IMG/VR virus record: IMGVR_UViG_3300013901_000001
DNA from: a virus
Strand: one strand, 5' to 3'
Length of the DNA stretch: 64,000 bases
Part shown: piece after piece, positions 1-64,000 of the stretch
Numbering within the stretch: position 1 is the stretch's first letter
Layout of the letters: each line of letters begins with the position of its first letter
Notes under the pieces: generated by a model
The model's input: only the letters and a program-made list of their open reading frames with translations
What the model was told of the DNA's origin: nothing
Databases searched by the model: none
Position numbers and translations under genes: made by a program

Positions 1-321
1 GAAGCTGATGTGAACAGTTACTTGAATTTCTGCAAGGTGAAAATGTTCCGTCCTCTTATTAACGGTGACACAGAAGAATGCTGTGAATTTATCTATAACG
101 GAGAGCCATACGGCCAGAGATTGAACCACGGCGCAAGAATTCTTGTTGAGATCGACATTTGCCGGGCATTTCAGAAGAAATATGAAGTGGAGATCCCGAT
201 CATTGTTGATGATACAGAATCTGTTGACGATTGGCGTATTCCGGAGATTGAAAGTCAGCTTATTTTACTGAAAAGGACGGATGAAAAGGAATTGTCCGTG
301 AAAGGAGTCGCGAATGGGTGA
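1..321 (+). CDS. hypothetical early protein, possibly 5'-truncated by window edge
   Basis: ORF 10..321; same frame stays open to base 1; stop overlaps next start. Confidence 0.4.
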   Translation, partial: EADVNSYLNFCKVKMFRPLINGDTEECCEFIYNGEPYGQRLNHGARILVEIDICRAFQKKYEVEIPIIVDDTESVDDWRIPEIESQLILLKRTDEKELSVKGVANG

Positions 322-736
322 GCCAGTTCAAGAAAGTCGATTTGAATACAAAGGATATCCTTGCGTTGTTTTGTTTCAACCTATCGGATTTAGGACTGGA
401 TATGTTGGGATTCGTTCTGAAAAAGCAATAAATATTGAAGGAATTAATTGTCACGGTGGAATTACATACGTGGAAAATTATCTTTACGGGCAGAGAGATC
501 AAGACATCTTATGGATTGGTTTTGACTGCGGACATTGTTTTGATGGATTCGACATTGAAAAAATCAAAGAGTACTACAAGGACGATGAACGGGTAATGAA
601 GCCGTTTGTAATAATGCAGACATTTTACCGGGAACGAAACAAAGAATTAGAAGTAAGAACTTTGGAATATGTAGAAGAAGAGTGCAAGAAAATTGTGGAA
701 CAGTTAATTTCACTTGAAAAGGAGGTAGAGGTATGA
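314..736 (+). CDS. hypothetical early protein
   Basis: 140-aa ORF, overlapping start/stop with neighbours in a same-strand operon. Confidence 0.5.
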   Translation: MGEPVQESRFEYKGYPCVVLFQPIGFRTGYVGIRSEKAINIEGINCHGGITYVENYLYGQRDQDILWIGFDCGHCFDGFDIEKIKEYYKDDERVMKPFVIMQTFYRERNKELEVRTLEYVEEECKKIVEQLISLEKEVEV

Positions 737-1044
737 AGTTGTATTTTCACTTTTTAGATTCTGGTGTCATCGGTGGTGTTCGAATTGAAGAGTGCGAGGT
801 TGCAGAAAAGCCAAAATCATATGTTGCTTCTGCAAAGTTTCCAGAAGGTTATACGGACAAACTGGTAAGAAAAACGGAAATCGGCGTGGTTATCGGTAGA
901 TTAAATCTGGTTGTTGTTCAATATAAGAATGACGAAGATTGCGCCAGAAAACTGTTTATCCGAAAGATCGTCGAGAAAATGAACGTTCTTGATGATGAAG
1001 AAGCAAGACTGAAAAAGCTATATGAAATTTTAAACCAAAAATAA
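733..1044 (+). CDS. hypothetical early protein
   Basis: 103-aa ORF, ATGA overlap with upstream gene. Confidence 0.5.
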   Translation: MKLYFHFLDSGVIGGVRIEECEVAEKPKSYVASAKFPEGYTDKLVRKTEIGVVIGRLNLVVVQYKNDEDCARKLFIRKIVEKMNVLDDEEARLKKLYEILNQK

Positions 1045-1057
1045 ACAGAGGTAGGAC

Positions 1058-1330
1058 ATGAAAATTGAAAAGACCACAAACATATGCGCCAAAACAACAA
1101 ACGGCGCAGAAATCAAGATAGGCGATTCGCTGTTGTTTACGGCAGAAGGAAAGAGCATTGTAGGAAAGTTTAATGGATTCGGTAAGCGTGGATCCTTGGA
1201 ATTTGAAAACATTATTGACGGTAGCCTGTTTGCGTTGATGCCGAAGAGCATTGAAAAGATTTATCCGGCGAAATTGGTTGTTGATGATGATTTCCCTATG
1301 AACAAACCAGAAGAAAGTGAGGTTAAGTGA
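1058..1330 (+). CDS. hypothetical early protein
   Basis: 90-aa ORF preceded by GAGGTAGG. Confidence 0.5.
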   Translation: MKIEKTTNICAKTTNGAEIKIGDSLLFTAEGKSIVGKFNGFGKRGSLEFENIIDGSLFALMPKSIEKIYPAKLVVDDDFPMNKPEESEVK

Positions 1331-1332
1331 TT

Positions 1333-2082
1333 ATGGCAGAAACGGCAGAGGTAGCAGTTAAAAACAAGGCAGAAGTAAAGGAAAGCACAAACAAGGTTAC
1401 AGATTATAGCCTTGGAATCTTTGGAACTTCGGACAACTTTATCATGGCGATGCAAATGGCAAAGGCACTTTCGGAATCAACCATTGTTCCGCAGATTTAC
1501 CAGAAGAATCCGTCAAACTGTTTGATTGCGATTGAACAGGCGCAACGACTTAATATCAGTCCAATTATGGTTATGCAGAACTTGTTTCCGATTCAGGGAA
1601 AACCGTCATGGGCGTCGAAATTCTTGATTGCCATGATAAACCAGTCCGGAAAATTCGACATGGAATTGAAGTATGAAGAGACGAAAGACAAGGATGGAAA
1701 GCCGTATTCTTGCGTGGCTTGGACTACGAAAAACGGCAGAAAAATTGAAGGCATGGAAGTCAATATGCAAATGGCAAAAGACGAAGGGTGGTACGGAAAG
1801 AACGGCAGTAAGTGGAAAACCATGCCACAGCTTATGCTTCGCTACCGTGCAGCTTCATTCTTTTCTTCCTTAAACTGTCCTGAACTTACGCTTGGTATTC
1901 ACACAAAGGAAGAATTAGAGGACGGAGATTTCAAGGAATATCCAATGGAAGATTTACAGAAGATTGTGCAGAAGGACATTGAACAGAACGCCAATGCACA
2001 GGAATTTGAAGAAATTGCAGAGGGAAAAGTTGTAACCGAACCGGACGGACAGTCGGCAACGGCTCCGTTTGCAGAGGGATAA
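1333..2082 (+). CDS. recT: RecT-family single-strand annealing recombinase (putative)
   Basis: ~250 aa; segments such as ISPIMVMQNLFPIQGKPSW and WKTMPQLMLRYRAASFF resemble RecT-type annealases; located near SSB and an MBL-fold hydrolase. Confidence 0.6.
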   Translation: MAETAEVAVKNKAEVKESTNKVTDYSLGIFGTSDNFIMAMQMAKALSESTIVPQIYQKNPSNCLIAIEQAQRLNISPIMVMQNLFPIQGKPSWASKFLIAMINQSGKFDMELKYEETKDKDGKPYSCVAWTTKNGRKIEGMEVNMQMAKDEGWYGKNGSKWKTMPQLMLRYRAASFFSSLNCPELTLGIHTKEELEDGDFKEYPMEDLQKIVQKDIEQNANAQEFEEIAEGKVVTEPDGQSATAPFAEG

Positions 2083-2085
2083 GGC

Positions 2086-2490
2086 ATGATGAAACAGGGT
2101 GATATAGAAGACATGATTCGGGACTTTTCAAGCGGTGTATATGACTTGACGGACAACGGAGAATGTACGAAATGCGGTTCGTGCTGTTCGAACTTTCTTC
2201 CTATGACGAAAGTGGAAATTGAAGTCATTCAGAAATACATTACGGAACATGAGATTAAGGAGCAGAGAATTTTAGTTCCAACCGCCAATGTATCATTTGA
2301 TATGAACTGTCCGTTTTTGAACACAAGGAAAGATAAGGACAAATGCGAGATTTATCCGGTTCGACCGAAGATTTGCCGAGATTTTATCTGTTGTCCGCAT
2401 AAAAGACCGAAAATGTCGTTGAAATATGCACTGACCGCAAAAGTGATTGATGTGAGAAAGGAGTTTTATGCAAGCGGAGTGGAAGATTAA
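2086..2490 (+). CDS. YkgJ-type cysteine-cluster (zinc/iron-chelating) protein
   Basis: CTKCGSCC near the N-terminus plus later CP..C and CRDFICC clusters. Confidence 0.55.
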   Translation: MMKQGDIEDMIRDFSSGVYDLTDNGECTKCGSCCSNFLPMTKVEIEVIQKYITEHEIKEQRILVPTANVSFDMNCPFLNTRKDKDKCEIYPVRPKICRDFICCPHKRPKMSLKYALTAKVIDVRKEFYASGVED

Positions 2491-2893
2491 AGGTATTTAC
2501 AAGGCAGACGCTCAAAAGATTGCGGATGAAATAGGGGACAACAAAATTTCTCCGCAAGAGTTACTGGAAAAGGCAAGGAACGAAGATTCTGAACTTCATA
2601 AGTGTTTTGAGTGGGACGATTCCGTAGCTGCCGAAAAGTACAGATTGATACAGGCAAGACAGATAATTGTAAACCTTGTGTATAAAAAGGCCACAAAAGA
2701 GGAACAGCCTGTAAGATGCTTTCAGATTAGTTCCGAAAAAACCGTCTATCAGCCAACGACACAATTTCTTGTGCAAGAGGACGAATATCAGTTATTGCTT
2801 AAACGGGCGAAATCGGAACTTGAAAGTTTCAAAAGGAGATATTCTACACTTACCGAATTGGAGTCGGTATTTGAAGCAATAGAAGCATTATAA
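2468..2893 (+). CDS. hypothetical protein
   Basis: 141-aa ORF overlapping the upstream gene end. Confidence 0.5.
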   Translation: MQAEWKIKGIYKADAQKIADEIGDNKISPQELLEKARNEDSELHKCFEWDDSVAAEKYRLIQARQIIVNLVYKKATKEEQPVRCFQISSEKTVYQPTTQFLVQEDEYQLLLKRAKSELESFKRRYSTLTELESVFEAIEAL

Positions 2894-2911
2894 AGGAACA
2901 AAAATATATTT

Positions 2912-3174
2912 AGTGTACTGGTAGGTGTTATGTTGGCATTAAAGTCAATAATTCAATAAAGCAAAATGCAGAACAGGAAAAATAACTAAAAATTGATTTT
3001 AAAGCTGACGCAATGCCTATCAGTACAAAAGGCATTTTCAAGTGTCTAGTAGGTAAGTTGATTTCTTACCAAAACACTACAGAACAGCAAACTACAGAGC
3101 AGAAAACTATAATGCAGAACAGCGTAGCAAAAAATAGATAAACCACATAGATTTTGACTTACCTGTTAGGCACT
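2912..3174. repeat. intergenic repeat cluster: 18-19 nt motif (two direct, one inverted copy) plus four T(G/A)CAGA(A/G)CAG boxes
   Basis: AGTGTACTGGTAGGT 2912-, AGTGTCTAGTAGGTAAGTT 3041-3059, inverted GACTTACCTGTTAGGCACT 3156-3174; boxes at 2967, 3078, 3093, 3113. Confidence 0.6.
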
Positions 3175-3200
3175 TGATGATGCAAAAGAAAGGAGAAAAA

Positions 3201-3878
3201 ATGGCAAAAGCAAAGAAAATTACAATCGAACCGCTGAAAGAAACTACAATGCTTATTTCTCTTGTTGGAGATACTGATTTGATTTTATCTTCTAGAAACA
3301 GGCTGTATGTTCAATCGGAAGTTTGGAGACAGTCGCATGACAAAGGAAGTGATTTGCCAGATATATTTAAACAATCTAAGAATATTTGGGAGAACAGAAT
3401 TACTTCTATTCACTGGAAGAATCCTATTGAATATCACGATGAAGATATTTCTCTTTACACGGAAGATGAATGGAAGAATTACATGAAAGAAAATCAGCCT
3501 TGCTTGCTCGGAATTGGCTTTAGAAAAAGTTTTAAAGAAGCATTTGTTACTTTTTACAAGGACAGTACAGGTAAAAACGGAACTGATTTTACAAGAGCAT
3601 TGTGTATGGGAGATACCATTTTTCCTATTACGTTTTCTTCTGTAAGAATTGAAGATACTCTTGTTCCGACTAATGAAATGTGCACAACCTCTGTTATACA
3701 GACACAGAATGTTTTTAGCGGTTGGAAATGCGATATTTTGATTAGTTGCGTTGATATTGTTTTCCCACCTGAAACAATCTTATCTGTTATTAATACAACA
3801 GGAAAATATATTGGCATTGGATCGCAACGCAAGAACGGGATGGGAAGATACCACATTGAAAATGTAAAAATGGTTTAG
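3201..3878 (+). CDS. hypothetical protein with C-terminal glycine-rich loop (IGIGSQRKNGMGRY)
   Basis: ATG 3201 preceded by AAAGGAG; 225 aa; no family recognised with confidence. Confidence 0.55.
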   Translation: MAKAKKITIEPLKETTMLISLVGDTDLILSSRNRLYVQSEVWRQSHDKGSDLPDIFKQSKNIWENRITSIHWKNPIEYHDEDISLYTEDEWKNYMKENQPCLLGIGFRKSFKEAFVTFYKDSTGKNGTDFTRALCMGDTIFPITFSSVRIEDTLVPTNEMCTTSVIQTQNVFSGWKCDILISCVDIVFPPETILSVINTTGKYIGIGSQRKNGMGRYHIENVKMV

Positions 3879-3892
3879 AAAGGAGTTTTTTG

Positions 3893-4120
3893 ATGAGAGT
3901 TATAAGTCAGGACGGAACACTTGATATTCCATATGAAGGTCATATATTCGGTGCAAGCACGGAAGAAAATTGCATAATAGCGGTACATTTTAAAAACCCT
4001 AGCCCATGTATGGATTGGTATTCTACGCAAGAAAAAGCACTTAAGGCTCTTAAAATGTTGCGCGAAGCGCGTAAAAACGGATGCGTAGTATTTCAGTTTT
4101 CAAAGGAAGATGAGGTGTGA
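3893..4120 (+). CDS. hypothetical protein
   Basis: AAAGGAG 7 nt upstream of ATG 3893. Confidence 0.5.
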   Translation: MRVISQDGTLDIPYEGHIFGASTEENCIIAVHFKNPSPCMDWYSTQEKALKALKMLREARKNGCVVFQFSKEDEV

Positions 4121-4122
4121 AA

Positions 4123-4479
4123 ATGAAGATTATTGAGGGAAAAGAAAAAGAATACAAGGAATGGTACGACAAAAACAGCGATTCTTATAGCAGAGCGTGT
4201 TTTACATTCGCTGAAAGATGGGCGGGACTTTTGGAAGAAAAAATAGACAACTCTTCCGATTGTCCGATGAAGGTAATTGTCGATAACGCAAAACAATTAA
4301 GTGATGAAGCAAACACAGAAAGAATCACGGGATTTATGTATGGTTGTTCTGTTAATATTCTATCAAGAGTGTGGAAATACGGTGATGAATTAAGAATGTG
4401 GCACAATGGAAAATACAATTATCAGGGCGAAGGAACTGTAAACCCGGCTATTCTTACGGTTGGTGGCAAAGATGATTAA
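4123..4479 (+). CDS. hypothetical protein
   Basis: GAGGTG upstream of ATG 4123; overlaps previous stop. Confidence 0.5.
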   Translation: MKIIEGKEKEYKEWYDKNSDSYSRACFTFAERWAGLLEEKIDNSSDCPMKVIVDNAKQLSDEANTERITGFMYGCSVNILSRVWKYGDELRMWHNGKYNYQGEGTVNPAILTVGGKDD

Positions 4480-5176
4480 TCTGAAATGCTTATCTTCCGG
4501 AAGTAAAGGAAATTGCTATCTTCTGGAAGCTGATAACGGAGAAGTCCTTATCATTGATGCCGGAATACCAATCATGGATATTAAGCGTGGTCTGAACTGG
4601 AATGTGAGAAGTGTAGTCGGTGCGGTTATTACGCACCGGCACACAGACCATAGTAAAAGCATTGATGATTTACGGCACATGGGAATAAGAGTTGTTGCAC
4701 CGTATGAATCCGGAAACGTAAAGTCCATGAGTTTTTCACTGGGAAGTTTTAGAATACAGGCTTTTGATGTTTCGCACAACGGCTGTTGGAATAACGGATT
4801 TCTGATTAAGACTTCGGACGGACAGAAAATCTTGTATATGACCGATTTGGAGTACTGCCCGTATTCTTTCCGGAAGCAGAGCGTAGACCATATGCTTATC
4901 GAGTGCAATTACATGAAATCACTGGTTGACACGGACGCTCCGAATTACGTCCACAAGATTCGAGGTCACTGTGAACTGGAAACGACAAAAGGAATTGTCA
5001 AGGAGAATGCGACAGATAGCCTTGTAAACGTTATATTGTGCCATTTAGGACGTGATACTTGCGAAGAGGACAAAGTTATCGAAGAAGTGAAAAAGATCGT
5101 TCCTAGAGTCATTGTGGACGTTGCGAAAGGCGGCAAGGAATGGATTTTAAGAAAGGTCGGTGAGTGTCCGTTTTGA
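4472..5176 (+). CDS. metallo-beta-lactamase-fold hydrolase (possible recombination nuclease)
   Basis: HRHTDHS = HxHxDH motif; sits between the RecT-like gene and SSB. Confidence 0.7.
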   Translation: MINLKCLSSGSKGNCYLLEADNGEVLIIDAGIPIMDIKRGLNWNVRSVVGAVITHRHTDHSKSIDDLRHMGIRVVAPYESGNVKSMSFSLGSFRIQAFDVSHNGCWNNGFLIKTSDGQKILYMTDLEYCPYSFRKQSVDHMLIECNYMKSLVDTDAPNYVHKIRGHCELETTKGIVKENATDSLVNVILCHLGRDTCEEDKVIEEVKKIVPRVIVDVAKGGKEWILRKVGECPF

Positions 5177-5345
5177 GCGTTTGGATTTCTCTGATTGATG
5201 CAATATCAATGGTGTCTTGCAGTTTCTTGGTGGCATTTTGGTATTTGCAGTTTAAAAAGAACAATAAGTTAAAAGATTTGTTTTGGATGATTATATTTTT
5301 GTCATTATTGATAAGAACAATTATTTGAAAGTGAGGTAAAACGCC

Positions 5346-5777
5346 ATGAACAAAGTAATTATATGCGGACGACTTGTCCGAGATCCGGAAGTGAGATATT
5401 CACAGGGAGAAAAGTCAACGGCTATCGCAAGGTACACGGTTGCGGTAGATCGGAAATTTAAGAAAGACGGAGAACAGAGCGCAGACTTCATTAGTTGCAT
5501 TTCGTTTGGCAAGACCGCAGAATTTGCAGAAAAGTATCTCCGTAAGGGAATTAAGATGCTGATTGTCGGTCGCATTCAGACCGGAAGTTACACGAACAAG
5601 GACGGTCAGAAAGTCTACACGACAGACGTTGTTGTTGAGGAACAGGAGTTTTCAGAAAGTAAGAATTTTTCTCAATCTGCAAATCAGAACACGCAAGCAC
5701 CGCCCGTTGGGGAATCTACTGGCGATGAATTTATGAGCATTCCGGACGGAATCGACGAAGAACTACCATTTAACTAA
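5346..5777 (+). CDS. ssb: single-stranded DNA-binding protein
   Basis: N-terminal OB-fold pattern (MNKVIICGRLVRDPEVRY...), acidic tail ending DEELPFN. Confidence 0.9.
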   Translation: MNKVIICGRLVRDPEVRYSQGEKSTAIARYTVAVDRKFKKDGEQSADFISCISFGKTAEFAEKYLRKGIKMLIVGRIQTGSYTNKDGQKVYTTDVVVEEQEFSESKNFSQSANQNTQAPPVGESTGDEFMSIPDGIDEELPFN

Positions 5778-5789
5778 GGAGTGTGCGAT

Positions 5790-6176
5790 ATGAAGAAAAA
5801 GGAACTTGCATATACCATGCTTCAAGGTGGTGCATCCATTAATGAAGTGGCCGAAAAGACAGGATTCAGCAAAGTTTACGTTAGAGAAATAAGAAGAAGC
5901 GCCATTCCCAAAATTACAATTTCGGATTATGAAGACAAAATTTGTTCCATGAGGGAAGACGGAAAATCATATGAAGAAATAGGCAGAGAAATCGGATATA
6001 GTTCATCGACAATCAAAAACTTCTTGCAGAAGGTTAGACAGGAAAGGAAGATCGTAGAAAACGCCGAGGAAGAAAGGGATCTTACATACGCTTCCAATAA
6101 ACCGCCAAGAAGCTATAGGGTTTCCTATCAGGGGAAACGGTATCTTTGTGAAAACGAGTTTTATATTCCGAGATAG
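5790..6176 (+). CDS. helix-turn-helix DNA-binding protein
   Basis: Two HTH-like segments (INEVAEKTGFSKVYV, YEEIGREIGYSSSTI); AAGGAG upstream. Confidence 0.5.
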   Translation: MKKKELAYTMLQGGASINEVAEKTGFSKVYVREIRRSAIPKITISDYEDKICSMREDGKSYEEIGREIGYSSSTIKNFLQKVRQERKIVENAEEERDLTYASNKPPRSYRVSYQGKRYLCENEFYIPR

Positions 6177-6452
6177 GAGGGTGCTTCCGTGAATCAGATG
6201 AACATATTTGATTTAATTAGAAAACCTATACAGATTACAAAGCCGATTCGTCTCATAGAATTATTTGCCGGGTATGGAAGCCAATCAATGGCATTGAAAA
6301 GAATTGGTGCAAACTTTGAGCATTATAGGGTTGTGGAATTTGATAAGTTTGCCATTGCAAGCTATAACGCAGTGCACGGAACAAATTTTCAAGCATTGGA
6401 CATTACAAAAATTCATGCAAATGATTTGAACATCTGTGATACAGAATCATTC

Positions 6453-6474
6453 ACTTACTTACTTACTTACTTAC
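6453..6474 (+). repeat. tetranucleotide repeat (ACTT)5+AC inside the methyltransferase, just before motif IV
   Basis: Read directly; removing one unit gives ...SFTYLLTYSFPCTDLS... in one frame. Confidence 0.95.
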
Positions 6475-6950
6475 TCGTTTCCTTGCACAGATCTTTCCGT
6501 AGCTGGGAAACGAGCCGGAATGAGTAAAGAAAGTGGAACAAGATCTGGACTTCTGTGGGAAGTGGAAAGAATACTTACTGAAATCAAAGAAGAAAAAGAA
6601 GAACTTCCACAGATTTTATTTATGGAGAATGTACCACAAGTGCATAGTTCGGATAATATGCCGGATTTTAGAAAATGGATAGATTTTCTTGAAAGCCTTG
6701 GTTACAAAAATTATTATCAGGACCTTAACGCAAAAAATTATGGAGTGGCGCAAAACCGTGAACGATGTTTTATGTTTTCGTTTCTTGGAGAATATAATTA
6801 CCATTTTCCACAGCCGTTTCCTCTTGAAAAGAAGTTAAAGGATTATTTGGAAGATAATGTTGATGAAAAGTATTACATCAATAATGAAAAATCCAAAAAG
6901 TTGATAAAGCAGCTTATTGACAACGGAACACTTCCTCAACACAATCTTGA

Positions 6951-7005
6951 GAGCAGAGCAGAGCAGAGCAGAGCAGAGCAGAGCAGAGCAGAGCAGAGCA
7001 GAGCA
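6951..7005 (+). repeat. pentanucleotide repeat (GAGCA)11 inside the methyltransferase
   Basis: Read directly; encodes (EQSRA)n in all three frames, so there is no stop in any frame. Confidence 0.95.
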
Positions 7006-7294
7006 AACTTGCGTTGACGGAACAATCTGCAATCCACAAAGAAGAAAGATTGCGAACTGTATCATGGCAAGAGACTACGGAATCTCAACACAGTCACAGA
7101 CAGGAAACCTTGTTGTTAAAAGGAATGTCAAGTAATAAATACGATCCATATGCAGAAAAAGCAGATATTTCAAGAACCATATGCGCTAGGGATTATAAGG
7201 GCTTAAATAATTTTGGACAGAATGGAGTAATTGAATGGAAATCATAGGAAGTATATACACGGGAGTTTCAGACGGATATCAGCACGGAATCTTA

Positions 7295-7304
7295 GGGGGG
7301 GGGG
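7295..7304 (+). repeat. G10 homopolymer at a frame break in the methyltransferase
   Basis: G9 would join ...HGILGGG to ISRCVKAENHDLGVV. Confidence 0.9.
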
Positions 7305-7418
7305 ATTTCCCGTTGTGTCAAAGCTGAAAATCATGATTTAGGAGTAGTTATGGCAGATGTGAATGTTTTAGGTAGTCTTGAATCGAAATTTGAGAGTACC
7401 AGTAGAATTTATGGAGTA

Positions 7419-7427
7419 GGGGGGGGG
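7419..7427 (+). repeat. G9 homopolymer at a frame break in the methyltransferase
   Basis: G10 would join ...SRIYGVGGG to VSPTLSTMQGGNQ. Confidence 0.9.
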
Positions 7428-7989
7428 TGAGTCCTACGTTAAGCACAATGCAAGGTGGTAATCAAAAACCGAAAATACTTGAAGTAAAACAGCTAGGATT
7501 TATGGAAAACGGAACTGGAAAACATCAGTCCAATACTGTATACGATGAAAACTCATTATCCCCTAGCATAACAACGGTTGAAAATGGTGGTACGCAACAG
7601 ATTAAAATATGCGAAAGCCAAATAGTTGCCATGCGTGGAAGAAATCCAGATAATCCGTCCGACAGAACTGCAGGAAGTCCAACGGAACAAAGACTTGAAT
7701 TAAATAAACATGAAACAAGTAATTGCATTACAAGTGTTCAAAAAGACAATATGGTTATGGAAAATCCCACATATCGCATAAGAAAACTTACCCCGAGAGA
7801 ATGCGGTAGACTTATGGATGTATCAGACGAAGATATTTCCAAAATGGAAAAGGTAAATAGCAACACGCAGCTATACAAACAGTTTGGAAATTCTATTGTA
7901 GTAGGTGTTATGTGCGAGATGTTTAAAAATTTAAACATAAATCAATAAGACCGGACAGTTCCGGTTTGCATAGTTTGGAGGAAAAGAAA

Positions 7990-8556
7990 ATGAAAGTAAA
8001 AAGAACAGTAACAATGAAAGTTAGCCATTTTGGGGTTGGAGACCAGATTACCGTAAAACTTCCAGAATACGGAAAGTTTACGGCTATGGCACATGAGATC
8101 ACGGACAAAGGAACATTATTTATCTTCGATGATTGTGTTTGCGAAAGATGGATGAACAAAGAAAATACGAATGAAGGTGGATATTTGGAATCTGACCTTA
8201 GAAAGTTTGTAACACAGGAGTTGCTAAAGGCATTTCCAGATAAACTGCTTGTAAGGATGGTAAAGGACGATAACGGAGATCTACTTTCCATTCCGACTTA
8301 CGGACAGGTTTTGGGTAAAGACTGGGACGATGAGTGGGATGAGAAAAACATTGAGATCGACAAGAGAGAACAATTGCCACTGATGCAGAAAAGAAAGAAC
8401 CGGATTGCAGATTTACAAAACGAATGGACATGGTACTGGTTGCAAAATAAAGTCCGGTCGTCGTCTCACTTCGCTCGCGTCGATGGCGATGGCCGTGCGG
8501 CCAACTACGGCGCGTCTGGCTCCGGCGGGGTTCGTCCGGCTTTCCTAATCAAGTAA
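7990..8556 (+). CDS. DGR target protein 1 (C-type-lectin-like variable C-terminus)
   Basis: GGAGG then ATG 7990; ends ...WYWLQNKVRSSSHFARVDGDGRAANYGASGSGGVRPAFLIK; 3' end matches the TR. Confidence 0.85.
   Translation: MKVKRTVTMKVSHFGVGDQITVKLPEYGKFTAMAHEITDKGTLFIFDDCVCERWMNKENTNEGGYLESDLRKFVTQELLKAFPDKLLVRMVKDDNGDLLSIPTYGQVLGKDWDDEWDEKNIEIDKREQLPLMQKRKNRIADLQNEWTWYWLQNKVRSSSHFARVDGDGRAANYGASGSGGVRPAFLIK
8453..8538 (+). repeat. DGR variable repeat VR1
   Basis: Gap-free match to TR 56391-56476; 17 of 18 differences are at TR adenines. Confidence 0.85.
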
Positions 8557-8564
8557 TCATTAAT

Positions 8565-8585
8565 CCGCGCCCCTTGTGGGCGTGG
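8565..8585 (+). promoter_or_regulatory. GC-rich hairpin downstream of VR1 (DGR homing-associated type)
   Basis: CCGCGCCC-CTTGT-GGGCGTGG, 8 bp including one G-T pair, 27 nt after the VR. Confidence 0.7.
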
Positions 8586-8621
8586 AAATGGAAGTAAATT
8601 GAAGATTAATGGAGGTAAACC

Positions 8622-8930
8622 ATGAAATATTTAATTGAATTAGAGCCAATCAAAGGAACAAACCTTTATAAGGCGAAGGGATTTAACACACTGGTTTTTG
8701 ATGAATACGGATTGCAACAGCTTACACCGGTTGAAGAGTTTCATAGGATTCCGGTAGTCGGAGATACCATAAGAACAGAAAACGGAACCACCCTTTATGA
8801 ATTTAGAGGTTACGACGAAAACGGAAGAACCAATGCGGTAAATATAACAAATGGATCGTATGTGAATTTGAGAAGCGACCATATCATCGTTGTAGACGAT
8901 AAAACTAATCCGGAAAAAATAGAGTGCTAA
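8622..8930 (+). CDS. hypothetical protein
   Basis: GGAGG upstream; 102 aa. Confidence 0.5.
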   Translation: MKYLIELEPIKGTNLYKAKGFNTLVFDEYGLQQLTPVEEFHRIPVVGDTIRTENGTTLYEFRGYDENGRTNAVNITNGSYVNLRSDHIIVVDDKTNPEKIEC

Positions 8931-8946
8931 AGGAGAACGATGCAGA

Positions 8947-9531
8947 TTGAGTTATCAAGATATAAGAAAGCAAAAGGCGATAGAGCAGAAGAACCGGAAA
9001 CGCCTGTTGGAAGTTAACGGGAGCCTTGATGATAGTAGCGGAATTTACTTTTTGACACGCACGGACGAAAACGGCATTAAATACGCCTACATCGGACAGG
9101 CAAAGCACATTCTCACAAGGCTTGCACAGCACCTTGTCGGTTATCAGCATATCGACCTCTCGTTGAAGTCTCATGGTTTGTATTCTGTTGATAATATTTA
9201 CGGTTGGAAGATTGGGTTTCTGCATTTTCCGTTAGAAAAACTGGACGAAAAAGAACAATATTACATAAGGCAGTATGCAGTGAATGGTTATCAGCTTCGG
9301 AACAAAACCGGTGGCGGTCAAGGAAAAGGGAAAGAGAAGATTGACGAATATCGACCGGCGAAAAGCTATTATGACGGCTTAAAACAGGGCAGAAAGAACC
9401 TTGCGAGGGAATTGTCCTGTATCATTGAAAAACACCTTGTTATTTCTTTGAAAGCGGAGAAACAGGGAAATAAGGTTTCACAGAAGCAGTACGAAAAGTT
9501 TATGGATTTGCTAAAGGTTGGTGATGAATGA
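8947..9531 (+). CDS. GIY-YIG domain nuclease
   Basis: GIYFLTRTDENGIKYAYIGQA... then YYIRQY and NGYQLRN. Confidence 0.65.
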   Translation: MSYQDIRKQKAIEQKNRKRLLEVNGSLDDSSGIYFLTRTDENGIKYAYIGQAKHILTRLAQHLVGYQHIDLSLKSHGLYSVDNIYGWKIGFLHFPLEKLDEKEQYYIRQYAVNGYQLRNKTGGGQGKGKEKIDEYRPAKSYYDGLKQGRKNLARELSCIIEKHLVISLKAEKQGNKVSQKQYEKFMDLLKVGDE

Positions 9532-9706
9532 CATGGAAGAGATCAAAGACGAAAGAGAGTATTGCGAATGGGAAGAGGTTTATACACCGAAAACACTTCC
9601 GTTTTTCAATACTTCATGTGGAAAAATTAGATTAAATTATTCCACAGGTTATGATATTTACTGCAATGCTTGCGGAAAGAAAATCAAGTTGATTAAGAAA
9701 AAATAA
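9524..9706 (+). CDS. small zinc-ribbon protein
   Basis: C..C...CNACGKK pattern; overlaps upstream stop. Confidence 0.4.
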   Translation: MNDMEEIKDEREYCEWEEVYTPKTLPFFNTSCGKIRLNYSTGYDIYCNACGKKIKLIKKK

Positions 9707-9758
9707 AGAAAGGAATAAGGTTGTGCGCACATAAAACCATGGTTTCCTTTCAAGAGAA

Positions 9759-11135
9759 ATGGATTACGAAGAGTTTTTAAAGAATAAAAGATTTGTTTTA
9801 GAAAGTAGTGGATTCGATATTGATAAATCCCAATTAAATCCGATGCTATACGACTTTCAGAAAGACATAGTTCGGTGGGCATTGAAGAAAGGAAAAGCCT
9901 GTATATTTGCAGATTGCGGACTTGGGAAAACACCTATGCAGTTATCGTGGGCGCATCAAGTTCACATGCATACTGGTGGGGATGTTCTTATTCTTACACC
10001 ATTAGCTGTTGCCGAACAGACAAAGCGAGAGGCTGAAAAATTCGGATATGATGCAAAAGTAGTTGATAAACAGGATGATTGCATCAACGGAATAAATATA
10101 ACGAACTATGAAAAGCTGGACAGGTTTGCTGCGAATCATTTTTCCGGAATTGTTCTTGATGAGAGCAGTATTTTGAAATCTTACAGTGGAAAAGTAAGAA
10201 CTGCCATTATTCAGAATTTCCATGAAGTTCCTTACAAATTAGCTTGCACAGCTACTCCAGCACCAAACGATTATATGGAATTGGGGAATCATTCGGAATT
10301 TTGTGGAGTGATGACAAGACCAGAAATGCTATCAATGTTCTTTGTGCATGATGGTGGAGAAACATCGAAATGGAGATTGAAAGGTCATGCAGAGGATGTG
10401 TTCTGGCAGTGGCTATCTACATTTAGCGTATTTGTTGATAATCCGAACAATATCGGATACGAGATTGATGGATATAATCTACCAGAACTTAAAATAAAAG
10501 AAATAATTGTGGATGGGGATACGACAACAACAGAGAACTTGACATTAACAGAACGGAGACAAGCGAGAAAGGATAGCTTGCAAAAAAGATGCGAATGTGC
10601 ATCAGAACTTGTAAATAATTCTAATGAGCAATGGCTTGTATGGTGTGACTTGAATGATGAAAGCCATAAGCTGCATGAATTAATCGAAGAAAGCGTTGAA
10701 GTTGAGGGAAGTGATAAAGAACAACACAAGTCTTCAGCCATGCTTGATTTTAGCAATGGGAATATAAAGTGTCTTGTTACAAAACCTAAAATTGCCGGAT
10801 TTGGGATGAATTGGCAGAACTGTCATAACATGATTTTTACCGGACTTTCGGATAGTTATGAGCAGTATTATCAGGCTCTCCGCAGATGTTGGAGATTTGG
10901 CCAGAGTGAACAGGTGAATGTTTATATTATCATTTCATCAAAAGAAGGATGCGTGAAAGAAAACATTGAAAGAAAGCAGAAAGACTTTGCAAAAATGCAG
11001 AAAGAAATGACAGAACTCACAAAGGAAATAACAAAAAAAGAACTAAGGAGTACGTGTAGGATTTCCACACCATATGAACCGCAAATACATCTAACTTTAC
11101 CGATGTGGGATGAATTTAAGAAAGGAAATGAATAG
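9759..11135 (+). CDS. SNF2/DEAD-like superfamily 2 helicase
   Basis: GLGKT Walker A, DESS box, TATPAPN, QALRRCWRFGQ motif VI. Confidence 0.85.
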   Translation: MDYEEFLKNKRFVLESSGFDIDKSQLNPMLYDFQKDIVRWALKKGKACIFADCGLGKTPMQLSWAHQVHMHTGGDVLILTPLAVAEQTKREAEKFGYDAKVVDKQDDCINGINITNYEKLDRFAANHFSGIVLDESSILKSYSGKVRTAIIQNFHEVPYKLACTATPAPNDYMELGNHSEFCGVMTRPEMLSMFFVHDGGETSKWRLKGHAEDVFWQWLSTFSVFVDNPNNIGYEIDGYNLPELKIKEIIVDGDTTTTENLTLTERRQARKDSLQKRCECASELVNNSNEQWLVWCDLNDESHKLHELIEESVEVEGSDKEQHKSSAMLDFSNGNIKCLVTKPKIAGFGMNWQNCHNMIFTGLSDSYEQYYQALRRCWRFGQSEQVNVYIIISSKEGCVKENIERKQKDFAKMQKEMTELTKEITKKELRSTCRISTPYEPQIHLTLPMWDEFKKGNE

Positions 11136-11136
11136 A

Positions 11137-12063
11137 ATGGACGTTTTAGCACAGACAATAGAAAAGAATTATGCAATTTACAATGGAGATAGTTGCGAAC
11201 TGATTAAGGCAATTCCGAATAATAGCATTCATTACACTATTTTTAGTCCACCATTTGCAAGCCTATATACTTACTCCAACAGTGATAGGGATATGGGAAA
11301 CAGCAAGGGAGATGATGAATTTTACGAACACTTTAAATTCCTAGCAACAGAACTTTATAGGGTAACGATGCCTGGACGATTGCTTTCGTTTCACTGCATG
11401 GATTTACCACTAATGAAAGAAAGGGATGGCGTGATCGGATTAAAAGATTTCCCGGCACTTGTAAGACAGATTTTTGAAGATTGCGGTTTTATTTATCATA
11501 GTAAGGTGACGATTTGGAAAAATCCGGTCACAGAAATGCAGAGAACTAAGGCACATGGGCTTCTTCACAAGCAAATAAGGAAAGACAGTACAATGAACAG
11601 GCAAGGAATCCCAGATTACATTGTTACGATGCGGAAACCGGGCGAGAATCCAGAGAGAGTATCGCATACACATGAAACATTTCCTGTTGATGTGTGGCAG
11701 AATTACGCAAGTCCTGTATGGATGGATATTCGGCAGTCTGATACATTGCAAAAGAAGTCTGCAAGGGAAAACAAGGATGAGCGTCATATCTGTCCGTTAC
11801 AATTAGAAGTAATTCAAAGATGCATTGAATTATGGACGAATAAAAATGACATAGTTTTAGATCCGTTTGCCGGAATTGGCAGCAGCCCATACGTTGCTGT
11901 TACGATGGGGAGACGTGGCATAGGATTTGAACTTAAAGAAAGCTACTATAAACAGGCTGTTGCAAACCTTGAAGCAGCAGTAAGTTTTAATAAGATGGAT
12001 TGCCCGGTAGGTCAAATGTCAATTGAGGATTTTTTAGGGGAGAATGTCTTGCAGTGCAGTTAA
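11137..12063 (+). CDS. DNA methyltransferase, N6-adenine/N4-cytosine class
   Basis: SPPF catalytic motif near the N-terminus and DPFAGIGSS AdoMet motif near the C-terminus. Confidence 0.85.
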   Translation: MDVLAQTIEKNYAIYNGDSCELIKAIPNNSIHYTIFSPPFASLYTYSNSDRDMGNSKGDDEFYEHFKFLATELYRVTMPGRLLSFHCMDLPLMKERDGVIGLKDFPALVRQIFEDCGFIYHSKVTIWKNPVTEMQRTKAHGLLHKQIRKDSTMNRQGIPDYIVTMRKPGENPERVSHTHETFPVDVWQNYASPVWMDIRQSDTLQKKSARENKDERHICPLQLEVIQRCIELWTNKNDIVLDPFAGIGSSPYVAVTMGRRGIGFELKESYYKQAVANLEAAVSFNKMDCPVGQMSIEDFLGENVLQCS

Positions 12064-12133
12064 CCATATTCGATTATGAATAAAAATATTCTGATTGGAA
12101 TAAAAAAATTCATGGAACTTGAAAGGAGTAAAA

Positions 12134-12697
12134 ATGCCAAAACATTATGATGATCCACAGGAAATTGCAAGAATGATGTTGGAATTGAAGCGTTTACGGC
12201 AGACGGCGCAGAGAAGTCCGTTTACAGGATTGCTTACCATTTTCTGCTATGTCTTGTGGAAAGATTACAAATACAGTCAGACGAAACTTGCGAAATTCTG
12301 CGAGGACTTTTCAAAGTACGATGCAGAATATGACGGACAGAATATTTCCAAACTTGATAACGGGTTATGGGATTATGCCGATTGGAAAGTGGAATTTACG
12401 CCGTATACTGAAAAGGATTATCCGTTTTACAAGTCCCCTATGGCACAGAAAGTAGTACGGGAACAGGTGAAAGCCAACAACGAAATTAATGAGAAAGCGA
12501 CGAGGTATTTAACCTACGGATTTACGGTTTTGATGAATGACGGAACGAAGAAACAGAAGTTGACAAACATCAAAGATAAAATCCAGAAGCGCATTGATGA
12601 AGTGACCGCCGATGAAAGAGACAAGTGCATCATGGATTTGTGGAAAGAGTTGGTTGACGAAGCCGGAATTTACATTGAGAAACCGGTGATCGATTAA
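12134..12697 (+). CDS. hypothetical protein
   Basis: AAAGGAG then ATG 12134. Confidence 0.5.
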   Translation: MPKHYDDPQEIARMMLELKRLRQTAQRSPFTGLLTIFCYVLWKDYKYSQTKLAKFCEDFSKYDAEYDGQNISKLDNGLWDYADWKVEFTPYTEKDYPFYKSPMAQKVVREQVKANNEINEKATRYLTYGFTVLMNDGTKKQKLTNIKDKIQKRIDEVTADERDKCIMDLWKELVDEAGIYIEKPVID

Positions 12698-12716
12698 AGG
12701 AAAGGAGTTGTTATGA

Positions 12717-13412
12717 GTGAAAGGAAAACGAACGTTTGACATAAAGCTTGTTAGTTCCGACGCTTTTCTTAATATGCCGATATCTGCACAATGTTTATTC
12801 TTCCACCTTTGCATCAGGGCAGACGATGAAGGATTTGTTGACCGTGTAAAAAGCATTATAAAACAGTGCGGTGCTACGGATGAAGATTTGGAAGTGTTGA
12901 AGAAAAAGAGATACGTTCTTACATTTCCAGAATCGAATGTCATCGTGATTAAACACTGGAAACTTCACAATCTGATTGACAAGGACGAGTTTGAACCTAC
13001 GGTATATGCCGAGGAAAAGTCAAAACTGTACGAAAAAGAGAACGGTGCTTATACCTTTGATTCACGCAAGGCTGAAAAGTTGAGTGAAAAATTGAGTATC
13101 TGTGAACGGAAAACTCAATTAGATACTGTAAAAGAAGTGATTTCCTATTTAAACGAGAAATGCGGTACGAAATACCGTTACTCCACGCTTGCTAATCAGA
13201 GAGGAATCGTTGCAAGGCTTAATGAGGGAAATTACACCGTTGAAGATTTTAAGGCAGTGATTGATAAAAAGGTGGCTGATTGGGGCAATAACCCTACAAT
13301 GTGCACCTATTTACGACCGGAAACTTTGTTCGGAAACAAGTTTGAAAGCTATCTTAATCAGTTATCTTCTTCCGGAAAAACTGAATTTGACGAATGGGGT
13401 GATTGCCGTTGA
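12717..13412 (+). CDS. phage replisome organiser-like protein
   Basis: N-terminal SDAFLNMPISAQCLFFHLCIRADDEGFV and C-terminal VISYLNEKCGTKYR...ETLFGNKFESYLNQ pattern; GTG start after AGGAG. Confidence 0.6.
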   Translation: MKGKRTFDIKLVSSDAFLNMPISAQCLFFHLCIRADDEGFVDRVKSIIKQCGATDEDLEVLKKKRYVLTFPESNVIVIKHWKLHNLIDKDEFEPTVYAEEKSKLYEKENGAYTFDSRKAEKLSEKLSICERKTQLDTVKEVISYLNEKCGTKYRYSTLANQRGIVARLNEGNYTVEDFKAVIDKKVADWGNNPTMCTYLRPETLFGNKFESYLNQLSSSGKTEFDEWGDCR

Positions 13413-14035
13413 CACGTGATGAAACAATAGAAATTTTGATGATGGTTCAAGCAGCTTACCCGAATTTTAACGTACCGGACAAAAAAGTCACGGTCAACAC
13501 ATGGTTTCTCTTCTTTGAGAATTACTCGGTTGATGTGATTAAGGGAGCATTAATGGCATACATCACAAGTGATAAGAACGGATTCGCTCCGGCAATCGGA
13601 CAGATTATCGAAATTGCAGAGTCCATGACAAACGCACAGGAACTTGACAGTATGGCGGCGTGGTCTCTTGTCAGTAAGGCATTGCGAAATGGATATTATC
13701 ACGCAAGGGAAGAGTTTGAAAAACTGCCGAAACTGGTACAACAAGCGGTCGGAAGTCCGGACAATCTTCGAAATTGGAGTACATCGGATTATAGTGCGAT
13801 TGAAACCGTGATTCAAAGTAACTTCTTACGGTCTTACCGGATATGCGTTGAACGTGATAAGAAGATGCGTTGTATGCCGGAACAAATCAGAAACCAGATC
13901 GAAAACAATATACCTGTTTTTCATCTTCCGGAATCAGAACCGAAACCGATGATTGAGCAAAATAAAACGGACGGAATTTCAGAAAAAACGGAAAAGTTGC
14001 TGGAAGAGTTTAAAAGAAAGGAAATGATGAATTGA
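13403..14035 (+). CDS. putative replication accessory / helicase-loader-like protein
   Basis: Position after the replisome organiser; weak resemblance only. Confidence 0.35.
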   Translation: MPLTRDETIEILMMVQAAYPNFNVPDKKVTVNTWFLFFENYSVDVIKGALMAYITSDKNGFAPAIGQIIEIAESMTNAQELDSMAAWSLVSKALRNGYYHAREEFEKLPKLVQQAVGSPDNLRNWSTSDYSAIETVIQSNFLRSYRICVERDKKMRCMPEQIRNQIENNIPVFHLPESEPKPMIEQNKTDGISEKTEKLLEEFKRKEMMN

Positions 14036-14442
14036 TGAAAGATTATTGTATTTTCCACGAACGAATGAAAAGCAGAATGAATCTTTGTTGTATGACCGGA
14101 AGAGAACTTTCCGAAAAGACGGGAATAACAGAAGTTTCAATAAGCAGATATTTAACAGGGCAAAGAGTTCCAAAAGCGACAGAAATAATAAAAATTGCAA
14201 ATGCTTTGAATTGCTCTTGTGATTATCTTTTAGGAAAAAATCCGAAGAAAAATTTATCCGTCAAAGAAGCTATCAATATTCTTGAATTAAATAGACCTTT
14301 TGAAGAAAATGAACTTCAAAATGCGCTTGATATTGCGATCGAATCGTTAAAAATGCAAATAAAAATGGAAAAAGAATGTTCTGCTTATGATGAGTGCCGC
14401 AAGTGTAATATTTGCCTTAGCGATTTCATTATAGAAAAGTAA
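14035..14442 (+). CDS. XRE-family HTH protein
   Basis: LSEKTGITEVSISRYLTGQRVPKATEIIKIANALNCSCDYLLG. Confidence 0.7.
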   Translation: MKDYCIFHERMKSRMNLCCMTGRELSEKTGITEVSISRYLTGQRVPKATEIIKIANALNCSCDYLLGKNPKKNLSVKEAINILELNRPFEENELQNALDIAIESLKMQIKMEKECSAYDECRKCNICLSDFIIEK

Positions 14443-14484
14443 ATGAACGGAAATATGAATATCCGGTATTGAGAAAGGATCTTT

Positions 14485-14688
14485 ATGAAGCAAACATTTA
14501 TAGTAGGAATCGAAACTAATCACAAAAGTTTTAATTCTTGGATTGCGGAACATGACAAGACAGTAAGAGAGAAAGCACTCGATGATGCGATTCTTTATTT
14601 TGAAAAGCACGCACACGAGATATACGATCATGTGAGTGCAAGAGATTTTATTTGTGACAGGTTGGAAGAACTGAAAAACAAAAAATAA
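14485..14688 (+). CDS. hypothetical protein
   Basis: 67-aa ORF in the same-strand operon. Confidence 0.45.
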   Translation: MKQTFIVGIETNHKSFNSWIAEHDKTVREKALDDAILYFEKHAHEIYDHVSARDFICDRLEELKNKK

Positions 14689-14705
14689 AAATGGAGGGTT
14701 TTAAA

Positions 14706-15275
14706 ATGAAAGCATGGAGAAAAGTAAAAATGGAGATCAAAAACTATAAGGTCGGAGATCAGATCGCGGTGAAACTCAAAGGTTTTGGGAAATTTACGGC
14801 TACGGCGCAGAGAGTTTATGACGATGGAAAAACGCTGTTTCTTTTCGATAACTGCGTTGCAGAACGGCATATGAACGAAAACGGTTCAAATTCCGGAGGT
14901 TTTTATGAATCCGACTTATGCAAGTGGATGAATACAAAATTGGTGAAAACTTTTCCTGCTAAACTTCTTGACCGCATGATTTATACGGACGAAGAGCATG
15001 AATGTCTGCTTCGAATTCCGACAAGAAAGGAAATGTTCGGAGAGAATGAATATAGCGAAAATTACGAACCTGATTTAGACAAACAGCTTGAACTTATGAA
15101 AGACAGAAAAAATCGTGTATGCTCACTTCCTGATGATGAATATGCATGGTATTGGTTGATGAACGCGAATATCCGGTCGTCGTCTGGCTTCGCTTGTGTC
15201 CCTAGCCGTGGCACTGCGCTCACCGGCGACGCGTCTGCCTCCCTCGGGGTTCGTCCGGCTTTCCTAATCAAGTAA
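14706..15275 (+). CDS. DGR target protein 2, paralogue of target 1
   Basis: GGAGG then ATG 14706; VGDQIAVKL...GGFYESDL...WYWLMNANIRSSSGFACVPSRGTALTGDASASLGVRPAFLIK. Confidence 0.85.
   Translation: MKAWRKVKMEIKNYKVGDQIAVKLKGFGKFTATAQRVYDDGKTLFLFDNCVAERHMNENGSNSGGFYESDLCKWMNTKLVKTFPAKLLDRMIYTDEEHECLLRIPTRKEMFGENEYSENYEPDLDKQLELMKDRKNRVCSLPDDEYAWYWLMNANIRSSSGFACVPSRGTALTGDASASLGVRPAFLIK
15170..15257 (+). repeat. DGR variable repeat VR2
   Basis: 88-nt gap-free match to the TR; all 19 differences are at TR adenines. Confidence 0.9.
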
Positions 15276-15283
15276 TCATTAAT

Positions 15284-15304
15284 CCGCGCCCCTTGTGGGC
15301 GTGG
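15284..15304 (+). promoter_or_regulatory. GC-rich hairpin downstream of VR2
   Basis: Identical to the VR1 hairpin; the ~70 nt after both stops are identical. Confidence 0.7.
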
Positions 15305-15341
15305 AAATGGAAGTAAAATTAAAATTTCGGAGGTAAAGTAG

Positions 15342-15929
15342 ATGGCACGATATAGAGCAAAATCATGTGAAATTGAAGCAATTCAATGGACTGATAATAC
15401 AAATGAAATAAAATCATTTTGTGGAAATAGTTGCACATATTCCGTAGAAGAACAGTGCATGGGAAGTTGGAAAGGCATTCCGATCGAGAGATTGGTTATT
15501 CACACATTGGAAGGAGATATGGTTGTAAGCAGAAACGACTACATCATAAAAGGATTGAAAGGTGAATTTTATCCATGCAAGCCAGATGTATTTAACCAAA
15601 AGTATAAATTAATAAATGATACTATGGAAATACAAGAAGAGCAGAGATGGATACCGGTAACTGAAAGGCTGCCGGAAGAACTTACACCAGTAAATATTAC
15701 GTGGATAAATAGAAATCCTGAACAATATTATGCGGATATAAAGGATGTTCCTTTTTCCGCTACAGGAGTTTTTCATCGCGGAAAGTGGTATTGGTGGTCG
15801 GTAGTAGTTGTTGATTATCTTTCGGAATATGGAAGATATGACATGGATTTAGTAGATAAAGATATTGAAATTGTAGCATGGCAACCATTACCGGATCCCT
15901 ACAAAGGAGAAAATAACCACAATATGTAG
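15342..15929 (+). CDS. DUF551-like domain protein
   Basis: C-terminal WIPVTERLPEE...VAWQPLPDPY pattern. Confidence 0.55.
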   Translation: MARYRAKSCEIEAIQWTDNTNEIKSFCGNSCTYSVEEQCMGSWKGIPIERLVIHTLEGDMVVSRNDYIIKGLKGEFYPCKPDVFNQKYKLINDTMEIQEEQRWIPVTERLPEELTPVNITWINRNPEQYYADIKDVPFSATGVFHRGKWYWWSVVVVDYLSEYGRYDMDLVDKDIEIVAWQPLPDPYKGENNHNM

Positions 15930-15956
15930 CAATCCCGGATCGCAAGATTTGGTATG
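15914..15956. repeat. 43-bp repeat, copy 1 (imperfect palindrome; candidate recombinase or regulator site)
   Basis: TAACCACAATATGTAGCAATCCCGGATCGCAAGATTTGGTATG; 40/43 identical to 28374-28416, same orientation. Confidence 0.85.
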
Positions 15957-15972
15957 GAAAGAGAGGAAAATA

Positions 15973-16344
15973 ATGGCAAGGAGAAAATTGTTACACATAA
16001 GTAAATTAAATGATTTTGGGGAATGGCTTGAAGAACAAGGATATATGATTTTACCAACGAGCAAAAATCCATATGAGGTTTTAAGAGCAAAAAAGGATAA
16101 GGATATAGTGATCATTTATTGCAAAGCAAGTAATAAGGAATATTTGTCCATAATGGATAAGGATTATTCCTTAATTCGTAGATTTATCAATGAAAGTAAG
16201 AAGCAAACCAATGCAGACCGGATCCGGAGCATGACGTATAAAGAGTTGGCGAGATTTCTTCTAGGATTTAAAAATACATTCGGTGAAGAATATGAAGGCG
16301 AATCGAGTTGCGTTGATTGGTTAAAATCAGAAAGTGAGGAATAA
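15973..16344 (+). CDS. hypothetical protein
   Basis: GAGAGGA then ATG 15973. Confidence 0.5.
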   Translation: MARRKLLHISKLNDFGEWLEEQGYMILPTSKNPYEVLRAKKDKDIVIIYCKASNKEYLSIMDKDYSLIRRFINESKKQTNADRIRSMTYKELARFLLGFKNTFGEEYEGESSCVDWLKSESEE

Positions 16345-16345
16345 C

Positions 16346-16489
16346 ATGAGCAAAACATATTATAAACCGCTTACGCCAAAATTAAGAGAAGAAATTAATG
16401 ATGAGATAATTTCCAATATGGCAGAGTTACAAACTTGTCAAAGTAATGTGTTTGTAAACGCGCAGATGATTGGATATGAAGCGTTTTAA
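16346..16489 (+). CDS. small hypothetical protein (47 aa)
   Basis: GTGAGGA then ATG 16346; below the ORF-track cutoff. Confidence 0.35.
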   Translation: MSKTYYKPLTPKLREEINDEIISNMAELQTCQSNVFVNAQMIGYEAF

Positions 16490-16551
16490 ACTATTATCAA
16501 TGCACTGCCAGACGGATATTTAATTCCATTTGAAAGAGAGTGAGGTATAGC

Positions 16552-17190
16552 ATGGAATATGGATATGTTAGAGTTTCTTCTAAAGAACAAAATGAAGCTA
16601 GGCAACTTGACGCGCTACGCAAACAGGGCATAGAGGATTGTAATATCTACACGGACAAGCAATCCGGAAAAGATTTTAATAGACCAAAATACAAAACTTT
16701 ATATCGAAAATTAGGAAAAGGAGATATTTTGTACGTAAAAAGCATTGATCGTATGGGGAGAAATTACGACGAGATAATTCAAGAATGGCGTAGAATTACG
16801 AGATTCCGTGAGGCTGATATTGTAGTTCTAGATATGCCATTACTTGATACGAGACGAGGAAAGGATCTCATGGGTACATTCTTAAGTGACATTGTTTTAC
16901 AAGTTCTTTCTTTCGTGGCAGAAAATGAACGTACCAACATTAAGCAAAGGCAGGCAGAGGGAATTGCTGCAGCAAAAGCAAGGGGAGTGAAATTTGGTAG
17001 ACCACCATTGCCAATACCGGAAAACTTTTATCAGATGTACAAAGACTGGCGGGCAGGGAAAATCACAATAGAAGAAGCTGCAAAGGCTTGTAATATGTGC
17101 CCTAAGACATTTTATAGTAAAGCTGTAAAATATGAAAGAGAGGAACAAGATGAACCAGTGTTGTGGAACGTGCAAATGGCACAGTTTTGA
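16552..17190 (+). CDS. small serine recombinase (resolvase/invertase family)
   Basis: MEYGYVRVSSKEQNEARQ...SIDRMGRN catalytic domain plus C-terminal HTH. Confidence 0.85.
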   Translation: MEYGYVRVSSKEQNEARQLDALRKQGIEDCNIYTDKQSGKDFNRPKYKTLYRKLGKGDILYVKSIDRMGRNYDEIIQEWRRITRFREADIVVLDMPLLDTRRGKDLMGTFLSDIVLQVLSFVAENERTNIKQRQAEGIAAAKARGVKFGRPPLPIPENFYQMYKDWRAGKITIEEAAKACNMCPKTFYSKAVKYEREEQDEPVLWNVQMAQF

Positions 17191-17734
17191 AAATATCAGT
17201 GACGGTTGGGTATGTGTGAACAATGACAGTGATTATTGCTCGGACTGGACGGAATATGAGGACAGTTGCGAAGAATGGGGAGGGAAAGGAGTAGCCATGA
17301 CAGAGAATGAAACAATAGAAATAATTGGCAATATTCCTATTGATGGAAAAGACAAGTGTTATACCATAGAGCAGTATCAGGACGCAAAAACAAAAGCAAT
17401 CGAAGCACTGGAAGAGGTTAAGCAGTACCGTAGTCTTGGAACACCGAAAGAATGCCAGACCGCAATGGAACTTTATAAGGAAATGCATAAGCGGAAGTTT
17501 ACACTTGAAGCCGTGGAAGAGTACATGAAGTTTGAGGACGAACTTGTGGAACGCGGACTTACATTTAGTGACCTGATTGATCTTATGGAGAAGAATACAC
17601 CGAAAAAACCGAAGTTTAACGGTAAAAACTGGTACAGATGTCACAATGGTTGCGAGGTTCATAAAAAGGAATTTGAAATGGATCGGTATTGTCCGAAGTG
17701 CGGACAAAAAATTGGCTGGGAAGGGGTTAGATGA
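17150..17734 (+). CDS. cysteine-rich hypothetical protein
   Basis: CCGTCKW... and CHNGC..CPKCG zinc-ribbon-like ends. Confidence 0.45.
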   Translation: MNQCCGTCKWHSFENISDGWVCVNNDSDYCSDWTEYEDSCEEWGGKGVAMTENETIEIIGNIPIDGKDKCYTIEQYQDAKTKAIEALEEVKQYRSLGTPKECQTAMELYKEMHKRKFTLEAVEEYMKFEDELVERGLTFSDLIDLMEKNTPKKPKFNGKNWYRCHNGCEVHKKEFEMDRYCPKCGQKIGWEGVR

Positions 17735-18236
17735 TGAAACGAAAAGAAGATTTTATGGATATTGACAAAGCAATAAGGATAGCACAAGAATACGGAAAGT
17801 GGATTTCGGTAGATAAGAGACTTCCAAAAAGAATAAGGGGGAAAAATGGAGAATATCTTCCGTCAAGTGATTATGTTGCTATATTGTCTGATTATGGAGG
17901 TGTATTTATTACTAAATACAATTTTGATTTTAAGACTTGGATAGGAAGATCGGATTATAAAATTACCCATTGGAAGCCAGTTAGGAATAAAAAATATAGG
18001 CGCAGAAAACTAATTGATTTTATGTGGATTCCTGTTTCAAAAAGGCTACCGAAAGAAGATACTTATTGCACAAGGGATCAAGTAAACCTTGTTTAGTTGC
18101 GGCTGGAAAATACGGAGTTTTTGATGCATATTATTATTTTGAAAACCATGAATGGGTTTTTCTTGAAGAAGAATGCTATATTTCTACAAATGAAGTCACC
18201 CACTGGATGCCAATGCCAAAAGCACCGGTAAAATAA
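17731..18236 (+). pseudogene. tandem DUF551-like protein with an apparent frameshift near 18070
   Basis: First unit ends ITHWKP. The second starts WIPVSKRLPKED in one frame and finishes ...VTHWMPMPKAP in another. Confidence 0.45.
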
Positions 18237-18272
18237 AAATTATCTGCATAATAAAACAAATAATCTCATATA

Positions 18273-18503
18273 ATGAAAGGGAAACGGCTTATGAAGTTTT
18301 CAAGACTTACAAAGCCGGAACTTGAAAAAATACTTCAAAATGCCAATTTTACGAAAGACGAAGAAGAAATATTTAAGGACCTGTCTAGGGGAATTTCTGA
18401 AAAAGAAATATCCCTTAGACATTCTATATCCGTAAGTACGGTTGAAAGAAGAACACGCCGTATCAAGGAAAAAATAAAAAGATTAAACAGGAGTGAGAAA
18501 TGA
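18273..18503 (+). CDS. small sigma-70 region-4-like HTH protein
   Basis: EKEISLRHSISVSTVERRTRRIKEKI; immediately precedes and overlaps the integrase. Confidence 0.5.
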   Translation: MKGKRLMKFSRLTKPELEKILQNANFTKDEEEIFKDLSRGISEKEISLRHSISVSTVERRTRRIKEKIKRLNRSEK

Positions 18504-19747
18504 GTCTTTCTGATAACGAATTATTGAAGTATGCCGTTGAAAATGGTATGATTGACACGGCACTTTTACGAAAAGAATTAGAAATGCGCAGAAGAGAGGA
18601 GATATTATCAAAACACCCATATCGTATATGGCAAGGAAATGACGGAAGGTGGAGAACATATTTACTTCCGGAAGACGGTAAAAGGAAAATGGTAAACCGT
18701 CAGACCGAAAAGGATTTAAAGGATGTTGTTGTTAGCTTTTATGAAGAAAACGAGAAGCATTCTTTTAAAAACCGATACGATGTATGGGTACAAAGACAAG
18801 AAAATTGTGGACGAGCAGAAAACACAATATACAAATACGAAACGGACTATGATCGTTTTTTCAAAGGAGATCCTTTTGAAAGAATGAAAGTAGAAAATAT
18901 TACAGACGAAGATATTTCTTTAATGATTATTGACCTTTTAAAAAGAAAAGATATTCCATACAAGGCATTAAAGGGAATGTTTGGGTACATGAACGGAGTC
19001 TTTGAAAAGTGTATCATTGACAAAATTATCAAAGAAAATCCTTGTAAATACATAGATTTGCCGATATATAAGAAATACTGCAAGGAATCAGGAGATAACA
19101 GAGTCGAAAGCAGAACATTATCTAGGGACGAAAGTAAAAGCCTTTTGGAGAAACTGGACGATTCTTACCAAAAGAAACCGAATTACATTGTTCAATACGC
19201 TTTGGAATTTTCAATGTATACCGGAATGAGAGTGGGGGAGTTATCAGGGTTAAGTTGGGATTGCATTGATTTTGAAAGGAAGACATTGACTATTTGCAAA
19301 TCAGAAAAATTTAATCGGAAAAGCAAGACGTATTATATTTCTTCAACTAAAAATGACAAAACAAGGGTAATTCCTCTTACAAAACAAATGGAAGAAGTGC
19401 TTTTAAAAGTCCGAAGTATAGAAGAGGAAAATGGGTTTTTAAGCGAATTTGTTTTTTCTGATTCAAACGGGAGAGTTCATTGCAGAAGAATTTCTGATTG
19501 TGCAAGAAACAGAACAATGTCGAAAGAATTTTCCAAGCCAAAAAGTATACACGCAATAAGGCGAACTGTAAACTCGGAATTACGTTGCAAAGGTGTTCCG
19601 GCAGTCGTAGCTGCATCACTTATTGGTAATACGGAAAGAGTCAACGAAAGCAATTACAGCTATGACATATCCGGAATGGAATATAAGTCTTCCGTATTCG
19701 CTGAAATAAACAAAGATATTCGTGATTACAGAAATAATCAAAAGTAA
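18500..19747 (+). CDS. int: tyrosine site-specific integrase
   Basis: N-terminal arm-binding-type segment (WQGNDGRWRTYL), MRVGEL, HAIRRT box, C-terminal Tyr region. Confidence 0.9.
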   Translation: MSLSDNELLKYAVENGMIDTALLRKELEMRRREEILSKHPYRIWQGNDGRWRTYLLPEDGKRKMVNRQTEKDLKDVVVSFYEENEKHSFKNRYDVWVQRQENCGRAENTIYKYETDYDRFFKGDPFERMKVENITDEDISLMIIDLLKRKDIPYKALKGMFGYMNGVFEKCIIDKIIKENPCKYIDLPIYKKYCKESGDNRVESRTLSRDESKSLLEKLDDSYQKKPNYIVQYALEFSMYTGMRVGELSGLSWDCIDFERKTLTICKSEKFNRKSKTYYISSTKNDKTRVIPLTKQMEEVLLKVRSIEEENGFLSEFVFSDSNGRVHCRRISDCARNRTMSKEFSKPKSIHAIRRTVNSELRCKGVPAVVAASLIGNTERVNESNYSYDISGMEYKSSVFAEINKDIRDYRNNQK

Positions 19748-19929
19748 TCAAAAATAATCAAAATTTCAGCAAACGCGAAAGCCGAAAAACCCAGTAAAAT
19801 CAAGGGTTTGCGGACTTTTTAAAGAGTGCCGGCAGTGGGACTTGAACCCACACCGCGCCCCGAAACCCCAGTAAAATCAAGGGTTTCAGAAATGCGTGTA
19901 ATCAAAATAATCAAGAAATAATCAAAAAT
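19744..19929. other. attP-like region: TAATCA arm-type repeats and 20-nt direct repeats flanking a tRNA 3' fragment
   Basis: TAATCA at 19745, 19755, 19899, 19908, 19919; CCCAGTAAAATCAAGGGTTT at 19790 and 19867. Confidence 0.65.
19827..19861 (-). other. tRNA 3'-end fragment (T-arm plus acceptor strand), probable att core
   Basis: Reverse complement reads GGGGCGCGGT GTGGG TTCAAGT CCCAC TGCCGGC A; no 5' half present. Confidence 0.7.
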
Positions 19930-20171
19930 TTATTACGAAAGGAGATTTCGTAAAAGTGCCGTAAATAAAAGGGTTGAGGGATATGTGAAGGAAAGTTGAC
20001 GTAAAAGTGACGGTTTTACCGTCTTTTTTTATGTCAAAATTTAGTTACAAGGAGAAACAGTTATGTTATTTAATTTCAGTTCAGTAGATTCTCCGGAACA
20101 ACCACTTTTTCTTACGCAAGATGAAACGGACATTCTGGTAGAATCAGAAAAACTTGATAGGAGGTCAGATC

Positions 20172-20672
20172 ATGCAACCGTATGTAAACCCGAACTACTT
20201 TAATTCTCAACCGCAATATGGAGTTGGCAATTATTATTCGTATCAACCGCAGAGGATTAATCCGGCAGAACAGAATTATACTTCTTATGCTCCGCAGATG
20301 CAGACCGGTCCCATTCAGCAAAATCAAGGCATTCACGGAAAATTTATTCAGATGCCGGAAAACATCGTTGCAAATGATGTACCTATGGACGGATCCGTTG
20401 CCATTTTTCCTATGCAGGATATGAGCAGTATATTTGTTAAAAGTTGGGGAGCAGACGGAAAAATCGCCACAATCGTTTTTAAGCCTGTTTTGAACGATAA
20501 CCCTAACAATTTACCGTCCGATGCAGAAAAGGCGAAATTTGACCTATCAGACGAAGCCACAGCGGTATTTATGAAACGCTTTGATGAATTGGAACAGAAG
20601 ATTGAGCAGTTAAAAACTTCGCAGACGCAGAAGAAAAATTCAACTTCGCAGAGAAAGGATGACGCAGAATGA
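20172..20672 (+). CDS. hypothetical protein with Q/N/Y-rich N-terminus
   Basis: AGGAGG then ATG 20172; PQYGVGNYYSYQPQ... low-complexity start. Confidence 0.5.
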   Translation: MQPYVNPNYFNSQPQYGVGNYYSYQPQRINPAEQNYTSYAPQMQTGPIQQNQGIHGKFIQMPENIVANDVPMDGSVAIFPMQDMSSIFVKSWGADGKIATIVFKPVLNDNPNNLPSDAEKAKFDLSDEATAVFMKRFDELEQKIEQLKTSQTQKKNSTSQRKDDAE

Positions 20673-20908
20673 TGAATATAAATCCAATGCAGTTTATGCA
20701 GATGTTTAAAGGAAATCCACAACAGGCCATGCAACAGCTTATGGGAAATAGCCAGATCATGTCAAACCCAACAGCTAAAAACGCTTTGAATATGGCTCAA
20801 AAGGGAGATTTCAAGGGAATAGAGCAGATAGCAAGAAATATATGCAAAGAAAACGGTGTAAACCCGGAAGAAATGTACAACAACGTAAAAAATCGTTTTG
20901 GTATGTAG
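20669..20908 (+). CDS. small hypothetical protein
   Basis: ATGA overlap with the upstream gene. Confidence 0.45.
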   Translation: MMNINPMQFMQMFKGNPQQAMQQLMGNSQIMSNPTAKNALNMAQKGDFKGIEQIARNICKENGVNPEEMYNNVKNRFGM

Positions 20909-20975
20909 CATATTAGAGGTGCGCGCAAATCTTAAGACCTCTTTATGAAATAATTTTATTAAGGAGGACAATAAT

Positions 20976-21761
20976 ATGTTCGAATCAAATACACCCTTTA
21001 CAATGCCTGTAATGCCGGCAAATGCCGGTTATGGCAATGACGGAGCATGGGGAGACGGTGGCTGGTTATGGATTATCGTTGTGTTTGCTTTACTCTTTGG
21101 CTGGGGAAATAACGGCTGGGGAGGATTCGGCGGTGGCAACGGTGGCGGTTATGTCGCAACGGCAGCTACACAAGCAGACATTCAGCGTGGATTCGATAAT
21201 TCCGCAGTAATCTCAAAACTTGACGGTATTACAAACGGATTATGTGATGGTTTCTATGCAGTAAATAACGGTATGCTTACCGGGTTTAATGGAATCAACA
21301 CAAACATCTTGCAGACCGGATACGGAATTCAACAGGCAATCAACGCAGACACAATAGCCAATATGCAGAACACAAACGCATTACAGGCTCAACTTGCGAA
21401 CTGTTGCTGTGAAACACGTGAAGCTATTCAGGGCGTAAACTACAATATGGCGCAGAATGCCTGTGCATTGCAGAACACCATGAACAGTAACACAAGAGAC
21501 ATTATTGACAGTCAGAACGCAGGAACAAGAGCGGTGCTTGACTACTTATGTGCAAAAGAAAATGCTGATTTAAGAGATAAAGTTCAGAAACTTGAACTTG
21601 CTGCTTCTCAATCAGCACAGAACGCATATATTGCCGCTAATCAGGAAGCACAGACAGCGGAATTAATTCGTAGAATTAATCCTATGCCGGTTCCTTCATA
21701 TAACGTTCCGGCACCATATCCTTATTCTGGATACGGTTGCAATGGAGGTTGCAATATTTAA
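20976..21761 (+). CDS. membrane-anchored G/W-rich and Q/N/C-rich hypothetical protein
   Basis: Hydrophobic WLWIIVVFALLFGW, GWGGFGGGNGGG, NCCCE; AGGAGG upstream. Confidence 0.55.
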   Translation: MFESNTPFTMPVMPANAGYGNDGAWGDGGWLWIIVVFALLFGWGNNGWGGFGGGNGGGYVATAATQADIQRGFDNSAVISKLDGITNGLCDGFYAVNNGMLTGFNGINTNILQTGYGIQQAINADTIANMQNTNALQAQLANCCCETREAIQGVNYNMAQNACALQNTMNSNTRDIIDSQNAGTRAVLDYLCAKENADLRDKVQKLELAASQSAQNAYIAANQEAQTAELIRRINPMPVPSYNVPAPYPYSGYGCNGGCNI

Positions 21762-21836
21762 TTTTCTGATTAGAAAATGCGGAATTGAGTTTGTGCCTAA
21801 TTTCTGATATAATATATGTAAAAGGAGGTTAGGCAC

Positions 21837-22682
21837 ATGTCAATAAATGATTTATCAGGAAAAAGATTTGGTATTCTTACAGTATTGGAATACGAAGGAA
21901 AGAGCGGAAGAGGTTATAATTTTTGGAAGTGTAAATGTGATTGCGGAAATATTGTCACAAAAAATGAAAAATTATTGAAAAATGGACACACAAAAAGTTG
22001 CGGTTGTATTCATAGGGCAAAAGACTTAACTGGAAGTAAATTTGGAAACTTGACTGTTATGGAAAAAGTTGGAAGAAAAAACCGTCATACGCAATGGCTA
22101 TGCAAATGTGATTGTGGAAAAGAAGTTTTTTGCTATCAATATAATCTTGAAAGAGGAACTAGTACATCTTGTGGATGCCTTAGAAGCTATTATGCCAGAA
22201 AAACAAGACCTTGTCATGGGGAATCCACGGGAAAACTTTATAAGAAATGGAGTTCTATAAAAACAAGATGTTACAATTCAAACACTCCGAGCTATAAAAA
22301 TTATGGCGGAAGAGGAATAAAAATGTGTGATGAATGGCTTAAATTCTGGAATTTTAGAGAATGGGCATATTCAAATGGATATTCTGAAGGACTTACACTG
22401 GAAAGAATAGATGTTAATGGAAATTACGAACCTTCTAACTGCAAGTGGATACCGATGAAAGAGCAAGCTAGTAATAAGCGCAATAATTCATTTATAGAAT
22501 ATGGCGGTAAAAAACAAACTTTGTCTCAATGGTCAAAAGAACTTGGGGTTGGAAAAGAAGTTTTAAGTTATCGTTATAGAGCCGGTTGGAATCCGGAAGA
22601 ATGTCTTTTTGGAAAAGAAACAAAAGGAAAACATCAACTTCCAAGAATTGAAATACCAAATTATTTAAAGAATCATGAATGA
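21837..22682 (+). CDS. zinc-ribbon repeat DNA-binding / HNH-like protein (putative)
   Basis: Two copies of G.(R/K)FG.LTV...W.CKCDCG...SCGC, then the ERIDVNGNYEPSNCKWI segment. Confidence 0.4.
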   Translation: MSINDLSGKRFGILTVLEYEGKSGRGYNFWKCKCDCGNIVTKNEKLLKNGHTKSCGCIHRAKDLTGSKFGNLTVMEKVGRKNRHTQWLCKCDCGKEVFCYQYNLERGTSTSCGCLRSYYARKTRPCHGESTGKLYKKWSSIKTRCYNSNTPSYKNYGGRGIKMCDEWLKFWNFREWAYSNGYSEGLTLERIDVNGNYEPSNCKWIPMKEQASNKRNNSFIEYGGKKQTLSQWSKELGVGKEVLSYRYRAGWNPEECLFGKETKGKHQLPRIEIPNYLKNHE

Positions 22683-22902
22683 TAACAACAACGGGTGGTC
22701 CTTTCTCGATATGCTTACCGTGTTTTCGGTCTTATTGCAAATGCTTGGTTATCAAAGCGACCAGAAGCAAGCGTCCAATGACGATATTTTAAGAGAGTTG
22801 CAAAGACAGAATATGGATTATCTGGAAAAGATCACGGCACAACAAAAGAAAATCATGGAAATTTTATCTGAAATAAAGTCAGATTTCGCCAATAATGGCT
22901 GA
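22675..22902 (+). CDS. small hypothetical protein
   Basis: Overlaps the upstream stop; followed by a terminator. Confidence 0.45.
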   Translation: MNDNNNGWSFLDMLTVFSVLLQMLGYQSDQKQASNDDILRELQRQNMDYLEKITAQQKKIMEILSEIKSDFANNG

Positions 22903-22907
22903 TAACA

Positions 22908-22937
22908 AAGGGTAGGCGAAAGTCTACCCTTATTTTA
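22908..22937 (+). terminator. intrinsic terminator
   Basis: AAGGGTAG-GCGAAAGT-CTACCCTT then ATTTTAAT. Confidence 0.7.
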
Positions 22938-22957
22938 ATAACAGGAGGTAAAAATTT

Positions 22958-23386
22958 ATGGCTTGCAGAAATGTATGTAAATTGTGCGACAATCTTATCA
23001 TTTCCCAGTCGGTCACGTTTACAGACGGAAACCTTATCATCAATCTTCCGGCCGGAAGTTATGCAAACGGAAAGAAAGCCTGCATCGTTGTAGCACAGGC
23101 AATTCCAGATGCAACAACGATTAATGCTCCGGTGTACATTACCATCGGAACAGGAACGGTTCTTTATCCACTTACAAAGCGTAATTGCCGACAGGTAACG
23201 GCTTGTGGATTAAGAATACGGACAAGATACAGTACTTGCGTAGAAACCACACCTACAGGCGGTTTATTCCGACTTCTTGGAGATCCTTGCTGTTCTCCAA
23301 ATAACAATCTTACATCAATTAATGGAACGGCTCCGGTTGCGCCGACAAATGATGTACAGACTCAAAGTGTGAAAGGAGTGAAGTAG
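22958..23386 (+). CDS. cysteine-rich hypothetical protein
   Basis: AGGAGG upstream; 142 aa. Confidence 0.5.
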   Translation: MACRNVCKLCDNLIISQSVTFTDGNLIINLPAGSYANGKKACIVVAQAIPDATTINAPVYITIGTGTVLYPLTKRNCRQVTACGLRIRTRYSTCVETTPTGGLFRLLGDPCCSPNNNLTSINGTAPVAPTNDVQTQSVKGVK

Positions 23387-23387
23387 T

Positions 23388-24074
23388 ATGCATATCAAAA
23401 GAATCCACGAAATGTTAGAATGTCTTACCGAAGTGGCAAAGACACAACTTGATAAAGGAGCCAGTTGCGTAAACACGGACGAAATGGGTAAGGCGGTAGA
23501 CATGATTAAAGACCTTACCGAAGCGGAATATCATGCCCTCATTGCAAAGTCCATGGAAGAATACGAAGAAGAAGAAAAGGAAGCCGAGAAATTCCGTCTA
23601 CATCTTTTTGAGGAAAGATTTGGTGAAGATGAAGGAAGAAGATTTTACGACCATTACAGATACGCCAACGGAAGATTCGCCCCTAAAGGATCCGGGACAT
23701 ATAGACGTAATTATACTCCTTATCTTGGCAGTTCTTCTTTCATGCCCGAATGGAACGACAATGAACCCATGTCCCAAAGAAGAATGAGAGACATGGACCG
23801 GAACGACGGAAGAATGTATTACACAGAGCCGTCCTATCAAGGAAGCAACCGTGAATACAGTGAAAGCCGATATGACAAGGCAAGGCGTATGTACACGGAA
23901 AGTAAGGAACTGCATAAGGCAAATACACAGACCGATAAAGACCAGAAGATGAAAGACCTTGAAAACTATTTCAAGGAAATTTCCGAGGACTTGACCGATG
24001 TGATTTCTGACGCTACGGCAGAGGAAAAAGCCATGTTGCGGACAAAATTAACCGGACTTGCCGGACGCATTTAG
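23388..24074 (+). CDS. charged low-complexity hypothetical protein
   Basis: 228 aa, E/K/R/Y-rich. Confidence 0.5.
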   Translation: MHIKRIHEMLECLTEVAKTQLDKGASCVNTDEMGKAVDMIKDLTEAEYHALIAKSMEEYEEEEKEAEKFRLHLFEERFGEDEGRRFYDHYRYANGRFAPKGSGTYRRNYTPYLGSSSFMPEWNDNEPMSQRRMRDMDRNDGRMYYTEPSYQGSNREYSESRYDKARRMYTESKELHKANTQTDKDQKMKDLENYFKEISEDLTDVISDATAEEKAMLRTKLTGLAGRI

Positions 24075-24079
24075 ATGAT

Positions 24080-24100
24080 AGGGGCAGAAATGCCCCTATT
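24080..24100 (+). terminator. hairpin, weak terminator
   Basis: AGGGGCA-GAAA-TGCCCCT then ATTCTT. Confidence 0.4.
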
Positions 24101-24211
24101 CTTGCACATTGACAACTAAATAGTGGCTAGTGATTAAAGCGTCTAAAGTTGATTAATTTTATCGAATATGGTAGAATTTTTGCATCATAAAAGAGAGGGG
24201 GATATATACAT

Positions 24212-25450
24212 ATGAAGATTTGTCCTATTTGTGGTGCGGAAAACGAAGATAACCGCATCATCTGTAAAGAATGCGGTTTTGGAATGGAATTGGAGGAAGA
24301 TACGCAACCAGTAATGCAACAGCAAAGCGTTCCTTATCGTAAACCAGAGAGGAAAACCGGTCTTGCACTTGCTTCGCTGATTTGTGGAATTATCGGTTTG
24401 GTTCTTTCATGTGTCGTTATTGGCATGGTTCCGTCTGTAATCGCATTAATTCTTGGAATTATTGCACTTACCCTAACAGAAGTTAAAAAGCAGAAGGTAA
24501 TGGCGATTGTAGGAATCTGCTGTTCCGTTCTTGCCACTTTGATTTCTATTGTGGCACTTGCGCTGTTTTTTGGTTCTGGCAGTTCTTCGAGTAGCGGAGA
24601 TTCAAACAGCAAGGCAGACAACGACACCAAAGAAGAAACGATAATTGATATGATTCAAGGTGATTCCAAAGAGCAGTTTATTAGCGAATGCGAGGACTTT
24701 AACTACAAAGATCTTGCCCGTGATCCGAACGGAAACATTGGAAAGAAGATCAAACTGGAAGTAAAGGTTCAACAGATTTTAACACAGGGCAAGAAAACCT
24801 ATTACAGAGTCAATATGAACGATGAGTATGGATTCTGGGGCGGTGGCGAGTTTATCATGTGGGATAACCGCAAAGACGATGACATGAAAATCCTTGTCGA
24901 TGATATTCTCATGGTTTATGCGGAATTTGACGGTACAGAAAGAATGGTAAGGGCATTTACAGACACCGAAGAAGATGTTCCGTCCATAAAGGCATATTAT
25001 GTGGAACTTCTGGACGAAGATGATTACACCTATGATTTTACTGGTGGTTCAACGGCAAATACCTTAAGCGAAGAAGTTTTGAATGACGGTACGATTGATA
25101 CGGATTTTGGAAACTTTACTCTGAAATATACCAGATATGAACTGTCGGAAGATTACGAGGGTAAGCAATGTGTCATAATCTATTTTGACTACACGAATAA
25201 TTCCGAAGAAAATTCCTGTTATTCATGGATGGCAAATGTGCAAGTGTTCCAGAATGGTATAGAATGTGGCGATGCATTTATACTGGACGATGACAACAAA
25301 GCATTGAATAATGATATGACGGAAGTCAAGAAAGGAACAACTATCAGTGTCGCATCTGCATTTTATATTGACGGATTGGACGATATTGAACTTGAATGTG
25401 GTGTTCTTTACGGCGGTTCGGTCGATACCATGACAATACAATTACAATAG
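24212..25450 (+). CDS. zinc-ribbon membrane protein with extracellular beta-rich domain
   Basis: CPICG..C.ECG, three hydrophobic helices, S/G linker, large C-terminal domain. Confidence 0.6.
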   Translation: MKICPICGAENEDNRIICKECGFGMELEEDTQPVMQQQSVPYRKPERKTGLALASLICGIIGLVLSCVVIGMVPSVIALILGIIALTLTEVKKQKVMAIVGICCSVLATLISIVALALFFGSGSSSSSGDSNSKADNDTKEETIIDMIQGDSKEQFISECEDFNYKDLARDPNGNIGKKIKLEVKVQQILTQGKKTYYRVNMNDEYGFWGGGEFIMWDNRKDDDMKILVDDILMVYAEFDGTERMVRAFTDTEEDVPSIKAYYVELLDEDDYTYDFTGGSTANTLSEEVLNDGTIDTDFGNFTLKYTRYELSEDYEGKQCVIIYFDYTNNSEENSCYSWMANVQVFQNGIECGDAFILDDDNKALNNDMTEVKKGTTISVASAFYIDGLDDIELECGVLYGGSVDTMTIQLQ

Positions 25451-25468
25451 GTGCAGAATAAGGGAATT

Positions 25469-25500
25469 GGGGCGGTTTAATCCGCTCCTTTTCTTTTTTT
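25469..25500 (+). terminator. intrinsic terminator
   Basis: GGGGCGG-TTTAAT-CCGCTCC then TTTTCTTTTTTT. Confidence 0.8.
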
Positions 25501-25510
25501 AAATTTGTGC

Positions 25511-25552
25511 TTGACTTTTTGTAGCGACAGTATTATATTTATTGTAGCGACA
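25511..25552 (+). promoter_or_regulatory. sigma-70-type promoter with duplicated operator TTGTAGCGACA
   Basis: TTGACT (25511) - 17 nt - TATATT (25534); operator copies at 25519 and 25542 bracket the -10. Confidence 0.6.
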
Positions 25553-25573
25553 AAAAAGAAATGAGGTGAGAAG

Positions 25574-25759
25574 GTGTCGCCAGAAAGAGAAAGAGGAAGA
25601 CCAAAATTAAACAATAAAAAAGACACTATGCTTAGAGTTCGTATTGATGATGATGTGGTTAAAAAATTGGAAATCGCTTCAAATAACTTGAACATAACAA
25701 AGTCTGATGTTGTTAGAAATGGTATAGAAAGTGAATACCAAAGGTCATTAAAAAAATAA
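25574..25759 (+). CDS. ribbon-helix-helix (CopG/Arc-like) regulator
   Basis: LRVRIDDDVVKKLEIASNNLNITKSDVVRNGIE. Confidence 0.6.
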   Translation: MSPERERGRPKLNNKKDTMLRVRIDDDVVKKLEIASNNLNITKSDVVRNGIESEYQRSLKK

Positions 25760-25884
25760 AGCGTTGCACCGCTACCAACGAAAACAACGCTTTAAGAACC
25801 GAGATTTCTCTCATGTGAAATATTCTATCACATGGGTAAATCTCTTTCAAGTAAATTTTAATTTTTGAAAGGTGGTAGAATACT

Positions 25885-26124
25885 ATGAACAAATTTTTAG
25901 AAATCATTTACATGAATCAGATTATGGACGAGGACTGGGACAAATGCGAAGAAAACTTCGCAAAGTTTAAGAACAGGCTGAAAGAAATCGTCAGCGAAGA
26001 AGTTTTCGAGGAATTAGACGAACTTCTCACGGACTGCATCACCGAAAACAATGCCATGTATGCCGTAGACGGTATGAAACTTGCAATCGGCGTTCTTGAC
26101 GGAACATTTATTCCGAAAGCGTAG
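25885..26124 (+). CDS. hypothetical protein
   Basis: 79-aa acidic ORF. Confidence 0.45.
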   Translation: MNKFLEIIYMNQIMDEDWDKCEENFAKFKNRLKEIVSEEVFEELDELLTDCITENNAMYAVDGMKLAIGVLDGTFIPKA

Positions 26125-26136
26125 GAGGTGACCGAC

Positions 26137-26271
26137 ATGAAAACATATAAAATGGTTACCATTCCACAGGAAAGATATGATCGTATGGTGGAATCCTACG
26201 ACAAGGCACTGAAAGAACTGGAAGAACTTGGGAAAGAGTTGGAACAGCTCAAGAAAGGCGGTGCTTGCTGA
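26137..26271 (+). CDS. small coiled-coil protein (44 aa)
   Basis: GGAGGTG then ATG 26137; stop overlaps the next ATG. Confidence 0.35.
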   Translation: MKTYKMVTIPQERYDRMVESYDKALKELEELGKELEQLKKGGAC

Positions 26272-26963
26272 TGAACGAAGTAATTACCATTGAAAACACC
26301 GAAATGCAGATAAGGGAGTACAACGGACAGAGAGTTGTCACGTTCAAGGATATTGACACGGTACATCAAAGAACAGACGGAACAGCTAGAAGAAACTTTA
26401 GGCAAAATAAAAAGCACTTTATAGAGGGAGAAGATTACATTATCGTACATAGGAATAATTCAATGGACGAATTTCGTCCATTGGATTTTCCCATTCCACC
26501 CAAAGGTATAACCCTTATAACAGAAAGCGGTTATTTGATGCTAGTAAAATCATTCAACGATGATCTGTCATGGAAAGTACAAAGGAGATTAGTCAATTCC
26601 TATTTTAACGCCAGAGAACAACAGGTAACCTGTGAAGAGGTAGAAAAGGAAAACGATGCGGACATTGACTTGATCGAGGAAAAACCGCAAGTGCCACTTA
26701 TCAAAGGGTGGCACAACCGTAACAAGGGCAGACTTGCAAGGATTCAGAGCCGGACCGGACTTACATTGACAAGGATTTATCATTGCATCCTTAAGAATGT
26801 CGGTGAAAAATACGACCTTAAGGAAGCAAACAATATGTACAAGAAATGCACCGGAAAAGAACCGGAATACGCAATGGACATTGTAGAATACTTTCCGGAA
26901 CTTGCGGAAGCTGCTGACAGGTATCTGGACGGCGTAGAACGAGCATTGAACGCAAGGAGGTAG
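26271..26963 (+). CDS. ORF6N/KilA-N-type antirepressor-like protein
   Basis: REYNGQRVVTFKDIDTVHQRTDGTARRNFRQNKKHFIEGEDY. Confidence 0.6.
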   Translation: MNEVITIENTEMQIREYNGQRVVTFKDIDTVHQRTDGTARRNFRQNKKHFIEGEDYIIVHRNNSMDEFRPLDFPIPPKGITLITESGYLMLVKSFNDDLSWKVQRRLVNSYFNAREQQVTCEEVEKENDADIDLIEEKPQVPLIKGWHNRNKGRLARIQSRTGLTLTRIYHCILKNVGEKYDLKEANNMYKKCTGKEPEYAMDIVEYFPELAEAADRYLDGVERALNARR

Positions 26964-26970
26964 ATAAACG

Positions 26971-27252
26971 ATGACAGAACCTAAAATATTGAACTGTTGC
27001 CCGTTATGCGGTGCAAAACTGAAATATATGGCAGTTAAGCAATATGGGGAAGTCCACGAAATTACTTCAAGAGGTCACATCAAGGCAAATTCAAGACGGG
27101 AAAGCATAGATTCGGTTAACACAAACTATCTGATCTGTTGCAATGATGAATGTAATTTCATAGCGGAAAATCTTCTGTTGGAAGATCACCCAGAAATCAA
27201 GATTTTCAAAGAAAGAGGTACATTTTATTACACCATGGAGGATAAGGCATGA
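26971..27252 (+). CDS. zinc-ribbon protein
   Basis: CCPLCGAK...CCNDECN. Confidence 0.45.
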   Translation: MTEPKILNCCPLCGAKLKYMAVKQYGEVHEITSRGHIKANSRRESIDSVNTNYLICCNDECNFIAENLLLEDHPEIKIFKERGTFYYTMEDKA

Positions 27253-27569
27253 GAAAGAAATATCAGGATTTTCTGCTTGAAGCACTGGACTTACTGGACT
27301 GCATACCTCCGGCAGAGGAAGATAGACCGCCGGAAATGGTAGCAAGGGACTACAGTAACGCCGTGTTCCTGATGCAGAGAATGAGACAGTACGTAGATGC
27401 CATGAACCGGATTGAACCGAAGATTTTACACGAAAGAAAGTATCGAAACGGAAAATACAACCTTGAAGAACTTACAGGAATGTTTAACAAGTACGGGGAA
27501 GAAGCCGAAAAGGAAATGGTGCGGTACAAGGCTTTTATCAATCAGAGAAAAGCTGAGAAATGGAGATAG
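27249..27569 (+). CDS. hypothetical protein
   Basis: ATGA overlap with the upstream gene. Confidence 0.45.
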   Translation: MRKKYQDFLLEALDLLDCIPPAEEDRPPEMVARDYSNAVFLMQRMRQYVDAMNRIEPKILHERKYRNGKYNLEELTGMFNKYGEEAEKEMVRYKAFINQRKAEKWR

Positions 27570-27577
27570 CAGTAAAG

Positions 27578-27612
27578 ACCACTAGCCAGTATTGGTTGGT
27601 GGTTTTTATTTT
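27578..27612 (+). terminator. intrinsic terminator
   Basis: 11-bp stem ACCACTAGCCA/TGGTTGGTGGT, GTAT loop, then TTTTATTTT. Confidence 0.75.
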
Positions 27613-27629
27613 GACAAAGGAGGTAGAAG

Positions 27630-27953
27630 ATGTATTTTACAGTAAACAATAATTCGTGGGTGCTGAAATTCGTATACCCACACAGCAAAGACTTAAAGAG
27701 AAGTGACGGTACTTACACGTTCGGAGTCACGGACAACTCCGTGAAAACCGTATTTATCATGCGTGGAATGTCTCCGGAAATGACCGAAAGGGTGTTATGC
27801 CACGAAATCACACACGTTTTCTGCTTCGAGAATGGTATTTCTATTCCGATTGAACTGGAAGAACGGCTATGTAACTTCATGGCTGATTATGGGAAAGAAA
27901 TCATTTATCTGTTGGATGATTTGTTGAAAAACATTGAGAGGATCGCAATATAA
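27630..27953 (+). CDS. small ImmA/IrrE-like zinc metallopeptidase (putative)
   Basis: HEITHV (HExxH) motif in a 107-aa protein. Confidence 0.45.
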   Translation: MYFTVNNNSWVLKFVYPHSKDLKRSDGTYTFGVTDNSVKTVFIMRGMSPEMTERVLCHEITHVFCFENGISIPIELEERLCNFMADYGKEIIYLLDDLLKNIERIAI

Positions 27954-28373
27954 GTAAAAATCGTAGTAATCGCGTACTAATGATTTTTAAGATTTTCCGT
28001 GAAAACCGATTTTCAAAAATCTCGGGAAAAACGCCAAAAAAAGATTCCACCCCAAAAAAGTCCGGGAGAAAAAAATTTCTTTCTTCCTCCCGGCTCCCTT
28101 TGTCAACAACAACGGCAATGCGATTATATTGTACCCATACCGACTACACACCGGCGCAACTCCGGCATCATACCGGCGTCAATACGGCGGTGGTTATGTA
28201 CGCTACTACATAGGGCGTATTTAAACGCGTAGAAATCCGTACACCGCACTAGAGGGGCACAATCAGACCATACAGACATAAATATATTATGGTATGGTAC
28301 AATGCCATAATAAAGCCTATCGGTGGCGTTGTCAAGGTGCTATCTGTTCTCAAGTGTGACAATCTGACACTTT

Positions 28374-28416
28374 TAACCACAATATATAGCAATCCCGGAT
28401 CGCAAGATATTGTATG
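28374..28416. repeat. 43-bp repeat, copy 2 (better palindrome)
   Basis: TAACCACAATATATAGCAATCCCGGATCGCAAGATATTGTATG; 17-nt arms around the central C match at 14/17. Confidence 0.85.
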
Positions 28417-28427
28417 ATTTTGAATAA

Positions 28428-28473
28428 AACCACCGCCCGGAATCGAACCGGGCAAGCATCCAATACGGTGGTT
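28428..28473 (-). other. tRNA-like minihelix 1 (8-bp acceptor-like stem plus perfect T-arm)
   Basis: Minus strand: AACCACCG-13 nt-CCCGG TTCGATT CCGGG-CGGTGGTT then TTTATT. Confidence 0.6.
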
Positions 28474-28585
28474 AACGCTCAAGTTCAAAGATCGCCCAAC
28501 GCAAAGCTGCGACCGCTTCGGCGTCCTTTTCTTTCTCCGCTCTTTCTAGCAGGGTGTACAATGTATCTAGCTTTTTTCTTTCCAT
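28472..28585 (-). CDS. 37-aa micro-ORF between two tRNA-like elements
   Basis: AGGAG 9 nt before the ATG; MERKKLDTLYTLLERAEKEKDAEAVAALRWAIFELER; its TAA lies inside the minihelix stem. Confidence 0.35.
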   Translation of the reverse strand: MERKKLDTLYTLLERAEKEKDAEAVAALRWAIFELER

Positions 28586-28616
28586 GGTTTCATACTCCTT
28601 TCTTTTATTTTGGATA

Positions 28617-28675
28617 TGGCAAAGCCGGGGAATCGAACCCCGGATAATACCGTCTATTCTTGCCTAGGCCAAGAT
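28617..28675 (-). other. tRNA-like element 2 (anticodon-arm-like hairpin, T-arm, acceptor 3' strand)
   Basis: Minus strand: TCTTG GCCTAGG CAAGA ...CCGGGG TTCGATT CCCCGG CTTTGCC A; no D-arm or matching 5' strand. Confidence 0.55.
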
Positions 28676-28706
28676 CATCCTAGCTGTACTATACACACAT
28701 TGACGG

Positions 28707-28937
28707 TTAAAACCGTGATGCTTGAAATCTCCAACGCTTGCGATTGTCTGTGCCGTGTTCGGATATTTCAAAAAAAAAAACCGTGAAATACTTGTCGAGC
28801 AGATCGTCCGGACACTCTAAACAGTTTATTGCGCCCTGGATCTCGTTCTTGTTGCTGTTCTGATAGATCCCGTCAATCTTCACGCCTTTTTCTTCTTGTA
28901 ATTGCTCTAATTTCTTTAGCATTTCGTATTTTGTCAT
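28707..28937 (-). CDS. hypothetical protein containing a T11 tract
   Basis: AAAGGAAG then ATG (28937); MTKYEMLKKLEQLQEE...; homopolymer at 28770-28780. Confidence 0.45.
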   Translation of the reverse strand: MTKYEMLKKLEQLQEEKGVKIDGIYQNSNKNEIQGAINCLECPDDLLDKYFTVFFFEISEHGTDNRKRWRFQASRF

Positions 28938-29017
28938 AATATTTTCTTCCTTTCTGCCCTGTCTCATCGGTACAGGTGGGGCGGTTCCTGTAGACGGTGG
29001 ATTTTCCACCGTTTCGA

Positions 29018-29188
29018 CTAAATTAATTTTCCGTAACCGAGAATTTTCTCGGCTTCTGGAATCGCAAAAAACATCGCTCTATATTTTGCAACGAAAGAGC
29101 ATTTATACACATTTCCGCTTTCGCATATGGCTAAAAAGTCGCCGTCTTTGTTTTCTTTTATAATGTCCTTAATACTGTAAAGATCCAT
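29018..29188 (-). CDS. small hypothetical protein (56 aa)
   Basis: AAAGGAG then ATG at 29188; below the ORF-track cutoff. Confidence 0.4.
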   Translation of the reverse strand: MDLYSIKDIIKENKDGDFLAICESGNVYKCSFVAKYRAMFFAIPEAEKILGYGKLI

Positions 29189-29270
29189 GATCTAAGTTCT
29201 CCTTTCGCTTGCTTGTCTCATCAGTGGCAAGGTTGCAACCCTACGCCAGACCGCCGAAGCGGTTTCGACT

Positions 29271-29468
29271 TTATGCACATAAAATATATACATAGTATTC
29301 ATCGTTTTCTTTGTATTCTGCTTCAACTTTTCTGTCGCCGTCTTCTGTTACAACATCACCGTTAAGGGTGTTATAATATCCAATCGAAAGACTTTTTAAA
29401 ATCTTTCTGATATTATCGTTTATGCTTCCGGTTTTCCATTCAAACTTTCCTATATACATTTTTTCCAT
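29271..29468 (-). CDS. hypothetical protein
   Basis: 65-aa ORF, first gene of the minus-strand operon. Confidence 0.45.
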   Translation of the reverse strand: MEKMYIGKFEWKTGSINDNIRKILKSLSIGYYNTLNGDVVTEDGDRKVEAEYKENDEYYVYILCA

Positions 29469-29644
29469 ATTGTTTTATCTCCTTTTTGGTTTGTTCTTTG
29501 TTATGGTCTTATTATATTGTAGTTATGTACATAACACAATAGGCAAGTTGCACAAAGTTGTGTACATAATATTGGTTGTTTTTGATATGTACATAACATT
29601 TTAATATTGCTACAATGATACCTGATAAAAAGGAGGTATTTCTA

Positions 29645-29830
29645 ATGGCAATAACAGAAGAAAGACGAAAATATTTATACGATTACCACAAGAACAACTT
29701 GAAGCGCGTGCCGCTTGATCTGCAATTATCAGACTATGAATTACTGAAAGCAGAAGCACAAAATGCCGGGGAATCGGTAAACGGTTTTATAAAACAGGCG
29801 ATAGCCGAAAAATTGGAACGAATGAATTAG
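29645..29830 (+). CDS. ribbon-helix-helix protein
   Basis: AAGGAGG then ATG 29645; LKRVPLDLQLSDYELLKAEAQNAGESVNGFIKQAI. Confidence 0.55.
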   Translation: MAITEERRKYLYDYHKNNLKRVPLDLQLSDYELLKAEAQNAGESVNGFIKQAIAEKLERMN

Positions 29831-29910
29831 GACGGGAAACCGCCCTTTTTCTTTGCGATTCTGGACGATAACGCTATATAGAATGTTATATAACAAGATA
29901 TATAATAAGC

Positions 29911-30005
29911 TATATAATAATTCATATATGGTAATTCTTATATAGTAATTCTGTATGATATTTACTATATAATAATTCTGTGTTATAATTACTATATAGT
30001 AATTC
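29911..30005. repeat. iteron array TATATA(A/G)TAATTC x4 at ~27-bp spacing
   Basis: Copies at 29911, 29939, 29966, 29993, plus degenerate half-copies between them. Confidence 0.8.
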
Positions 30006-30036
30006 ATATATAATAATCACAACAGGAGGTTTTACA

Positions 30037-30411
30037 ATGCCATTACCAAAATACGTTAAAAATGCGCAGAATAACTATAATTCTAAGTTTGATCTTGTGC
30101 AGATTAAACTACCAAAAGGAACAAAGGAAAAGATCCGGGAAATAATCAAAGAAAATGATACTATAAGCGGATTCTGTTTAAAAGCTGTCCTAAATGCAAT
30201 CGAAAACGGGGATCAGTTCAAAAAATACGACGAAAAGAAGCAACAGGACGAACTACAAGCCATGTTGGACGCTGCCAGGGCGAGACACGCAGCCAATAAT
30301 TACGAGGACAGTGAGCAGAAGCGCAGAGACACCATCGCGGCAGCTTCGGACATCAACGAAGGACTCGCTGACTACAAGAAACCCGACCCGGAGACCTACT
30401 TAAACGATTGA
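30037..30411 (+). CDS. ribbon-helix-helix protein with charged tail
   Basis: DLVQIKLPKGTKEKIREIIKENDTISGFCLKAVLNAIE; AGGAGG upstream. Confidence 0.5.
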   Translation: MPLPKYVKNAQNNYNSKFDLVQIKLPKGTKEKIREIIKENDTISGFCLKAVLNAIENGDQFKKYDEKKQQDELQAMLDAARARHAANNYEDSEQKRRDTIAAASDINEGLADYKKPDPETYLND

Positions 30412-30723
30412 AATTCGCTTTTAACCCCTTAGGTGGATAAATTATCAAGAAAAAATTATGCTACCTTGAAACACGATGTTAAGAGTCTTTAAAGCGGTCT
30501 TTAAGGTGACGATACCACCATAAGAGAAAACCGGACAATTTTTTCTCAACCCGGCACTTTTATTCCTGATCTCTGCCCCTATTATATTTATAACAGTAGT
30601 GTATATTAAAGGTCTCTGTATGTAAATTCTTGGCTACTCACTACAGTTTAGAAAAAATATAGATTATGAGGGGGAATAATGGCCGGAGTTGCGGATGCAA
30701 CCCGGAGCGCAGCGGAACATGGA

Positions 30724-30839
30724 GGATATAAATAAACATCTTTTCAGTTTATTTATATCCGACCGAGTGATAAATAAACATCTTTTCAGTTTATTTATCA
30801 CGAGTACAGATATTGAACATCTTTTCAGTTCAATATCTG
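30724..30839 (+). repeat. three tandem perfect hairpins sharing the loop ATCTTTTCA
   Basis: Stems of 14 bp (30724-30760), 13 bp (30767-30801), 12 bp (30807-30839); the third stem has an unrelated sequence. Confidence 0.9.
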
Positions 30840-30859
30840 AACACTACTGATATACCTAA

Positions 30860-30982
30860 ACAATCTCAACGTAAATAAAGCCAATAAACTATCGTTTAGC
30901 CAATACATTGTTTTTATAACACTCTCAACGTAAATACTACTAATAACTTACCGTGTAGCCAATAACTTATATTTATAACACC
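30860..30982. repeat. two ~59-nt tandem direct repeats (CTCAACGTAAATA...TAGCCAATA...TTTATAACAC)
   Basis: Units start at 30865 and 30924; roughly three quarters identical by eye. Confidence 0.7.
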
Positions 30983-31331
30983 ATTATTTACACTGTATAT
31001 ATTATATATAAAGGGAGTGCACTTAAAACCGACAGATTGTTGACGAAAATTAGTTGTTGCATCATTTCGGTATTTAGCGTATCGTTAAATCATAAGTTGA
31101 ACATCGAAAACCTAATATCGTACAACACACATTAGTTTTACCAGTTATACAAGTTTTATTTTTGTTTGATTTACCAAAAGATTTTTACAGTTTATAGTTA
31201 CACCATTTACGATTTGATTACATTTGATTACCAAGGAAGTGTTGAGGAATGGACGCGAATATATTTCTATGCGTTTATTTCTTGATGCTTCCTTTTTGTT
31301 TACCCAAAATGCCGAGAAAGGAATCGGAACG

Positions 31332-32111
31332 ATGAGCGAAGAAAAGAAAGTTGAAGTTGTCAGTTTTGCAGATCAGGTAGAAGCCGAATTTATCCGGCTT
31401 TATCAACAGTACCGCATAGCAGACGCCCCGGAGCGAAGAGTCCCGGACATGATCGACGCTATTTGGCCGAAGATCTACAAGAAGATCTTTGAACTGGACG
31501 AGTCCGAATCCTGGATCAATTGTAGCCATACCAGATTGAGAACTTGGAGATATTTAGACGTTGAATCTGTATGTGACACCTATATAAATCTTTGCCGTGT
31601 ATATGGTGGAAAGATAAAGATTAATTCTTTCTGTGAGTTAACCGGTATACATAGATATACTTTAGATCTATGGCACGAAAAGAATGTAAATAAAACCATT
31701 ATATTTGAATTATCTGAAAAGGATATAGAAAAAGAATATAAGGAGACAGTATATATATTTAATAATATAAATGGCGAGGATGTTGTAAGGAGGCCTGAAT
31801 GGAATGAGATGAGGCTAAGTACTAAAAGAATTGACGTGCGACAAAAAATTGTCACTGCCGCCCGTGAGCAGAGCCGAAACGCAAGGTCAATTGATACCGT
31901 CGGCAATATCCAGATGAGCAACAATGACGAAGAACTCGGTTTCCTGTATGATACTAAACGGGATTTCAGAAAGGAGAGCATCAGACAGGCGTTAACGGTG
32001 GATGATTTACCAAAACTGGGAAATCTTAACAGGAGCACAGAGATACAAGATATAGTATGTAACGCAATACCGAATACTACATATACGAAAATGACAGAAA
32101 ATAGCGAATAA
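31332..32111 (+). CDS. putative terminase small subunit / DNA-recognition protein
   Basis: Opens the late region after the repeat-dense stretch; HTH-like FCELTGIHRYTLDLW; assignment by position only. Confidence 0.35.
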   Translation: MSEEKKVEVVSFADQVEAEFIRLYQQYRIADAPERRVPDMIDAIWPKIYKKIFELDESESWINCSHTRLRTWRYLDVESVCDTYINLCRVYGGKIKINSFCELTGIHRYTLDLWHEKNVNKTIIFELSEKDIEKEYKETVYIFNNINGEDVVRRPEWNEMRLSTKRIDVRQKIVTAAREQSRNARSIDTVGNIQMSNNDEELGFLYDTKRDFRKESIRQALTVDDLPKLGNLNRSTEIQDIVCNAIPNTTYTKMTENSE

Positions 32112-32338
32112 AAATAGGGTATGGTCTATTTTTACGCATGAAAAATTGTGCAATATGACTAACGAATCCGGAATGACTCCTTGACCACCAGAAGCACCCG
32201 GGAGGGGGTTACACGGGAACCGCCGAAACCGCCCACTTAGCCCCTCAACCACCCCAAAAATCAAAAAGCCACTTATCCAAAACGGATAAACAAAGCAAGG
32301 ATAATCCAATTCTTAAAAATTTTTTAAAAACAAAAAAA

Positions 32339-32348
32339 GGGGGGGGGG
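32339..32348. repeat. G10 homopolymer preceded by A7, intergenic
   Basis: Read directly. Confidence 0.9.
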
Positions 32349-32391
32349 ATGAAATGAGAAAAATCACAGAAACACATACAGGGAAAGCTCC

Positions 32392-32422
32392 AAAATAAAA
32401 GACCTCTCCGAAGAGAAGTCCT
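32392..32422 (-). terminator. intrinsic terminator of the minus-strand RHH gene
   Basis: Minus strand GGACTTCTC-TTCG-GAGAGGTC then TTTTATTTT. Confidence 0.7.
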
Positions 32423-32428
32423 TTACAA

Positions 32429-32587
32429 TTATTTCCCAATGCTTTTTAAATAAGCATCCAGGGATTTATCCAATATTTTACTCATTGGTATGCTACTTTC
32501 ATCGGAATACTCCTTTAATCTCCGGTGTATTTCCTTGTCAAGAGAACTTGAAATGAAAATACGGTTTTTTAATCTTCTGTCAGCCAT
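32429..32587 (-). CDS. ribbon-helix-helix protein (52 aa), divergent from the recombinase
   Basis: AGGAGGTGATTAC then ATG; NRIFISSSLDKEIHRRLKEYSDESSIPMSKILDKSLDAYL. Confidence 0.55.
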   Translation of the reverse strand: MADRRLKNRIFISSSLDKEIHRRLKEYSDESSIPMSKILDKSLDAYLKSIGK

Positions 32588-32713
32588 GTAATCACCTCCT
32601 TTGGTGGATTATACAATAAAATTCCATACAGTTCAATAAGCTACTTGAAATTTCATTTGAAATGCTATATACTTATAGAAAAGTACATAAGCATTTATGA
32701 AAAGGATTGAACT

Positions 32714-33298
32714 ATGAAGATTGGATATGTAAGAGTTTCAACAGTGGATCAGAATGAAGATCGACAGATTGAAGGACTTGAAAAGTATGGGATTGAAAAG
32801 TGGTACATGGAAAAGGTTTCTGGAAAAAACATGAACCGGGAACAATTACAGGAAATGCTTTCCTGCATAAAAGAAGGAGATACGGTTTACGTACATGATT
32901 TTAGCCGATTGGCAAGAAGCACCAAGGATTTGTTGGAAATTGTAGAATCCCTTAATAAAAAGAGCGTGCACCTTGTAAGCAATAAGGAAAACATTGATAC
33001 ATCTACTCCACAAGGAAAATTGATGGTGACAATGCTTGCTGCAATTTATGAGTTTGAGCGAACTAATATGCTTGAACGTCAGGCAGAGGGAATTGAAATT
33101 GCAAAGAGAAAAAAGGTTTACAAGGGAAGAAAGCCGAAAGATATTTCCAGAGAGCAAGTAATTGACGGTCTTAAGAGATACAAAGCCGGACTTGTTACGA
33201 AAAAGGATCTTGCAAAAGAAATCGGGGTTTCGATCCCCACACTTAACAAGAACTTTGATGAATTTGATTTTTGGAACAGTGAAGATGGTGAAGAATGA
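32714..33298 (+). CDS. small serine recombinase (resolvase/invertase family)
   Basis: MKIGYVRVSTVDQNEDRQ...DFSRLARS...C-terminal HTH; 194 aa. Confidence 0.85.
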   Translation: MKIGYVRVSTVDQNEDRQIEGLEKYGIEKWYMEKVSGKNMNREQLQEMLSCIKEGDTVYVHDFSRLARSTKDLLEIVESLNKKSVHLVSNKENIDTSTPQGKLMVTMLAAIYEFERTNMLERQAEGIEIAKRKKVYKGRKPKDISREQVIDGLKRYKAGLVTKKDLAKEIGVSIPTLNKNFDEFDFWNSEDGEE

Positions 33299-33441
33299 AA
33301 GTTTTTGGAAAAGAAATAAACGATGAATGTAAAAACTGCGGAAAGATTCTTGAATGCGAATTGTTCCGTCAAGGTCACGGGATTGGCGTTGAGCGTACCA
33401 ACGTATCAGAAATGGTGCGCTGCCAACTAGACCACTATCAA

Positions 33442-33514
33442 AGGGATATCGCCAAGCGGTAAAGGCACAGGATTTTGATTCCTGTATTCGTGGGTTCGAA
33501 TCCCACTATCCCCG
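33442..33514 (+). tRNA. tRNA-Gln (anticodon UUG), no encoded CCA
   Basis: Cloverleaf folded by hand: TCGCCAAGCGGTAAAGGCA D-arm, CAGGA-TTTTGAT-TCCTG, GTGGG-TTCGAAT-CCCAC. Close to my recollection of E. coli tRNA-Gln. Position 1-72 is A-C. Confidence 0.8.
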
Positions 33515-33559
33515 TTTGGGTTACTTGTTTCATAACCCATGACATTTTTCTCCTTTATA

Positions 33560-33830
33560 CGTAAACCCACTAGCGGAAGGCTGTTAAGGATCGTCACAAG
33601 ATCCGGTGGGATTTCTATGGATAGTGCATTCCATAACCGTAAAGACGGACACCAAAGAAATCCTTTCTAAGTGTGAAATAGCTAGTGCCGGTTCAGATGC
33701 ACGGAGCCGGTGCGCATGGATAGTATGCAAACGGGCAAGCAGGAGGTCGAAAGACCAGATCAGCATTGCAAGGTTCGAGTCCTTGCCTATCCATTCTCCG
33801 TAAGGCCATACGGAGCCTAGGAGCCAGTCA
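33560..33830 (+). ncRNA. candidate structured RNA (GC-rich, multiple hairpins, tRNA-like module); family unknown
   Basis: Hairpins 33589-33605, 33617-33634, 33796-33815. TGGATAG...GCAAGG TTCGAGT CCTTGC CTATCCA at 33716-33794. Only junk-like ORFs on both strands. Confidence 0.4.
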
Positions 33831-33982
33831 TAGATCTGTTGCAAGCGAAAATGACGGTGAAAAACTTTATTCGTGGAGATAAGGAGAAAACGTGAGACAA
33901 CATATCCGTTTGGTAGCGAATAGCATTCTTGAAGTTTCAAATGGGTTTATAGGGAATGCCATGGAAAGGGAGTGATTGAGGA

Positions 33983-34747
33983 ATGATCTTGAATTGCATA
34001 AACTGTGGTGCACCGATTGATAATACAAAAACAAAATGCCCGTATTGCGACACTCCATATAAGTTAAATGGATTTGCTGGTGAGATTTCAGAGGAAAGTA
34101 ACTGCGGAGTGTTGAATATAGGCGGTCATTTCTACGATGACTATTTGTCCAGTGTAGAGGTAGGGGATTACGGATACATGGGATATAGGGATGCCACAGG
34201 AAGGTCGATAAGAGAAGTAAGAAACATTCACAGAACGTTACGTTGGAGACTTACTAACATGATGATAAATATTTTGTTTCTTGTGGATTCAATAGAAGAC
34301 GCTGCATTAGAAACATACATAACTGAAAATGTCGTGAAAGATAAACGAGGGATTTTTGACATTGATTACGAATATGCGATGATAAGCATTAATAACATAA
34401 AAGTGTGGTTTTGCGCTCCAGAAGCTGAAAGATGCATTTCTCCAATATTGTTTTGTGATTGTGTAGTTGTAGATGTAAATACGGCTAAAGGAATTTTGGA
34501 AAAAGAAAATCTGCAAAGAATGCGTAAAACGATACCGTTTTATGACAGATCTTGTTTTTATAAGACAATGATTGACGAATGGGAGAGGAAGAACGTGAAA
34601 AAGAGTATTATTGACCGTTGGAAGAAGCATGGAGAATTTACAAGGCGTTGCATGATAGCCGGATTTTCAAAAGATTTTATTCCTACACGGTTTGAATATG
34701 CAATTACAGGCACTAAACTTCATAAGTTAATCTATGGGAGAAACTAA
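33983..34747 (+). CDS. zinc-ribbon N-terminal hypothetical protein
   Basis: CINCGAP..CPYCDTPY; 254 aa. Confidence 0.5.
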   Translation: MILNCINCGAPIDNTKTKCPYCDTPYKLNGFAGEISEESNCGVLNIGGHFYDDYLSSVEVGDYGYMGYRDATGRSIREVRNIHRTLRWRLTNMMINILFLVDSIEDAALETYITENVVKDKRGIFDIDYEYAMISINNIKVWFCAPEAERCISPILFCDCVVVDVNTAKGILEKENLQRMRKTIPFYDRSCFYKTMIDEWERKNVKKSIIDRWKKHGEFTRRCMIAGFSKDFIPTRFEYAITGTKLHKLIYGRN

Positions 34748-35092
34748 ATGAGAGGGATATTTAGATTAAAAAAGTGCAGAAAATGCCCAATGCACACAAT
34801 TTATAAAAATGTAAAAGGAATACCGGAAGATTATTGCGTTCCAGTTCCATGGTTTTTCTTTAGTATTCCGTGTGTGAAAAGGTCAATAAAGGAATGCGAG
34901 GAAGTTAGAGATGATTATGAGGAGCATAAAAGGGGTATGACGAAATTTACAGAAAGAGAGATGAAATTGAAAATCGAAGAATGCGCCGAACAGATAGCTG
35001 AGTCTTTGTGCAAAGGTAAGGATATTGAGATTCGCAAGTCCACAAATGGAATCAGCGTTGCGGAAATAAGCAAGAAAGTTGTGAGACGATGA
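34748..35092 (+). CDS. hypothetical protein
   Basis: Starts directly after the upstream stop. Confidence 0.45.
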   Translation: MRGIFRLKKCRKCPMHTIYKNVKGIPEDYCVPVPWFFFSIPCVKRSIKECEEVRDDYEEHKRGMTKFTEREMKLKIEECAEQIAESLCKGKDIEIRKSTNGISVAEISKKVVRR

Positions 35093-35265
35093 AAAAGAAA
35101 ATGGAACGGATTATTGACTTTTTGGATTCTTTTTTCTATTATCCAAAGATGAAGAGATATTTTATCAATAAGGGGTTGTTTAGCTACAATCCTTGGCAAG
35201 ATGAAAAATTTGCCAGAATAAAATATGCGTGGTGGCATTGTCATCACGGAAGATTGAGAGATTAA
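35089..35265 (+). CDS. small hypothetical protein (58 aa)
   Basis: ATGA overlap with the upstream gene; below the ORF-track cutoff. Confidence 0.35.
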   Translation: MKKKMERIIDFLDSFFYYPKMKRYFINKGLFSYNPWQDEKFARIKYAWWHCHHGRLRD

Positions 35266-35348
35266 ATCTAACGGCACAACAGATATGGTTGTTGTGCAAC
35301 AAGTCAAAATGGAGACTTCTTTTATTTTGCAAAGGAGGTCTCTTTTTT

Positions 35349-37124
35349 ATGTCTGTTGAACTCCAACAAACAGTTCAAGGGTATGAAAATTACATAAAAC
35401 AAAACGGAATTGATGCACAAGCAATAGACGCATACGTTGAAGCGTGCAATTTTGCCATAAGAAAAGAAAAAGATATTTCATACGGATTGAAATTGACTAA
35501 TCATGCTAAAAAGTTGATAGAAAATTATTGTGTTTCAAAAACCGGAGTTTCAATTTGGAAACTTGAAAAATATGCACAAGAAAATAAATCTGAATACGGA
35601 TTGATAGATCAATATTATGAACTGCTAAAACTGGAAAGCTTCTGGAAACTTGAAAGCTATATATTTTTTATGGAGCGTAAAAGACCTTGCGGAAAAAGGT
35701 TTTATTACCCAAGAAAGAAAACCTTAAAAAAGGTTTTGGACGATCTGGAAGATCTTGAAAACAGAGTTATCTCTTTTTATGGTTTATCATTGCCGTCAAG
35801 AACCGGAAAATCAACTTTATGTATCTTTTTTCTTTCGTGGATAGCATTAAAAAGACCTAACAGCCATTCCGCTATGGGAGGTCATTCCGGAATACTTGCA
35901 AAAGGATTCTATAAAGAATTAATGAATCTTTTTACGACAAACGAATATTGTTTTGCAGAATTATATTACTTCTGGCATCCGGAATATGAAAACACTATTA
36001 TACCAACAGATAAAAGCGCAGATGAATATACAATTACTTTAGGTGATCCGGATAGATTTGCAACGATTACTTGCAGAGGTATTGACGGAACATGGACGGG
36101 AGCTGTTGATGTATCAGGGGACGGATATTTGTACGTAGACGATTTAGTAAGAGACAGAGAGCATTCATTAAGTCCGTCACGTATGGAAAATACATATCAA
36201 GAGTACTTGAACAAAATGGTTGACCGAAAAAATGACGGTTCCCGTGAATTAATGGTTGGTACTTTGTGGAATGTGCTTGATCCTCTTGAAAGATTAAGAA
36301 AACAGTATGACGGAAACCCAAAATACAGATTCAGAAAGATTCCGGCGCTTGATGATAATGATGAGAGCAATTTTGACTATGAAATAAATGGATTTTCAAC
36401 AGAATACTACCGCGATATGAGAGAGAAACTTGATAAAGCAGAATGGGAAGCAAAATTTATGCAACGTCCTTTTGTACGAGAAGGACTGCTGTTTCCTACT
36501 GATGAATTAAGATATTTTAACGGAATTTTACCAGAGGGAGATTTTAGAAGAATTGGTGTTACTGATATTGCGTGGGGAGGTGGAGATAGCCTGTCGATGC
36601 CTATCGGAGCGGAATATGAAAACGGAGACGTATATATTTATGACTGGGTATTTAATTCCGGGCCAAAAGAAGTAACAATTCCTCTTGTCGTCGGAAGAAT
36701 CATGGGAAATGAGATACGACAAACAAGATTTGAGGGAAACGTTGGTGGAGATCTTTATTGCCAGTACGTAGATGAAAAACTGCAAGAACAAAATTACAAA
36801 TGCTCTTGTACAAGCAAAAAAGCGTCAAATAAAATCGAAAAATTATCCAAAATCATCGCATATTCTGGAGATATAAAGCGAAAGTTTATATTTCTTGAAA
36901 GCAAAAAGCCTACACAAGAAGAACTTGAACACGATGCAGAAATGGGAATTGTACGATACAGACGTACAGATGAGTACCAAAAAGCAATGGACGAATTGAC
37001 AATGTTTGTAAGTATTGGAGGAAATGAACATGACGATGCGGCGGACGGACTTACACAGCTTGAAATGTTCATTGAAAATCCGGCATCGGTAAAAGTAGCA
37101 AAAATTATTCAGAGTCCAATTTAA
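35349..37124 (+). CDS. terL: terminase large subunit
   Basis: AAAGGAGG then ATG 35349; Walker A SRTGKST, LYVDDLV Walker B-like, nuclease-type C-terminal half; followed by the portal gene. Confidence 0.85.
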   Translation: MSVELQQTVQGYENYIKQNGIDAQAIDAYVEACNFAIRKEKDISYGLKLTNHAKKLIENYCVSKTGVSIWKLEKYAQENKSEYGLIDQYYELLKLESFWKLESYIFFMERKRPCGKRFYYPRKKTLKKVLDDLEDLENRVISFYGLSLPSRTGKSTLCIFFLSWIALKRPNSHSAMGGHSGILAKGFYKELMNLFTTNEYCFAELYYFWHPEYENTIIPTDKSADEYTITLGDPDRFATITCRGIDGTWTGAVDVSGDGYLYVDDLVRDREHSLSPSRMENTYQEYLNKMVDRKNDGSRELMVGTLWNVLDPLERLRKQYDGNPKYRFRKIPALDDNDESNFDYEINGFSTEYYRDMREKLDKAEWEAKFMQRPFVREGLLFPTDELRYFNGILPEGDFRRIGVTDIAWGGGDSLSMPIGAEYENGDVYIYDWVFNSGPKEVTIPLVVGRIMGNEIRQTRFEGNVGGDLYCQYVDEKLQEQNYKCSCTSKKASNKIEKLSKIIAYSGDIKRKFIFLESKKPTQEELEHDAEMGIVRYRRTDEYQKAMDELTMFVSIGGNEHDDAADGLTQLEMFIENPASVKVAKIIQSPI

Positions 37125-37138
37125 ATGGGAGGCATTTT

Positions 37139-37549
37139 ATGACAACACAGGAATACTTAAGTCAGGTAGAAAGATATAACCGCATGATTAAAAACAAACT
37201 GGAAGATATTGGAAAACTTCGGGCAATGGCTACGTCCATTACTTTAAGTCCAAAAGATGTTGATGTTCAGAAAACAACAGAAAAAGATAAAATCGGATCC
37301 GTTGTTGTAAAAATTATCGACATGGAAAAAGAAGTTGACGCCCTGATTGACAAAAGATGCCGAATTATTAATCAGATTGAAAGCGTGACGGATCAGAATA
37401 TGTATGAGGTTCTTGCGCAGAGATACATAAAAAACATTCAGCCTAAGTCAATTTGTATTGAAAAAATTGGTTCGGAGAGACACATTCGCCGGATTTTAAG
37501 ATCAGCAGAGACGGAATTTGAGCGTATGTATGGAGCGGAATATATGTAA
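37139..37549 (+). CDS. possible sigma-like / ArpU-type late regulator
   Basis: 136 aa, C-terminal HTH-like IGSERHIRRILRSAETEF; weak call. Confidence 0.3.
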   Translation: MTTQEYLSQVERYNRMIKNKLEDIGKLRAMATSITLSPKDVDVQKTTEKDKIGSVVVKIIDMEKEVDALIDKRCRIINQIESVTDQNMYEVLAQRYIKNIQPKSICIEKIGSERHIRRILRSAETEFERMYGAEYM

Positions 37550-37669
37550 TGTCCGCAGATGTCCGCATTTGTCATTATATGTCAGTTGAAATACGAAAAA
37601 CCGTATTTTATAATTAAAATCGAAATAGTACCGATAGAAGTATTCCTCATTTGTATCACCCCAATGTGA

Positions 37670-37699
37670 AAGCACCGTCTTTATGGATGGTGCTTTTTG
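37670..37699 (+). terminator. intrinsic terminator between terL and the portal gene
   Basis: AAGCACC-12 nt-GGTGCTT then TTTTGC. Confidence 0.6.
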
Positions 37700-37719
37700 C
37701 ATGTTGAAAAGAGGTTTTT

Positions 37720-37917
37720 ATGAAATACAAACCAAAAACCATATACTGTCCACAATGCAACCGCAAGGTAGGAACACATGATGGACGATCAACAAACAAT
37801 CTTATTTGCAGATGTAAGAAGTGTAAAAAGAGAGTTATTTATTATCCAGCAACTATGGAAACGGAAGTAAAGCCACTTCCGAAAAGAACCACAAGCAGCG
37901 GAATGACATTTATCTAG
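37720..37917 (+). CDS. Com-like zinc-ribbon protein
   Basis: CPQCNRK...CRCKKCKKR four-Cys ribbon in 65 aa. Confidence 0.45.
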   Translation: MKYKPKTIYCPQCNRKVGTHDGRSTNNLICRCKKCKKRVIYYPATMETEVKPLPKRTTSSGMTFI

Positions 37918-37925
37918 GAGTAATT

Positions 37926-39461
37926 ATGCAGACAGGAAGAACCGTTTTATACACTGATGTGCCAGAAATTACATACGATAACGTTATTGAAGTCTTAAGA
38001 AAAGCAATGTCGGGGCATACAGTCAATTCTGCAAGAATAAAGTTTTTGCTTGAATATGATGCCGGATATCAGCCGATTTTAAGAAAGAAAATAGTACGTC
38101 CTGAAATTGATTGTCAATGCGTAGATAACGTGGCAAATGAAATAACAGAATTTTGGTGTGGTTTTTGTGGAGGAAATCCGATTACCTTAGTCCAGAATGG
38201 AGATAGCACTAATCCTAGAATTGCAGAAGGAATCAAGGCATTAAATAAAGAATACGATTTAGCAAAGATAAAAACCAAAACGCAAGAAACATTTCGATAT
38301 ATGTTTGTTTGCGGAATTGGCTATGTACTGATTGACGTAAATACGGAATGGAAAAAAGGAAAAAGCCATTTTACTTACGATGTTCTTGATCCTAGAACAG
38401 CATTCGTTGTTAAGTCAAGTTATTATCCGGATCACAGGGTAATGCTTGGAGTTACTTATAGACATGATGATTCATCCGGAAATACATACTTTACTTGCTA
38501 TAGCAAAGATGAGCGATATGAAATCAAGAATCAAGTAGAGCATATGGAAAGAAGCGGAGAAATCAATTTATTAGGAACCATTCCAATTATTGAATATTTC
38601 AGATCCTATGATCGTATGGGAGTATGGGAAAGACAGATTCCGGAAATGGATAACTTGAATTTAATGATATCTGATTTTTCCAATGATGTAGACCAGAACA
38701 CACAGGCTATTTTTCATTCAAACGATATAGAATTTCCTAAAGTTACTGTAGAAAATGAAGATGGAACAGTTACAGAAGAAGTTAAAAAGCCCAAAAACGG
38801 TGACTGGCTACAAACTTTTACTACGTCAGAAGGAAAAACACCAATTATTGAACCAATATCAATAGATTATGATTATTCTGGAATGCTGAATAACATACAA
38901 GTAAGAAGGCAAATGATATTGGAAAAATGCAACGTTCCACAAAGAAATGATAATTCCGGTGGAAGTACGGGAGTTGCCATGAGTGACGCTACCGGGTGGA
39001 GTCATGCGGAAATGGCAGCTTCAAAGCAGCAGATGATTATTGATTCCTGCAAAATGGAAGAAGTAGAAGTTGTTCTCGCAGCTATTAATATTTCTCAAGA
39101 AGTGGAACAGGAGAATCCACTTAGGGAACTTAGCTTGGAAGATATAGAGCCAAACATTAAACGGCAAAAAACATATGAAATGTCTACAAAAGTTAATTCT
39201 ATGGCAACTTTGTTAAGCCATGGATTTAGCCTTGAAGATGCTGTCAATTCAATTCCTTTCTTTGATGATCCAAATGAGGTTTGCTTGAGAAGCGGAGAAG
39301 GAATAAAGAAATATCAAGATAGCATATTTAATAAAACTTCACAGAATCAAGCGCAAGGTGGAGATGGAGAACAAAAACCAAACTCTGACAGGACAATGCA
39401 GGATCTTTCCGATCAGGTTTCCAATAGTCCGGTAATTGATAAGAGCCGAACAGATAAGTAG
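37926..39461 (+). CDS. portal protein
   Basis: 511 aa, immediately after the terminase region and before the head-morphogenesis gene. Confidence 0.8.
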   Translation: MQTGRTVLYTDVPEITYDNVIEVLRKAMSGHTVNSARIKFLLEYDAGYQPILRKKIVRPEIDCQCVDNVANEITEFWCGFCGGNPITLVQNGDSTNPRIAEGIKALNKEYDLAKIKTKTQETFRYMFVCGIGYVLIDVNTEWKKGKSHFTYDVLDPRTAFVVKSSYYPDHRVMLGVTYRHDDSSGNTYFTCYSKDERYEIKNQVEHMERSGEINLLGTIPIIEYFRSYDRMGVWERQIPEMDNLNLMISDFSNDVDQNTQAIFHSNDIEFPKVTVENEDGTVTEEVKKPKNGDWLQTFTTSEGKTPIIEPISIDYDYSGMLNNIQVRRQMILEKCNVPQRNDNSGGSTGVAMSDATGWSHAEMAASKQQMIIDSCKMEEVEVVLAAINISQEVEQENPLRELSLEDIEPNIKRQKTYEMSTKVNSMATLLSHGFSLEDAVNSIPFFDDPNEVCLRSGEGIKKYQDSIFNKTSQNQAQGGDGEQKPNSDRTMQDLSDQVSNSPVIDKSRTDK

Positions 39462-39468
39462 GTGACCT

Positions 39469-40065
39469 ATGGACAAATTAAATGCATTGTCGTTTGATCG
39501 GTATTTTGGAGAAATGGAACTATCCGAAAGCCAAAAGAAAATGAGAATTGAAGAAGCAGACCAGTTTGAAGAAATGATGTTTTTTATCTTTGAACTGGTT
39601 TCTATTATGTCAGATTACCAGTACATAAACAAGGGATATCTGGAACAAGAACTGAAACAGCGTTATTTAAATATAGCTGAAAAGTATTCCGGCATTGATG
39701 ATTATGTAGAGGATTATGCACGTGAATTTGCTTCTTTAACCATTCAGGTTACATTAGAAAACCTGTCCGATGATTATTATACGTCAGAAGAGAGAGCAAC
39801 GCTGATAGCGGAAAATGAAGCCAATAGCAATATAAATTATTTTGACATGAAACAGGCTATTGAAGAAAGAAAAACAAAAAAGCGTTGGAAAACACAACGG
39901 GATAAGAAAGTAAGGGAAACACATAGACGGATTGACGGACAAGAAATTGACATTGAAGACGCTTTTCTTGTAGGTGACAGTTTAATGAGGTTTCCAAAAG
40001 ACATTTATTACGGTGCAAGACTTGAAGAGATAGCCGGATGTAGATGTGTAGTTGAATATTTATGA
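39469..40065 (+). CDS. head morphogenesis protein (SPP1 gp7 / Mu F-like)
   Basis: WKTQRDKKVRETHRRIDGQ...CRC motif region. Confidence 0.7.
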   Translation: MDKLNALSFDRYFGEMELSESQKKMRIEEADQFEEMMFFIFELVSIMSDYQYINKGYLEQELKQRYLNIAEKYSGIDDYVEDYAREFASLTIQVTLENLSDDYYTSEERATLIAENEANSNINYFDMKQAIEERKTKKRWKTQRDKKVRETHRRIDGQEIDIEDAFLVGDSLMRFPKDIYYGARLEEIAGCRCVVEYL

Positions 40066-40191
40066 TATCAAGCCATTAGGAATTTTTCTAGTGGCTTTTT
40101 ATATGCCCCAGAGAAGGGGTTTTTAAATTTCGCAAACGTCAGAGAAAGACGGAATAACGAGCAAAATTATTGAAAGAACGAGGTAAAAAAC

Positions 40192-40797
40192 ATGGAAGCA
40201 ACAGAAACCAAAACACAGTTACCAGATCAGCAGGTAAAGACGGATGTAAAACAGGTTCCGGAAGATTCTTCAAAAGAAAAGAATCAGGAAACTCCTAAAG
40301 CACCAAGCGTAGAGGAACTTATGGCACAGCTTGCCGCACAGAAAGCAGAAACTGAAAAATACAAAAATCAGTACAACAAAGCCAGTTCCGAAGCAGCAGA
40401 ATCCAAGAAGCAGTTAAGGTCTAAGCAGACAGCAGAGGAAATTGAAGCGGCTGCAAAAGCCGAAGCGGAGAGAATCAAGGACGAAAAACTTGAAGCCATG
40501 AGCAAAGAACTTAATCACATTAAGGCTGTTGCTGCTTATAAGAATGTTTCTGAAAAATCAATTGAAACCTTAATTGAAGCGGTTTCTGAAAACGACCATG
40601 CAGCAATCGCAACCATTATTGAAAACGAAGTGAAAGCTGGAATCACGAACGCACAGGCAGAATGGATGAAGAGCAGACCGAGAGTAAATGCCGGGAACAC
40701 TGCTTATTCCGGAATGACTGCGGATCAGATCATGGCTATCGAGGATAGAAGCGAAAGAAGAAAAGCAATCGCTTTAAATCCGGAATTATTCACCTAA
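40192..40797 (+). CDS. scaffolding protein
   Basis: Highly charged A/E/K-rich coiled coil directly before the capsid gene. Confidence 0.7.
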   Translation: MEATETKTQLPDQQVKTDVKQVPEDSSKEKNQETPKAPSVEELMAQLAAQKAETEKYKNQYNKASSEAAESKKQLRSKQTAEEIEAAAKAEAERIKDEKLEAMSKELNHIKAVAAYKNVSEKSIETLIEAVSENDHAAIATIIENEVKAGITNAQAEWMKSRPRVNAGNTAYSGMTADQIMAIEDRSERRKAIALNPELFT

Positions 40798-40813
40798 AAC
40801 AGGAGGTTAGGAA

Positions 40814-41959
40814 ATGGCAGCAGAAGAGAATTTAATTAAGAAAGAAGACCTTGCGAGAGCAAGAGAGATTGAATTTGTAAACCTTTTTGGATATTCCATT
40901 AAAAAGTTAATGGAAGCATTAGGGGTTACTAGAAAGATTCCGAAGGAAGCCGGGACTGTACTTAAGTCTTACAAGGCTACCGGAACATTGCAGGACGGAA
41001 ACGTTGCAGAAGGTGAGATTATTCCACTTTCCAAGTATAAGACCGAACCTGTCAACTATGATGAAATTACATTGAAGAAGTGGAGAAAAGCCACTTCCGC
41101 AGAAGCAATTATTGAGAGAGGTTACGATCAGGCAGTCCAGATGACAATGGATAAAATGCTTCAAGATGTGCAGAAGGGAATCAGAAAGAATTTCTTTGAT
41201 TTTCTTTCTACTGGAACCGGATCTTGTTCAGGAAAAACATTCCAGGCAGCTTTAGCACAGGCTTGGGGACAGTTGCAGGTTTTGTTTGAGGATGATGAAA
41301 TCGGAGCGGTTTATTTTATGAATCCGCTTGATGTAGCTGATTATCTTGCAACAGCGCAGATCACCATTCAGACTGCTTTTGGTATGACTTACGTTGAAAA
41401 CTTCCTGAATCTCGGAACCGTTATTTTTAACGCTTCCGTACCAAAGGGAACTATCTACGCAACGGCAAAGGATAATATTGTCCTTTACTACATTCCTACC
41501 AACGGAGCAGATCTTGATGAGGTATTCTCCTTTACCAGTGACCCGACCGGATATATCGGAGTGCATGAAAGTCCGGATTACGACAACATGACCGCAAAAG
41601 ACACCGTAATTTCCGGTATTGTTTTGTTTGCAGAAAGAATTGACGGTATCGTTGTTTCTACAATTACCGGTGACAACACCCTTGGAACACTTACTGTAAA
41701 CAGTGTTGCAGGAACAGCGGTTGGAGATACAAAAGTAACCGTAAGTCCGTCTCTTACAAGTGGAAATTCCTATAAGTACAAGGTTGCAGACACAGAGCAG
41801 GAAGTGACCTATGGAAAGAGCGTACAGGTATGGAGTGCTTGGAACGGAACCTCTGATATCACCGCAGAATCCGGAAAGGTAATTACGGTCGTTGAGTGCG
41901 ACAGTGCTTACAAGGCAGTAAAAGCCGGTCACGCAACAGTAACATCTAAGCAGTCTTAA
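40814..41959 (+). CDS. major capsid protein with C-terminal Ig-like extension
   Basis: 381 aa after the scaffold gene; C-terminal LTVNSVAGTAVGDTKVTVSP... beta-rich domain. Confidence 0.75.
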   Translation: MAAEENLIKKEDLARAREIEFVNLFGYSIKKLMEALGVTRKIPKEAGTVLKSYKATGTLQDGNVAEGEIIPLSKYKTEPVNYDEITLKKWRKATSAEAIIERGYDQAVQMTMDKMLQDVQKGIRKNFFDFLSTGTGSCSGKTFQAALAQAWGQLQVLFEDDEIGAVYFMNPLDVADYLATAQITIQTAFGMTYVENFLNLGTVIFNASVPKGTIYATAKDNIVLYYIPTNGADLDEVFSFTSDPTGYIGVHESPDYDNMTAKDTVISGIVLFAERIDGIVVSTITGDNTLGTLTVNSVAGTAVGDTKVTVSPSLTSGNSYKYKVADTEQEVTYGKSVQVWSAWNGTSDITAESGKVITVVECDSAYKAVKAGHATVTSKQS

Positions 41960-41969
41960 GGAGTAGATT

Positions 41970-42347
41970 ATGTCAGCATACACAGTATTGGAACAGGTAA
42001 AGATCCGTTTAAAACAATTTCATATGGAAACGGTTGAAAGCGATGGCTTTACTTCCAGTACTGTGATGTTTGACCGTAAGGAAGATAATCCACTTTTGGA
42101 GCAGTTAATCAATCAAGCTACGGAAGATATCAAGAACAAAAGAAGATATCCAAGCGATTATACAAAAGAAGAAATCGAGGAAGACCTTAAGCGGTATGAA
42201 TCCGTTCTTATCAATGTTGTCGTTTATGACCGTATGAAGTTGGGGGGAGATTTCCAACAGTCAGACAGTGAGAATGGGAAATCGAGAACATGGGTTGACC
42301 GAAATACGTTATTCAAAGAGATATATCCGATAGCTAGGATTGTTTAG
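41970..42347 (+). CDS. head-tail connector (gp6-like)
   Basis: Size and position after the capsid gene. Confidence 0.55.
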   Translation: MSAYTVLEQVKIRLKQFHMETVESDGFTSSTVMFDRKEDNPLLEQLINQATEDIKNKRRYPSDYTKEEIEEDLKRYESVLINVVVYDRMKLGGDFQQSDSENGKSRTWVDRNTLFKEIYPIARIV

Positions 42348-42453
42348 AAGATTGAGCGTTATGTTTTGCTGAAAACGGCAGAATGTAGCAGGGCGCATAC
42401 TTTTAAGTGGCGGTGGGCAGTATGCAAAATAAACGAGAAAGGCGGTATATGAT

Positions 42454-42768
42454 GTGACTATAGAAATTTCTACGGCAATCATTATCAGCGTTTTATCGCT
42501 TGGTTTTTCTGTATTTATGGGTTTGAAGAACAGCAAGAGAACAGATACAAAAGACATTGAAGAGAGAGTAAAGGAAAATACTCGTATCAACATGAAACTT
42601 GACGGAATCACCAGTAATACGGCAGAAATCAAAGCTGAACTTTCTGAAATGAGAAAAGAGATTAATTCTCACGATTCAAGACTTGTAAAGATTGAAGAAA
42701 GCGTTAAGTCGGCGCATCACCGGATTGACGGAATTGAAAAAGCGGTTCGGTGTGAAAAAGAGGAATAG
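42454..42768 (+). CDS. N-terminal TM plus coiled-coil protein
   Basis: GTG start; IIISVLSLGFSVFMGL helix followed by heptad-rich sequence. Confidence 0.45.
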   Translation: MTIEISTAIIISVLSLGFSVFMGLKNSKRTDTKDIEERVKENTRINMKLDGITSNTAEIKAELSEMRKEINSHDSRLVKIEESVKSAHHRIDGIEKAVRCEKEE

Positions 42769-42770
42769 CG

Positions 42771-43202
42771 ATGCTTGATATTAATAAGCAGAAAATGTTT
42801 TATTCGCTGATTGGCGGTAAAGTACCAGTTTACGAACTGGGTAAAGACGGAAAAGTTAAGACGGTTATTGTTGACGGTAAAGAAGTTCCGAAGACAACAG
42901 GAGAGTATCGGACAGGTTATGGAAAGCCTATCTGTTTTTATGCCAATATCAGCAATAAATTAGATGAAGCACTTGCTAAGTCTTTTGGTATTGATGATTC
43001 AACCAACTATGTGCAGATTTGCGCAGAAAAGAATGAACTGCCGTTGACCGTAGGAAGCGTAATTTGGAAAAGATCTGTAGTAGCATATGAAGATGCCGAC
43101 CAAACGATTGTAGACGCTCTATCAGCCGATTACACGGTTAAGGGCGTAGCTGATGAAGGACTTACCGTTGATTTGTTCTTATTACAGAGAAATGTAAAGT
43201 AG
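42771..43202 (+). CDS. head-tail joining protein (putative)
   Basis: Position in the connector cluster. Confidence 0.45.
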   Translation: MLDINKQKMFYSLIGGKVPVYELGKDGKVKTVIVDGKEVPKTTGEYRTGYGKPICFYANISNKLDEALAKSFGIDDSTNYVQICAEKNELPLTVGSVIWKRSVVAYEDADQTIVDALSADYTVKGVADEGLTVDLFLLQRNVK

Positions 43203-43210
43203 GTAACCGT

Positions 43211-43759
43211 ATGTCAAAGACAATCAACGTAAACATTTTATCGCAAAAATCCATACAGAACGCCATTAAAGAAATCCGTGATTATCAGAATGACTTCCAC
43301 AGAAAATTGGAAGTTTTTGTTTCGCGACTTGCAGATGCCGGAATTGAAGTGGCACAGAACAACGTTGGCGGTTTTGGAAGATACATTGTCTTTTCAAAAG
43401 AAGTTGACCCAAAAGAAACAGGGTGCACGGTTATTATTCATGCGAAAGAAACCGGAAAGATTATTAGCAGTTGGCAGACAAAAGACGGAGTTAAAAGTGC
43501 AGAAGTATCACCATTGCTTATGGCAGAGTTCGGATCCGGTTTCGGTGCTGAAAATCCCCAAAACATTCCGGGAGTAGGACAAGGAACATTCCCGGAACAG
43601 AAACATGCTTTTGATAAAGAAGGTTGGTATTGGAAAGATTTAGACGGAAATCTGCATCATTCCAGAGGAATAGAAGCCAGAATGCCAATGTACAAGGCAA
43701 GCCTTGAAATCATTGAGCAGTGCGGAAGAATTGCAAAGGAGGTGTTTTCCAATGGTTAG
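43211..43759 (+). CDS. head-tail joining / tail completion protein (putative)
   Basis: Position in the connector cluster. Confidence 0.45.
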   Translation: MSKTINVNILSQKSIQNAIKEIRDYQNDFHRKLEVFVSRLADAGIEVAQNNVGGFGRYIVFSKEVDPKETGCTVIIHAKETGKIISSWQTKDGVKSAEVSPLLMAEFGSGFGAENPQNIPGVGQGTFPEQKHAFDKEGWYWKDLDGNLHHSRGIEARMPMYKASLEIIEQCGRIAKEVFSNG

Positions 43760-44180
43760 GGAAGATAACTGGGCGTTTGAAATCGAATCGGAAATCTTTA
43801 CAACCGTAAAAGCGAAAGCAATGCCGATTTTGCAAGAACAATTTCCGGACACAGATTTTTCAGAATCTTTTACGAATGTTAAGGGAAGCCTTGATAAAGC
43901 TGTTTTTCCAACAATTTACATTCACGAATTGCCAGGAGTGCAAAAGGGGCAAGCACTTGATGTAGTTGGAATTGATGCAGTCCTTGAAAGTTTTCAAGTC
44001 GATGTTATCACAAATACAAGTCAAGGAGATACAAAAAAGATTCTCGGAATTATCTTGAACGTTTTTAGTATGCTTCGGTTTTCCGTAACGGCAATGCCGG
44101 AGTTTAACAATGAAAGTGAAAAGAAATTCCGATGTACGGGAAGAGTACGGCGTCTGATTGGCGCAAGCGATTCTTTATAA
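43752..44180 (+). CDS. tail completion protein (putative)
   Basis: AAAGGAGG then ATG 43752. Confidence 0.45.
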   Translation: MVREDNWAFEIESEIFTTVKAKAMPILQEQFPDTDFSESFTNVKGSLDKAVFPTIYIHELPGVQKGQALDVVGIDAVLESFQVDVITNTSQGDTKKILGIILNVFSMLRFSVTAMPEFNNESEKKFRCTGRVRRLIGASDSL

Positions 44181-44192
44181 AAACAGTAACAA

Positions 44193-44217
44193 AGAGCCGA
44201 TAGGCTCTATTTTTTTA
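44193..44217 (+). terminator. hairpin plus T-run before the major tail gene
   Basis: AGAGCC-GATA-GGCTCT then ATTTTTTTA. Confidence 0.6.
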
Positions 44218-44240
44218 TGCAAATTTAAGGAGGTATAGAT

Positions 44241-44714
44241 ATGGCAGTAGCTGGTTTAGCGTCACTCGGCATTAGACTGGGTTATGCAGTAGAATCAACA
44301 AAAGATACGAAGCCGACCGCGTTTACTGGTCTTACCAGAATTAATACGATCGGTGGAATTACCATTGATCCGGAGACAATTGATGCGTCTGCATTGGAAG
44401 ATCTGATTACACGTAACATTAAGGGACGCGCGGACACAGGCGGTTCATGGCCGGTAACCGTAAATATCACAGATGATACGATTACAGAATGGACTACACT
44501 GATTGCGGCTTACAAGGCATTGACTGGCGGAAAACGTATGTGGTTTGAGGTTTACCACCCGGATCTTGAAAAAGCGTTTTTTGTTATTGCACAGCCACCG
44601 GAACACATCCCGATGCCTGAAAGTTCTCAAAATGCTCTTTGGACGGTTGACATGAACCTTGTCATTGAAGAGTATAAGGGACTTGATACAAAGGTAGAAG
44701 TATCGGGGGAATAA
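44241..44714 (+). CDS. major tail protein
   Basis: 157 aa, AGGAGG upstream, directly precedes the chaperone pair and tape measure gene. Confidence 0.65.
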   Translation: MAVAGLASLGIRLGYAVESTKDTKPTAFTGLTRINTIGGITIDPETIDASALEDLITRNIKGRADTGGSWPVTVNITDDTITEWTTLIAAYKALTGGKRMWFEVYHPDLEKAFFVIAQPPEHIPMPESSQNALWTVDMNLVIEEYKGLDTKVEVSGE

Positions 44715-44852
44715 GTAGTCAATCACGCTCCAAGAAAAGCAAAGCCGTTGTGATTGACGAAGAAGAAACGGCAGACACTTATTGACAGAGTTTAGGGCGG
44801 TCTCCGGACTGCCCTTTTCCCTATAACTAGGGAGGGAAAAGCGAGGTAGAAT

Positions 44853-45185
44853 ATGAAAACATTTGAAATCAACGGGAAAAAGTACAAGTCAAAGGAATTT
44901 GACCTTAACATGATCTGCGATCTGGAAGACATGGGAATTTCCATGGAAGATGCGGAAAAGAAGCCTATGTCCATGGTGCGTGCATATTTTGGGCTTTGCG
45001 CCGGATTTAACAAGGAAAAAGCCGGAAAAGAGATTCAGGAACACATGATTTCCGGTGGTAAGTTTGACGGAATCATGGAAGCTATGGGGGATGAAATGAA
45101 TAACTCCGATTTTTTTCGCGCTCTCTCAGAGAAGAAGAAAGAGGAAAATCCAGAGGGAGAGACAACGGAGAATACGGAGAAATAA
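44853..45185 (+). CDS. tail assembly chaperone (G-like)
   Basis: Acidic 110-aa protein between the major tail and tape measure genes. Confidence 0.7.
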   Translation: MKTFEINGKKYKSKEFDLNMICDLEDMGISMEDAEKKPMSMVRAYFGLCAGFNKEKAGKEIQEHMISGGKFDGIMEAMGDEMNNSDFFRALSEKKKEENPEGETTENTEK

Positions 45186-45580
45186 CAAGAAAACGATACG
45201 GTTCGTTCCGGGAACTGTTTTTAGACCTGTGGTATCCGGAGTTGTACCCAATGGGAATAACGTTGGAACAATTCTGGAGTTTAAACCCACGGAAAATAAA
45301 GGCAATTCTTAAGGGGCATAACAATCTGCTTAAGGAAAGAGATCGTGAGAATTGGATTAACGGTCAATATATGATATCTGCCATTGCTACGGCATTTAAC
45401 AGCAAGGCAAAGTATATTGAAGAGCCGCTTCTTGAAAAGGCTGAAAGGGAAAACAAACCATTTAGCCATGAAGAGCAAATGGAAAAGGTTAAGAGGGTAT
45501 TCCAGTCCTTACAGATTATGCAGAGTAACTTTGAATTGTCGAAGATGAAAAAAGAAAATGAGGGCGGCGTGGTGTCATAG
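44853..45580 (+). CDS. tail assembly chaperone fusion (GT-like) via -1 frameshift at 45110-45116
   Basis: The -1 frame is open from 45104 and runs into ORF 45242..45580. Confidence 0.6.
45110..45116 (+). promoter_or_regulatory. -1 programmed frameshift slippery heptamer T TTT TTT
   Basis: Zero-frame codons are gaT TTT TTT cgc. Confidence 0.6.
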
Positions 45581-45609
45581 CTATGCCGTCTATTTTGCGA
45601 GGTGAGATT

Positions 45610-48600
45610 ATGGCAGAAATTGATGATTTAACCGTGAAAGTCAATGCCGATGCGAAACAAGCGGATAGTGCACTAGAAAAACTGGTATCTCAATTAGAAA
45701 CAGTCAACAGCGCACTTGGCAAGATCATGTCTGGAAATGCTTTTTCAAATATGGAAGAGAGTGCAAAAGCGGCATCTGCATCTATGCAAGGTATATCTAC
45801 CTCTACAAAGCGTGTATCAGACGAAATAGGCTCTCAAATGAAAAAGGCAAGCAATTCTATTAAGGGAGTTGAAACGCCCGTAAAAGAGACGTTTAAGAGC
45901 ATTGAGGACGTTATTGCCAAGCTTGGACAGAAGTCTATTGATATAAAGCCACAAATTGACACTGCCAATCTTGCCGGAGAACAGAAGAAATACACTGAAC
46001 AGTTAAAAAATATGCAGAATGGAATCAACCGTGTTTTAAATTCTGCACATCCGGAAAAGAAAATCGGAACTTTAGATTCTCTTGTTGTGAAGCTAAATGA
46101 AGCAAAGAATGCTTTGAAAGAAATTGAGAGTCTTCAAGGTTCTGTATCGACTTCTACATCGGAAATTCCGGAACCACATTTTTACTGGGAAGATACAAGA
46201 GATCCTAAAGATGTTATAGAGGATTATAAAAACAGCCTTGAAAGTTGGAAAAGCTATCTTGAAAACTTTAATCAAGGAAGCTACAATGCTCCGACAACCG
46301 GATTTGTGGAATCCGTAGAAAGAAGCATAGAAGAATTAAAAGCAAAATTTCCAGATGCAAAATCGCTTATTGCCGAATATGAAAAATTATTCGAGGATCT
46401 TTCTGCCGTTGCAGTTCCTAAAGTAGAAACAAGCAATGTGGAAATTGAAAGTCCGTTAAAGAATATAGAAAATGAAGTTGATAATTTTAAAAAAACCATT
46501 GATTCCATTAAGCCACTTGAATTTACTGGAAACTTCTATGAAATGGAAAAGTGGGTAGACGATCTAAACACCAAACTTATATCTTTACTTGATAAAAGAG
46601 AAAAGTTGACGGATTTAGGTGCAAATATGGACACTCAAAGAATCCAGTCCATGACGTACGACATTGAACAGCTTTCAAAGACCATTGAGAAATACGAAGT
46701 CAAGGTTGAAGAAGCACGGAAAGCCGGACAACTCGACATTAAGATTCCGAGTATTGATGAATCGCTGTCTAAAACTGGACTTTCTGCACAGAAATCTGCA
46801 TCTAAAGTAGCGGAAATCTTTAAAAATAATAAAATCATTGTTCAAACTGACGGATTTAAAAAAGTTCAGAGTGAGATACAGAAAGTAAAGAGGCAGTACG
46901 AAGAACTTGTAAAAACCATTCAGTTAAAGTCTCAAACCATAAGTTTTTATGGTGCAAGTAGTGATTTCAAAAAGAAACAGACAGAGTTGGCCGCTTTGCG
47001 TGAAGATTATCAGAGATTAATCAATAAGCAGAAAGAAATGGCTATTCTGCGATTTGATTCTAAAGGATTTACTGACGGTCTTACAAAACTGCAAGGATTT
47101 GTTTCTAAGACCTCAAACACACTTGGAAGAATTAACAAGAGAATTAATGAGTTTGGAAGAAAGCTATTATCCCTTGTAGCACCAACACAGAAAGCTAGAG
47201 CGGCACTTAAGGGATTAGATGTTACCAATATCGGACTTGCAAACAGTCTACTCCGCACAACCAAAATGTTAAAGCTGATGATTGTAAGAATGGCTTTGCG
47301 TGGTGTGATTGACGGAGTAAAAACCGGAATGCAGAACCTGGCAATGTATTCGGACGAAACGAATGCAAGCCTTTCTCTGCTAATGAACAGCCTTAATCAG
47401 CTTAAAAATTCCTTTGCGGCGGCAGTAGCACCTATTTTGAATGCCTTTGCACCGGCATTAGATAAGATTATTCAGTTATGCATTAAAGCCGTAAATGCCA
47501 TTAATCAAGTGATTTCCGCATTACTTGGAAATGGTACTTTTATTCGTGCTAAAAAACTGACAGACAGTTATAGGGATTCTATCAGTGGCGCATCAAGCGC
47601 GGCAGAAGAACTTAATAAGCAGTTACAGGGATTTGATAAATTAAATAATCTTACCACTTCAAAAAGCGGCGGTGGAGCCGGTTCTACAACAACGAATCCG
47701 GAAGATATGTTTGAAACTGTCAACATTGAAGATAAGTGGAAAGATTTGGCAGATAAAATCAAGAATATCTTAAGCAAAATTTTCGATCCGTTAAAAGAAG
47801 CGTGGAAACGTGCCGGAGATTTTGTAATGAAGTCTTGGAAGTTTGCGCTTCAAGAAGTATGGAAACTGGTTAAAAGCATTGCAAAAGATTTTCTTGAGGT
47901 ATGGAATGAAGAAGAGACCATACAGGTTCTTGAAAATATACTTCTGATTATTGGAGATATTGGTTTAACAATCGGATATCTTGCACAAGGATTTCGTGAA
48001 GCGTGGGAAGAAAACGACACCGGACTTCATATTTTGCAGAATATCCGAGACATTATCGGAGTAATCGTTGAGAACATTCTTCATGCGGCTGACGCAACGG
48101 TTGAATGGGCAAAAAACCTTGATTTTTCACCATTACTTACAAAGATCGAAGAATGGACTGCATCATTAGTTACGGTATTCGATAATTTATCCGGAATTGT
48201 TACTGATTTTTATGAAAAAGTTTTACTTCCACTTGCAAAATGGACGCTAGAAAAAGGTCTTCCTGACTTGCTACAAGTGTTTATTGATTTCAACGAAAAA
48301 GTTGACTGGGAGAAACTTCGTAATAATTTAAAGACTTTGTGGGAACACGTAGAGCCGTTTGCAGAAACAATCGGAGAAGGGTTGATTATTTTTGTAAGGG
48401 ATATATCAGATGCTCTTGCAAATTTTATAAACAGTCAGGAATTTGAGGATTTTCTGACAAAAATTGAAGAGTGGATGGACAACGTTTCTGCAGAGGATGT
48501 AGCAAATACTTTGAAAGATATAGCCGCCGGAATTCTTGTCTTAAAAGTCGCAACAGCAACGTTTAGTACATTATCACCGGCTATTGAAGTTATCAAGTCA

Positions 48601-49914
48601 CTTGTAAACGTTTTAAGTGGAATCAAAATGGCAAAAGCCTTACAGAACCTTGCTAAATTAGGCGGTGGCGGTGCAACTGCATCGGCATCTACCGGAGGCG
48701 TACTTAGCAGTCTTGGTGGGCTTAAAGGATTGCTTTTTGGTGATCTTGGCACTATTTTCGGTGCCGGAACAGCAACAGAAATTGCAGCCACAATAGGAGT
48801 TGGTCTTACTGGTTCATTAGCGGCGTGGTTTGTTGGAAATTGGACAGGAAAGCAGTTAGGCGCACTTCTTTTCCCGGAAATGAAAGAAGAATACCTAAAC
48901 TTCCATTGGCTTGGCGAAGGTGGATTTTTTGATCAGTTATTTGATAAAGAGGATTTTGCATCATTTGATAGCATTAAAGATAAATTCAAAGAGTTATCCG
49001 ATGCTTGGGATATGATGAAATCTGATTTTGCAGACAACCCATTAATTGCTTCGTTTACAACATTTATAGATACTACAGTAAACAGTCAAAATCATTTAGG
49101 AAATTTGATTGAAAAAATAAAAGAAGTTCCGGAAGCGTGGGAAACAGCAAAAACGCAGTTTTTGGAAATTGTAGAATCTGTGAAAGCAAAGTGGGAAGAA
49201 ATCAAGACAGGGTTTACAGACACCGTAGAAGAATGGAAGCAAAAAGCACTTGACCTAAAAGAGAATATCCAACAAAAAATCACAGATTTTGTAGACGGAA
49301 TTAAGGAAAAATGGGAAAACATCAAGGCAGACTTTGATGAACTGAAAGAATCTATCGTACAAAAGTACGAAGATTTCAAAGAAAAAGTCGCAAACAAGTT
49401 AGATGAAATGAAGCAGTCATGGAATGATACGTGGTCTGCAATTGGAGAAGCCGTAGGCGGTACAGTAAAATCTATCATTGATGCAGTTACCAGTGCAATT
49501 TCGTGGATTCAGAGTTTGATTGGAAACATCAACGCAATTCCGCAAACGGTAAACATCGGCGTGAATATGGGTACGGAAATCGGAAAGAACGCCGCAAAAA
49601 AAGTCCGAGGTTATGCTTCCGGTGGATTTATCGAACCGGCAACGTACTTCAAAGCCGGAGAAAACGGTGTACCGGAAATCCTTGGAACAGTCGGTGGTAA
49701 GTCGGCGGTAGCAGGTGGACAGGAAATCACCGGAATTTCCAATGCGATTTACAGTACAGGACAGACCGAAGCACAGCTTTTGTCAGCGGCGGTACAGTTT
49801 TTACAGACTATTGCGCAAAAAGATTTCAGCATCAATTCTTCCGATGCGTTCAACGCAATTCGGGAAGAAGCGCATTCATACGAGAAGCGGACAGGAGATA
49901 AGGCATTCACTTAA
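45610..49914 (+). CDS. tape measure protein
   Basis: More than 1400 aa, coiled-coil and hydrophobic glycine-rich segments; alternative start at 45583. Confidence 0.9.
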   Translation: MAEIDDLTVKVNADAKQADSALEKLVSQLETVNSALGKIMSGNAFSNMEESAKAASASMQGISTSTKRVSDEIGSQMKKASNSIKGVETPVKETFKSIEDVIAKLGQKSIDIKPQIDTANLAGEQKKYTEQLKNMQNGINRVLNSAHPEKKIGTLDSLVVKLNEAKNALKEIESLQGSVSTSTSEIPEPHFYWEDTRDPKDVIEDYKNSLESWKSYLENFNQGSYNAPTTGFVESVERSIEELKAKFPDAKSLIAEYEKLFEDLSAVAVPKVETSNVEIESPLKNIENEVDNFKKTIDSIKPLEFTGNFYEMEKWVDDLNTKLISLLDKREKLTDLGANMDTQRIQSMTYDIEQLSKTIEKYEVKVEEARKAGQLDIKIPSIDESLSKTGLSAQKSASKVAEIFKNNKIIVQTDGFKKVQSEIQKVKRQYEELVKTIQLKSQTISFYGASSDFKKKQTELAALREDYQRLINKQKEMAILRFDSKGFTDGLTKLQGFVSKTSNTLGRINKRINEFGRKLLSLVAPTQKARAALKGLDVTNIGLANSLLRTTKMLKLMIVRMALRGVIDGVKTGMQNLAMYSDETNASLSLLMNSLNQLKNSFAAAVAPILNAFAPALDKIIQLCIKAVNAINQVISALLGNGTFIRAKKLTDSYRDSISGASSAAEELNKQLQGFDKLNNLTTSKSGGGAGSTTTNPEDMFETVNIEDKWKDLADKIKNILSKIFDPLKEAWKRAGDFVMKSWKFALQEVWKLVKSIAKDFLEVWNEEETIQVLENILLIIGDIGLTIGYLAQGFREAWEENDTGLHILQNIRDIIGVIVENILHAADATVEWAKNLDFSPLLTKIEEWTASLVTVFDNLSGIVTDFYEKVLLPLAKWTLEKGLPDLLQVFIDFNEKVDWEKLRNNLKTLWEHVEPFAETIGEGLIIFVRDISDALANFINSQEFEDFLTKIEEWMDNVSAEDVANTLKDIAAGILVLKVATATFSTLSPAIEVIKSLVNVLSGIKMAKALQNLAKLGGGGATASASTGGVLSSLGGLKGLLFGDLGTIFGAGTATEIAATIGVGLTGSLAAWFVGNWTGKQLGALLFPEMKEEYLNFHWLGEGGFFDQLFDKEDFASFDSIKDKFKELSDAWDMMKSDFADNPLIASFTTFIDTTVNSQNHLGNLIEKIKEVPEAWETAKTQFLEIVESVKAKWEEIKTGFTDTVEEWKQKALDLKENIQQKITDFVDGIKEKWENIKADFDELKESIVQKYEDFKEKVANKLDEMKQSWNDTWSAIGEAVGGTVKSIIDAVTSAISWIQSLIGNINAIPQTVNIGVNMGTEIGKNAAKKVRGYASGGFIEPATYFKAGENGVPEILGTVGGKSAVAGGQEITGISNAIYSTGQTEAQLLSAAVQFLQTIAQKDFSINSSDAFNAIREEAHSYEKRTGDKAFT

Positions 49915-49949
49915 AAGGTGGGTGCCTTTTTCGTTATGGAGGTAAGCCA

Positions 49950-50354
49950 GTGAGTTATCAAGGATATATGTTTCAATTTGGTTCATACAAGTTTTCCAAA
50001 ATGATTCGGGCAGATACTTACAAGATTACCCCGAATGCAAGACAGGATTTGGATTCATACCGTGACGCAAACGGAGAATTGCACCGGACGGCATTAGACC
50101 ACACGGCAACAAGCGTCACATTTACCATTCCGGCGCATAAAGAAAGAGAGCACGAAGAAATGATGTCTGCTATTCGTAGCAGCTACATTAACGAAAAAGA
50201 GCGTGATGCACAGTGTTCTTATTATGATCCGGAGACTTGCACCTACAAGACCGGACATTTTTACATTGACTCAAACTGGACTTTTCAAGTCTATGGAACA
50301 TATGACGGACAGATTACGTTTCAAGAATACGAGGTTAGTTTTGTTGAGTATTAA
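49950..50354 (+). CDS. distal-tail-position protein
   Basis: First gene after the tape measure gene; GTG start. Confidence 0.4.
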   Translation: MSYQGYMFQFGSYKFSKMIRADTYKITPNARQDLDSYRDANGELHRTALDHTATSVTFTIPAHKEREHEEMMSAIRSSYINEKERDAQCSYYDPETCTYKTGHFYIDSNWTFQVYGTYDGQITFQEYEVSFVEY

Positions 50355-50369
50355 TCAGAGGGAAAAGGC

Positions 50370-51713
50370 ATGAACGTATCAGATGCAACCAAAACAGAAT
50401 ACAGAAATTCCAGTGTTCATAAGAACCTGACTATTAAATTTCCGGAACTTGGACTCACGATTGATAACACAAAAATTTATCAAGAAAGCATGAAATTGAA
50501 AGAGTCCATTCTGGAAAAGAATAACATTGAGTTTGTCGGTTGCATCGCCAGTTCCTTTTCCGTCCAGATTCAAGGACTTAAGGAAGATGTTAAGGGAAAG
50601 AAAATTGAAGCATCTATTACCACGGACGGAAGCACCGATGAGCCGATACCGTTGTTTCATGGCATCGTAGACAGTGCCGTATTGCAAGACAACCGGTTGA
50701 GCAAGACCATAACGGCATATGACATTCTTTATACCAAAGGAAATACAGAGGTTTCCGGTTGGTACAATTCTCTGACATTTCCTATCACTATAAAGCAGTT
50801 TCGGGATTCCCTGTTTTCTTACCTTGGGATTACACAGGACGAAACATCACTTGTCAACGATGATATTTCCATAAGCAAGCAGTACGATCCAAAGACGCTT
50901 AAGGCTTTGAACGTGATTAAGGCTATCTGCCAGATAAACGGAGTTTTTGGGATCATTAACCGTGACGGTATCTTTGAATACCGGACAACGCAAAGCGGTC
51001 TTTATCCGTCTGGAAACCTTTATCCGTCCGATGATTTGTACCCTTTTTCCGGTGAAGAAACGGAACTTACCGAAGAAGAAGTTGCGGAAGCAATGCAGTA
51101 TTACAAGAAAATCCGGTATGAGGAATTTAAGGTAAAGCCGGTTGACAAAATCACTATTCGGCAGAACGAAAACGATGACGGAGTGACTTATGGAAGCGGA
51201 ACAAACAACTACATCATTCAAGGAAATATGTTCACCTACGGACTTTCCAATGAAACGCTTTTGCAAATGGCACAGAACATTTATCCGTATGTCGAAGGCT
51301 ATTCCTACTATCCGTTTCAGGCATCAAACATGGGATTGCCGTTTGTGGAGTGCGGTGTTGATATTTTGTCCTACAAGGTGCGAAACCTTGACACCGGAGA
51401 AACGGAAAAGAAGTATTACAACGTGTTTAGCCGTGAGTTGACCGGAATACAGGCGTTGAGTGACAGTTACACGGCAAAGGGTGAAGAGTACCAAAGTGAG
51501 TTTATTACAGACTTGCAGACTTCGATTGATGTTATCAAGCAACAAGACCAACAGTATCAGCAGACTTTTAATGACTTTGATTCAAGGATTTCTGCATTGG
51601 AAAAAGGCGGCGGTGGTGGCGGTGGAATCAATATAGTTTCCGTTGATGTATTACCGGCTATCACAGCTGCAAATACAGTTTATCTGATTCAAGGAATTGT
51701 GGTGGTGGAATAG
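50370..51713 (+). CDS. tail-tip / baseplate protein (Tal position)
   Basis: 447 aa, second gene after the tape measure gene; C-terminal GGGGGGG run. Confidence 0.45.
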   Translation: MNVSDATKTEYRNSSVHKNLTIKFPELGLTIDNTKIYQESMKLKESILEKNNIEFVGCIASSFSVQIQGLKEDVKGKKIEASITTDGSTDEPIPLFHGIVDSAVLQDNRLSKTITAYDILYTKGNTEVSGWYNSLTFPITIKQFRDSLFSYLGITQDETSLVNDDISISKQYDPKTLKALNVIKAICQINGVFGIINRDGIFEYRTTQSGLYPSGNLYPSDDLYPFSGEETELTEEEVAEAMQYYKKIRYEEFKVKPVDKITIRQNENDDGVTYGSGTNNYIIQGNMFTYGLSNETLLQMAQNIYPYVEGYSYYPFQASNMGLPFVECGVDILSYKVRNLDTGETEKKYYNVFSRELTGIQALSDSYTAKGEEYQSEFITDLQTSIDVIKQQDQQYQQTFNDFDSRISALEKGGGGGGGINIVSVDVLPAITAANTVYLIQGIVVVE

Positions 51714-51718
51714 AAATA

Positions 51719-52936
51719 ATGGGAAAACAAAGTTCGAGAATTTATTTTCAAGGAAAAGACCATAAGGATATTTATTTTAATACATATTACAGTTCGTCAA
51801 TGGTGGTTAATAATGAAGTTTTTTGGAAAAAAATTTACGAATTAAATGGAATATATCAGAACGATGTTCCGGCTTCACGTAGGTGGTTTTGCAATTATAT
51901 TGACAAAAAACAATATAAAATATACGGAACAGGAAAAACAAGTTCCTTGATATATTACTATCCTATATCAAATGGATTTGCATTTTGTTATAAGTCGGAA
52001 TCAAGAAATTACAAAAATGTAATAGCAACCACCGGTGATCTTGCTGTTTTTAAAGAGGCTTGTGTGCTCGAGGAAGACTTCGATTATGATGAGACTGTAA
52101 TAATTGATGATGATGTTTTGTGTATGTGCAATGTGTCTCGTTATAGTAGTATAAAAAAAGATATTACATTTTTGTTGTATTCATTTTCTCAAAAAAAATT
52201 AAAAAAGTATGTAATACAAAACGCAAGATTAGTAGAAAACGTAAACGAAGAAATTAGCAATCGTTATGGAAAGGCTGTTTATTTAATTGAAATTGGAAAT
52301 GATGATTATGAGTATTTGTCAATTGACATGGAAGGCTACACACTTACAAAATGTTATATGTTAGATGAATATAATGATAAGAGAGCTCCATTTTTATATT
52401 ATAATGATAATTTCTACTATATAAAACAGACAATAGAAAAGGTAGGGACTGGTTCAAAAGCGTATAAAACGACGTATAAAGTATGTTGTTTTGATACAAA
52501 CAATGAAGAGCGTACCTTGTGTAGCATAAAAGAACTATTTAGTTCGAGCCAATATACGTATTATGAAACCAGTGAAATGTTAAGAAGATATACAACAAGA
52601 GTAAACAACAATACCTACATTTTATTTGACAGAGTAATAAGGTTTAATGATGAAAAAACTTCTGCTACAACAGAGGAATTTACGGGCGTAAACTTTGAAA
52701 TAGATAAATATAAAGAACAAAAAAAGGTAGGAACTATCAATTATTCGTTTGAAGAAAGCACGGCTGGAAATCTTTATAGCGGCCCTTATGTAATAGAAAA
52801 CGGGCAAGTCAATAGGAATTGTATGGTCGATTATATGACTAAAAATGAAAACGGAGAAAGGACAAGTTATATTGTTTTAGTTAAGGACTTATTTGAGAGT
52901 GATAACAATATAGCCATTTGCATTGATGAATTATAG
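51719..52936 (+). CDS. hypothetical tail-module protein, AT-rich
   Basis: 405 aa, N/K/Y/I-rich. Confidence 0.45.
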   Translation: MGKQSSRIYFQGKDHKDIYFNTYYSSSMVVNNEVFWKKIYELNGIYQNDVPASRRWFCNYIDKKQYKIYGTGKTSSLIYYYPISNGFAFCYKSESRNYKNVIATTGDLAVFKEACVLEEDFDYDETVIIDDDVLCMCNVSRYSSIKKDITFLLYSFSQKKLKKYVIQNARLVENVNEEISNRYGKAVYLIEIGNDDYEYLSIDMEGYTLTKCYMLDEYNDKRAPFLYYNDNFYYIKQTIEKVGTGSKAYKTTYKVCCFDTNNEERTLCSIKELFSSSQYTYYETSEMLRRYTTRVNNNTYILFDRVIRFNDEKTSATTEEFTGVNFEIDKYKEQKKVGTINYSFEESTAGNLYSGPYVIENGQVNRNCMVDYMTKNENGERTSYIVLVKDLFESDNNIAICIDEL

Positions 52937-52950
52937 AAAGGTGGTAGAAC

Positions 52951-53814
52951 ATGGCATATGTAAAGCAAACGTGGACTGACAGACCGTCAAAGACAACGCC
53001 GATTAATGCGGCACGGCTTAACTACATGGAACAGGGGATTTATGATGCAAGTCAAGGAAGTGACTTGTTTAATTCAAACGGCATTAGTTTTGGTAGAAAA
53101 GACGGAACAACAGCCGGATATAGAAGCACGGCAGAAGGTTTTAACACGACAGCTTCTGATACATATACACATGCCGAGGGTTTTCAATCTGTGGCAAGTA
53201 GCATTTCAAGTCATGCCGAAGGTCAAAACTCCGAAGCCAGCGGATATTATTCACACGCGGAAGGGTACGGAACAAAAGCCACAGAAGAAGCTACTCATGC
53301 GGAAGGATATTACACAGAAGCATCCGGTTCGGACGGTGCACATGCCGAAGGTTATTATACAAAAGCAACCGGTTCAAACTCTCATGCCGAAGGACGTGAA
53401 TCGGTGTCTTCCGGATATTATTCCCATGCCGAAGGTTATAAGTCTAAAGCGCAAGGTGACGGTTCGCACGCGGAAGGTCAGAAAACAACGGCTTCTGCTT
53501 ACGGATCCCATGCAGAGGGAGAAGAAACCACAGCTTCTGGAAGCGATTCACATGCGGAAGGCAGAGGAACTATTGCCAAAGGAATGTATCAGCACGCGGA
53601 AGGAAAATACAACATTGAAGATACACAAAATCAATATGCGCATATTGTAGGCGGAGGTTCAGAGTCGGAAAAAAAGAATATTCATACTCTTGATTGGGAC
53701 GGAAATGCGGTGTTTGCCGGAGATGTGACAAATGGTGAAGGAATTACCATGAACGGATTAAAGTCACTAATTGATGCTTTGCAAGTAGAAGTAGATGCGT
53801 TAAAAACAACATAA
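52951..53814 (+). CDS. tail fibre with eleven 14-residue HAEG repeats (YadA-head-like beta-roll)
   Basis: 11 HAEG motifs with spacing of 14 aa (one of 15). Confidence 0.7.
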   Translation: MAYVKQTWTDRPSKTTPINAARLNYMEQGIYDASQGSDLFNSNGISFGRKDGTTAGYRSTAEGFNTTASDTYTHAEGFQSVASSISSHAEGQNSEASGYYSHAEGYGTKATEEATHAEGYYTEASGSDGAHAEGYYTKATGSNSHAEGRESVSSGYYSHAEGYKSKAQGDGSHAEGQKTTASAYGSHAEGEETTASGSDSHAEGRGTIAKGMYQHAEGKYNIEDTQNQYAHIVGGGSESEKKNIHTLDWDGNAVFAGDVTNGEGITMNGLKSLIDALQVEVDALKTT

Positions 53815-53830
53815 AGCGAGGTGATGTTTT

Positions 53831-54139
53831 ATGAAACGAGGTACAACGCCAACTCTTGAAATAGCGGTAGACGGCGTAAAGGTCACGGATTTGTCAAATA
53901 TCTATGTCACGTTCAAACAAGATGATTTGATAATCACAAAGTCCGGAGAGGACATACAAGTAAATGAAGAGGATAATTTGTTAGGAGTTTCTTTAAGTCA
54001 AAAGGAAACTCTTTTTTTTCGCCCCGGATTCGTTTACTTGCAGATGCGAGCGGTTACAAGCGGTGGAAATGCCATTGCAACAGATGTTCAGAAAATGGAT
54101 GCATTGGAAATCTTGCAAGAGGGGGTAATTGACCTATGA
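53831..54139 (+). CDS. hypothetical tail-fibre-associated protein
   Basis: 102-aa ORF in the fibre cluster. Confidence 0.45.
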   Translation: MKRGTTPTLEIAVDGVKVTDLSNIYVTFKQDDLIITKSGEDIQVNEEDNLLGVSLSQKETLFFRPGFVYLQMRAVTSGGNAIATDVQKMDALEILQEGVIDL

Positions 54140-54357
54140 GTTGCGGATGTGGAATCAAGTTAACGGTTTCTGAAAAATTTCAAGAAGTAATTGGAACTGA
54201 TACCTACAAAGGGGATTACACTGTTATTCCCAAAGTGGAAGAACAAGTAATGGAAACAAAAAATAAAACAATGACCGACAACGTGAAAGTTTTAAAAATA
54301 CCTTACAGCGAGGTTGATAACTTGTCTGGCGGTCAAACAATTACCATAGGAGGTTAA
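54136..54357 (+). CDS. small fibre-cluster protein
   Basis: C-terminus IPYSEVDNLSGGQTITIGG resembles the C-terminus of the next protein. Confidence 0.4.
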   Translation: MSCGCGIKLTVSEKFQEVIGTDTYKGDYTVIPKVEEQVMETKNKTMTDNVKVLKIPYSEVDNLSGGQTITIGG

Positions 54358-54361
54358 AAAC

Positions 54362-54934
54362 ATGGCAGTTAACAAAGTAGTTTACGGAGAAGAGGTACTT
54401 ATTGATTTAACAGGAGATTCCGTTACGGAAGATACTCTTGCAAAAGGAATCACTGCACATGATAAGTCCGGCGCAGTTATTACCGGTACAAGCACAAAAG
54501 ATGTGGATTCCGCAGATGCAACAGCGGCAGTGGCTGAAATTCTTCTCGGAAAAACCGCATACGCAAGAGGTCAGAAGCTGACAGGTACAATGCCGAATAA
54601 CGGAGCGGTTACAGGAGAAATCACTGATAAAAATACGGATTACACGGTTCCTCTTGGTTTCCATGACGGATCCGGAAAAGTCGGAATCGCAACGGCAGAA
54701 AAGGCAAAGATTATTGCCGGAAATATTAAGCAAGGCGTAACCCTTCTTGGAGTTGAAGGGACATATTCTGGTGAGGGGGTAAATTTACAGGCTAAAACGG
54801 TTACTCCGTCAAAAACCGCACAGACGGTACAGGCAGATGCCGGATACGATGCCTTATCATCTGTTACTGTAAATGCGATTCCTTACACGGAAACAGATAA
54901 TGCCGCCGGAGGAAAGACGGCAACAATCGGTTAA
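54362..54934 (+). CDS. receptor-binding-type protein (invariant paralogue)
   Basis: N-terminal ~45 aa similar to the DGR target at 54949. Confidence 0.5.
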   Translation: MAVNKVVYGEEVLIDLTGDSVTEDTLAKGITAHDKSGAVITGTSTKDVDSADATAAVAEILLGKTAYARGQKLTGTMPNNGAVTGEITDKNTDYTVPLGFHDGSGKVGIATAEKAKIIAGNIKQGVTLLGVEGTYSGEGVNLQAKTVTPSKTAQTVQADAGYDALSSVTVNAIPYTETDNAAGGKTATIG

Positions 54935-54948
54935 AGGAGCAACGGATT

Positions 54949-55788
54949 ATGGCAATTAATAAAGTGGAATATAGCGGAAATACATTAATTGACTTGACTT
55001 CTGACAGCGTAACACCGGAATCTTTACTTTCCGGCGTTACCGCACATGATGCGTCTGGAAATTTGATTATAGGAGAACTTAATCCGCAAAGAATATTTGA
55101 TAATGCCGGATATCACAACAGTATTTTTCGTGGAAAGAACTTGGGAACGGCTGTTCCGGAAGAACAATACGAAGCTATTTCTTCCGGAGAGTTCACGGAT
55201 TTGTATGTAGGTGATTACTGGACTTTAAACAACGTTGTTTACCGTATTGCCGGATTTGATCTGTTTTTACATACGGGGGATACAGAGTTAACAACGCATC
55301 ATGTTGTTATTGTGCCGGATAAAAATATGTACAGTCACGTGATGAATGATACAAATGTGACCACCGGCGGTTACTACAATAGCAAAATGAAACAAAGTGG
55401 TCTGACACAGGCTCTGACTACGGTAAAGGCGGCATTCGGTGAAAGCCACATAGTAAAAAGAAGAGTAATTTTAACAAATGCCACAAATGGAGATAATCCA
55501 TCCGGATGGGCGTGGTACGATACCTACATTGACCTTATGACAGAACGGCAGGTATATGGATCTCCTGCATGGGGACAGGCGGCACATAATGGATATGATG
55601 CCGGATGTGAGTATTCAAGACTTCCGTTGTTTGCACTTGCACCGGAATTTATCACAAATAGAGAATGGTATTGGCTACGAGATATCCGGTCGTCGTCTGG
55701 CTTCGCTGGTGTCTCTGGCCAGGGCCGTGCGACCGACGCCGACGCGTCTCGCTTCGGCGGGGTTCGTCCGCTTTTTTTAATCTCTTAA
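54949..55788 (+). CDS. DGR target protein 3 (fibre-attachment N-terminus plus variable lectin-like C-terminus)
   Basis: Ends ...EWYWLRDIRSSSGFAGVSGQGRATDADASRFGGVRPLFLIS. Confidence 0.9.
   Translation: MAINKVEYSGNTLIDLTSDSVTPESLLSGVTAHDASGNLIIGELNPQRIFDNAGYHNSIFRGKNLGTAVPEEQYEAISSGEFTDLYVGDYWTLNNVVYRIAGFDLFLHTGDTELTTHHVVIVPDKNMYSHVMNDTNVTTGGYYNSKMKQSGLTQALTTVKAAFGESHIVKRRVILTNATNGDNPSGWAWYDTYIDLMTERQVYGSPAWGQAAHNGYDAGCEYSRLPLFALAPEFITNREWYWLRDIRSSSGFAGVSGQGRATDADASRFGGVRPLFLIS
55683..55770 (+). repeat. DGR variable repeat VR3
   Basis: 88-nt gap-free match to the TR; 19 of 21 differences are at TR adenines. Confidence 0.9.
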
Positions 55789-55798
55789 TCGTCAATCA

Positions 55799-55815
55799 CC
55801 GCCCCATGTGGGCGG
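55799..55815 (+). promoter_or_regulatory. GC-rich hairpin downstream of VR3
   Basis: CCGCCC-CATGT-GGGCGG. Confidence 0.7.
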
Positions 55816-55838
55816 AGTTGACGAAGAAAGGAGCATAT

Positions 55839-56366
55839 ATGTCAGAAATACCAAAGTCAAGAAGAAAAGAATCAAAATTAGAAGTAATTCACAAAGCGTA
55901 TAAATTACGAGCTAGAATAACAAATGAACTAATATGCAGCTTCGGATATTCTCAAAAGAAATATGAAGCACATTTAAACAAAGCGGTAAGACATATTCGG
56001 GACGAAACAGAACGCGAGGAAAAGAAAGAAGTTCTGCGCAAAATGGAAGGAAATTTTGATTTCTGGATTATTGAAAAAGAAAGAGACGATATTCTACATT
56101 ACACAAAAGGAATCGTAAATCATCTTATATCTGCAAACACAATATATCCGGTTAATGTATCGGAATATGAAGAACGCAGATTGGAAATGGATAGAGCGTT
56201 GGTGTGTTGCACGTGTCTTCAACAGGAATTGCAGTACATCGCAGAAGTTCTTCCGTCTGACAAGAATAAGTACATGAACATAGTGCTTGAAATTCAAACG
56301 ATCCGAGAAATGATAAAAGGGCTTCGCCAATCCGACAACAGATTTTTAAGAGATATCAATAAATAA
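55839..56366 (+). CDS. avd: DGR accessory variability determinant (Avd-like)
   Basis: GAAAGGAG then ATG 55839; basic helical 175-aa protein between the target and the TR. Confidence 0.7.
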   Translation: MSEIPKSRRKESKLEVIHKAYKLRARITNELICSFGYSQKKYEAHLNKAVRHIRDETEREEKKEVLRKMEGNFDFWIIEKERDDILHYTKGIVNHLISANTIYPVNVSEYEERRLEMDRALVCCTCLQQELQYIAEVLPSDKNKYMNIVLEIQTIREMIKGLRQSDNRFLRDINK

Positions 56367-56388
56367 ATAGCACATTGGGTAACCTTTG

Positions 56389-56476
56389 TATCCAGTCGTC
56401 GTCTAACTTCGCTAATGTCAATAGCAATGGCAATGCGAACAACAACGACGCGTCTAACTCCAACGGGGTTCGTCCG
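56389..56476 (+). repeat. DGR template repeat (TR)
   Basis: Non-coding; 23 adenines, variable codons AAC/AAT; matches VR1-3; ends in GGGGTTCGTCCG. Confidence 0.9.
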
Positions 56477-56611
56477 ATTTCACAACTACCTACTTGACAT
56501 AGATTCTACTGGTAGCAATGGGAAAGGAAAGGTTATCCGTTCAGCGGAAGCTGATAAAAGAAAATTCCGATATGCCGAGTTACGACAAGGTATTAGAAAC
56601 GGGGTTAAAAT

Positions 56612-57835
56612 ATGAATCCATTAATAGATGCAAATAGTTTATATGACGCCGGAACATTGGCGATAAAAAGTAGCAGCTTCAAGTACAAAACGCAATTATT
56701 TGAAATGAACCATCTTTTGGAAACTGCATTATTACAGAAAGAATTGCAAGAAGGAACGTACAGACCGGAAAAAGGAACAAAATTTCTGATCCATGAAAGA
56801 GGAAAAATCAGATACATCACAAGCAATACCATGAGAGATAAAACAGTCAATCATGTGTTGTGTGATGAAATCGTCACACCATCCATAGAAAAATATTTGA
56901 TCTATGATAATAGTGCTTCACAGAAAGGCAAGGGGATTTCTTTTGCCAGAAAGAGACTGGAAGAACATTTGCATAGTTATTATAGGAAATACGGGACAAA
57001 TGACGGCTACATCTTGTTGATGGATTTTTCAGGTTATTATGCGAATATTCCACACGATAAATGCAAGGACATTCTGTATAGAATGGTTTTCCGAGACGGA
57101 CTTGAAGAAGAACCGACCAAAGCAGTGATTGAAAATATTTTTAAATCCTACGAAATGGATGTTTCATATATGTCTGATAAAGAAATAAAAGTCTTGTATA
57201 GCACAAAGGTAGATCCTGTAATGAACCAAAACGTTCCGAAAGAATTGCTTACAGAACAAAAGATGCTAAAGAAAGGAGCGGACATAGGAAATCAGCTTGC
57301 TCAAGCAATAGGAATTACTTTTCCTTATAAGATTGATAATTATGTGAAAATCGTAAGAGGATGCAAATTTTACGCCAGATATACGGATGACAGCTATATT
57401 ATTTCGAGCGATAGGGAATTTTTGTTTGATGTTTTGGACGGTATTAAAGAAATTGCGGATGAACATGGAATCATATTGAACAAAAAGAAAACGAGGATAG
57501 TAAAGATTTCCTCGTTTTTCAGATTTATGCAGATAGGATATTCCCTAACTGCCACAGGAAAAGTGATAAAGAAAATAAATCCTAAAAATGTGAGAAGGGA
57601 AAGGGTGAAGCTGAAAAAATATAAAAATTTGTTAGATAATGGAAAAATGACATATGCAGACATAGAAAATTGCTTTAAGTCTTGGATATGTACATACTGG
57701 AAAATTATGTCGCACCAACAATTATACAATATGAACGCCCTGTATAAGGAGCTGTTTGGAAAGGGAATAAAATGGAAAACGAAAAATTCACGATTACATT
57801 GGCTGATGGAACACAAATCACCGGACTTTCGATGA
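56612..57835 (+). CDS. DGR reverse transcriptase
   Basis: RYTDDSYII (YxDD box), IGNQLAQ, finger/palm spacing; directly downstream of the TR. Confidence 0.9.
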   Translation: MNPLIDANSLYDAGTLAIKSSSFKYKTQLFEMNHLLETALLQKELQEGTYRPEKGTKFLIHERGKIRYITSNTMRDKTVNHVLCDEIVTPSIEKYLIYDNSASQKGKGISFARKRLEEHLHSYYRKYGTNDGYILLMDFSGYYANIPHDKCKDILYRMVFRDGLEEEPTKAVIENIFKSYEMDVSYMSDKEIKVLYSTKVDPVMNQNVPKELLTEQKMLKKGADIGNQLAQAIGITFPYKIDNYVKIVRGCKFYARYTDDSYIISSDREFLFDVLDGIKEIADEHGIILNKKKTRIVKISSFFRFMQIGYSLTATGKVIKKINPKNVRRERVKLKKYKNLLDNGKMTYADIENCFKSWICTYWKIMSHQQLYNMNALYKELFGKGIKWKTKNSRLHWLMEHKSPDFR

Positions 57836-58071
57836 ATGGAAATTGTTTTATCAGCAACACGGAGATTGAGGAATACAAACTTACTGACGACAACCTTTTG
57901 ACTGTCACAATTAATGAAGAAACATATGAGAATATGACTTGCGACAACCTTTGGGAGGACAACGGCGAGTGGTGGTTTATTCTCCGTGAAAAGACAAAAG
58001 AAGAATTAAAAGAATTGGAATTGAATGCAAAGATTGAGTTTTTGATGGCTATGCAAGGGGTGATCGAATGA
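57772..58071 (+). CDS. hypothetical protein (XkdW position)
   Basis: Overlaps the RT 3' end; precedes the XkdX-like gene. Confidence 0.4.
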   Translation: MENEKFTITLADGTQITGLSMNGNCFISNTEIEEYKLTDDNLLTVTINEETYENMTCDNLWEDNGEWWFILREKTKEELKELELNAKIEFLMAMQGVIE

Positions 58072-58202
58072 GTAAGAATTTTAAAAAAGTACAGATGTAC
58101 TACAAGATGGGTATTTACAATAAGCAGATGGTTAAAATGCTCGTTTGGAAACTTATTACTTCTGATGAATACGAACTAATTACCGGAGAAAAGTATGAAT
58201 AG
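58068..58202 (+). CDS. XkdX-like small protein (44 aa)
   Basis: MYYKMGIYNKQMVKMLVWKLITSDEYELITG pattern; ATGA overlap. Confidence 0.5.
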   Translation: MSKNFKKVQMYYKMGIYNKQMVKMLVWKLITSDEYELITGEKYE

Positions 58203-58434
58203 CACAGAAGAAAGATTCACAAGATCCGATGTGGAGATTGCGATAGAAGAAGCAATTGACAGCTATACGTTGCGCCTTATGGTTGCGGGTAGTAAAAAGC
58301 CGGATCTTCTTATCCAATCATACAAAAGACTATATGAAAGCGGAAAGATATTAAAGAAAGATCTTCTGGATCGCGTGATTTGGGAAATTATCACACGGGA
58401 AGAATACAATTACATAACCGGACAGGAGGTATAG
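58195..58434 (+). CDS. hypothetical protein
   Basis: 79-aa ORF before the holin. Confidence 0.4.
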   Translation: MNSTEERFTRSDVEIAIEEAIDSYTLRLMVAGSKKPDLLIQSYKRLYESGKILKKDLLDRVIWEIITREEYNYITGQEV

Positions 58435-58436
58435 TT

Positions 58437-58802
58437 ATGGAAGAATGTATTAAATTAATCGTTGTATTGGCAATCTTAGCGTTAGCCAACATCGTCGGCG
58501 GCGTTGTAAACAATGTTAAGCTGAAAAAGTTTTCTTTTAGTTGGAAAAAACTGTTGAATGGAGTGATTCAGTTTCTTGGAATTGGCTTCATGTTTGTGGC
58601 GTTGGCATACTGCATAGAAACTATTCCGGAGATTGGGAATGCTCTTGGCGTGCAACCGAAAACAATGATCTTGGCCGCCATTACCATATATGCAAAAAAG
58701 ATTTTCGAGCAGCTTAATGACTTTATCAATTTGAAGAAGGAAATCAAGGCAAATTTGGAAGAAGAAAAAGAAGAAGTAGACACAGAATACATGGATATGT
58801 GA
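58437..58802 (+). CDS. holin (putative)
   Basis: AGGAGG then ATG 58437; two to three hydrophobic helices and a charged C-terminus; precedes the endolysin. Confidence 0.7.
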   Translation: MEECIKLIVVLAILALANIVGGVVNNVKLKKFSFSWKKLLNGVIQFLGIGFMFVALAYCIETIPEIGNALGVQPKTMILAAITIYAKKIFEQLNDFINLKKEIKANLEEEKEEVDTEYMDM

Positions 58803-58812
58803 GGTGGTAGAT

Positions 58813-60123
58813 ATGGAAGTAAAAGAGTTTATTGAACTTATAGCACCAATTGCGGTTAAAGATTGGAAAGAAAGAAAAAATGTTCTTCCGTCACTTACCA
58901 TTGCACAATGTATTAAAGAATCCGGGCACGGAACATCTGAACTGGCAACAAAAGCCAATGCATTGTGTGGAATTAAAGCCGGAAATAACTGGACAGGTGC
59001 TACATATACTAAGGTTTCCAAAGAATGGGAAAATGGCAAGTATGTGGATAAAAAGAGTACATTCAGGGCGTATACAAGTTGGGGAGAGTCTGTTGTAGAT
59101 CACAATTCTTACATTGCGGAGCAAAAGATCGGAAAACAGAAAGAGCCAAACTTTAAAGAGGTTGTTGGGGAAACCAATGTAAAAAAGGCAATAGCCGGAT
59201 TGGTTGGAAATGGCTGTCGAGAAGATAATATTGCAAGTTGTACGGATTCCGAACTGGCTGAATTTGTAAAGAACGGAAAAACAGAATACACATATGCAAC
59301 AGCACCAAACTATGCTCAATCCTTACTTACAGATTACATTGAAAAATACAACCTCACGCAGTATGATTCCGATGCGGACCAGTCCGCAGAGCCGGAACAA
59401 CAGAAAAAGATTCGGTCATTCAATGTTCATGCTGGGCATAACCCTAGCGGTAAAGTCGCTTGCGGTTCGGTTGGTTATCTGAACGAGTCCGATGAAAACC
59501 GGAATGTCTGCAATGGATTGATTGAGAAGATCAAAAATGCCGGGCACGTAGCTTATAACTGCACCTGTGATGACGGTATAAGCCAAAAAGATGTATTGCA
59601 AAAGATTGTAGCAAAGTGCAATCAACATACGGTTGATCTTGATATTTCCGTTCACTTCAATGCCTTGTCAAAGGAATACATTTCAGACGGTAAGACAAAG
59701 GGCGTTGAGGTGTGGATTCATCCGAATAACAGAGGAAAAGAAGTCGAAAAAACCGCACAGGCAATTTGTAACAGTGTTGCTAAATTGGGATTTACAAACC
59801 GTGGCGTCAAGTATTCCGACGGCCTTTACGTGATTAAAAACACAAAATCTCCGGCGATGCTGATTGAATGTTGCTTTGTAGACGATGTAGACGATTTCCA
59901 ACTTTATGAATGTTCAAAAATGGTACAGGCTATTTATGACGGTCTTTCCATTGAAACAGTGGAAGATAAGGAAGAAAAGAAGTTGTACTATGTCATTGCC
60001 GGGGTATATTCTTCGGAAGAAAACGCAAAGGCATTTGCAGAATCGCTTGCAAGCAAGGGATACCTGATGAACGCAGACGGAAATCTTATCCGTGGAATTA
60101 CAACGCAGATTAAAGAAATGTAA
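58813..60123 (+). CDS. endolysin: glucosaminidase plus MurNAc-L-Ala amidase plus SPOR-like domain
   Basis: LTIAQCIKESGHGTSELA; HAGHNPSG...DISVHFNA; C-terminal KLYYVIAGVYSSEENAKAFAESLASKGY. Confidence 0.8.
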   Translation: MEVKEFIELIAPIAVKDWKERKNVLPSLTIAQCIKESGHGTSELATKANALCGIKAGNNWTGATYTKVSKEWENGKYVDKKSTFRAYTSWGESVVDHNSYIAEQKIGKQKEPNFKEVVGETNVKKAIAGLVGNGCREDNIASCTDSELAEFVKNGKTEYTYATAPNYAQSLLTDYIEKYNLTQYDSDADQSAEPEQQKKIRSFNVHAGHNPSGKVACGSVGYLNESDENRNVCNGLIEKIKNAGHVAYNCTCDDGISQKDVLQKIVAKCNQHTVDLDISVHFNALSKEYISDGKTKGVEVWIHPNNRGKEVEKTAQAICNSVAKLGFTNRGVKYSDGLYVIKNTKSPAMLIECCFVDDVDDFQLYECSKMVQAIYDGLSIETVEDKEEKKLYYVIAGVYSSEENAKAFAESLASKGYLMNADGNLIRGITTQIKEM

Positions 60124-60130
60124 GAAAAAT

Positions 60131-60162
60131 GGGGATGTCATTACGGCATCCCCTTATTTTTA
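60131..60162. terminator. bidirectional terminator between convergent genes
   Basis: GGGGATG-9 nt-CATCCCC then TTATTTTTA. Confidence 0.7.
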
Positions 60163-60954
60163 TCTTACACCTAAAGTTCCGTCAGAATTTAGAAATCCGA
60201 CAATATATCCAATTTTATCATCAATGTCTTTCTCCCTGAATACAAGGTTGCTGTTGATAACGGAAATGTATTCCCACATTTTCTTTCCATTAACAATTTT
60301 ACGGATTTTCTGAACCAGATAGATATATCCGTCAAGGGTAACTATGCACAGTTCGTTATTAAGTGCGTCACGGTCAGCAGAAATCAAGATAATTTCGCCT
60401 TGCATAAAATGTGGCATATAATAGTCGCATGGCATTTTCAGACCGCAGTAAACCTTATTTCTAATGGATTCGGGTAAGTCATTGATGCATAGAGTTTCCG
60501 TAACATTGGTTGTCATTAAGTGACTGTCAAGATATTTGGGAGTAAAGATGGAAATGTATTTTTTCTTCCATTCAAGTTTTGAGTATATTTTCTGTTGATG
60601 CCGGATAAAATATCTTACCATATACAAGGAATGTTCCGGAAGCGTTTTGCATATGGCAATAGATTCTTGCGTAACCGGGTTGATACAATTTGCGCCAATC
60701 AAATCGTCAACACTAATTTTAAGAGCCTTTGCAATGGAAACGACCGTTGATAACTGAATATCCTTTTTCCTCTTATCATAAAGGATATTGTTTAGCGTTG
60801 CAGTAGATATTCCGGTAAGGTCTGCAAATTCGCTTTGCGTCATATCCGGTTGTCTGGTATACAACATGATGTTGTTTCTCAAATTCTCGATACAATTTTC
60901 CGAATCATTTGAGAGTTTTGTCGATAAATAACGTATTCTTTCTTCCGATAGCAT
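60160..60954 (-). CDS. XRE-HTH repressor with C-terminal LexA/CI-like (S24-type) domain
   Basis: AAAGGGGA then ATG 60954; MTQSEFADLTGISTATLNNILY...VVSIAKALKISVDDLIG. Confidence 0.6.
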   Translation of the reverse strand: MLSEERIRYLSTKLSNDSENCIENLRNNIMLYTRQPDMTQSEFADLTGISTATLNNILYDKRKKDIQLSTVVSIAKALKISVDDLIGANCINPVTQESIAICKTLPEHSLYMVRYFIRHQQKIYSKLEWKKKYISIFTPKYLDSHLMTTNVTETLCINDLPESIRNKVYCGLKMPCDYYMPHFMQGEIILISADRDALNNELCIVTLDGYIYLVQKIRKIVNGKKMWEYISVINSNLVFREKDIDDKIGYIVGFLNSDGTLGVR

Positions 60955-61286
60955 AGTTTTCCCCTTTCGTAAACGTGTTAAGATGTAAGTGTCTTCCAAA
61001 AGGAAGATACAAGTTCCGGTTTGAGGGCGGTGTTTATTGGCGTTTTCACCGTCCTCATTTAAAATATTATAAATCGGTAAGAAAAATCGCACAAGAAAAG
61101 ATTGTGTAAAATATTGCATTATGTGATAAATTGTTTAATAATTTAACTGTGCAGAAAGGGAATTGAGAGGTGCGAAGTGGAAGAAGATTACAAAAAACAT
61201 ATAATTGATATGATAAATAAAATAAATGATGCAGGTACATTAGAATACCTGCATACATTCATAAGGTTATTTTTGATGAAATGGGG

Positions 61287-61664
61287 TTAGTCCTCGTTTT
61301 TACTTCTGGATAACATTGATTCTATCATGTCCATTACAATTTCCTTATCTCTTTGGGAAAGCAAAGAGTATTTATAATAGAAATCAAAATCTTGTTCTGC
61401 TTTAGCGGCAGAATCTTTTCTTTCAAAAGGAACATCAAAACCCATTAGCCATGCTTCCGTTACGTTAAGAGCCATACCGAGCATAACTAGTTTATCTTGG
61501 CTTGGTTCTGATTTCCCAGAAAGATATTGGCTAATATCAGATTTATTCATCTTAACATCAAATTTTGCGCAATATGGAAGTGCTTTATTAAGAATATCCA
61601 CTTGCCTTAAATTCTGTTCTTCCATTATCTGTTTTAATCTTTCCGAGGTAGTGAACCTTTTCAT
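61287..61664 (-). CDS. CI-like XRE-family repressor
   Basis: LRQVDILNKA....SDISQYLSGKSEPSQDKLVMLGMALNVTEAWLMG; divergent from the cro-like gene. Confidence 0.7.
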   Translation of the reverse strand: MKRFTTSERLKQIMEEQNLRQVDILNKALPYCAKFDVKMNKSDISQYLSGKSEPSQDKLVMLGMALNVTEAWLMGFDVPFERKDSAAKAEQDFDFYYKYSLLSQRDKEIVMDMIESMLSRSKNED

Positions 61665-61758
61665 TGTTTATAACCTCCTTTCCAATAAGAATATATCATT
61701 GTTTGAACAAAAGTTCAAGATATAAAACTTAAAAAGTTAAAATAATTGAATTTTTATA

Positions 61759-61787
61759 TTGACATGGCTTATGTGTGGTGATACTAT
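61759..61787 (+). promoter_or_regulatory. early rightward promoter
   Basis: TTGACA - 17 nt - TACTAT. Confidence 0.6.
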
Positions 61788-61828
61788 ACAATTAGTTAAA
61801 AGAATTGAACTTGAAGGGAGGTTTGAGG

Positions 61829-62053
61829 ATGGCTTTTAATTATAGCAAGTTAAAGGGAAGAATAGTGGAAAAGTATTCGAATCAATCCAATTTTGCAAAA
61901 GCATTTGGATGTTCGGAGCGTACACTATCTTTAAAAATGAACGGAAAGAGACCTTGGAAGCAACAGGAAATCTTGAATGCTATTAAACTTCTTGATTTAT
62001 CAGAGAATGATATACAGGAATATTTTTTTACCACAGAAGTTCAAAACATTTAA
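61829..62053 (+). CDS. Cro-like HTH protein
   Basis: GGGAGG then ATG 61829; SNFAKAFGCSERTLSLKMNGKRPW. Confidence 0.6.
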   Translation: MAFNYSKLKGRIVEKYSNQSNFAKAFGCSERTLSLKMNGKRPWKQQEILNAIKLLDLSENDIQEYFFTTEVQNI

Positions 62054-62140
62054 CTTTCCGGTAGAAAAATTTAGCGAAGAGTTGAGATGTCCGAAAAACG
62101 GACATCCGGAATTGAAGAAGTGGATAATGGGGGAACGAGA

Positions 62141-62311
62141 ATGCAAATTTATAGTATTGATGATTTAAAAGGAACTCTCTACCAACAGTTGCAGCTATTG
62201 GCAGAGAGAAGCAAAAAAGAGGATATATCGGTGAAAGAACTTTGCGATATATCTAACGAAATGAACAAACTGGTAAGTGCTATTTACGGATTAAGCGTTC
62301 GTTCAATATAG
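62141..62311 (+). CDS. small hypothetical protein
   Basis: ORF 62087..62311; ATG 62141 has the better RBS spacing. Confidence 0.35.
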   Translation: MQIYSIDDLKGTLYQQLQLLAERSKKEDISVKELCDISNEMNKLVSAIYGLSVRSI

Positions 62312-62474
62312 ATTGAATGTCGCTAATATTTCTTTGGATTGCTGGTAGTTCGGTAAGCATATCGTTTTGAGCCATATTTTGAACTGCACAACATTTCCTA
62401 TTAAGACTATTAAAATACCAAGCGCATTTATCTTTAATGCAATCTTGGAAGTTGTTCATAGGACATTTAGACAC
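62280..62474 (-). CDS. small cysteine-rich protein
   Basis: AGGAGGTGATACT then GTG start at 62474. Confidence 0.45.
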   Translation of the reverse strand: MSKCPMNNFQDCIKDKCAWYFNSLNRKCCAVQNMAQNDMLTELPAIQRNISDIQSILNERLIRK

Positions 62475-62523
62475 AGTATCACCTCCTTATAGGAGAGTAT
62501 AGCACACGGAAAGGAGAAACGAA

Positions 62524-63324
62524 ATGAAGGAACTTGTTAAGTCAGATATGAAAACGCCTATTGAGATTGCCCTTGGCGTAGACGAGAACGGAACGACTAC
62601 TGCAAGAGCGTTATATGAGTTTTTGGAACTTGCACAGGGGCAGTTTTCCAGATGGGCGAAAGCCAATATCGAATCCAACGAATTTTATGAAGAAAACAAG
62701 GATTGGTGGGGGTTCGACATCGTGTCGAACGGTAATAATTGCAAAGATTATCGTTTGACTACTGATTTTGCAAAGCATCTTTCTATGGAGAGTCATTCTG
62801 AAAGAGGTAAGGAAGCAAGGCGGTATTTTATTGCCATTGAGGACAGGGCAAAACAGGAAGTAATAAATCGTTCACAGCTTTCTCCGCAGACACAACTTAT
62901 TTTGCAGTTGGCACAAAGCATTGCCAATAAGGAAATGGAAGACAAGGAAAGAGACCGGAAGATTGCCATTGCACAGGAAACAGCACAAAAGGCGGTAGAA
63001 ACAACCAACAACATCAAGGAAGCCGTAAAGCCTGTCCTAGATAATTGGCGAGCAGAGATAAAAAGCAGAATAGCGAAGATAGCGCCTAAAGCGAACATGA
63101 ACTACGGAATCTTACAGGCAGAAATGTACAAGGAACTCGAACGTAGGGCAGGTGTTGATTTGAATAGGCGTGTCAACAATATGAAACAGAGAGCCAAAGA
63201 TTCTTGCAGTACAAAGAAACAGGTAGATGATATCAGAAAAATTGATGTGATTGAACAGGATAAGAAGTTGCGCGAGATTTACTCCAAAATTGTTACTGAA
63301 TACGAAATCAGATATTGTGCTTAG
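62524..63324 (+). CDS. AntA/AntB-type antirepressor
   Basis: ARALYEFLELAQGQFSRWAKANI...DYRLTTDFAKHLSMESHSERGKEARRYFIAIE. Confidence 0.65.
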   Translation: MKELVKSDMKTPIEIALGVDENGTTTARALYEFLELAQGQFSRWAKANIESNEFYEENKDWWGFDIVSNGNNCKDYRLTTDFAKHLSMESHSERGKEARRYFIAIEDRAKQEVINRSQLSPQTQLILQLAQSIANKEMEDKERDRKIAIAQETAQKAVETTNNIKEAVKPVLDNWRAEIKSRIAKIAPKANMNYGILQAEMYKELERRAGVDLNRRVNNMKQRAKDSCSTKKQVDDIRKIDVIEQDKKLREIYSKIVTEYEIRYCA

Positions 63325-63339
63325 GAAAGGGGTGAAATT

Positions 63340-63552
63340 ATGAAGAAAAATGAAGCATTGGCGGTGTTCAATTCAAGAATTGTAAATAATCAGGTTGAAA
63401 CTGAATTTTTGCATGACAAGCAGGAACTTAAAAGTGAAATAAGAAAACTTTCAAATAATGATGAGGGTTTTGAGGACGTAGTTTTTGAACTGGGATGCTC
63501 TGTATTGGCAAAGGAATACTTAAAGCAGATCAACAATAACGAATCGGAATAA
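63340..63552 (+). CDS. hypothetical protein
   Basis: 70-aa ORF in the early operon. Confidence 0.4.
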   Translation: MKKNEALAVFNSRIVNNQVETEFLHDKQELKSEIRKLSNNDEGFEDVVFELGCSVLAKEYLKQINNNESE

Positions 63553-63574
63553 CGATTCTTAGAAAGGAGCAGAA

Positions 63575-63988
63575 ATGAAAAACCGAGAGAAATACGCAGA
63601 TTTTCTTATTGAGTGTGCGATACGTGGAACAGGTGTTGCGGTCACAAAGGACGGCAAGCCTTGTAATTGCATGGATTTAGAGTGCGAAGATTGTCTTTTT
63701 AACAATCCGTCTGTGGATTGTGCAGAAATGACGAGAAAATGGGCGGACGCAGAGTACGAAGAACCGAAAGTCGATTGGAGTAAAGTGCCGGTTGATACGA
63801 AGATGTGGGTTAGGGATGAATTTTCAGATAAATGGCTTCCGAGATATTTTTCGGGAGATGTAACCGAAGACGGAAAACCATCTGTGTTTTTAGACGGAAG
63901 AACTTTATTTTCTTGCGATAGAAATGTAAATGGATTTCCATTTACAGCAACATTTCCGTACTACAAACTTGCGGAGGATATCTTATGA
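63575..63988 (+). CDS. hypothetical protein
   Basis: AAAGGAG upstream; 137 aa. Confidence 0.45.
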   Translation: MKNREKYADFLIECAIRGTGVAVTKDGKPCNCMDLECEDCLFNNPSVDCAEMTRKWADAEYEEPKVDWSKVPVDTKMWVRDEFSDKWLPRYFSGDVTEDGKPSVFLDGRTLFSCDRNVNGFPFTATFPYYKLAEDIL

Positions 63989-64000
63989 GAAAGAAATTGA

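What the first reader, a model, noticed from the sequence alone, without database searches (positions are those of the whole stretch)
7990..15304. DGR-diversified stand-alone binding domains encoded among early replication and anti-restriction genes
Phage DGR targets are classically receptor-binding tail proteins. Here two of the three targets are ~190-aa proteins consisting only of the ligand-binding fold: VGDQI.VKL...GG(Y/F).ESDL...WYWL...VR. The same fold forms the C-terminal half of fibre protein 54949..55788. These two proteins lack its N-terminal attachment segment and show no signal peptide or TM helix. They sit among RecT, methyltransferases, an SNF2 helicase and replication genes, all on the early strand. 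One reading is that the phage diversifies intracellular binders, for example against host defence or other host proteins. Another is that these are virion-decoration proteins encoded in an odd place. I am not aware that either has been characterised.
Basis: inference. Interest (0 to 1): 0.85.

Follow-up and report, generated by a model that had tools for sequence, protein, structure and literature searches.

The report
Remote DGR targets among early genes
This gut phage uses one mutagenic retroelement to diversify its tail fibre and also two small anchor-less binding proteins encoded among replication and anti-defence genes; this layout has been reported before in related phages, and nobody has yet shown what such proteins do.

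Summary
One DGR (Avd-like ORF, TR 56391-56476, RT 56612-57835) has three variable repeats. They lie in the fibre gene 54949-55788 and in two small genes, 7990-8556 (188 aa) and 14706-15275 (189 aa). TR/VR mismatches fall almost only on TR adenines (17-19 of 23 A against 0-2 of 63 non-A). Each VR is followed by a stable GC hairpin.

Both small proteins are DUF6273 / C-type-lectin-like modules (AF2 pLDDT 92.7). They are homologous to fibre residues 81-279, lack the fibre's N-terminal anchor, and have no hydrophobic segment. They sit among RecT, Tad4, methyltransferases, an SNF2 helicase and replication initiators.

The layout is not new. Roseburia phage Shimadzu orf43 (diversification shown experimentally), Faecalibacterium phage Toutatis gp24, Acutalibacter phage Fontainebleau and Dulem virus 34 have the same arrangement. 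Benler et al. 2021 proposed a non-structural, conflict-related DGR target in Quimbyvirus.

My survey of 19 non-redundant relatives found replication and early-type annotated neighbours and no true structural family among the families listed.

The function is untested. I favour a non-virion cytoplasmic binder (about 0.45) over a virion or extracellular accessory (about 0.35). I class it as a new member of a known, unexplained kind.

The parts
7990..8556 (+). Small DGR target T1 (188 aa), a stand-alone DUF6273 / C-type-lectin-like protein
   Evidence: Pfam DUF6273 E 1.2e-8, above its cut-off. phrog_21980 E 2.3e-54. GGAGG ribosome-binding site plus ATG. 50% identical to T2.
8453..8538 (+). VR1 core
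   Evidence: 17 of 23 TR adenines are changed against 1 of 63 non-A positions, p = 4e-12.
8565..8585 (+). GC-rich hairpin after VR1 (DGR target-recognition element)
   Evidence: DNA fold -11.3 kcal/mol, z = -4.4. The sequence is identical to the one after VR2.
14706..15275 (+). Small DGR target T2 (189 aa), a stand-alone DUF6273 / C-type-lectin-like protein
   Evidence: Pfam DUF6273 E 2.7e-11. phrog_21980 E 1.1e-45. AF2 pLDDT 92.7. Foldseek hits the DUF6273 N-terminal domain of an IgA peptidase, the Lcl C-terminal domain, C-type lectins, and gut-phage DUF6273 proteins.
15172..15257 (+). VR2 core
   Evidence: 19 of 23 TR adenines are changed against 0 of 63 non-A positions, p = 2e-15. Against the closest relative, L086, all 17 VR differences are at TR-A sites and all are non-synonymous.
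15284..15304 (+). GC-rich hairpin after VR2
   Evidence: DNA fold z = -4.4.
54949..55788 (+). Fibre-type DGR target (279 aa): an N-terminal anchor of about 80 aa followed by the same DUF6273-like module
   Evidence: hhalign of the small-protein family against residues 81-279 gives prob 97.9%, E 4.5e-13. The N-terminus is shared with the neighbouring fibre ORF 54362-54934 (translations).
55685..55770 (+). VR3 core
   Evidence: 19 of 23 TR adenines are changed against 2 of 63 non-A positions, p = 3e-13.
55789..55824 (+). Hairpin after VR3
   Evidence: DNA fold -14.5 kcal/mol, z = -5.3.
55836..56366 (+). Avd-position accessory ORF
   Evidence: Lies between the fibre target and the TR. Weakly similar to Shimadzu Avd (24% identity over 85 aa, E 1e-5). 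No Pfam hit.
56391..56476 (+). Template repeat (TR)
   Evidence: A-rich copy of the repeat (23 A, AAC/AAT codons). It encodes 16 variable codons, about 10^15.5 possible protein variants. No hairpin follows it.
56612..57835 (+). DGR reverse transcriptase
   Evidence: Pfam RVT_1 E 7e-13. Lies directly downstream of the TR.
4117..4479 (+). Context: Tad4 (type I Thoeris inhibitor) homologue in the same early gene array
   Evidence: Pfam PF25186 E 2.2e-31, 108.9 bits against a cut-off of 25.
6189..7948 (+). Context: Dcm-type cytosine methyltransferase region (split reading frames) directly upstream of T1
   Evidence: PHROG DNA methyltransferase hits. Translations carry C5-methyltransferase motifs. 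An (AGAGC)11 repeat lies at 6950-7005.
9759..14035 (+). Context between T1 and T2: SNF2-type helicase, N6/N4 methyltransferase, DnaD-like initiator and helicase loader
   Evidence: PHROG hits with E values from 5e-67 to 1e-46.

Best explanation
**Shown.** T1 and T2 are genuine, currently active remote targets of the phage's single DGR. TR RNA is reverse-transcribed with adenine-specific errors. The cDNA replaces the last ~86 nt of each of three genes, guided by the conserved 3' end of the VR and the hairpin that follows it. This gives up to about 10^15 variants of one surface patch.

The two small proteins consist only of the DUF6273 / C-type-lectin-like ligand-binding module that also forms the distal 70% of the tail-fibre target. 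They belong to a large family (phrog_21980 and its neighbour phrog_9958; more than 400 homologues, nearly all 180-200 aa). In gut Clostridia phages this family is encoded in the early, replication and anti-defence part of the genome, away from the DGR cassette.

**Inferred.** Three features bear on function:
- They lack the fibre's anchor and any export signal.
- They sit inside tightly packed early gene arrays, with no detectable promoter or terminator of their own.
- Their copy number varies between relatives.

From these I think they are most likely made before virion assembly as soluble cytoplasmic proteins. Their hypervariable face would bind a variable host or competitor-phage protein, for example a defence component. 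In that case the phage diversifies an intracellular conflict factor in parallel with its receptor-binding fibre.
For: **Identity and activity.**
- The A-specific TR/VR pattern.
- Hairpins after all three VRs but not after the TR.
- Against the closest relative, L086, divergence is 6.7% outside the VR. Inside the VR there are 17/90 differences, all at TR-A sites and all non-synonymous.
- Scaffold dN/dS is 0.09-0.18.

**Fold.**
- Pfam DUF6273.
- AF2 pLDDT 92.7.
- Foldseek hits to C-type-lectin-like and DUF6273 structures.
- Homology to fibre residues 81-279 without the anchor.

**Location.**
- The window map places T1 and T2 in a RecT - Tad4 - MBL hydrolase - SSB - Dcm - T1 - SNF2 - methyltransferase - DnaD - loader - HTH - T2 array. 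This array is at least 18 kb upstream of the terminase.
- The same position is seen in Shimadzu (between methyltransferases and Erf), Fontainebleau (between Pol I and a helicase), Dulem virus 34 (after an MboIIA-type methyltransferase) and Toutatis gp24 (between methyltransferases and the replication initiator). In each, the VR matches a distant TR.
- In 19 non-redundant IMG/VR loci, the 149 neighbouring genes gave HTH, G39P, PAPS reductase, NrdD, ligase, dUTPase, SNF2, N6_Mtase, SSB and integrase hits. No true structural family appeared among the listed families; the one structural label is explained under evidence against.
- Relatives carry 1 or 2 copies, and one chimeric allele exists.

**Other.**
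- No hydrophobic segment.
- Published precedent for the idea: PMC8008677.
Against: - No expression or localisation data exist for any member of the family.
- Every characterised DUF6273 or DGR C-type-lectin module acts outside the cytoplasm: BPP-1 Mtd, tentaclins, and the secreted IgA peptidase N-terminal domain (PMC10743442, PMC12402451).
- The same TR serves a tail fibre, so the library is tuned for whatever the fibre binds.
- Virion proteins also lack signal peptides, so the absence of one is uninformative.
- The conserved basic N-terminal peptide (M1 and R5 nearly or fully invariant, low pLDDT) could be a docking motif for the virion.
- Read-through could still express the genes late.
- There is no homology to any known anti-defence or defence family.
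- Earlier authors assumed a receptor-binding role for related small targets.
- The neighbour censuses list only the 25 most frequent families, so rare structural neighbours cannot be fully excluded.
- The one structural label among them, Hoc-like phrog_10993 (2 members), appears to come from neighbouring DUF6273 paralogues matching through their VR. Toutatis gp24 shows the same match.
Confidence: 0.45

Rival explanations
1. Virion-associated or extracellular accessory binders. T1 and T2 would be made, or persist, late. They would dock non-covalently on the tail or capsid, perhaps through the conserved N-terminal peptide, or be released at lysis as free lectins. In this reading they add two independently diversified receptor or mucus-binding specificities to that of the fibre.
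For: - They are homologous to the fibre's distal module.
- All characterised relatives of the fold are extracellular binders (PMC10743442; PMC12402451).
- They share one TR with the fibre.
- The invariant N-terminal residues are compatible with a docking motif.
- Published authors favoured a receptor-binding role for DUF6273-only targets (PMC10743442; bioRxiv 10.1101/2024.10.15.618418).
Against: - They were not found next to a structural gene in 5 complete phage genomes, nor among the listed neighbour families of 19 non-redundant loci.
- They lack the ~80-aa anchor that the fibre and its neighbour share.
- They lie at least 18 kb upstream of the late operon. An integrase region and oppositely oriented genes lie in between.
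Confidence: 0.35
2. Prophage- or early-expressed, membrane-proximal sensor for superinfection exclusion or defence. The variable face would recognise incoming competitor-phage components, working with membrane partners.
For: - In the sister clade the small target is flanked by paired DUF6353 / phrog_2152 proteins: 22 of 149 neighbours.
- These proteins have two N-terminal hydrophobic helices (sequences).
- Cellular DGR targets fused to signalling or defence-like domains are known (discussed in PMC8008677).
Against: - No DUF6353 gene was found among the window proteins I scanned.
- PADLOC gives no hit for T1, T2 or DUF6353.
- The genes lie in the lytic early array, not next to the repressor.
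Confidence: 0.1
3. Spare cassettes with no function of their own. They would be duplicated copies of the fibre's VR-bearing module, kept as recombination donors or as by-products of DGR target duplication.
For: - The 3' flanks of VR1 and VR2 are identical.
- A chimeric allele exists, with a T2-type N-terminus on a T1 body, at the T2 locus in relatives.
Against: - Scaffold dN/dS is 0.09-0.18.
- The ORFs are intact with strong ribosome-binding sites.
- More than 400 homologues of conserved length were found.
- The family keeps its position across phages whose fibres are unrelated.
Confidence: 0.05

Closest known systems
Roseburia phage Shimadzu orf43 (VR2 target; Cornuault et al., bioRxiv 10.1101/575076)
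   Same: - Sequence homologue: tblastn 30.6% identity, E 2e-13; phrog_21980.
- About 200 aa, with the VR at the C-terminus and remote from Avd/TR/RT.
- Lies directly after DNA methyltransferases in the replication module.
- A tail-fibre gene next to the RT is the other target.
- Diversification was shown experimentally in that paper.
   Different: - Shimadzu has one small target; this window has two paralogues, making three VRs in all.
- Shimadzu is a myovirus of about 45 kb. This window shows a phage of at least 64 kb, with a 1443-aa ORF (45583-49914) that I take by its size and position to be the tape-measure gene.
- The Shimadzu authors called orf43 'of unknown function' and offered no hypothesis.
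Faecalibacterium phage Toutatis gp24, and the Lelie and CP11 'small' DGR targets
   Same: - DUF6273-only protein (215 aa) in the early region, between methyltransferases and the replication initiator.
- Its VR matches a TR about 17 kb away on the circular map.
- Described as a core gene of unknown function (bioRxiv 10.1101/2024.10.15.618418; PMC11792537).
   Different: - It belongs to a different PHROG, phrog_9958, which T1 hits only weakly.
- The partner target is a Hoc-like tentaclin rather than a fibre.
- The authors suggested a receptor-binding role.
Quimbyvirus second DGR target (Benler et al. 2021, PMC8008677)
   Same: - A C-type-lectin DGR target distal to the structural module.
[quoted passage not shown]
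- It was explicitly proposed to be non-structural and involved in phage-host conflict.
   Different: - It is a Bacteroides phage of another family.
- The gene is on the opposite strand from the structural genes.
- tblastn did not detect it as a homologue.
Bordetella phage BPP-1 Mtd
   Same: A C-type-lectin-type fold with a C-terminal VR, diversified by the Avd/TR/RT mechanism, with an IMH and hairpin after the VR.
   Different: - Mtd is 381 aa, with N-terminal beta-prism and beta-sandwich domains that attach it to the fibre. It is encoded in the cassette and is a proven virion receptor-binding protein (as described in PMC10743442).
- T1 and T2 have none of these domains and are not encoded in the cassette or the tail module. 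Whether they enter the virion was not tested.
- Mtd was not among the 50 Foldseek PDB matches listed.
nd4_tgt2 and nd12_tgt2 (Baykov et al. 2023, PMC10743442)
   Same: Proteins consisting only of a DUF6273 C-type-lectin domain with a C-terminal VR, co-diversified with a second target from one TR.
   Different: - They are encoded inside the DGR cassette, not in the replication module.
- They are longer, at 234 and 294 aa.

Membership tests
DGR variable-repeat target | VR/TR pair whose differences are confined to TR adenines | tested here: met
   17-19 of 23 A positions differ against 0-2 of 63 non-A positions for each of the three VRs; p is 4e-12 or lower.
DGR variable-repeat target | Reverse transcriptase next to the TR | tested here: met
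   RVT_1 E 7e-13 at 56612-57835, 136 nt after the TR. DGR-clade-specific motifs were not examined.
DGR variable-repeat target | VR at the 3' end of the ORF, followed by conserved IMH-like sequence and a GC hairpin that the TR lacks | tested here: met
   Alignment. Hairpin z-scores are -4.4, -4.4 and -5.3, against -0.5 after the TR.
DGR variable-repeat target | Avd accessory protein | tested here: inconclusive
   ORF 55836-56366 is in the expected position and is weakly similar to Shimadzu Avd (E 1e-5). It has no Pfam hit and no significant match to Toutatis Avd.
DGR variable-repeat target | Evidence of ongoing diversification | tested here: met
   Against relative L086, all 17 VR2 differences are at TR-A sites, with 17 non-synonymous and 0 synonymous changes. 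Flanking divergence is 6.7%. Deep sequencing of one population was not possible.
DUF6273 / C-type-lectin-like ligand-binding fold | Pfam PF19789 above its gathering score | tested here: met
   35.5 and 44.1 bits against a cut-off of 23.5.
DUF6273 / C-type-lectin-like ligand-binding fold | Predicted structure matches C-type-lectin-like or DUF6273 structures | tested here: met
   pLDDT 92.7. PDB hits: 9qa6 IgA peptidase (TMq 0.63), 8q4e Lcl C-terminal domain, snaclecs and CD23. BFVD DUF6273 proteins reach TM up to 0.78.
Shimadzu-orf43-type small remote DGR targets (phrog_21980) | Sequence membership, about 180-210 aa, single domain | tested here: met
   phrog_21980 E 2e-54 and 1e-45. 404 homologues, almost all 176-210 aa.
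Shimadzu-orf43-type small remote DGR targets (phrog_21980) | Encoded in the early or replication region, far from Avd/TR/RT | tested here: met
   The VRs lie 48 and 41 kb upstream of the TR in window coordinates, among replication and methyltransferase genes. The same holds in Shimadzu, Fontainebleau and Dulem 34.
Mtd-type virion receptor-binding protein | N-terminal domains that attach the lectin module to the tail fibre | tested here: not met
   The whole protein, from about residue 10 to 189, aligns to fibre residues 81-279. There is no counterpart of the fibre's 80-aa N-terminal segment, and the model shows a single globular unit.
Mtd-type virion receptor-binding protein | Encoded in the tail module or DGR cassette | tested here: not met
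   See the window map.
Mtd-type virion receptor-binding protein | Present in the virion and determines adsorption | not testable with these tools
   Needs virion proteomics and genetics.
Phage anti-defence protein | Homology to a characterised anti-defence family | tested here: not met
   Only DUF6273 in Pfam. No PADLOC hit; note that PADLOC holds defence models, not anti-defence models.
Phage anti-defence protein | Located in an early anti-defence gene neighbourhood | tested here: met
   Tad4 (E 2e-31) and an MBL hydrolase lie upstream, and two methyltransferases are adjacent. Relatives show Tad4, a faint Apyc1 hit and Lar nearby. This is association only.
Phage anti-defence protein | Inhibits a defence system or binds a host protein | not testable with these tools
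   Needs experiments.

The most novel reading that the evidence does not exclude
The small DUF6273 proteins would be a phage-encoded, DGR-programmable repertoire of intracellular binders. They would be made early from the incoming genome, and their hypervariable face would neutralise variable host defence proteins or other cytoplasmic proteins of the host or of competing phages. The phage would then run an antibody-like diversification system against immunity inside the cell, in parallel with receptor switching outside it. Extra paralogues, two in this window, would widen the repertoire.
Probability: 0.3. Interest if true: 0.9.

Novelty: new member of a known kind. Interest (0 to 1): 0.5.

Why it matters
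Phage DGRs are usually explained as host-range switches acting on tail proteins. Roux et al. 2021 (PMC8144416), a large-scale metagenome survey, states that it could not detect remote targets, so this class is under-counted.

This window and its relatives show that a whole family of anchor-less lectin modules is kept under purifying selection, is actively diversified, and is consistently encoded with replication and anti-defence genes. If these proteins act inside the cell, DGRs would also be a counter-defence or host-takeover tool. The proteins would then be natural small programmable binder scaffolds. If they turn out to be virion parts, they would show that structural accessories can be encoded and timed outside the late module.

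Either answer is within reach, because inducible cultured phages (Shimadzu, Fontainebleau, Lelie) carry the same arrangement.

Tried and rejected
- **Close phage relatives.** Megablast of 7000-16000 against GenBank phages gave no match, so the phage has no close sequenced relative there.
- **Host.** The host remains unidentified.
- **Promoters and terminators.** The scan of 5000-19000 found no more sites than shuffled sequence (43 against 39.9; 8 against 9.1). It gives no sign that T1 or T2 has its own promoter or terminator, and it cannot time their expression.
- **Hairpins as terminators.** Rejected. No T-run follows them, and the same element follows the fibre VR.
- **PDB sequence search.** The family profile gave only E 0.15, to the IgA peptidase.
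- **PADLOC.** No hit for T1, T2 or the DUF6353 neighbours.
- **DUF6353 in the window.** No DUF6353 hit among the 20 window proteins scanned. The membrane-partner idea therefore does not transfer directly.
- **Integrase as a foreign insertion.** I first suspected that the integrase at 18500-19747 marked a foreign element between the 43-nt repeats. Relatives keep an integrase, tyrosine or large serine type, at the same place in the same gene order, so it is the phage's own module. The repeats remain unexplained.
- **Methyltransferase specificity subunit.** I considered that the small proteins might be specificity subunits for the adjacent methyltransferases. I rejected this because the association is not general (1 N6_Mtase among 149 neighbours). 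I also know of no C-type-lectin fold that binds DNA (my own knowledge).
- **Literature.** I found no proteomic or transcript-timing data for any family member.

Full report

Yes. A repeat search found a ~92-nt sequence four times: 8451-8542, 15170-15261, 55683-55774 and 56389-56480. The last copy is rich in AAC and AAT codons. It lies 136 nt upstream of a 407-aa reverse transcriptase (RVT_1, E 7e-13). It follows an ORF (55836-56366) that is weakly similar to the Avd of Roseburia phage Shimadzu (E 1e-5) but has no Pfam hit.

In the 86-nt core (TR 56391-56476, 23 adenines), the three other copies differ from the TR as follows:

| VR | A positions changed | Non-A positions changed |
|---|---|---|
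| VR1 | 17 of 23 | 1 of 63 |
| VR2 | 19 of 23 | 0 of 63 |
| VR3 | 19 of 23 | 2 of 63 |

Fisher p ranges from 4e-12 to 2e-15. Each variable repeat closes its ORF. Each is followed by conserved sequence and a GC-rich hairpin (DNA fold z = -4.4, -4.4 and -5.3). The stretch after the TR does not fold (z = -0.5). This is the standard anatomy of a diversity-generating retroelement with three targets. The TR encodes 16 variable codons, about 10^15.5 possible proteins.

**2. The two small targets**

With GGAGG ribosome-binding sites, the genes are 7990-8556 (188 aa, T1) and 14706-15275 (189 aa, T2).

- They are 50% identical to each other.
- Both pass the Pfam gathering score for DUF6273.
- Both match phrog_21980, a PHROG of unknown function, at E 2e-54 and 1e-45.
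- An AlphaFold2 model of T2, built on 31 homologues, is confident (pLDDT 92.7, pTM 0.88).
- Its best PDB matches are the DUF6273 N-terminal domain of the Thomasclavelia ramosa IgA peptidase (9qa6, TMq 0.63), the Legionella Lcl C-terminal domain, and classical C-type lectins.
- Its best viral matches are DUF6273 proteins of human-gut phages, both stand-alone and fused into long fibre-like proteins.
- A profile of the family aligns from about residue 10 to the end with residues 81-279 of the fibre target 54949-55788 (hhalign 97.9%, E 4.5e-13).
- The fibre's first ~80 residues are shared with the neighbouring fibre ORF 54362-54934 (translations). They have no counterpart in T1 or T2.
- Neither protein has a hydrophobic stretch (maximum 19-residue Kyte-Doolittle mean below 0.9).

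The one flaw is 'early strand', which is meaningless because nearly all genes in the window are on the + strand.

**3. Surroundings**

The window reads as a circularly permuted temperate-phage genome. The order of genes is:

- repressor (60160-61119, minus strand) and antirepressor;
- RecT (1327);
- Tad4, a type I Thoeris inhibitor (4117-4479, PF25186, E 2e-31);
- an MBL-fold hydrolase (4460);
- SSB and an HTH protein;
- a Dcm methyltransferase region (6189-7948);
- T1;
- two unknown genes;
- an SNF2-type helicase (9759);
- an N6/N4 methyltransferase (11110);
- a DnaD-like initiator (12717) and a helicase loader (13403);
- an HTH protein;
- T2;
- a DUF551 protein, an invertase and an integrase (18500);
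- accessory genes;
- terminase (35229), portal, capsid and a 1443-aa ORF at 45583-49914 (tape measure by size and position), then fibres (50370-55788);
- the DGR and an endolysin.

T1 and T2 thus lie in a tightly packed early array, at least 18 kb upstream of the late genes. Consensus promoter and terminator scans there are no different from shuffled sequence.

**4. Are the remote repeats active, and are the proteins functional?**

Close relatives from metagenomes (81-87% protein identity) keep the same gene order. Against the closest one, L086, T2 differs at 6.7% of positions outside the VR. Inside the VR it differs at 17 of 90 positions. All 17 are at TR adenines and all 17 are non-synonymous. 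Outside the VR, dN/dS is 0.09-0.18 in five comparisons. The scaffold is therefore under purifying selection while the VR is being rewritten by the DGR. These are working genes, not decayed duplicates.

**5. How general is the arrangement?**

tblastn against GenBank phages found three records. In all three the homologue sits in the replication region, and its 3' end matches a distant TR that also serves a structural target next to the RT:

- Roseburia phage Shimadzu orf43 lies between DNA methyltransferases and Erf.
- The Acutalibacter phage Fontainebleau homologue lies between DNA polymerase I and a helicase.
- The Dulem virus 34 homologue lies directly after an MboIIA-type methyltransferase.

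Faecalibacterium phage Toutatis gp24 is a 215-aa DUF6273 protein of the neighbouring phrog_9958. It lies between methyltransferases and the replication initiator and also matches the distant TR.

A protein search gave 404 homologues with E of 1e-5 or lower. Almost all are 176-210 aa. Their alignment shows an invariant scaffold with variation confined to the VR columns.

I took 80 IMG/VR loci and reduced them to 19 with target identity below 75%. I then scanned the four genes on each side, 149 proteins in all.

- Pfam gave DUF6353 (22 members), HTH families, G39P, PAPS reductase, DUF4406, NrdD, DNA ligase, dUTPase, SNF2, N6_Mtase, SSB and integrase.
- PHROGs gave mainly unknown families, plus regulators, a helicase loader, a helicase, a ligase and an integrase.
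- No terminase, portal, capsid or tail family appeared in either list.
- The two 'Hoc-like' hits most likely come from neighbouring DUF6273 paralogues that match through their VR. I did not inspect those two proteins, but Toutatis gp24 shows the same match.
- Only the 25 most frequent families are listed per search, so rare exceptions cannot be excluded.

Relatives carry one or two small targets. One allele at the T2 locus has a T2-type N-terminus on a T1-type body.

**6. What is already published**

- The Shimadzu paper (bioRxiv 10.1101/575076) reports VR2 in orf43 'of unknown function'. It shows that both VRs are diversified: 2% of virion reads carried 10-15 typical mismatches, and both VRs were mutated in all evolved isolates and in viromes.
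- The Faecalibacterium prophage study (PMC11792537) describes 'large and small' DUF6273 targets in Lelie and CP11. It notes the Shimadzu case and says the function is unclear.
- The hotspot preprint (10.1101/2024.10.15.618418) describes the Toutatisvirus second target as a core gene of unknown function 17.5 kb from the TR, and suggests receptor binding.
- Baykov et al. (PMC10743442) describe DUF6273-only targets inside DGR cassettes and model them as single C-type-lectin domains.
- Benler et al. [quoted passage not shown] - Roux et al. 2021 (PMC8144416) state that their global survey could not detect remote targets.

I found no expression, proteomic or binding data for any member of the family.

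**7. Most likely mechanism**

*Shown.* One DGR rewrites the last ~86 nt of three genes. Two of them encode anchor-less, soluble copies of the fibre's binding module. The family is conserved, selected, and encoded in early, replication and anti-defence neighbourhoods.

*Inferred.* Four points bear on function.

- Gene order in tailed phages tracks timing and function.
- There is no anchor, export signal or structural neighbour.
- A true anti-defence gene and methyltransferases are adjacent.
- Copy number varies, as it does for conflict genes.

From these I favour soluble cytoplasmic binders that are made before assembly and act on a variable host or competitor protein (confidence about 0.45).

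The main rival (about 0.35) is that they act outside the cytoplasm, docked on the virion or released at lysis. Every characterised relative of the fold is an extracellular binder, the same TR serves the fibre, and the family keeps a conserved basic N-terminal peptide that could be a docking motif.

Two minor rivals remain. One is a membrane-proximal exclusion sensor, suggested by the paired two-helix DUF6353 proteins that flank the gene in a sister clade. These proteins are absent from this window and unknown to PADLOC. The other is a functionless spare cassette, which is contradicted by the purifying selection.

**8. Verdict**

This is a new member of a known but unexplained kind of DGR target. 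It is notable for having two paralogues and for a clear Tad4 and methyltransferase context. The family-wide conservation of the early-module position is, as far as I could find, not stated in the literature. It makes the open question of intracellular versus virion action directly testable in cultured phages.

Noticed in passing
window 6189-7948 (repeat at 6950-7005): The Dcm-type cytosine methyltransferase just upstream of T1 is split over several overlapping reading frames. It contains a perfect (AGAGC)x11 pentanucleotide repeat, read as AEQSR repeats. Relatives have an intact 329-aa Dcm (for example L088 928-1917). This could be a phase-variable methyltransferase or a disrupted one.
   Followed up: partly
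window 15914-15956 and 28374-28416: A 43-nt direct repeat (93% identical) brackets 12.46 kb that holds an invertase, the tyrosine integrase, an HNH endonuclease, a DUF5067 membrane protein and an antirepressor. The second copy abuts a tRNA 3'-end fragment on the minus strand (about 28424-28460) that ARAGORN and Rfam do not call. It looks att-like, yet relatives keep the integrase region in the same order, so its meaning is unclear.
   Followed up: partly
window 4117-5176: A clear Tad4 (type I Thoeris inhibitor) homologue (PF25186, E 2e-31) is followed by an overlapping MBL-fold hydrolase. In a relative (L096) the equivalent hydrolase has a faint Anti-Pycsar Apyc1 hit. This looks like an anti-defence pair in the early operon.
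   Followed up: partly
L017 8546-9346 and 10603-11397 (similarly L050, L060, L064 and others): In a sister clade the small DGR target is flanked by paired DUF6353 / phrog_2152 proteins of about 260 aa with two N-terminal hydrophobic helices. They sit together with conserved unknown PHROGs 10740, 4079, 18141 and 15567. This is a conserved cassette of unknown function, and no paper in the library mentions DUF6353.
   Followed up: partly
window 16540-17190 and 32714-33298: There are two serine-type DNA invertase genes (phrog_125). The first lies 1.3 kb downstream of T2. I did not look for invertible segments.
   Followed up: no
window 7990-8040 and 14706-14756 (protein residues 1-17): The family has a conserved basic N-terminal peptide, MK(V/A)xRKVxM, with invariant R5. 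It is predicted to be flexible (pLDDT about 64) and has no counterpart in the fibre. It may be a docking or recognition motif.
   Followed up: no
L095 6328-6894, L096 10001-10567 (protein P0062): An allele at the T2 locus of relatives has a T2-type N-terminus joined to a T1-type body. This suggests recombination between the paralogues. Relatives differ in having one or two small targets.
   Followed up: partly
window 54362-54934 and 54949-55788: Two adjacent fibre ORFs share their first ~45 residues (MA(V/I)NKV.Y...LIDLT.DSVT...G(I/V)TAHD.SG) but have different distal parts, and only the second carries a VR. They may be alternative tips on one anchor.
   Followed up: no
window 18500-19747, compared with L088 9998-11362, L090 15924-17288 and L095 9626-10990: The mid-genome integrase slot holds a tyrosine integrase here and in L086, but a large serine recombinase in other close relatives. 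The integration module has been swapped within one phage lineage.
   Followed up: partly

Follow-up and report, generated by a model that had tools for sequence, protein, structure and literature searches.

A non-adjacent variable repeat in a small DUF6273 gene, very probably an active target of the single DGR of a ~67-kb temperate gut phage

The whole stretch of DNA analyzed here (“the window”) comprises 64 kb of a circularly permuted phage genome of ~67.3 kb; the 3.3-kb gap is closed by public contigs of 66-69 kb, and the carrier is a temperate gut phage of ~67 kb. A repeat search over the whole 64-kb window found a unit of ~90 nt in four copies, at 8451, 15170, 55683 and 56389, all on the + strand. 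The copy at 56389-56476 is A-rich and lies between an Avd-like open reading frame (ORF) and a reverse transcriptase (RT) gene, and is therefore the template repeat (TR) of a diversity-generating retroelement (DGR); the whole-window scan gave exactly three copies of the variable repeat (VR) type in addition to this one TR. The genes and repeats concerned are these:

14706-15275, + strand: VR2 target gene, 189 aa, recognized by its ORF and ribosome-binding site, in which the VR makes up the C-terminal 30 residues
15170-15257, + strand: variable repeat VR2, 88 nt homologous to the TR, with the positions that actually vary lying between 15175 and 15244
7990-8556, + strand: paralogous remote target gene, carrying VR1 at 8451-8538
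54949-55788, + strand: adjacent (cis) target gene of the tail module, carrying VR3 at 55683-55770
55839-56366, + strand: Avd-like accessory gene, 175 aa, between the adjacent target and the TR, present in gene calls of relatives
56389-56476, + strand: template repeat TR, with 24 A in 88 nt, mostly in AAC/AAT codons when read in the VR2 frame
56477-56611, + strand: spacer between TR and RT, which by analogy with BPP-1 would form part of the DGR RNA, with no AATC motif and no hairpin in target position
56612-57835, + strand: DGR reverse transcriptase, 407 aa, matching Pfam RVT_1 (E 7e-13) and phrog_1423 (E 1e-50)

A start of the VR2 gene at 14706 is reasonable: a GGAGG is found 7-8 nt upstream, and most public gene calls use this start, giving 189 aa. 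The stop codon is the TAA at 15273-15275.

Realignment of VR2 (15170-15257) with the TR (56389-56476) is gap-free over the 88 nt, with 69 identities and 19 differences. Each of the 19 differences falls on one of the 24 available TR adenines, an outcome with p = 4.8e-15 under random placement, and the non-A sites are identical throughout (64/64); the alignment and the adenine-restricted pattern described in the earlier note are thus fully reproduced. At the adenines, the replacements in VR2 are G at eight positions, C at eight and T at three, with adenine kept at five. VR1 (8451-8538) shows 18 A changes and two non-A changes relative to the TR, one of the latter at the first base of the repeat, and VR3 (55683-55770) shows 19 A changes and two non-A changes, so that VR2, having none, is indeed the cleanest of the three VRs. 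Read in the VR2 frame, the TR gives I-Q-S-S-S-N-F-A-N-V-N-S-N-G-N-A-N-N-N-D-A-S-N-S-N-G-V-R-P, and its AAC/AAT codon make-up is the design typical of DGR templates. VR2 is confirmed as a genuine non-adjacent variable repeat of the DGR in this window.

The cleanliness of VR2 had also been read as a sign of recent homing, and this step does not hold. Zero non-A changes in 64 sites versus two in 64 is not a significant difference (Fisher p = 0.50), and the non-A changes are sporadic and allele-specific, with none in four other VR3 alleles and one (S160A) in one VR2 allele; cleanliness therefore says nothing reliable on timing. The count of non-A changes was rejected as a homing clock, being statistically empty.

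The cassette, with the order target, Avd-like gene, TR and RT, looks canonical and intact. The best solved relative of the RT is 8ub7, in which IGSLTSQ aligns with IGNQLAQ of the RT, and YMDD with its catalytic YTDD. The 8ub7 chain, named only “reverse transcriptase” by the database itself, is one that we take to be the BPP-1 RT, and the motif pairs IGNQLAQ/IGSLTSQ and YTDD/YMDD are presumably the DGR signature motifs. The assignment of the RT that adjoins the TR to the DGR type comes from the profile matches and this motif alignment. NCBIfam holds no DGR-specific model, and a search of it gave the RT only sub-threshold matches to group II introns and retrons; there was no family-level assignment in NCBIfam for the RT, the Avd-like protein or the target proteins. 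The Avd-like ORF of 175 aa matches phrog_3206, “Avd protein of DGR,” weakly (E 1.4e-4), searches of Pfam, NCBIfam and the PDB sequences with it came back empty, and its assignment as Avd is a weak one.

The protein encoded by the VR2 gene matches Pfam DUF6273 (PF19789) with 44.2 bits, the cut-off being 23.5, over residues 40-189 of its 189, and phrog_21980 with an E of 5e-45. AlphaFold2 run on a shallow alignment gave a pLDDT of 39, which was unusable, and the model used here comes from a run on a deeper alignment (pLDDT 92, pTM 0.88). It has a small N-terminal β-barrel followed by a mixed α/β domain, the VR supplying the last three strands; the N-terminal barrel of the small targets is Tudor/KOW-like, and they have no signal peptide. 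Foldseek matched the model to DUF6273 phage proteins in BFVD (E down to 1e-10, TM 0.7-0.78), some of which are annotated as tail fibre or receptor-binding protein; to the Thomasclavelia IgA peptidase 9qa6 (E 3e-4), the N-terminal domain of which is a DUF6273 (PMC12402451); to 8q4e; and to the C-terminal domain of Legionella Lcl. Classical C-type lectins match weakly, with E about 1. DUF6273 has been described as C-type-lectin-like, with the VR on a surface β-hairpin (PMC10743442; bioRxiv 10.1101/2024.10.15.618418). The model and the profile match point to a DUF6273 protein of the C-type-lectin-like fold class in which the VR closes the domain at its C-terminus.

Related genomes provide a view of VR2 in nature. 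An identical RT protein is found on at least 23 contigs, and in six of these other assemblies the TR is base-for-base identical to that of the window; VR3 differs between assemblies at A sites only. Public assemblies hold three VR2 DNA alleles, that of the window included: the allele of L005/L006 has 19 A-site differences from the TR and that of L007 has 14, neither has any non-A difference, and both have the window's sequence in the 70 nt upstream of VR2 and throughout the 3′ module. As for the proteins, the genes listed in two 90%-identity clusters around the window's protein, 30 in number and at least 86% identical, encode 26 distinct VR2 peptides. Over residues 93-189 these have 14 variable columns, 13 of which correspond to adenine-containing TR codons, the remaining one being the singleton S160A; put in terms of the template, 13 of the 14 adenine-containing TR codons vary in VR2, and the exception is an invariant ATC right at the 5′ border of the homologous stretch. 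Given that the TR is invariant and that the 26 peptides differ at adenine codons, VR2 has been diversified in nature, and since flanking DNA is 98.9-100% identical between the VR2-variant genomes, its turnover is much faster than the background mutation rate. This comparison of natural genomes argues that the diversification of VR2 is real and that homing is ongoing, and such population turnover is better evidence for ongoing homing than cleanliness is.

Two observations qualify the rate and the route of this turnover. The VR2 allele of the window is unchanged in four assemblies (L016-L019) with genomes 100% or 99.99% identical, and these are probably the same or linked samples, or reassemblies, and not independent observations; its recurrence means that turnover is slow enough for some samples to share an allele. 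Identical VRs were also found on two scaffold haplotypes, so recombination moves alleles between genomes as well, and part of the between-genome variation in the VRs could have been spread by recombination and not by independent homing.

Downstream, the 3′ end of VR2 and its flank contain the following features:

15246-15257, + strand: GC-rich IMH core, GGGGTTCGTCCG, the same in the three VRs and the TR, and the point at which both homology to the TR and mutagenesis end on the 3′ side
15266-15284, + strand: triple AATC motif, AATCAAGTAATCATTAATC, which reaches from the last codons across the stop into the beginning of the 3′ UTR
15283-15305, + strand: target-site hairpin or cruciform, with a 9-bp stem (TCCGCGCCC / GGGCGTGGA) including one G-T, and the loop CTTGT (DNA fold)
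15245-15317, + strand: 73-nt module, 100% identical to 8526-8598 downstream of VR1

Divergence is immediate beyond the IMH core, where the VR reads GCTTTCCTAATC and the TR reads ATTTCACAAC. The pattern AATC-N3-5-AATC-N3-5-AATC has only three occurrences in the 64 kb, both strands included, and all three lie immediately 3′ of a VR, with none following the TR; the AATC motifs are spaced by ~8 nt, the triple motif is kept in relatives, and this segment is probably the distal part of the IMH. A GC-rich hairpin stands at a fixed distance after all three VRs. At VR2 the arms of its stem are 15283-15291 and 15297-15305, and the span of 15284-15304 noted earlier is the core of this full extent. Inspection of the TR flank found no AATC segment and no hairpin. 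Among 11 distinct flanks, taken from paralogues and relatives, five of the nine pairs of the stem have changes on both sides; 91.9% of hairpin cells are paired, versus 34-57% when the partner is slid, and none of 500 shuffles reached the observed covariation. Five stem sequences are found at the same position (CCGCGCCC, CCACGCCC, TCCGGGC, CCGCCC, and TCGACAC), and as far as sequences can tell, the hairpin is conserved in its structure and not in the sequence of its stem.

A role of the hairpin as a mere terminator was considered and rejected: it is not a classical terminator because no T-run follows it, and there is no intrinsic terminator after VR2. In a distant relative, L025, a T-run does follow the hairpin. 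The 3′ flank of VR2 has, in cis, the elements that a target competent for homing should possess, and the comparisons above support this; by analogy with BPP-1, the IMH and the hairpin would serve in targeting.

The paralogous gene with VR1, for which a second public allele differs at A codons, shares this flank. The 73-nt module begins inside the VR2 ORF, with 31 nt running through the stop codon and 42 nt (15276-15317) following it. The earlier note had counted ~70 identical nucleotides after the stop codon; the identity with the VR1 flank is real and extends over 73 nt, but only 42 of these lie past the stop. Outside the VR, identity between the two genes is 51% for the protein and 57% for the DNA, and with a pS of 0.88 their synonymous sites are saturated; the value drops to 0.03 once the VR is reached, as two copies of one TR would lead one to expect. 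The paralogy of the VR1 and VR2 genes is old. Past the TR homology, 60 nt that are untemplated, 42 of them non-coding, are nonetheless 100% identical at the two loci, and with saturated synonymous sites elsewhere this identity must have been kept by purifying selection acting on the homing signals and/or gene conversion.

It follows that the module was hardly duplicated along with its gene in the simple sense that the earlier note had proposed. Plain inheritance from the gene duplication, with no homogenization, would suit two paralogous genes of the same architecture that end in the same C-terminal peptide, AFLIK, but after so old a duplication a module that had only been inherited would be expected to differ between the two loci, as the remainder of the genes does (pS 0.88 and 57% nucleotide identity, against an identical flank of 60 nt). 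The lineages compared add to this: in that of the window both flanks read CCGCGCCC-CTTGT, in L001 both read CCACGCCC-CGTGT, a state found in L002, L020, L024 and L027 too, and two lineage-specific, non-templated substitutions in the hairpin are therefore present at both loci of one genome, which argues for concerted evolution or very strong selection. We consider plain inheritance improbable, and the data suggestive, at two sites only, of gene conversion (concerted evolution) across the ~150 nt of shared VR and module, atop purifying selection. The identity of the flanks could also have been manufactured by a collapsed or swapped repeat, given that the public contigs L006, L007, L017, L018, and L019 start or end exactly at the 73-nt module, a sign that assemblers treat it as a repeat. 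Such an artefact is scarcely credible: contigs from SPAdes, MEGAHIT and Logan agree at every base of both loci and place unique sequence on either side, the diverged relative L001 has both loci in the same gene order, and a repeat of 73 nt is shorter than a read. With three different assemblers in agreement on both loci, the assembly collapse that the earlier note had named as a possible refutation is excluded.

VR2 might, lastly, be a fossil, a repeat once targeted, or copied from a targeted paralogue, and no longer diversified, whose adenine pattern records a single past event. The identity of the window's allele in four assemblies fits such a history, and at the VRs of some two-VR Faecalibacterium phages no read-level signal was seen (PMC11792537). 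A single past event does not, however, account for 26 VR2 peptides in 30 near-identical genes in which the adenine codons vary and the rest of the C-terminal half is invariant, nor for the DNA alleles of L005 and L007, free of non-A changes against an unchanged TR; the IMH and hairpin of VR2, moreover, are intact and identical to those of VR1. The population data largely refute the fossil reading, and we give it very little chance.

We therefore hold it to be very probable that VR2 is an active non-adjacent target of the single DGR in this ~67-kb temperate gut phage. The adenine-restricted pattern, the invariance of the TR beside the hypervariability of VR2, the conservation of the hairpin and the fold class of the protein are observations from which a course of events can be proposed, with the RNA and cDNA intermediates and the role of Avd assumed by analogy with BPP-1. 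Transcription would cover the TR (56389-56476) together with the downstream spacer, and the RT (56612-57835) with the Avd-like protein (55839-56366) would copy the TR to cDNA, misincorporating opposite template adenines. This cDNA would take the place of its 88-nt homologue at the 3′ end of the gene at 14706-15275, a target recognized in trans, ~26 kb away around the circle, by way of its 3′ module, that is the GC-rich IMH core, the AATC-repeat segment and the hairpin or cruciform. The outcome would be the randomization of 13 codons on the C-terminal β-hairpin of a small DUF6273 protein, and with it a population of ligand-binding variants.

The setting of the VR2 gene in the genome is an early one. 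The early region starts at ~62 kb, continues around the circle as far as ~18 kb, and encodes AntA, SSB, a homologue of the Thoeris inhibitor Tad4, an MBL-fold protein, a C5 methylase, the VR1 gene and an SNF2 helicase, as well as an N6/N4 methylase, DnaD-like and G39P-like replication proteins, an HTH regulator, the VR2 gene, DUF551 proteins, a resolvase and an integrase. Genes for packaging, head and tail occupy ~33 to ~54 kb and are followed by the DGR cassette; the order closes with the lysis genes and a divergent repressor. Going downstream from the TR around the circle, VR1 is reached after about 19.5 kb and VR2 after about 26 kb, the distance between VR2 and the TR within the window being 41 kb. 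In this phage the small targets are near counter-defence genes (Tad4, methylases). An Rfam search returned tRNA only.

An Mtd-like virion receptor-binding protein would be expected in the tail or structural module, and the VR2 gene is located elsewhere, among early genes for a helicase loader (G39P-like), the HTH regulator, methylases, SSB and Tad4, with the structural genes beginning about 18 kb downstream. This position is compatible with a virion role too. The small DUF6273 targets could instead be early-expressed, non-structural binders, diversified against a variable intracellular or cell-envelope host factor such as a defence protein or a superinfection-related receptor, an idea prompted by their repeated placement in replication or early modules of unrelated phages, their counter-defence neighbours in this phage, the lack of a signal peptide and the Tudor/KOW-like barrel; we think this unlikely, since the position of a gene says little by itself and receptor binding is how published work interprets these proteins.

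The relatives were recovered from human gut metagenomes; among cultured phages, those of Acutalibacter and Roseburia have the nearest homologues. GenBank phages gave no megablast match to the VR2 and cassette regions. In IMG/VR, exact-pattern scans with the upstream flank of VR2, the 3′ module and the TR skeleton had no matches, and protein-guided scans found five loci only. Scanning GTDB genomes with the target alignment returned nothing, and with the RT it returned only fragments 49-50% identical, in MAGs of doubtful binning.

[quoted passage not shown] The two have in common the adenine-specific transfer from TR to VR, a VR at the 3′ end of a gene of the C-type-lectin fold, the GC-rich IMH at the end of the VR, a GC-rich hairpin after the VR and not after the TR that is conserved in structure with a stem free to vary, and the order target, avd (here an Avd-like gene, weakly assigned), TR, RT, the RT here aligning best to 8ub7. 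Unlike BPP-1, the present DGR has three targets, two of them remote at 19-26 kb from the TR around the genome; these remote targets are small proteins of 189 aa from the early/replication region and not the tip of a tail fibre, and the hairpin has a loop of 5 nt (C-N-T-G-T) and is parted from the IMH core by the triple AATC segment. In BPP-1 the IMH with the downstream hairpin suffices to target a heterologous gene, and the structure of the hairpin matters, whereas the sequence of its stem does not (Guo et al., 2011, PMC3240598).

Among gut phages, close counterparts have been described: the Faecalibacterium phages Lelie and CP11 have one large and one small DUF6273 target (PMC11792537), and Toutatisvirus has a second DUF6273 VR 17.5 kb upstream of the TR (bioRxiv 10.1101/2024.10.15.618418). 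These phages resemble the present one in being gut Clostridia phages with a single TR for an adjacent and a distant target and a C-terminal VR in DUF6273 in both, and in cross-genome alignments they likewise have peaks of variation and lost adenine conservation at both VRs; they differ in having two VRs, where the present phage has three and two paralogous small targets, and the sequence relationship is distant, with no megablast match. We found no analysis of the 3′ module or of its concerted evolution in the parts of PMC11792537 and bioRxiv 10.1101/2024.10.15.618418 that we could consult.

The cultured Acutalibacter phage Fontainebleau (ON453893) has a small DUF6273 homologue that is 42% identical, flanked there by DNA polymerase I on one side and a helicase on the other. 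All differences between the VR of this homologue (9801-9917) and the TR of the phage (35106-35222) are at adenines; the adjacent target, Avd, TR and RT come after the tail genes, and each VR has a GC-rich hairpin behind it. Unlike the phage studied here, Fontainebleau has a genome of 39 kb on a different backbone, PolA-type replication and a single remote target. In its database record the small DUF6273 gene is annotated as hypothetical, and the remote-VR layout appears to be unannotated. Homologous small targets occur inside replication or early modules on at least three unrelated backbones, namely this phage, Fontainebleau (PolA-helicase) and L029 (after an SNF2 helicase).

Several C-lectin/DUF6273 targets per DGR are a feature shared with the gut phages nd4 and nd12, which have two-target DGRs of Tentaclin and Mtd-like proteins (PMC10743442), and with the DGRs of Treponema denticola. 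Tentaclins, unlike the remote targets here, carry the VR domain N-terminally together with Ig-like domains and adjoin the cassette, and the many-target DGR of T. denticola is cellular and targets lipoproteins (cited in PMC5758913). In the survey of Wu et al., 45 of 372 DGRs had non-adjacent targets; for phage-associated DGRs these lay no more than ~50 kb away, the usual arrangement being one adjacent target plus one that is not (PMC5758913).

Gut phages with non-adjacent DUF6273 targets have, then, already been published, and VR2 is a well-supported further example; what distinguishes the present case is the number of VRs, three, with two of them in paralogous small targets. Modestly new are the explicit 3′ module with its AATC triplet and the apparent concerted evolution of that module, and, also modestly, the recurrent early/replication placement of small targets on unrelated phage backbones.

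The phage offers a clean natural demonstration of one phage DGR serving three targets in trans. The cis module that marks a target, composed of the IMH core, the triple AATC and a covarying hairpin at fixed distance, helps to annotate remote VRs missed by cassette-centred tools, and its definition is also useful for engineering DGR targeting. Beyond this, small DGR-diversified lectin-like proteins among the early/replication genes of gut Clostridia phages are a recurrent theme, one open to experiment since Fontainebleau is cultured.

The layout of the window phage, with a remote variable repeat (VR), an adjacent VR, the template repeat (TR) and the reverse transcriptase gene, is shared by a cultured phage, Acutalibacter phage Fontainebleau (ON453893). 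Its remote VR sits in a small DUF6273 gene flanked by the genes for DNA polymerase I and a helicase, and the sole annotation of this target in the record is hypothetical protein. The repeats of Fontainebleau, and the motif found downstream of the VRs in our window, are as follows:

ON453893, 9801-9917, 34391-34507 and 35106-35222: repeats of Fontainebleau
Window, 15266-15284, 8547-8565 and 55779-55797: triple AATC motif (AATC N3-5 AATC N3-5 AATC), from a pattern scan of the window

Within the window the triple AATC pattern is confined to these three sites, every one of them placed in the order VR, motif, hairpin, and the TR 3' flank is without it. Relatives keep the motif; a possible role for it is that of the distal recognition element in the IMH, the GC-rich homing signal at the VR 3' end.

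In one public assembly (L008, ERZ26859195 NODE_285), four A-to-G changes make the 3' end of the TR copy at 9778-9865 identical to the VR-type sequence GTCTGGCTCCGGCGGGG; the assembler could have fused TR and VR into a chimera, or this could be a rare case of VR-to-TR conversion. The ends of further public contigs (L006, L007, L017, L018 and L019) fall exactly inside the 73-nt module common to VR1 and VR2; short-read assemblies of the phage are broken by this module and by VR heterogeneity.

The early region which holds VR1 and VR2, and the remainder of the window, contain several other features:

4117-4479: homolog of the Thoeris inhibitor Tad4
4460-5176: metallo-beta-lactamase-fold protein
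6189-7948: C5 DNA methylase region, broken into ORFs at 6189-6527, 6436-7017, 7014-7247 and 7427-7948
15914-15956 and 28374-28416: 43-nt direct repeat, copies 93% identical, TAACCACAATAT[G/A]TAGCAATCCCGGATCGCAAGAT...
29868-30017 and 30859-30981: tandem arrays of high AT content (periods of 12-41 nt), plus a twice-repeated 59-nt unit
33442-33514: tRNA-Gln (anticodon TTG), immediately upstream of the packaging module

The Tad4 match is strong (Pfam E 2e-31) and precomputed hits give a faint Apyc1-like signal for the metallo-beta-lactamase-fold protein; both are counter-defense genes, sharing the early region with VR1 and VR2. Inside the C5 DNA methylase (PF00145), the pentanucleotide AGAGC is repeated perfectly 11.2 times at 6950-7005, and in two relatives (L020 and L028) the methylase is unbroken (329-aa) and free of this repeat. 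The split gene could encode a phase-variable (slipped-strand) phage methyltransferase, or could be a pseudogene. The first copy of the 43-nt repeat overlaps the final codons of the gene at 15342-15929 and reaches as far as the following ORF, which starts at 15949; the sequences flanking the two copies are unrelated to each other. The AT-rich arrays and 59-nt repeats fall in a gene-poor stretch, which may be an origin or regulatory region.

Among the VR2-type target proteins from public assemblies (alignment A5), one VR2 peptide is found on two N-terminal scaffold haplotypes in each of the pairs P0122/P0135 and P0128/P0139, the haplotypes being distinguished by 12 residues within positions 21-80. 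The same peptide on two scaffolds indicates that co-circulating phage lineages recombine within the target gene. The VR2-type gene is kept in L020 (a 143 kb Hadza gut contig) and in the relatives L027/L028, and the VR1 paralog is absent from the corresponding position in these, so that the number of small targets differs among close relatives.

What the first reader, a model, noticed from the sequence alone, without database searches (positions are those of the whole stretch)
30724..30839. Three tandem perfect hairpins with an identical 9-nt loop and co-varying stems
Hairpin A is GGATATAAATAAAC-ATCTTTTCA-GTTTATTTATATCC (14 bp). Hairpin B is GTGATAAATAAAC-ATCTTTTCA-GTTTATTTATCAC (13 bp). Hairpin C is CAGATATTGAAC-ATCTTTTCA-GTTCAATATCTG (12 bp). 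All three stems are mismatch-free. Hairpin C has a completely different stem sequence but the same loop, which argues for selection on a structure that presents ATCTTTTCA. Candidates are recognition hairpins for a packaging or terminase small-subunit protein (the late genes start 500 bp downstream), nick sites for a HUH-type or single-strand-initiation system, or RNA operators for an antiterminator or coat-type binding protein. I cannot assign them to a known class.
Basis: seen in the sequence. Interest (0 to 1): 0.65.

Follow-up and report, generated by a model that had tools for sequence, protein, structure and literature searches.

The report
Conserved three-hairpin loop-display array upstream of terS
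Three perfect DNA/RNA hairpins that all display the same 9-base loop sit in the non-coding control region just before the DNA-packaging genes of a human-gut phage; relatives keep the loops and re-pair every stem change, so it is a real, selected structure of a kind not yet described, whose binding partner and exact job remain unknown.

Summary
Window 30724-30760, 30767-30801 and 30807-30839 are mismatch-free hairpins of 14, 13 and 12 bp, each with the loop ATCTTTTCA. They are the only perfect stems of at least 12 bp in 64 kb.

Every relative of the downstream gene with enough upstream sequence carries the trio (five haplotypes, 15 distinct hairpins). Stems are about 50% diverged but always fully compensated. 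The loops and the closing AAC/GTT are 96-98% conserved. No reading frame survives, and there is no Rfam match.

The trio lies in a 920-bp conserved spacer between an RHH gene and a TerS-like gene. That gene is preceded directly by a conserved intrinsic terminator. More distant relatives with the same gene order lack the trio.

An unrelated 165-kb phage carries hairpin pairs with the same loop in the leaders of two tail-fibre genes, in the opposite orientation to transcription.

Best reading (about 0.3): a cis-acting loop-display docking array that controls late/packaging gene expression. Near rivals are a packaging (pac/cos) accessory and a replication-priming element. The perfect Watson-Crick pairing and the orientation data lean towards a DNA-level or two-strand structure. 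TIGR, boxB, terminator, HUH-origin and coding-repeat memberships all failed.

The parts
30724..30760 (.). Hairpin A: 14-bp perfect stem, loop ATCTTTTCA at 30738-30746
   Evidence: (I5)
30767..30801 (.). Hairpin B: 13-bp perfect stem, loop at 30780-30788. The A-B linker GACCGA (30761-30766) is conserved as GAC(C/G)GA in all haplotypes
30807..30839 (.). Hairpin C: 12-bp perfect stem, loop at 30819-30827. The B-C linker is GAGTA (30802-30806)
   Evidence: (I7)
30683..30706 (+). G+C-rich hairpin H0 just upstream of the trio. Its sequence is entirely different in each haplotype but it is always a hairpin (12-bp perfect in L010). It is followed by an invariant AGCG
30576..30667 (+). Conserved upstream block, with CCCCTATTATATTTATAACAGT invariant in 5 haplotypes and a TAnAnT element at a fixed position. 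Possible promoter or factor site. Its 14-mer TTATATTTATAACA recurs at 30967-30980
   Evidence: (D8)
30859..30976 (+). Two tandem 59-bp direct repeats (78% alike), each with two (G/T)CCAATA(A/C)-type motifs 21 bp apart. L002/L003 have one copy only
   Evidence: (D1)
31057..31085 (+). Candidate sigma-A-type promoter conserved in position: TTGCAT, 17 nt, TATCGT in the window and TTGCGC, 17 nt, TATGAT in L007/L010. Read by eye, so an inference
31233..31301 (+). Conserved long interrupted stem followed by TTTTTGTTT. This intrinsic-terminator-like structure ends about 30 nt before the terS-like start codon. It contains G-U pairs and compensatory changes
   Evidence: (I3)
31332..32111 (+). ORF259, a probable small terminase / DNA-packaging protein of an undescribed family
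30037..30411 (+). Ribbon-helix-helix-like protein (124 aa) that always lies upstream of the trio. It is 44-92% identical among haplotypes, and its N-terminal part is also found in trio-less relatives

Best explanation
The trio is a cis-acting 'loop-display' module in the control region at the head of the late (packaging/structural) genes. Three copies of one 9-nt loop, ATCTTYYCA closed by C-G, are held out on perfect, A+T-rich, fast-evolving stems. Together they form a multivalent docking site for a loop-specific factor that has not been identified and could be phage- or host-encoded.

Proposed mechanism. The hairpins fold in the + strand transcript that runs from the RHH operon or the conserved upstream block towards terS, and/or they extrude from supercoiled DNA. 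The factor loaded there governs whether transcription passes the conserved intrinsic terminator that sits about 30 nt before the terS-like gene, so it gates late-operon expression.

Shown: the structure, its conservation and covariation, its non-coding nature, its position, the terminator, and its absence from more distant relatives.

Inferred: that the loop is bound by a factor, that the target process is late-gene read-through, and whether the structure acts as RNA or as DNA.
For: 1. The loops and closing triplet are 96-98% identical where the stems are 52% identical, and all 15 distinct stems are perfect. So the loop is the selected, recognised part.
2. The element is non-coding: all three frames have stops across the trio in L001, L007 and L010.
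3. A conserved terminator-like structure with a U-run lies directly in front of the terS-like start codon, with no room for a promoter after it. The same arrangement (terminator just before terS) is seen in distant relatives L113 and L116. Late-operon entry therefore appears to depend on terminator read-through.
4. The only other lineage with this loop (jumbo-phage contigs L027/L130 and L131) carries it as tandem hairpins in the 5' leaders of two paralogous late (tail-fibre) genes. One of these leaders also contains a terminator-like G+C hairpin followed by a U-run.
5. Tandem hairpins with variable stems and fixed loops are the usual layout of protein-binding operators such as boxB, ANTAR targets and RAT. 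This point rests on established knowledge and is an analogy only.
Against: 1. There is no G-U pair or mismatch in 15 hairpins (about 195 bp), whereas the neighbouring terminator, a bona fide RNA-type structure, has several G-U pairs. Changes include A-T to T-A flips and a compensated 1-bp deletion (L007_B versus L010_B). These are typical of DNA palindrome dynamics and cannot pass through wobble intermediates.
2. In L027 the same loop lies on the opposite strand relative to transcription: UGAAAAGAU in the mRNA, against AUCUUUUCA on the coding strand here. A single RNA-binding protein cannot serve both.
3. The best conserved promoter candidate (31057-31085) lies downstream of the trio, so the trio may not be part of the late leader.
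4. Relatives with the same RHH / terminator / terS layout manage without the trio.
5. No candidate antiterminator was identified.
Confidence: 0.3

Rival explanations
1. A DNA-level accessory for packaging initiation (pac/cos). The hairpins extrude as cruciforms or form in single-stranded DNA and, together with the adjacent 59-bp direct repeats and the G+C-rich island, build the structure on which the TerS-like ORF259 assembles terminase.
For: The trio lies 490-600 bp upstream of a probable TerS: BFVD structural match to 'DNA-packaging protein' at E 1e-5, weak GP3_package / phrog_4102 hits in remote homologues, and the same position as the annotated TerS of Clostridium phage Maintenon. It is present only in the clade whose TerS-like protein is at least 64% identical, as expected if site and recognition protein co-evolve. 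Iteron-like repeats and an A+T-rich palindrome are adjacent. Perfect Watson-Crick, A+T-rich stems suit DNA extrusion.
Against: The same loop motif occurs at two separate places upstream of tail-fibre genes in another phage, and these cannot be pac sites. Known small terminases read double-stranded repeats, not hairpin loops (established knowledge). No contig ends coincide with the trio. The one contig that starts near terS (L126) starts after the terminator, 460 bp downstream of the trio.
Confidence: 0.2
2. A replication element read as single-stranded DNA. It would be a single-strand initiation or primosome/primase loading signal of the G4-oric or ssoA type, or part of an origin. A host enzyme would recognise the conserved loops on the displaced strand during rolling-circle concatemer synthesis.
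For: There are three tandem hairpins, as in G4-type ssi signals. In ssoA of Firmicutes plasmids only a loop motif is conserved while the stems drift, and unrelated replicons of the same hosts share it. Both points come from established knowledge and are analogies. Here an unrelated phage from the same metagenome shares the loop. Iterons and an A+T-rich stretch are adjacent. Pairing is perfect with no wobble. The phage encodes SSB, a DnaD-like initiator and a helicase loader but no primase was detected.
Against: The replication module lies 17 kb away (12717-14035). Double-stranded DNA phages with a helicase loader do not normally need ssi signals. There is no similarity to the ssoA CS-6 motif (TAGCGT). 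If replication runs co-directionally with transcription in both phages, the orientation differs between the window and L027.
Confidence: 0.15
3. A trans-acting structured RNA (sRNA or sponge) whose three identical loops act as seeds or protein decoys. In its boldest form, the AUCUUUUCA loops kiss the complementary UGAAAAGAU loops that sit next to the ribosome-binding sites of tail-fibre mRNAs of a co-resident jumbo phage, which would be inter-phage interference.
For: The window loops and the sense-strand loops of L027 are exact complements, and the L027 hairpins abut the Shine-Dalgarno sequence of two tail-fibre genes. Multi-hairpin sRNAs with repeated loop seeds are known in Firmicutes, for example RNAIII and RsaE (established knowledge). 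The window phage has lysogeny-type genes (integrase, anti-repressor).
Against: No promoter/terminator pair delimits an sRNA, and there is no U-run after hairpin C. There is no evidence that the two phages share a host. Only two lineages are known, so the complementarity may simply reflect one DNA motif in two orientations.
Confidence: 0.07
4. Double-stranded operator palindromes for the neighbouring ribbon-helix-helix proteins (RHH124, RHH71 or the Arc-like 32429-32587).
For: Three RHH genes flank the region. RHH124 is always syntenic with the trio. Centre-to-centre spacing is 39-42 bp.
Against: Dimeric operator binding predicts conserved arms and a free centre, and the opposite is observed. 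Identical trios accompany RHH124 variants that are 78% and 92% identical to the window's copy (L005 versus L004). Compensatory maintenance of perfect symmetry has no role in duplex recognition.
Confidence: 0.05
5. A passive structure with no specific recognition: a terminator/insulator, an exonuclease block at the 3' end of early mRNA, or an RNase III site.
For: It lies about 310 nt after the last early gene. The stems are stable (RNA -12 to -14 kcal/mol). Perfect dsRNA is what RNase III prefers, and such a role would be orientation-independent.
Against: There is no U-tract, and the terminator scan found nothing here. A passive role does not explain a 9-nt loop plus closing pair conserved across haplotypes and shared with an unrelated phage.
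Confidence: 0.04
6. A degenerate or novel TIGR-like guide array. The units are 33-37 nt with a 9-nt 'loop repeat', and the minus-strand loop UGAAAAGAU starts with UG and is A-rich like TasR loop repeats.
For: Unit length and the 9-nt loop match the figures given for tigRNAs, and TIGR systems are largely phage-borne (PMC12045711; bioRxiv 10.64898/2026.09.09.750476).
Against: TIGR units contain two unpaired 8-12-nt spacers flanked by box C/D, whereas here the arms are fully self-complementary. The loop ends in GAU, not CCA, and the linkers do not repeat the motif. No Nop-domain (Tas) protein was found. The ORF259 model has no PDB match, although that library includes Nop/IS110/TasR folds.
Confidence: 0.02

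Closest known systems
Lambda-type nut sites (boxB hairpins bound by N) and other hairpin operators of antiterminators (LoaP leader hairpin, ANTAR dual hairpins)
   Same: The hairpins have stems that are free to vary and a fixed loop that is the recognised part. They lie upstream of a terminator that gates downstream genes. On the minus strand the observed loop variants (GAAA, GAGA, GGAA at loop positions 2-5) are all GNRA-compatible, like GAAAA/GAAGA of boxB.
   Different: The loop is 9 nt, not 5-6 nt. The stems are 12-14 bp and perfect, against about 5 bp. There are three tandem copies. No boxA and no N-like protein were recognised. There are no wobble pairs. The GNRA-like reading is on the strand that is not expected to be the late transcript.
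G4-type single-strand initiation signals and ssoA single-strand origins of Firmicutes rolling-circle plasmids
   Same: Both are clusters of DNA hairpins (three in G4 oric). In ssoA only a loop motif (CS-6) and one other block are conserved while the stems drift, and unrelated replicons in the same hosts share the loop motif.
   Different: There is no sequence similarity to CS-6 or to G4 oric. The hairpins here are short, perfect and identical in their loops. The carrier is a double-stranded DNA tailed phage with no sign of an ssDNA stage beyond ordinary replication.
cosB/pac regions of tailed phages (for example the three R sites of lambda cosB, or the repeat-flanked pac sites of P1 and SPP1)
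   Same: Both are multi-copy elements in a non-coding region immediately upstream of the small-terminase gene, accompanied by other repeats and A+T-rich DNA.
   Different: Known sites are read as duplex repeats. None is a set of perfect hairpins with a conserved unpaired centre. The same motif occurs away from packaging genes in a second phage.
TIGR-Tas stem-loop / dual-repeat arrays
   Same: Both are phage-borne tandem units of about 36 nt with a 9-nt central loop and palindromic segments.
   Different: There are no unpaired spacer pairs, no box C/D pattern in the linkers and no Nop-domain effector. The stems evolve by compensated point changes, not by spacer turnover.

Membership tests
Rfam families (all 4227, including CRISPR direct repeats, nut/put-like RNAs and ribozymes) | Covariance-model match at gathering score or with a low E-value | tested here: not met
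   The only gathering-score hit in the window is tRNA-Gln at 33442-33514. A permissive scan of 30300-31450 gave only chance-level snoRNA/NRON hits with E of at least 0.37.
Intrinsic (rho-independent) terminator | G+C-rich stem followed by a U-run | tested here: not met
   The stems are 71-86% A+T and no T-run follows any of the three. The terminator scan found 0 sites in 29400-32800.
Lambda-type nut / boxB | Short stem (about 5 bp) capped by a 5-nt GNRA-like loop on the transcribed strand | tested here: not met
   The + strand loop is the 9-nt pyrimidine-rich AUCUUYYCA on 12-14-bp stems. Only the minus-strand complement contains GNRA-compatible tetrads.
Lambda-type nut / boxB | Lies between a promoter and the terminator(s) to be overridden | tested here: inconclusive
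   A conserved terminator lies downstream at 31233-31301. The promoter position is unknown, and the best conserved candidate (31057-31085) is downstream of the trio.
Lambda-type nut / boxB | Cognate arginine-rich N-type or other antiterminator protein | not testable with these tools
   No such protein was recognised. ORF 37139-37549 has only sub-threshold Phage_antitermQ / DUF1492 hits.
TIGR-Tas array | Adjacent Tas protein with a Nop domain | tested here: not met
   There was no Nop/PF01798 hit among about 50 window proteins scanned. The ORF259 model has no PDB match.
TIGR-Tas array | [quoted passage not shown] | tested here: not met
   The arms pair perfectly up to the 9-nt loop, so no unpaired spacer exists. 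The linkers GACCGA and GAGTA do not repeat the loop's end motifs.
HUH-Rep double-strand origin (nick site in a hairpin loop plus iterons) | A Rep/HUH endonuclease encoded by the same element | tested here: not met
   None was found among the scanned proteins. Replication genes are a DnaD-like initiator, a helicase loader, an SNF2-type helicase, SSB and RecT. Not every small ORF was scanned.
HUH-Rep double-strand origin (nick site in a hairpin loop plus iterons) | Hairpin loop carrying a known nick consensus (for example CTTGAT, TACTACG or NANTATTAC) | tested here: not met
   The loop ATCTTYYCA matches none of these. This is a comparison by eye against consensus sequences recalled from the literature.
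G4-type ssi / ssoA | Strand-specific priming activity on single-stranded DNA | not testable with these tools
   Only the architecture (three hairpins, conserved loop, variable stems) can be compared. There is no CS-6 (TAGCGT) motif in the loops.
pac/cos site | Virion DNA ends or the first headful cut map to the site | not testable with these tools
   No read data were available. The trio sits at different distances from the contig ends in different assemblies, and L126 starts 29 nt before terS, not at the trio.
pac/cos site | Lies next to or within the small-terminase gene | tested here: met
   The trio is 490-600 bp upstream of ORF259, which is TerS-like by structure match, by weak profile hits in homologues and by synteny.
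Dimeric-repressor (RHH) operator | Conserved half-sites in the palindrome arms, with the centre free to vary | tested here: not met
   The arms are 52-57% identical between diverged haplotypes, whereas the centre is 87-98% identical.
Protein-coding tandem repeat | An open frame conserved through the repeats | tested here: not met
   A frame reading ...NKHLFSLF... is open in the window and in the L002/L004 type, but all frames are closed in L001, L007 and L010.

The most novel reading that the evidence does not exclude
The hairpins may work as DNA rather than as one-strand RNA. In this reading they are extruded cruciforms or transient single-strand hairpins whose loops are read by a sequence-specific hairpin-loop-binding protein, host-encoded or shared between phages. 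Unrelated gut phages would then have recruited this independently upstream of their late genes. That would be a previously undescribed class of structure-specific control element in tailed dsDNA phages. Its stems are kept perfect by palindrome self-templating while they diverge at neutral speed. A bolder variant, also not excluded, is that transcripts from the temperate phage use the loops to kiss the exactly complementary loops in the tail-fibre leaders of a competing jumbo phage.
Probability: 0.2. Interest if true: 0.85.

Novelty: new variant of a known kind. Interest (0 to 1): 0.6.

Why it matters
If the loops are docking sites that gate the late/packaging operon, this would be the first defined cis element for late-gene control in a widespread but uncultured group of human-gut Firmicutes siphophages. 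It would also give a handle (hairpin pull-down) for finding the missing regulator.

If it acts as DNA, it would be a rare example of sequence-specific hairpin or cruciform recognition in a dsDNA phage outside the N4 promoters and ssDNA origins.

The data set is also a clean natural experiment in palindrome evolution. It contains 15 orthologous or paralogous hairpins with about 50% stem divergence, A-T/T-A flips and a compensated indel, and not one intermediate state.

Practically, the 15-nt core with flanking complementarity is a specific marker for this phage clade.

Tried and rejected
1. INPHARED phages, blastn of 30400-31400: no match.
2. Rfam, gathering and permissive thresholds: nothing relevant.
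3. GTDB genomes. The protein-based scan found no relative of ORF259. The two-copy DNA pattern gave two hits, both direct coding or promoter repeats and not hairpins.
4. IMG/VR pattern scans. The loose two-copy and single 17-mer patterns returned mostly coding repeats or 3-4-bp 'stems'. The strict two-copy pattern returned only L027, which is real, plus three chance hits.
5. A covariance model of the hairpin unit found no further copies in the window or in about 840 kb of held loci. L095 is a chance 8-bp stem with a G-T pair.
6. Coding-repeat idea (HLFS peptide): rejected, because all frames are closed in three haplotypes.
7. Leader-peptide idea (an SD-like GGGGG plus ATG upstream of H0): the ORF length and even its start are not conserved.
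8. Complementarity of the loops to the terS start region: 9 nt in L001/L002 but not in the window, L007 or L010, so chance.
9. Link to the serine invertase at 32714-33298: rejected, because the invertase is absent from the L002-type, L007 and L010 loci that carry the trio.
10. TIGR-Tas: rejected.
11. ORF259 structure. The 6-sequence model was useless (pLDDT 40). The 43-sequence model was good (pLDDT 80) but has no PDB neighbour.
12. Phage Maintenon, the closest isolate by TerL: same gene order, but its TerS is unrelated in sequence and it has no hairpins.
13. Relatives of the L027 anchor gene: 45 loci, of which only the two jumbo contigs carry the hairpins, so they added no stem variation.
14. 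Stability tuning. DNA dG is -9.4 +/- 0.8 kcal/mol across the 15 hairpins. This is suggestive but not discriminating.

Full report
**1. The observation**

- Hairpin A is 30724-30760 with a 14-bp stem.
- Hairpin B is 30767-30801 with a 13-bp stem.
- Hairpin C is 30807-30839 with a 12-bp stem.

All three stems are free of mismatches, and each closes on the loop ATCTTTTCA. The identical segment is in fact 15 nt, AACATCTTTTCAGTT. It occurs three times and nowhere else in the window, even allowing two mismatches. These are the only perfect stems of at least 12 bp in the 64 kb, and 20 Markov-simulated windows gave none. Either strand folds into the three hairpins, as RNA (z about -7.5) or as DNA (-9.3 to -9.7 kcal/mol each).

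**2. Context**

The window is a tailed phage with nearly all genes on the + strand.
- The early part encodes RecT, SSB, methyltransferases, an SNF2-type helicase, a DnaD-like initiator with a helicase loader, two serine invertases, a tyrosine integrase, an HNH nuclease and an ORF6N-type anti-repressor.
- The late part starts with TerL (35229-37124) and portal (37926-39461).
- The closest isolate by TerL (40% identity) is [Clostridium] innocuum phage Maintenon, and all other relatives come from human-gut metagenomes.

The trio lies in a 920-bp non-coding spacer between a ribbon-helix-helix-like gene (30037-30411) and ORF259 (31332-32111). ORF259 has no Pfam or PHROG family, but several lines make it a probable small terminase.
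- It occupies the position of the annotated TerS of Maintenon, a few kb upstream of TerL with a tRNA-Gln gene and small ORFs in between.
- Some of its remote homologues hit GP3_package and phrog_4102 'terminase small subunit' weakly.
- A confident AlphaFold model (pLDDT 80) matches a BFVD 'DNA-packaging protein' at E 1e-5, although nothing in the PDB.

**3. Comparative evidence**

Every locus that encodes a close relative of ORF259 (64-96% identity) and has at least 600 nt of upstream sequence carries three hairpins at the same place. The loci come from IMG/VR (L001-L005), ENA/JGI metagenomes (L059-L063) and Logan assemblies (L007, L010, L127).

They fall into five haplotypes with 15 distinct hairpins of 12-14 bp, and none has a mismatch or a G-T pair. 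The loops are ATCTTTTCA, ATCTTCTCA, ATCTTTCCA and, once, ATTTTTTCA. The closing triplet is AAC/GTT in 14 of 15.

Between the window and L007/L010, region-by-region identity is as follows:
- loops plus closing triplets: 96-98%
- linkers: 91%
- stem arms: 52%
- G+C-rich hairpin just upstream: 35-44%

On an anchored alignment all 14 pair columns show changes on both sides and none shows a one-sided change. No shuffle or register shift approaches the observed score. Close orthologues differ by G-C to A-T exchanges, by A-T to T-A flips and by one compensated single-base-pair deletion (L007_B versus L010_B). No intermediate state was seen in about 25 contigs.

No reading frame is open through the trio in L001, L007 or L010, so the element is non-coding.

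**4. Limits of distribution**

More distant relatives of ORF259 (34-43% identity; L113, L115-L125) keep the same order: RHH gene, spacer, terminator, terS-like gene. They have no such hairpins. Some carry other repeats, for example eight TGATATCA palindromes in L124.

The following searches found nothing else:
- a covariance model of the unit, run over the window and about 840 kb of other phage DNA
- GTDB genomes
- INPHARED phages
- Rfam

**5. A second, unrelated lineage**

A pattern scan of IMG/VR found one independent carrier, a 165-kb contig (L027/L130), and later a 167-kb relative of it (L131).
- At L027 4424-4480 two hairpins, AATCGTC/ATCTTTTCA/GACGATT and TCTTTATTC/ATCTTTTCA/GAATAAAGA, lie between a sigma-A-like promoter with a terminator-like G+C hairpin on one side and the Shine-Dalgarno sequence of a tail-fibre-like gene on the other.
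- At 8939-8962 a paralogous tail-fibre gene is preceded by TTTGAGT/ATCTTTTTCA/ACTCAAA and a decayed partner.
- All genes there are on the minus strand, so the mRNA would carry UGAAAAGAU. That is the complement of what the coding strand carries in the window.

**6. The rest of the spacer**

In order, the conserved features are:
- an upstream block (30576-30667)
- a G+C-rich hairpin whose sequence is different in every haplotype (30683-30706), followed by an invariant AGCG
- the trio
- two 59-bp direct repeats with four CCAATA-type motifs (30859-30976), present as one copy only in L002/L003
- an A+T-rich near-palindrome
- a positionally conserved promoter-like pair (31057-31085)
- a long interrupted stem followed by TTTTTGTTT (31233-31301), ending about 30 nt before the ORF259 start codon

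The last structure has G-U pairs, one A-U/G-C exchange and internal loops, as ordinary RNA terminators do. The distant relatives L113 and L116 also have a terminator immediately before their terS-like gene. There is no room for a promoter after it, so entry into the packaging operon appears to require terminator read-through. This is an inference.

**7. What it most likely is**

Three things are shown:
- a selected, non-coding, hairpin-forming element
- whose loop and closing pair are the constrained part
- placed at the head of the late/packaging genes

The most economical function consistent with both lineages is a cis-acting control module of late-gene expression that offers several identical loops to a specific binding factor. 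In the window the obvious target is read-through of the terminator in front of terS. I give this about 0.3.

Its weak points are serious:
- the complete lack of wobble pairs, in contrast with the neighbouring terminator
- the opposite orientation in L027
- a promoter candidate downstream of the trio
- relatives that manage without it

The first two points favour a structure that must be perfect on both strands, which means DNA (cruciform or single-strand hairpin) or paired sense/antisense RNAs. There is a caveat. Long perfect palindromes can correct themselves by intrastrand templating (established knowledge). That would produce instant 'compensation', including the flips and the paired deletion, whatever the functional level.

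**8. Rivals**

- Packaging accessory (0.2). It fits the position next to a TerS-like gene, the clade restriction and the neighbouring repeats. It does not fit the two tail-fibre sites in L027.
- Single-strand priming or origin element (0.15). It has the best precedent for 'conserved loop, drifting stems, shared between unrelated replicons of one host' (ssoA; G4 oric has three hairpins). However, the replication module is 17 kb away and nothing is similar in sequence.
- Trans-acting RNA, including inter-phage loop kissing (0.07).
- RHH operator (0.05). It is contradicted by variable arms around a conserved centre.
- Passive terminator or stabiliser (0.04). There is no U-run, and it cannot explain the conserved loop.
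- TIGR-like array (0.02). There are no unpaired spacers and no Tas protein.
- HUH nick site. It lacks a Rep gene.

**9. Novelty and verdict**

The element matches no described family by sequence or covariance model, and it fails the defining features of every family I could test. In layout it is a new variant of a familiar theme, arrays of hairpins that present a fixed loop to a binding partner. If the DNA-level reading is right it would be further from anything known.

It is narrowly distributed: one clade of gut siphophages plus two jumbo-phage contigs. No experiment bears on it yet. I score interest at 0.6. It is real, unusually clean and unexplained, and simple experiments could test it directly: end mapping, strand-specific RNA-seq and hairpin pull-down.

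Noticed in passing
window 31233-31301: A conserved intrinsic-terminator-like structure (long interrupted stem with G-U pairs, then TTTTTGTTT) ends about 30 nt before the terS-like start codon. The same arrangement is seen in the distant relatives L113 and L116. It suggests the packaging operon of this phage group is entered by regulated terminator read-through.
   Followed up: partly
window 30859-30976: Two tandem 59-bp direct repeats, each with two CCAATA-type motifs 21 bp apart. They are conserved at 80-92% in relatives, but only one copy is present in L002/L003. They could be iterons for TerS, an activator or an initiator.
   Followed up: partly
window 30683-30706 and the equivalent positions in L001-L010: A G+C-rich hairpin directly upstream of the trio has an entirely different sequence in each haplotype (for example a 12-bp perfect stem with a 3-nt loop in L010). 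It is always followed by an invariant AGCG, and in some haplotypes this gives AGCGG or GAAGCGG, which resemble Chi sites of Firmicutes.
   Followed up: no
window 8453-8619, 15166-15337, 55678-55814, 56389-56480: Four direct-orientation copies of a 90-165-bp segment, 76-84% identical. Two are the 3' ends of paralogous phrog_21980 ORFs in the early region and two lie in the tail-fibre region. The window also encodes two serine invertases (16540-17190 and 32714-33298). This may be a shared C-terminal cassette or a recombination substrate.
   Followed up: no
window 31332-32111: ORF259 belongs to an undescribed family with about 50 representatives at E below 1e-3 among 1.8 billion representative proteins. 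It has no Pfam or PHROG model and a confident all-helical AlphaFold model with no PDB neighbour. By synteny and a BFVD match it is probably a new small-terminase family.
   Followed up: partly
L027 3021-4409 (minus strand) and 8700-8893 (minus strand): Two paralogous tail-fibre-like genes of a 165-kb phage contain in-frame stop codons that interrupt otherwise continuous, typical tail-fibre N-terminal sequence (two in the first gene, one in the second; the latter reads TAG). This points to stop-codon recoding, probably of TAG, in that phage.
   Followed up: no
window 32429-33514, compared with L127 2528-3193 and L007: The segment between the terS-like gene and TerL is a variable slot. It holds an Arc-like RHH, a serine invertase and tRNA-Gln in the window and the L001 type, a T5orf172/MUG113 (GIY-YIG-like) gene in L127, and only small ORFs in L007.
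   Followed up: no
L124 949-1062: A distant relative of the terS-like locus carries about eight closely spaced copies of the palindrome TGATATCA roughly 1.5 kb upstream of its terS-like gene. This is reminiscent of the hexamer clusters of the P1 pac site.
   Followed up: no
L061 5963-6208: Contig CYGL01000111 ends with an inverted partial copy of the RHH124 gene right after the terS-like gene. It is probably a fold-back assembly or amplification chimera.
   Followed up: no
window 29876-30002: A+T-rich palindromic sequences lie in the promoter region of the RHH124 gene (weak covariance-model hits at 29962-30002 and 29876-29915), next to a TG-extended TTTACT, 17 nt, TATAAT promoter. They are likely RHH autoregulatory operators.
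   Followed up: no
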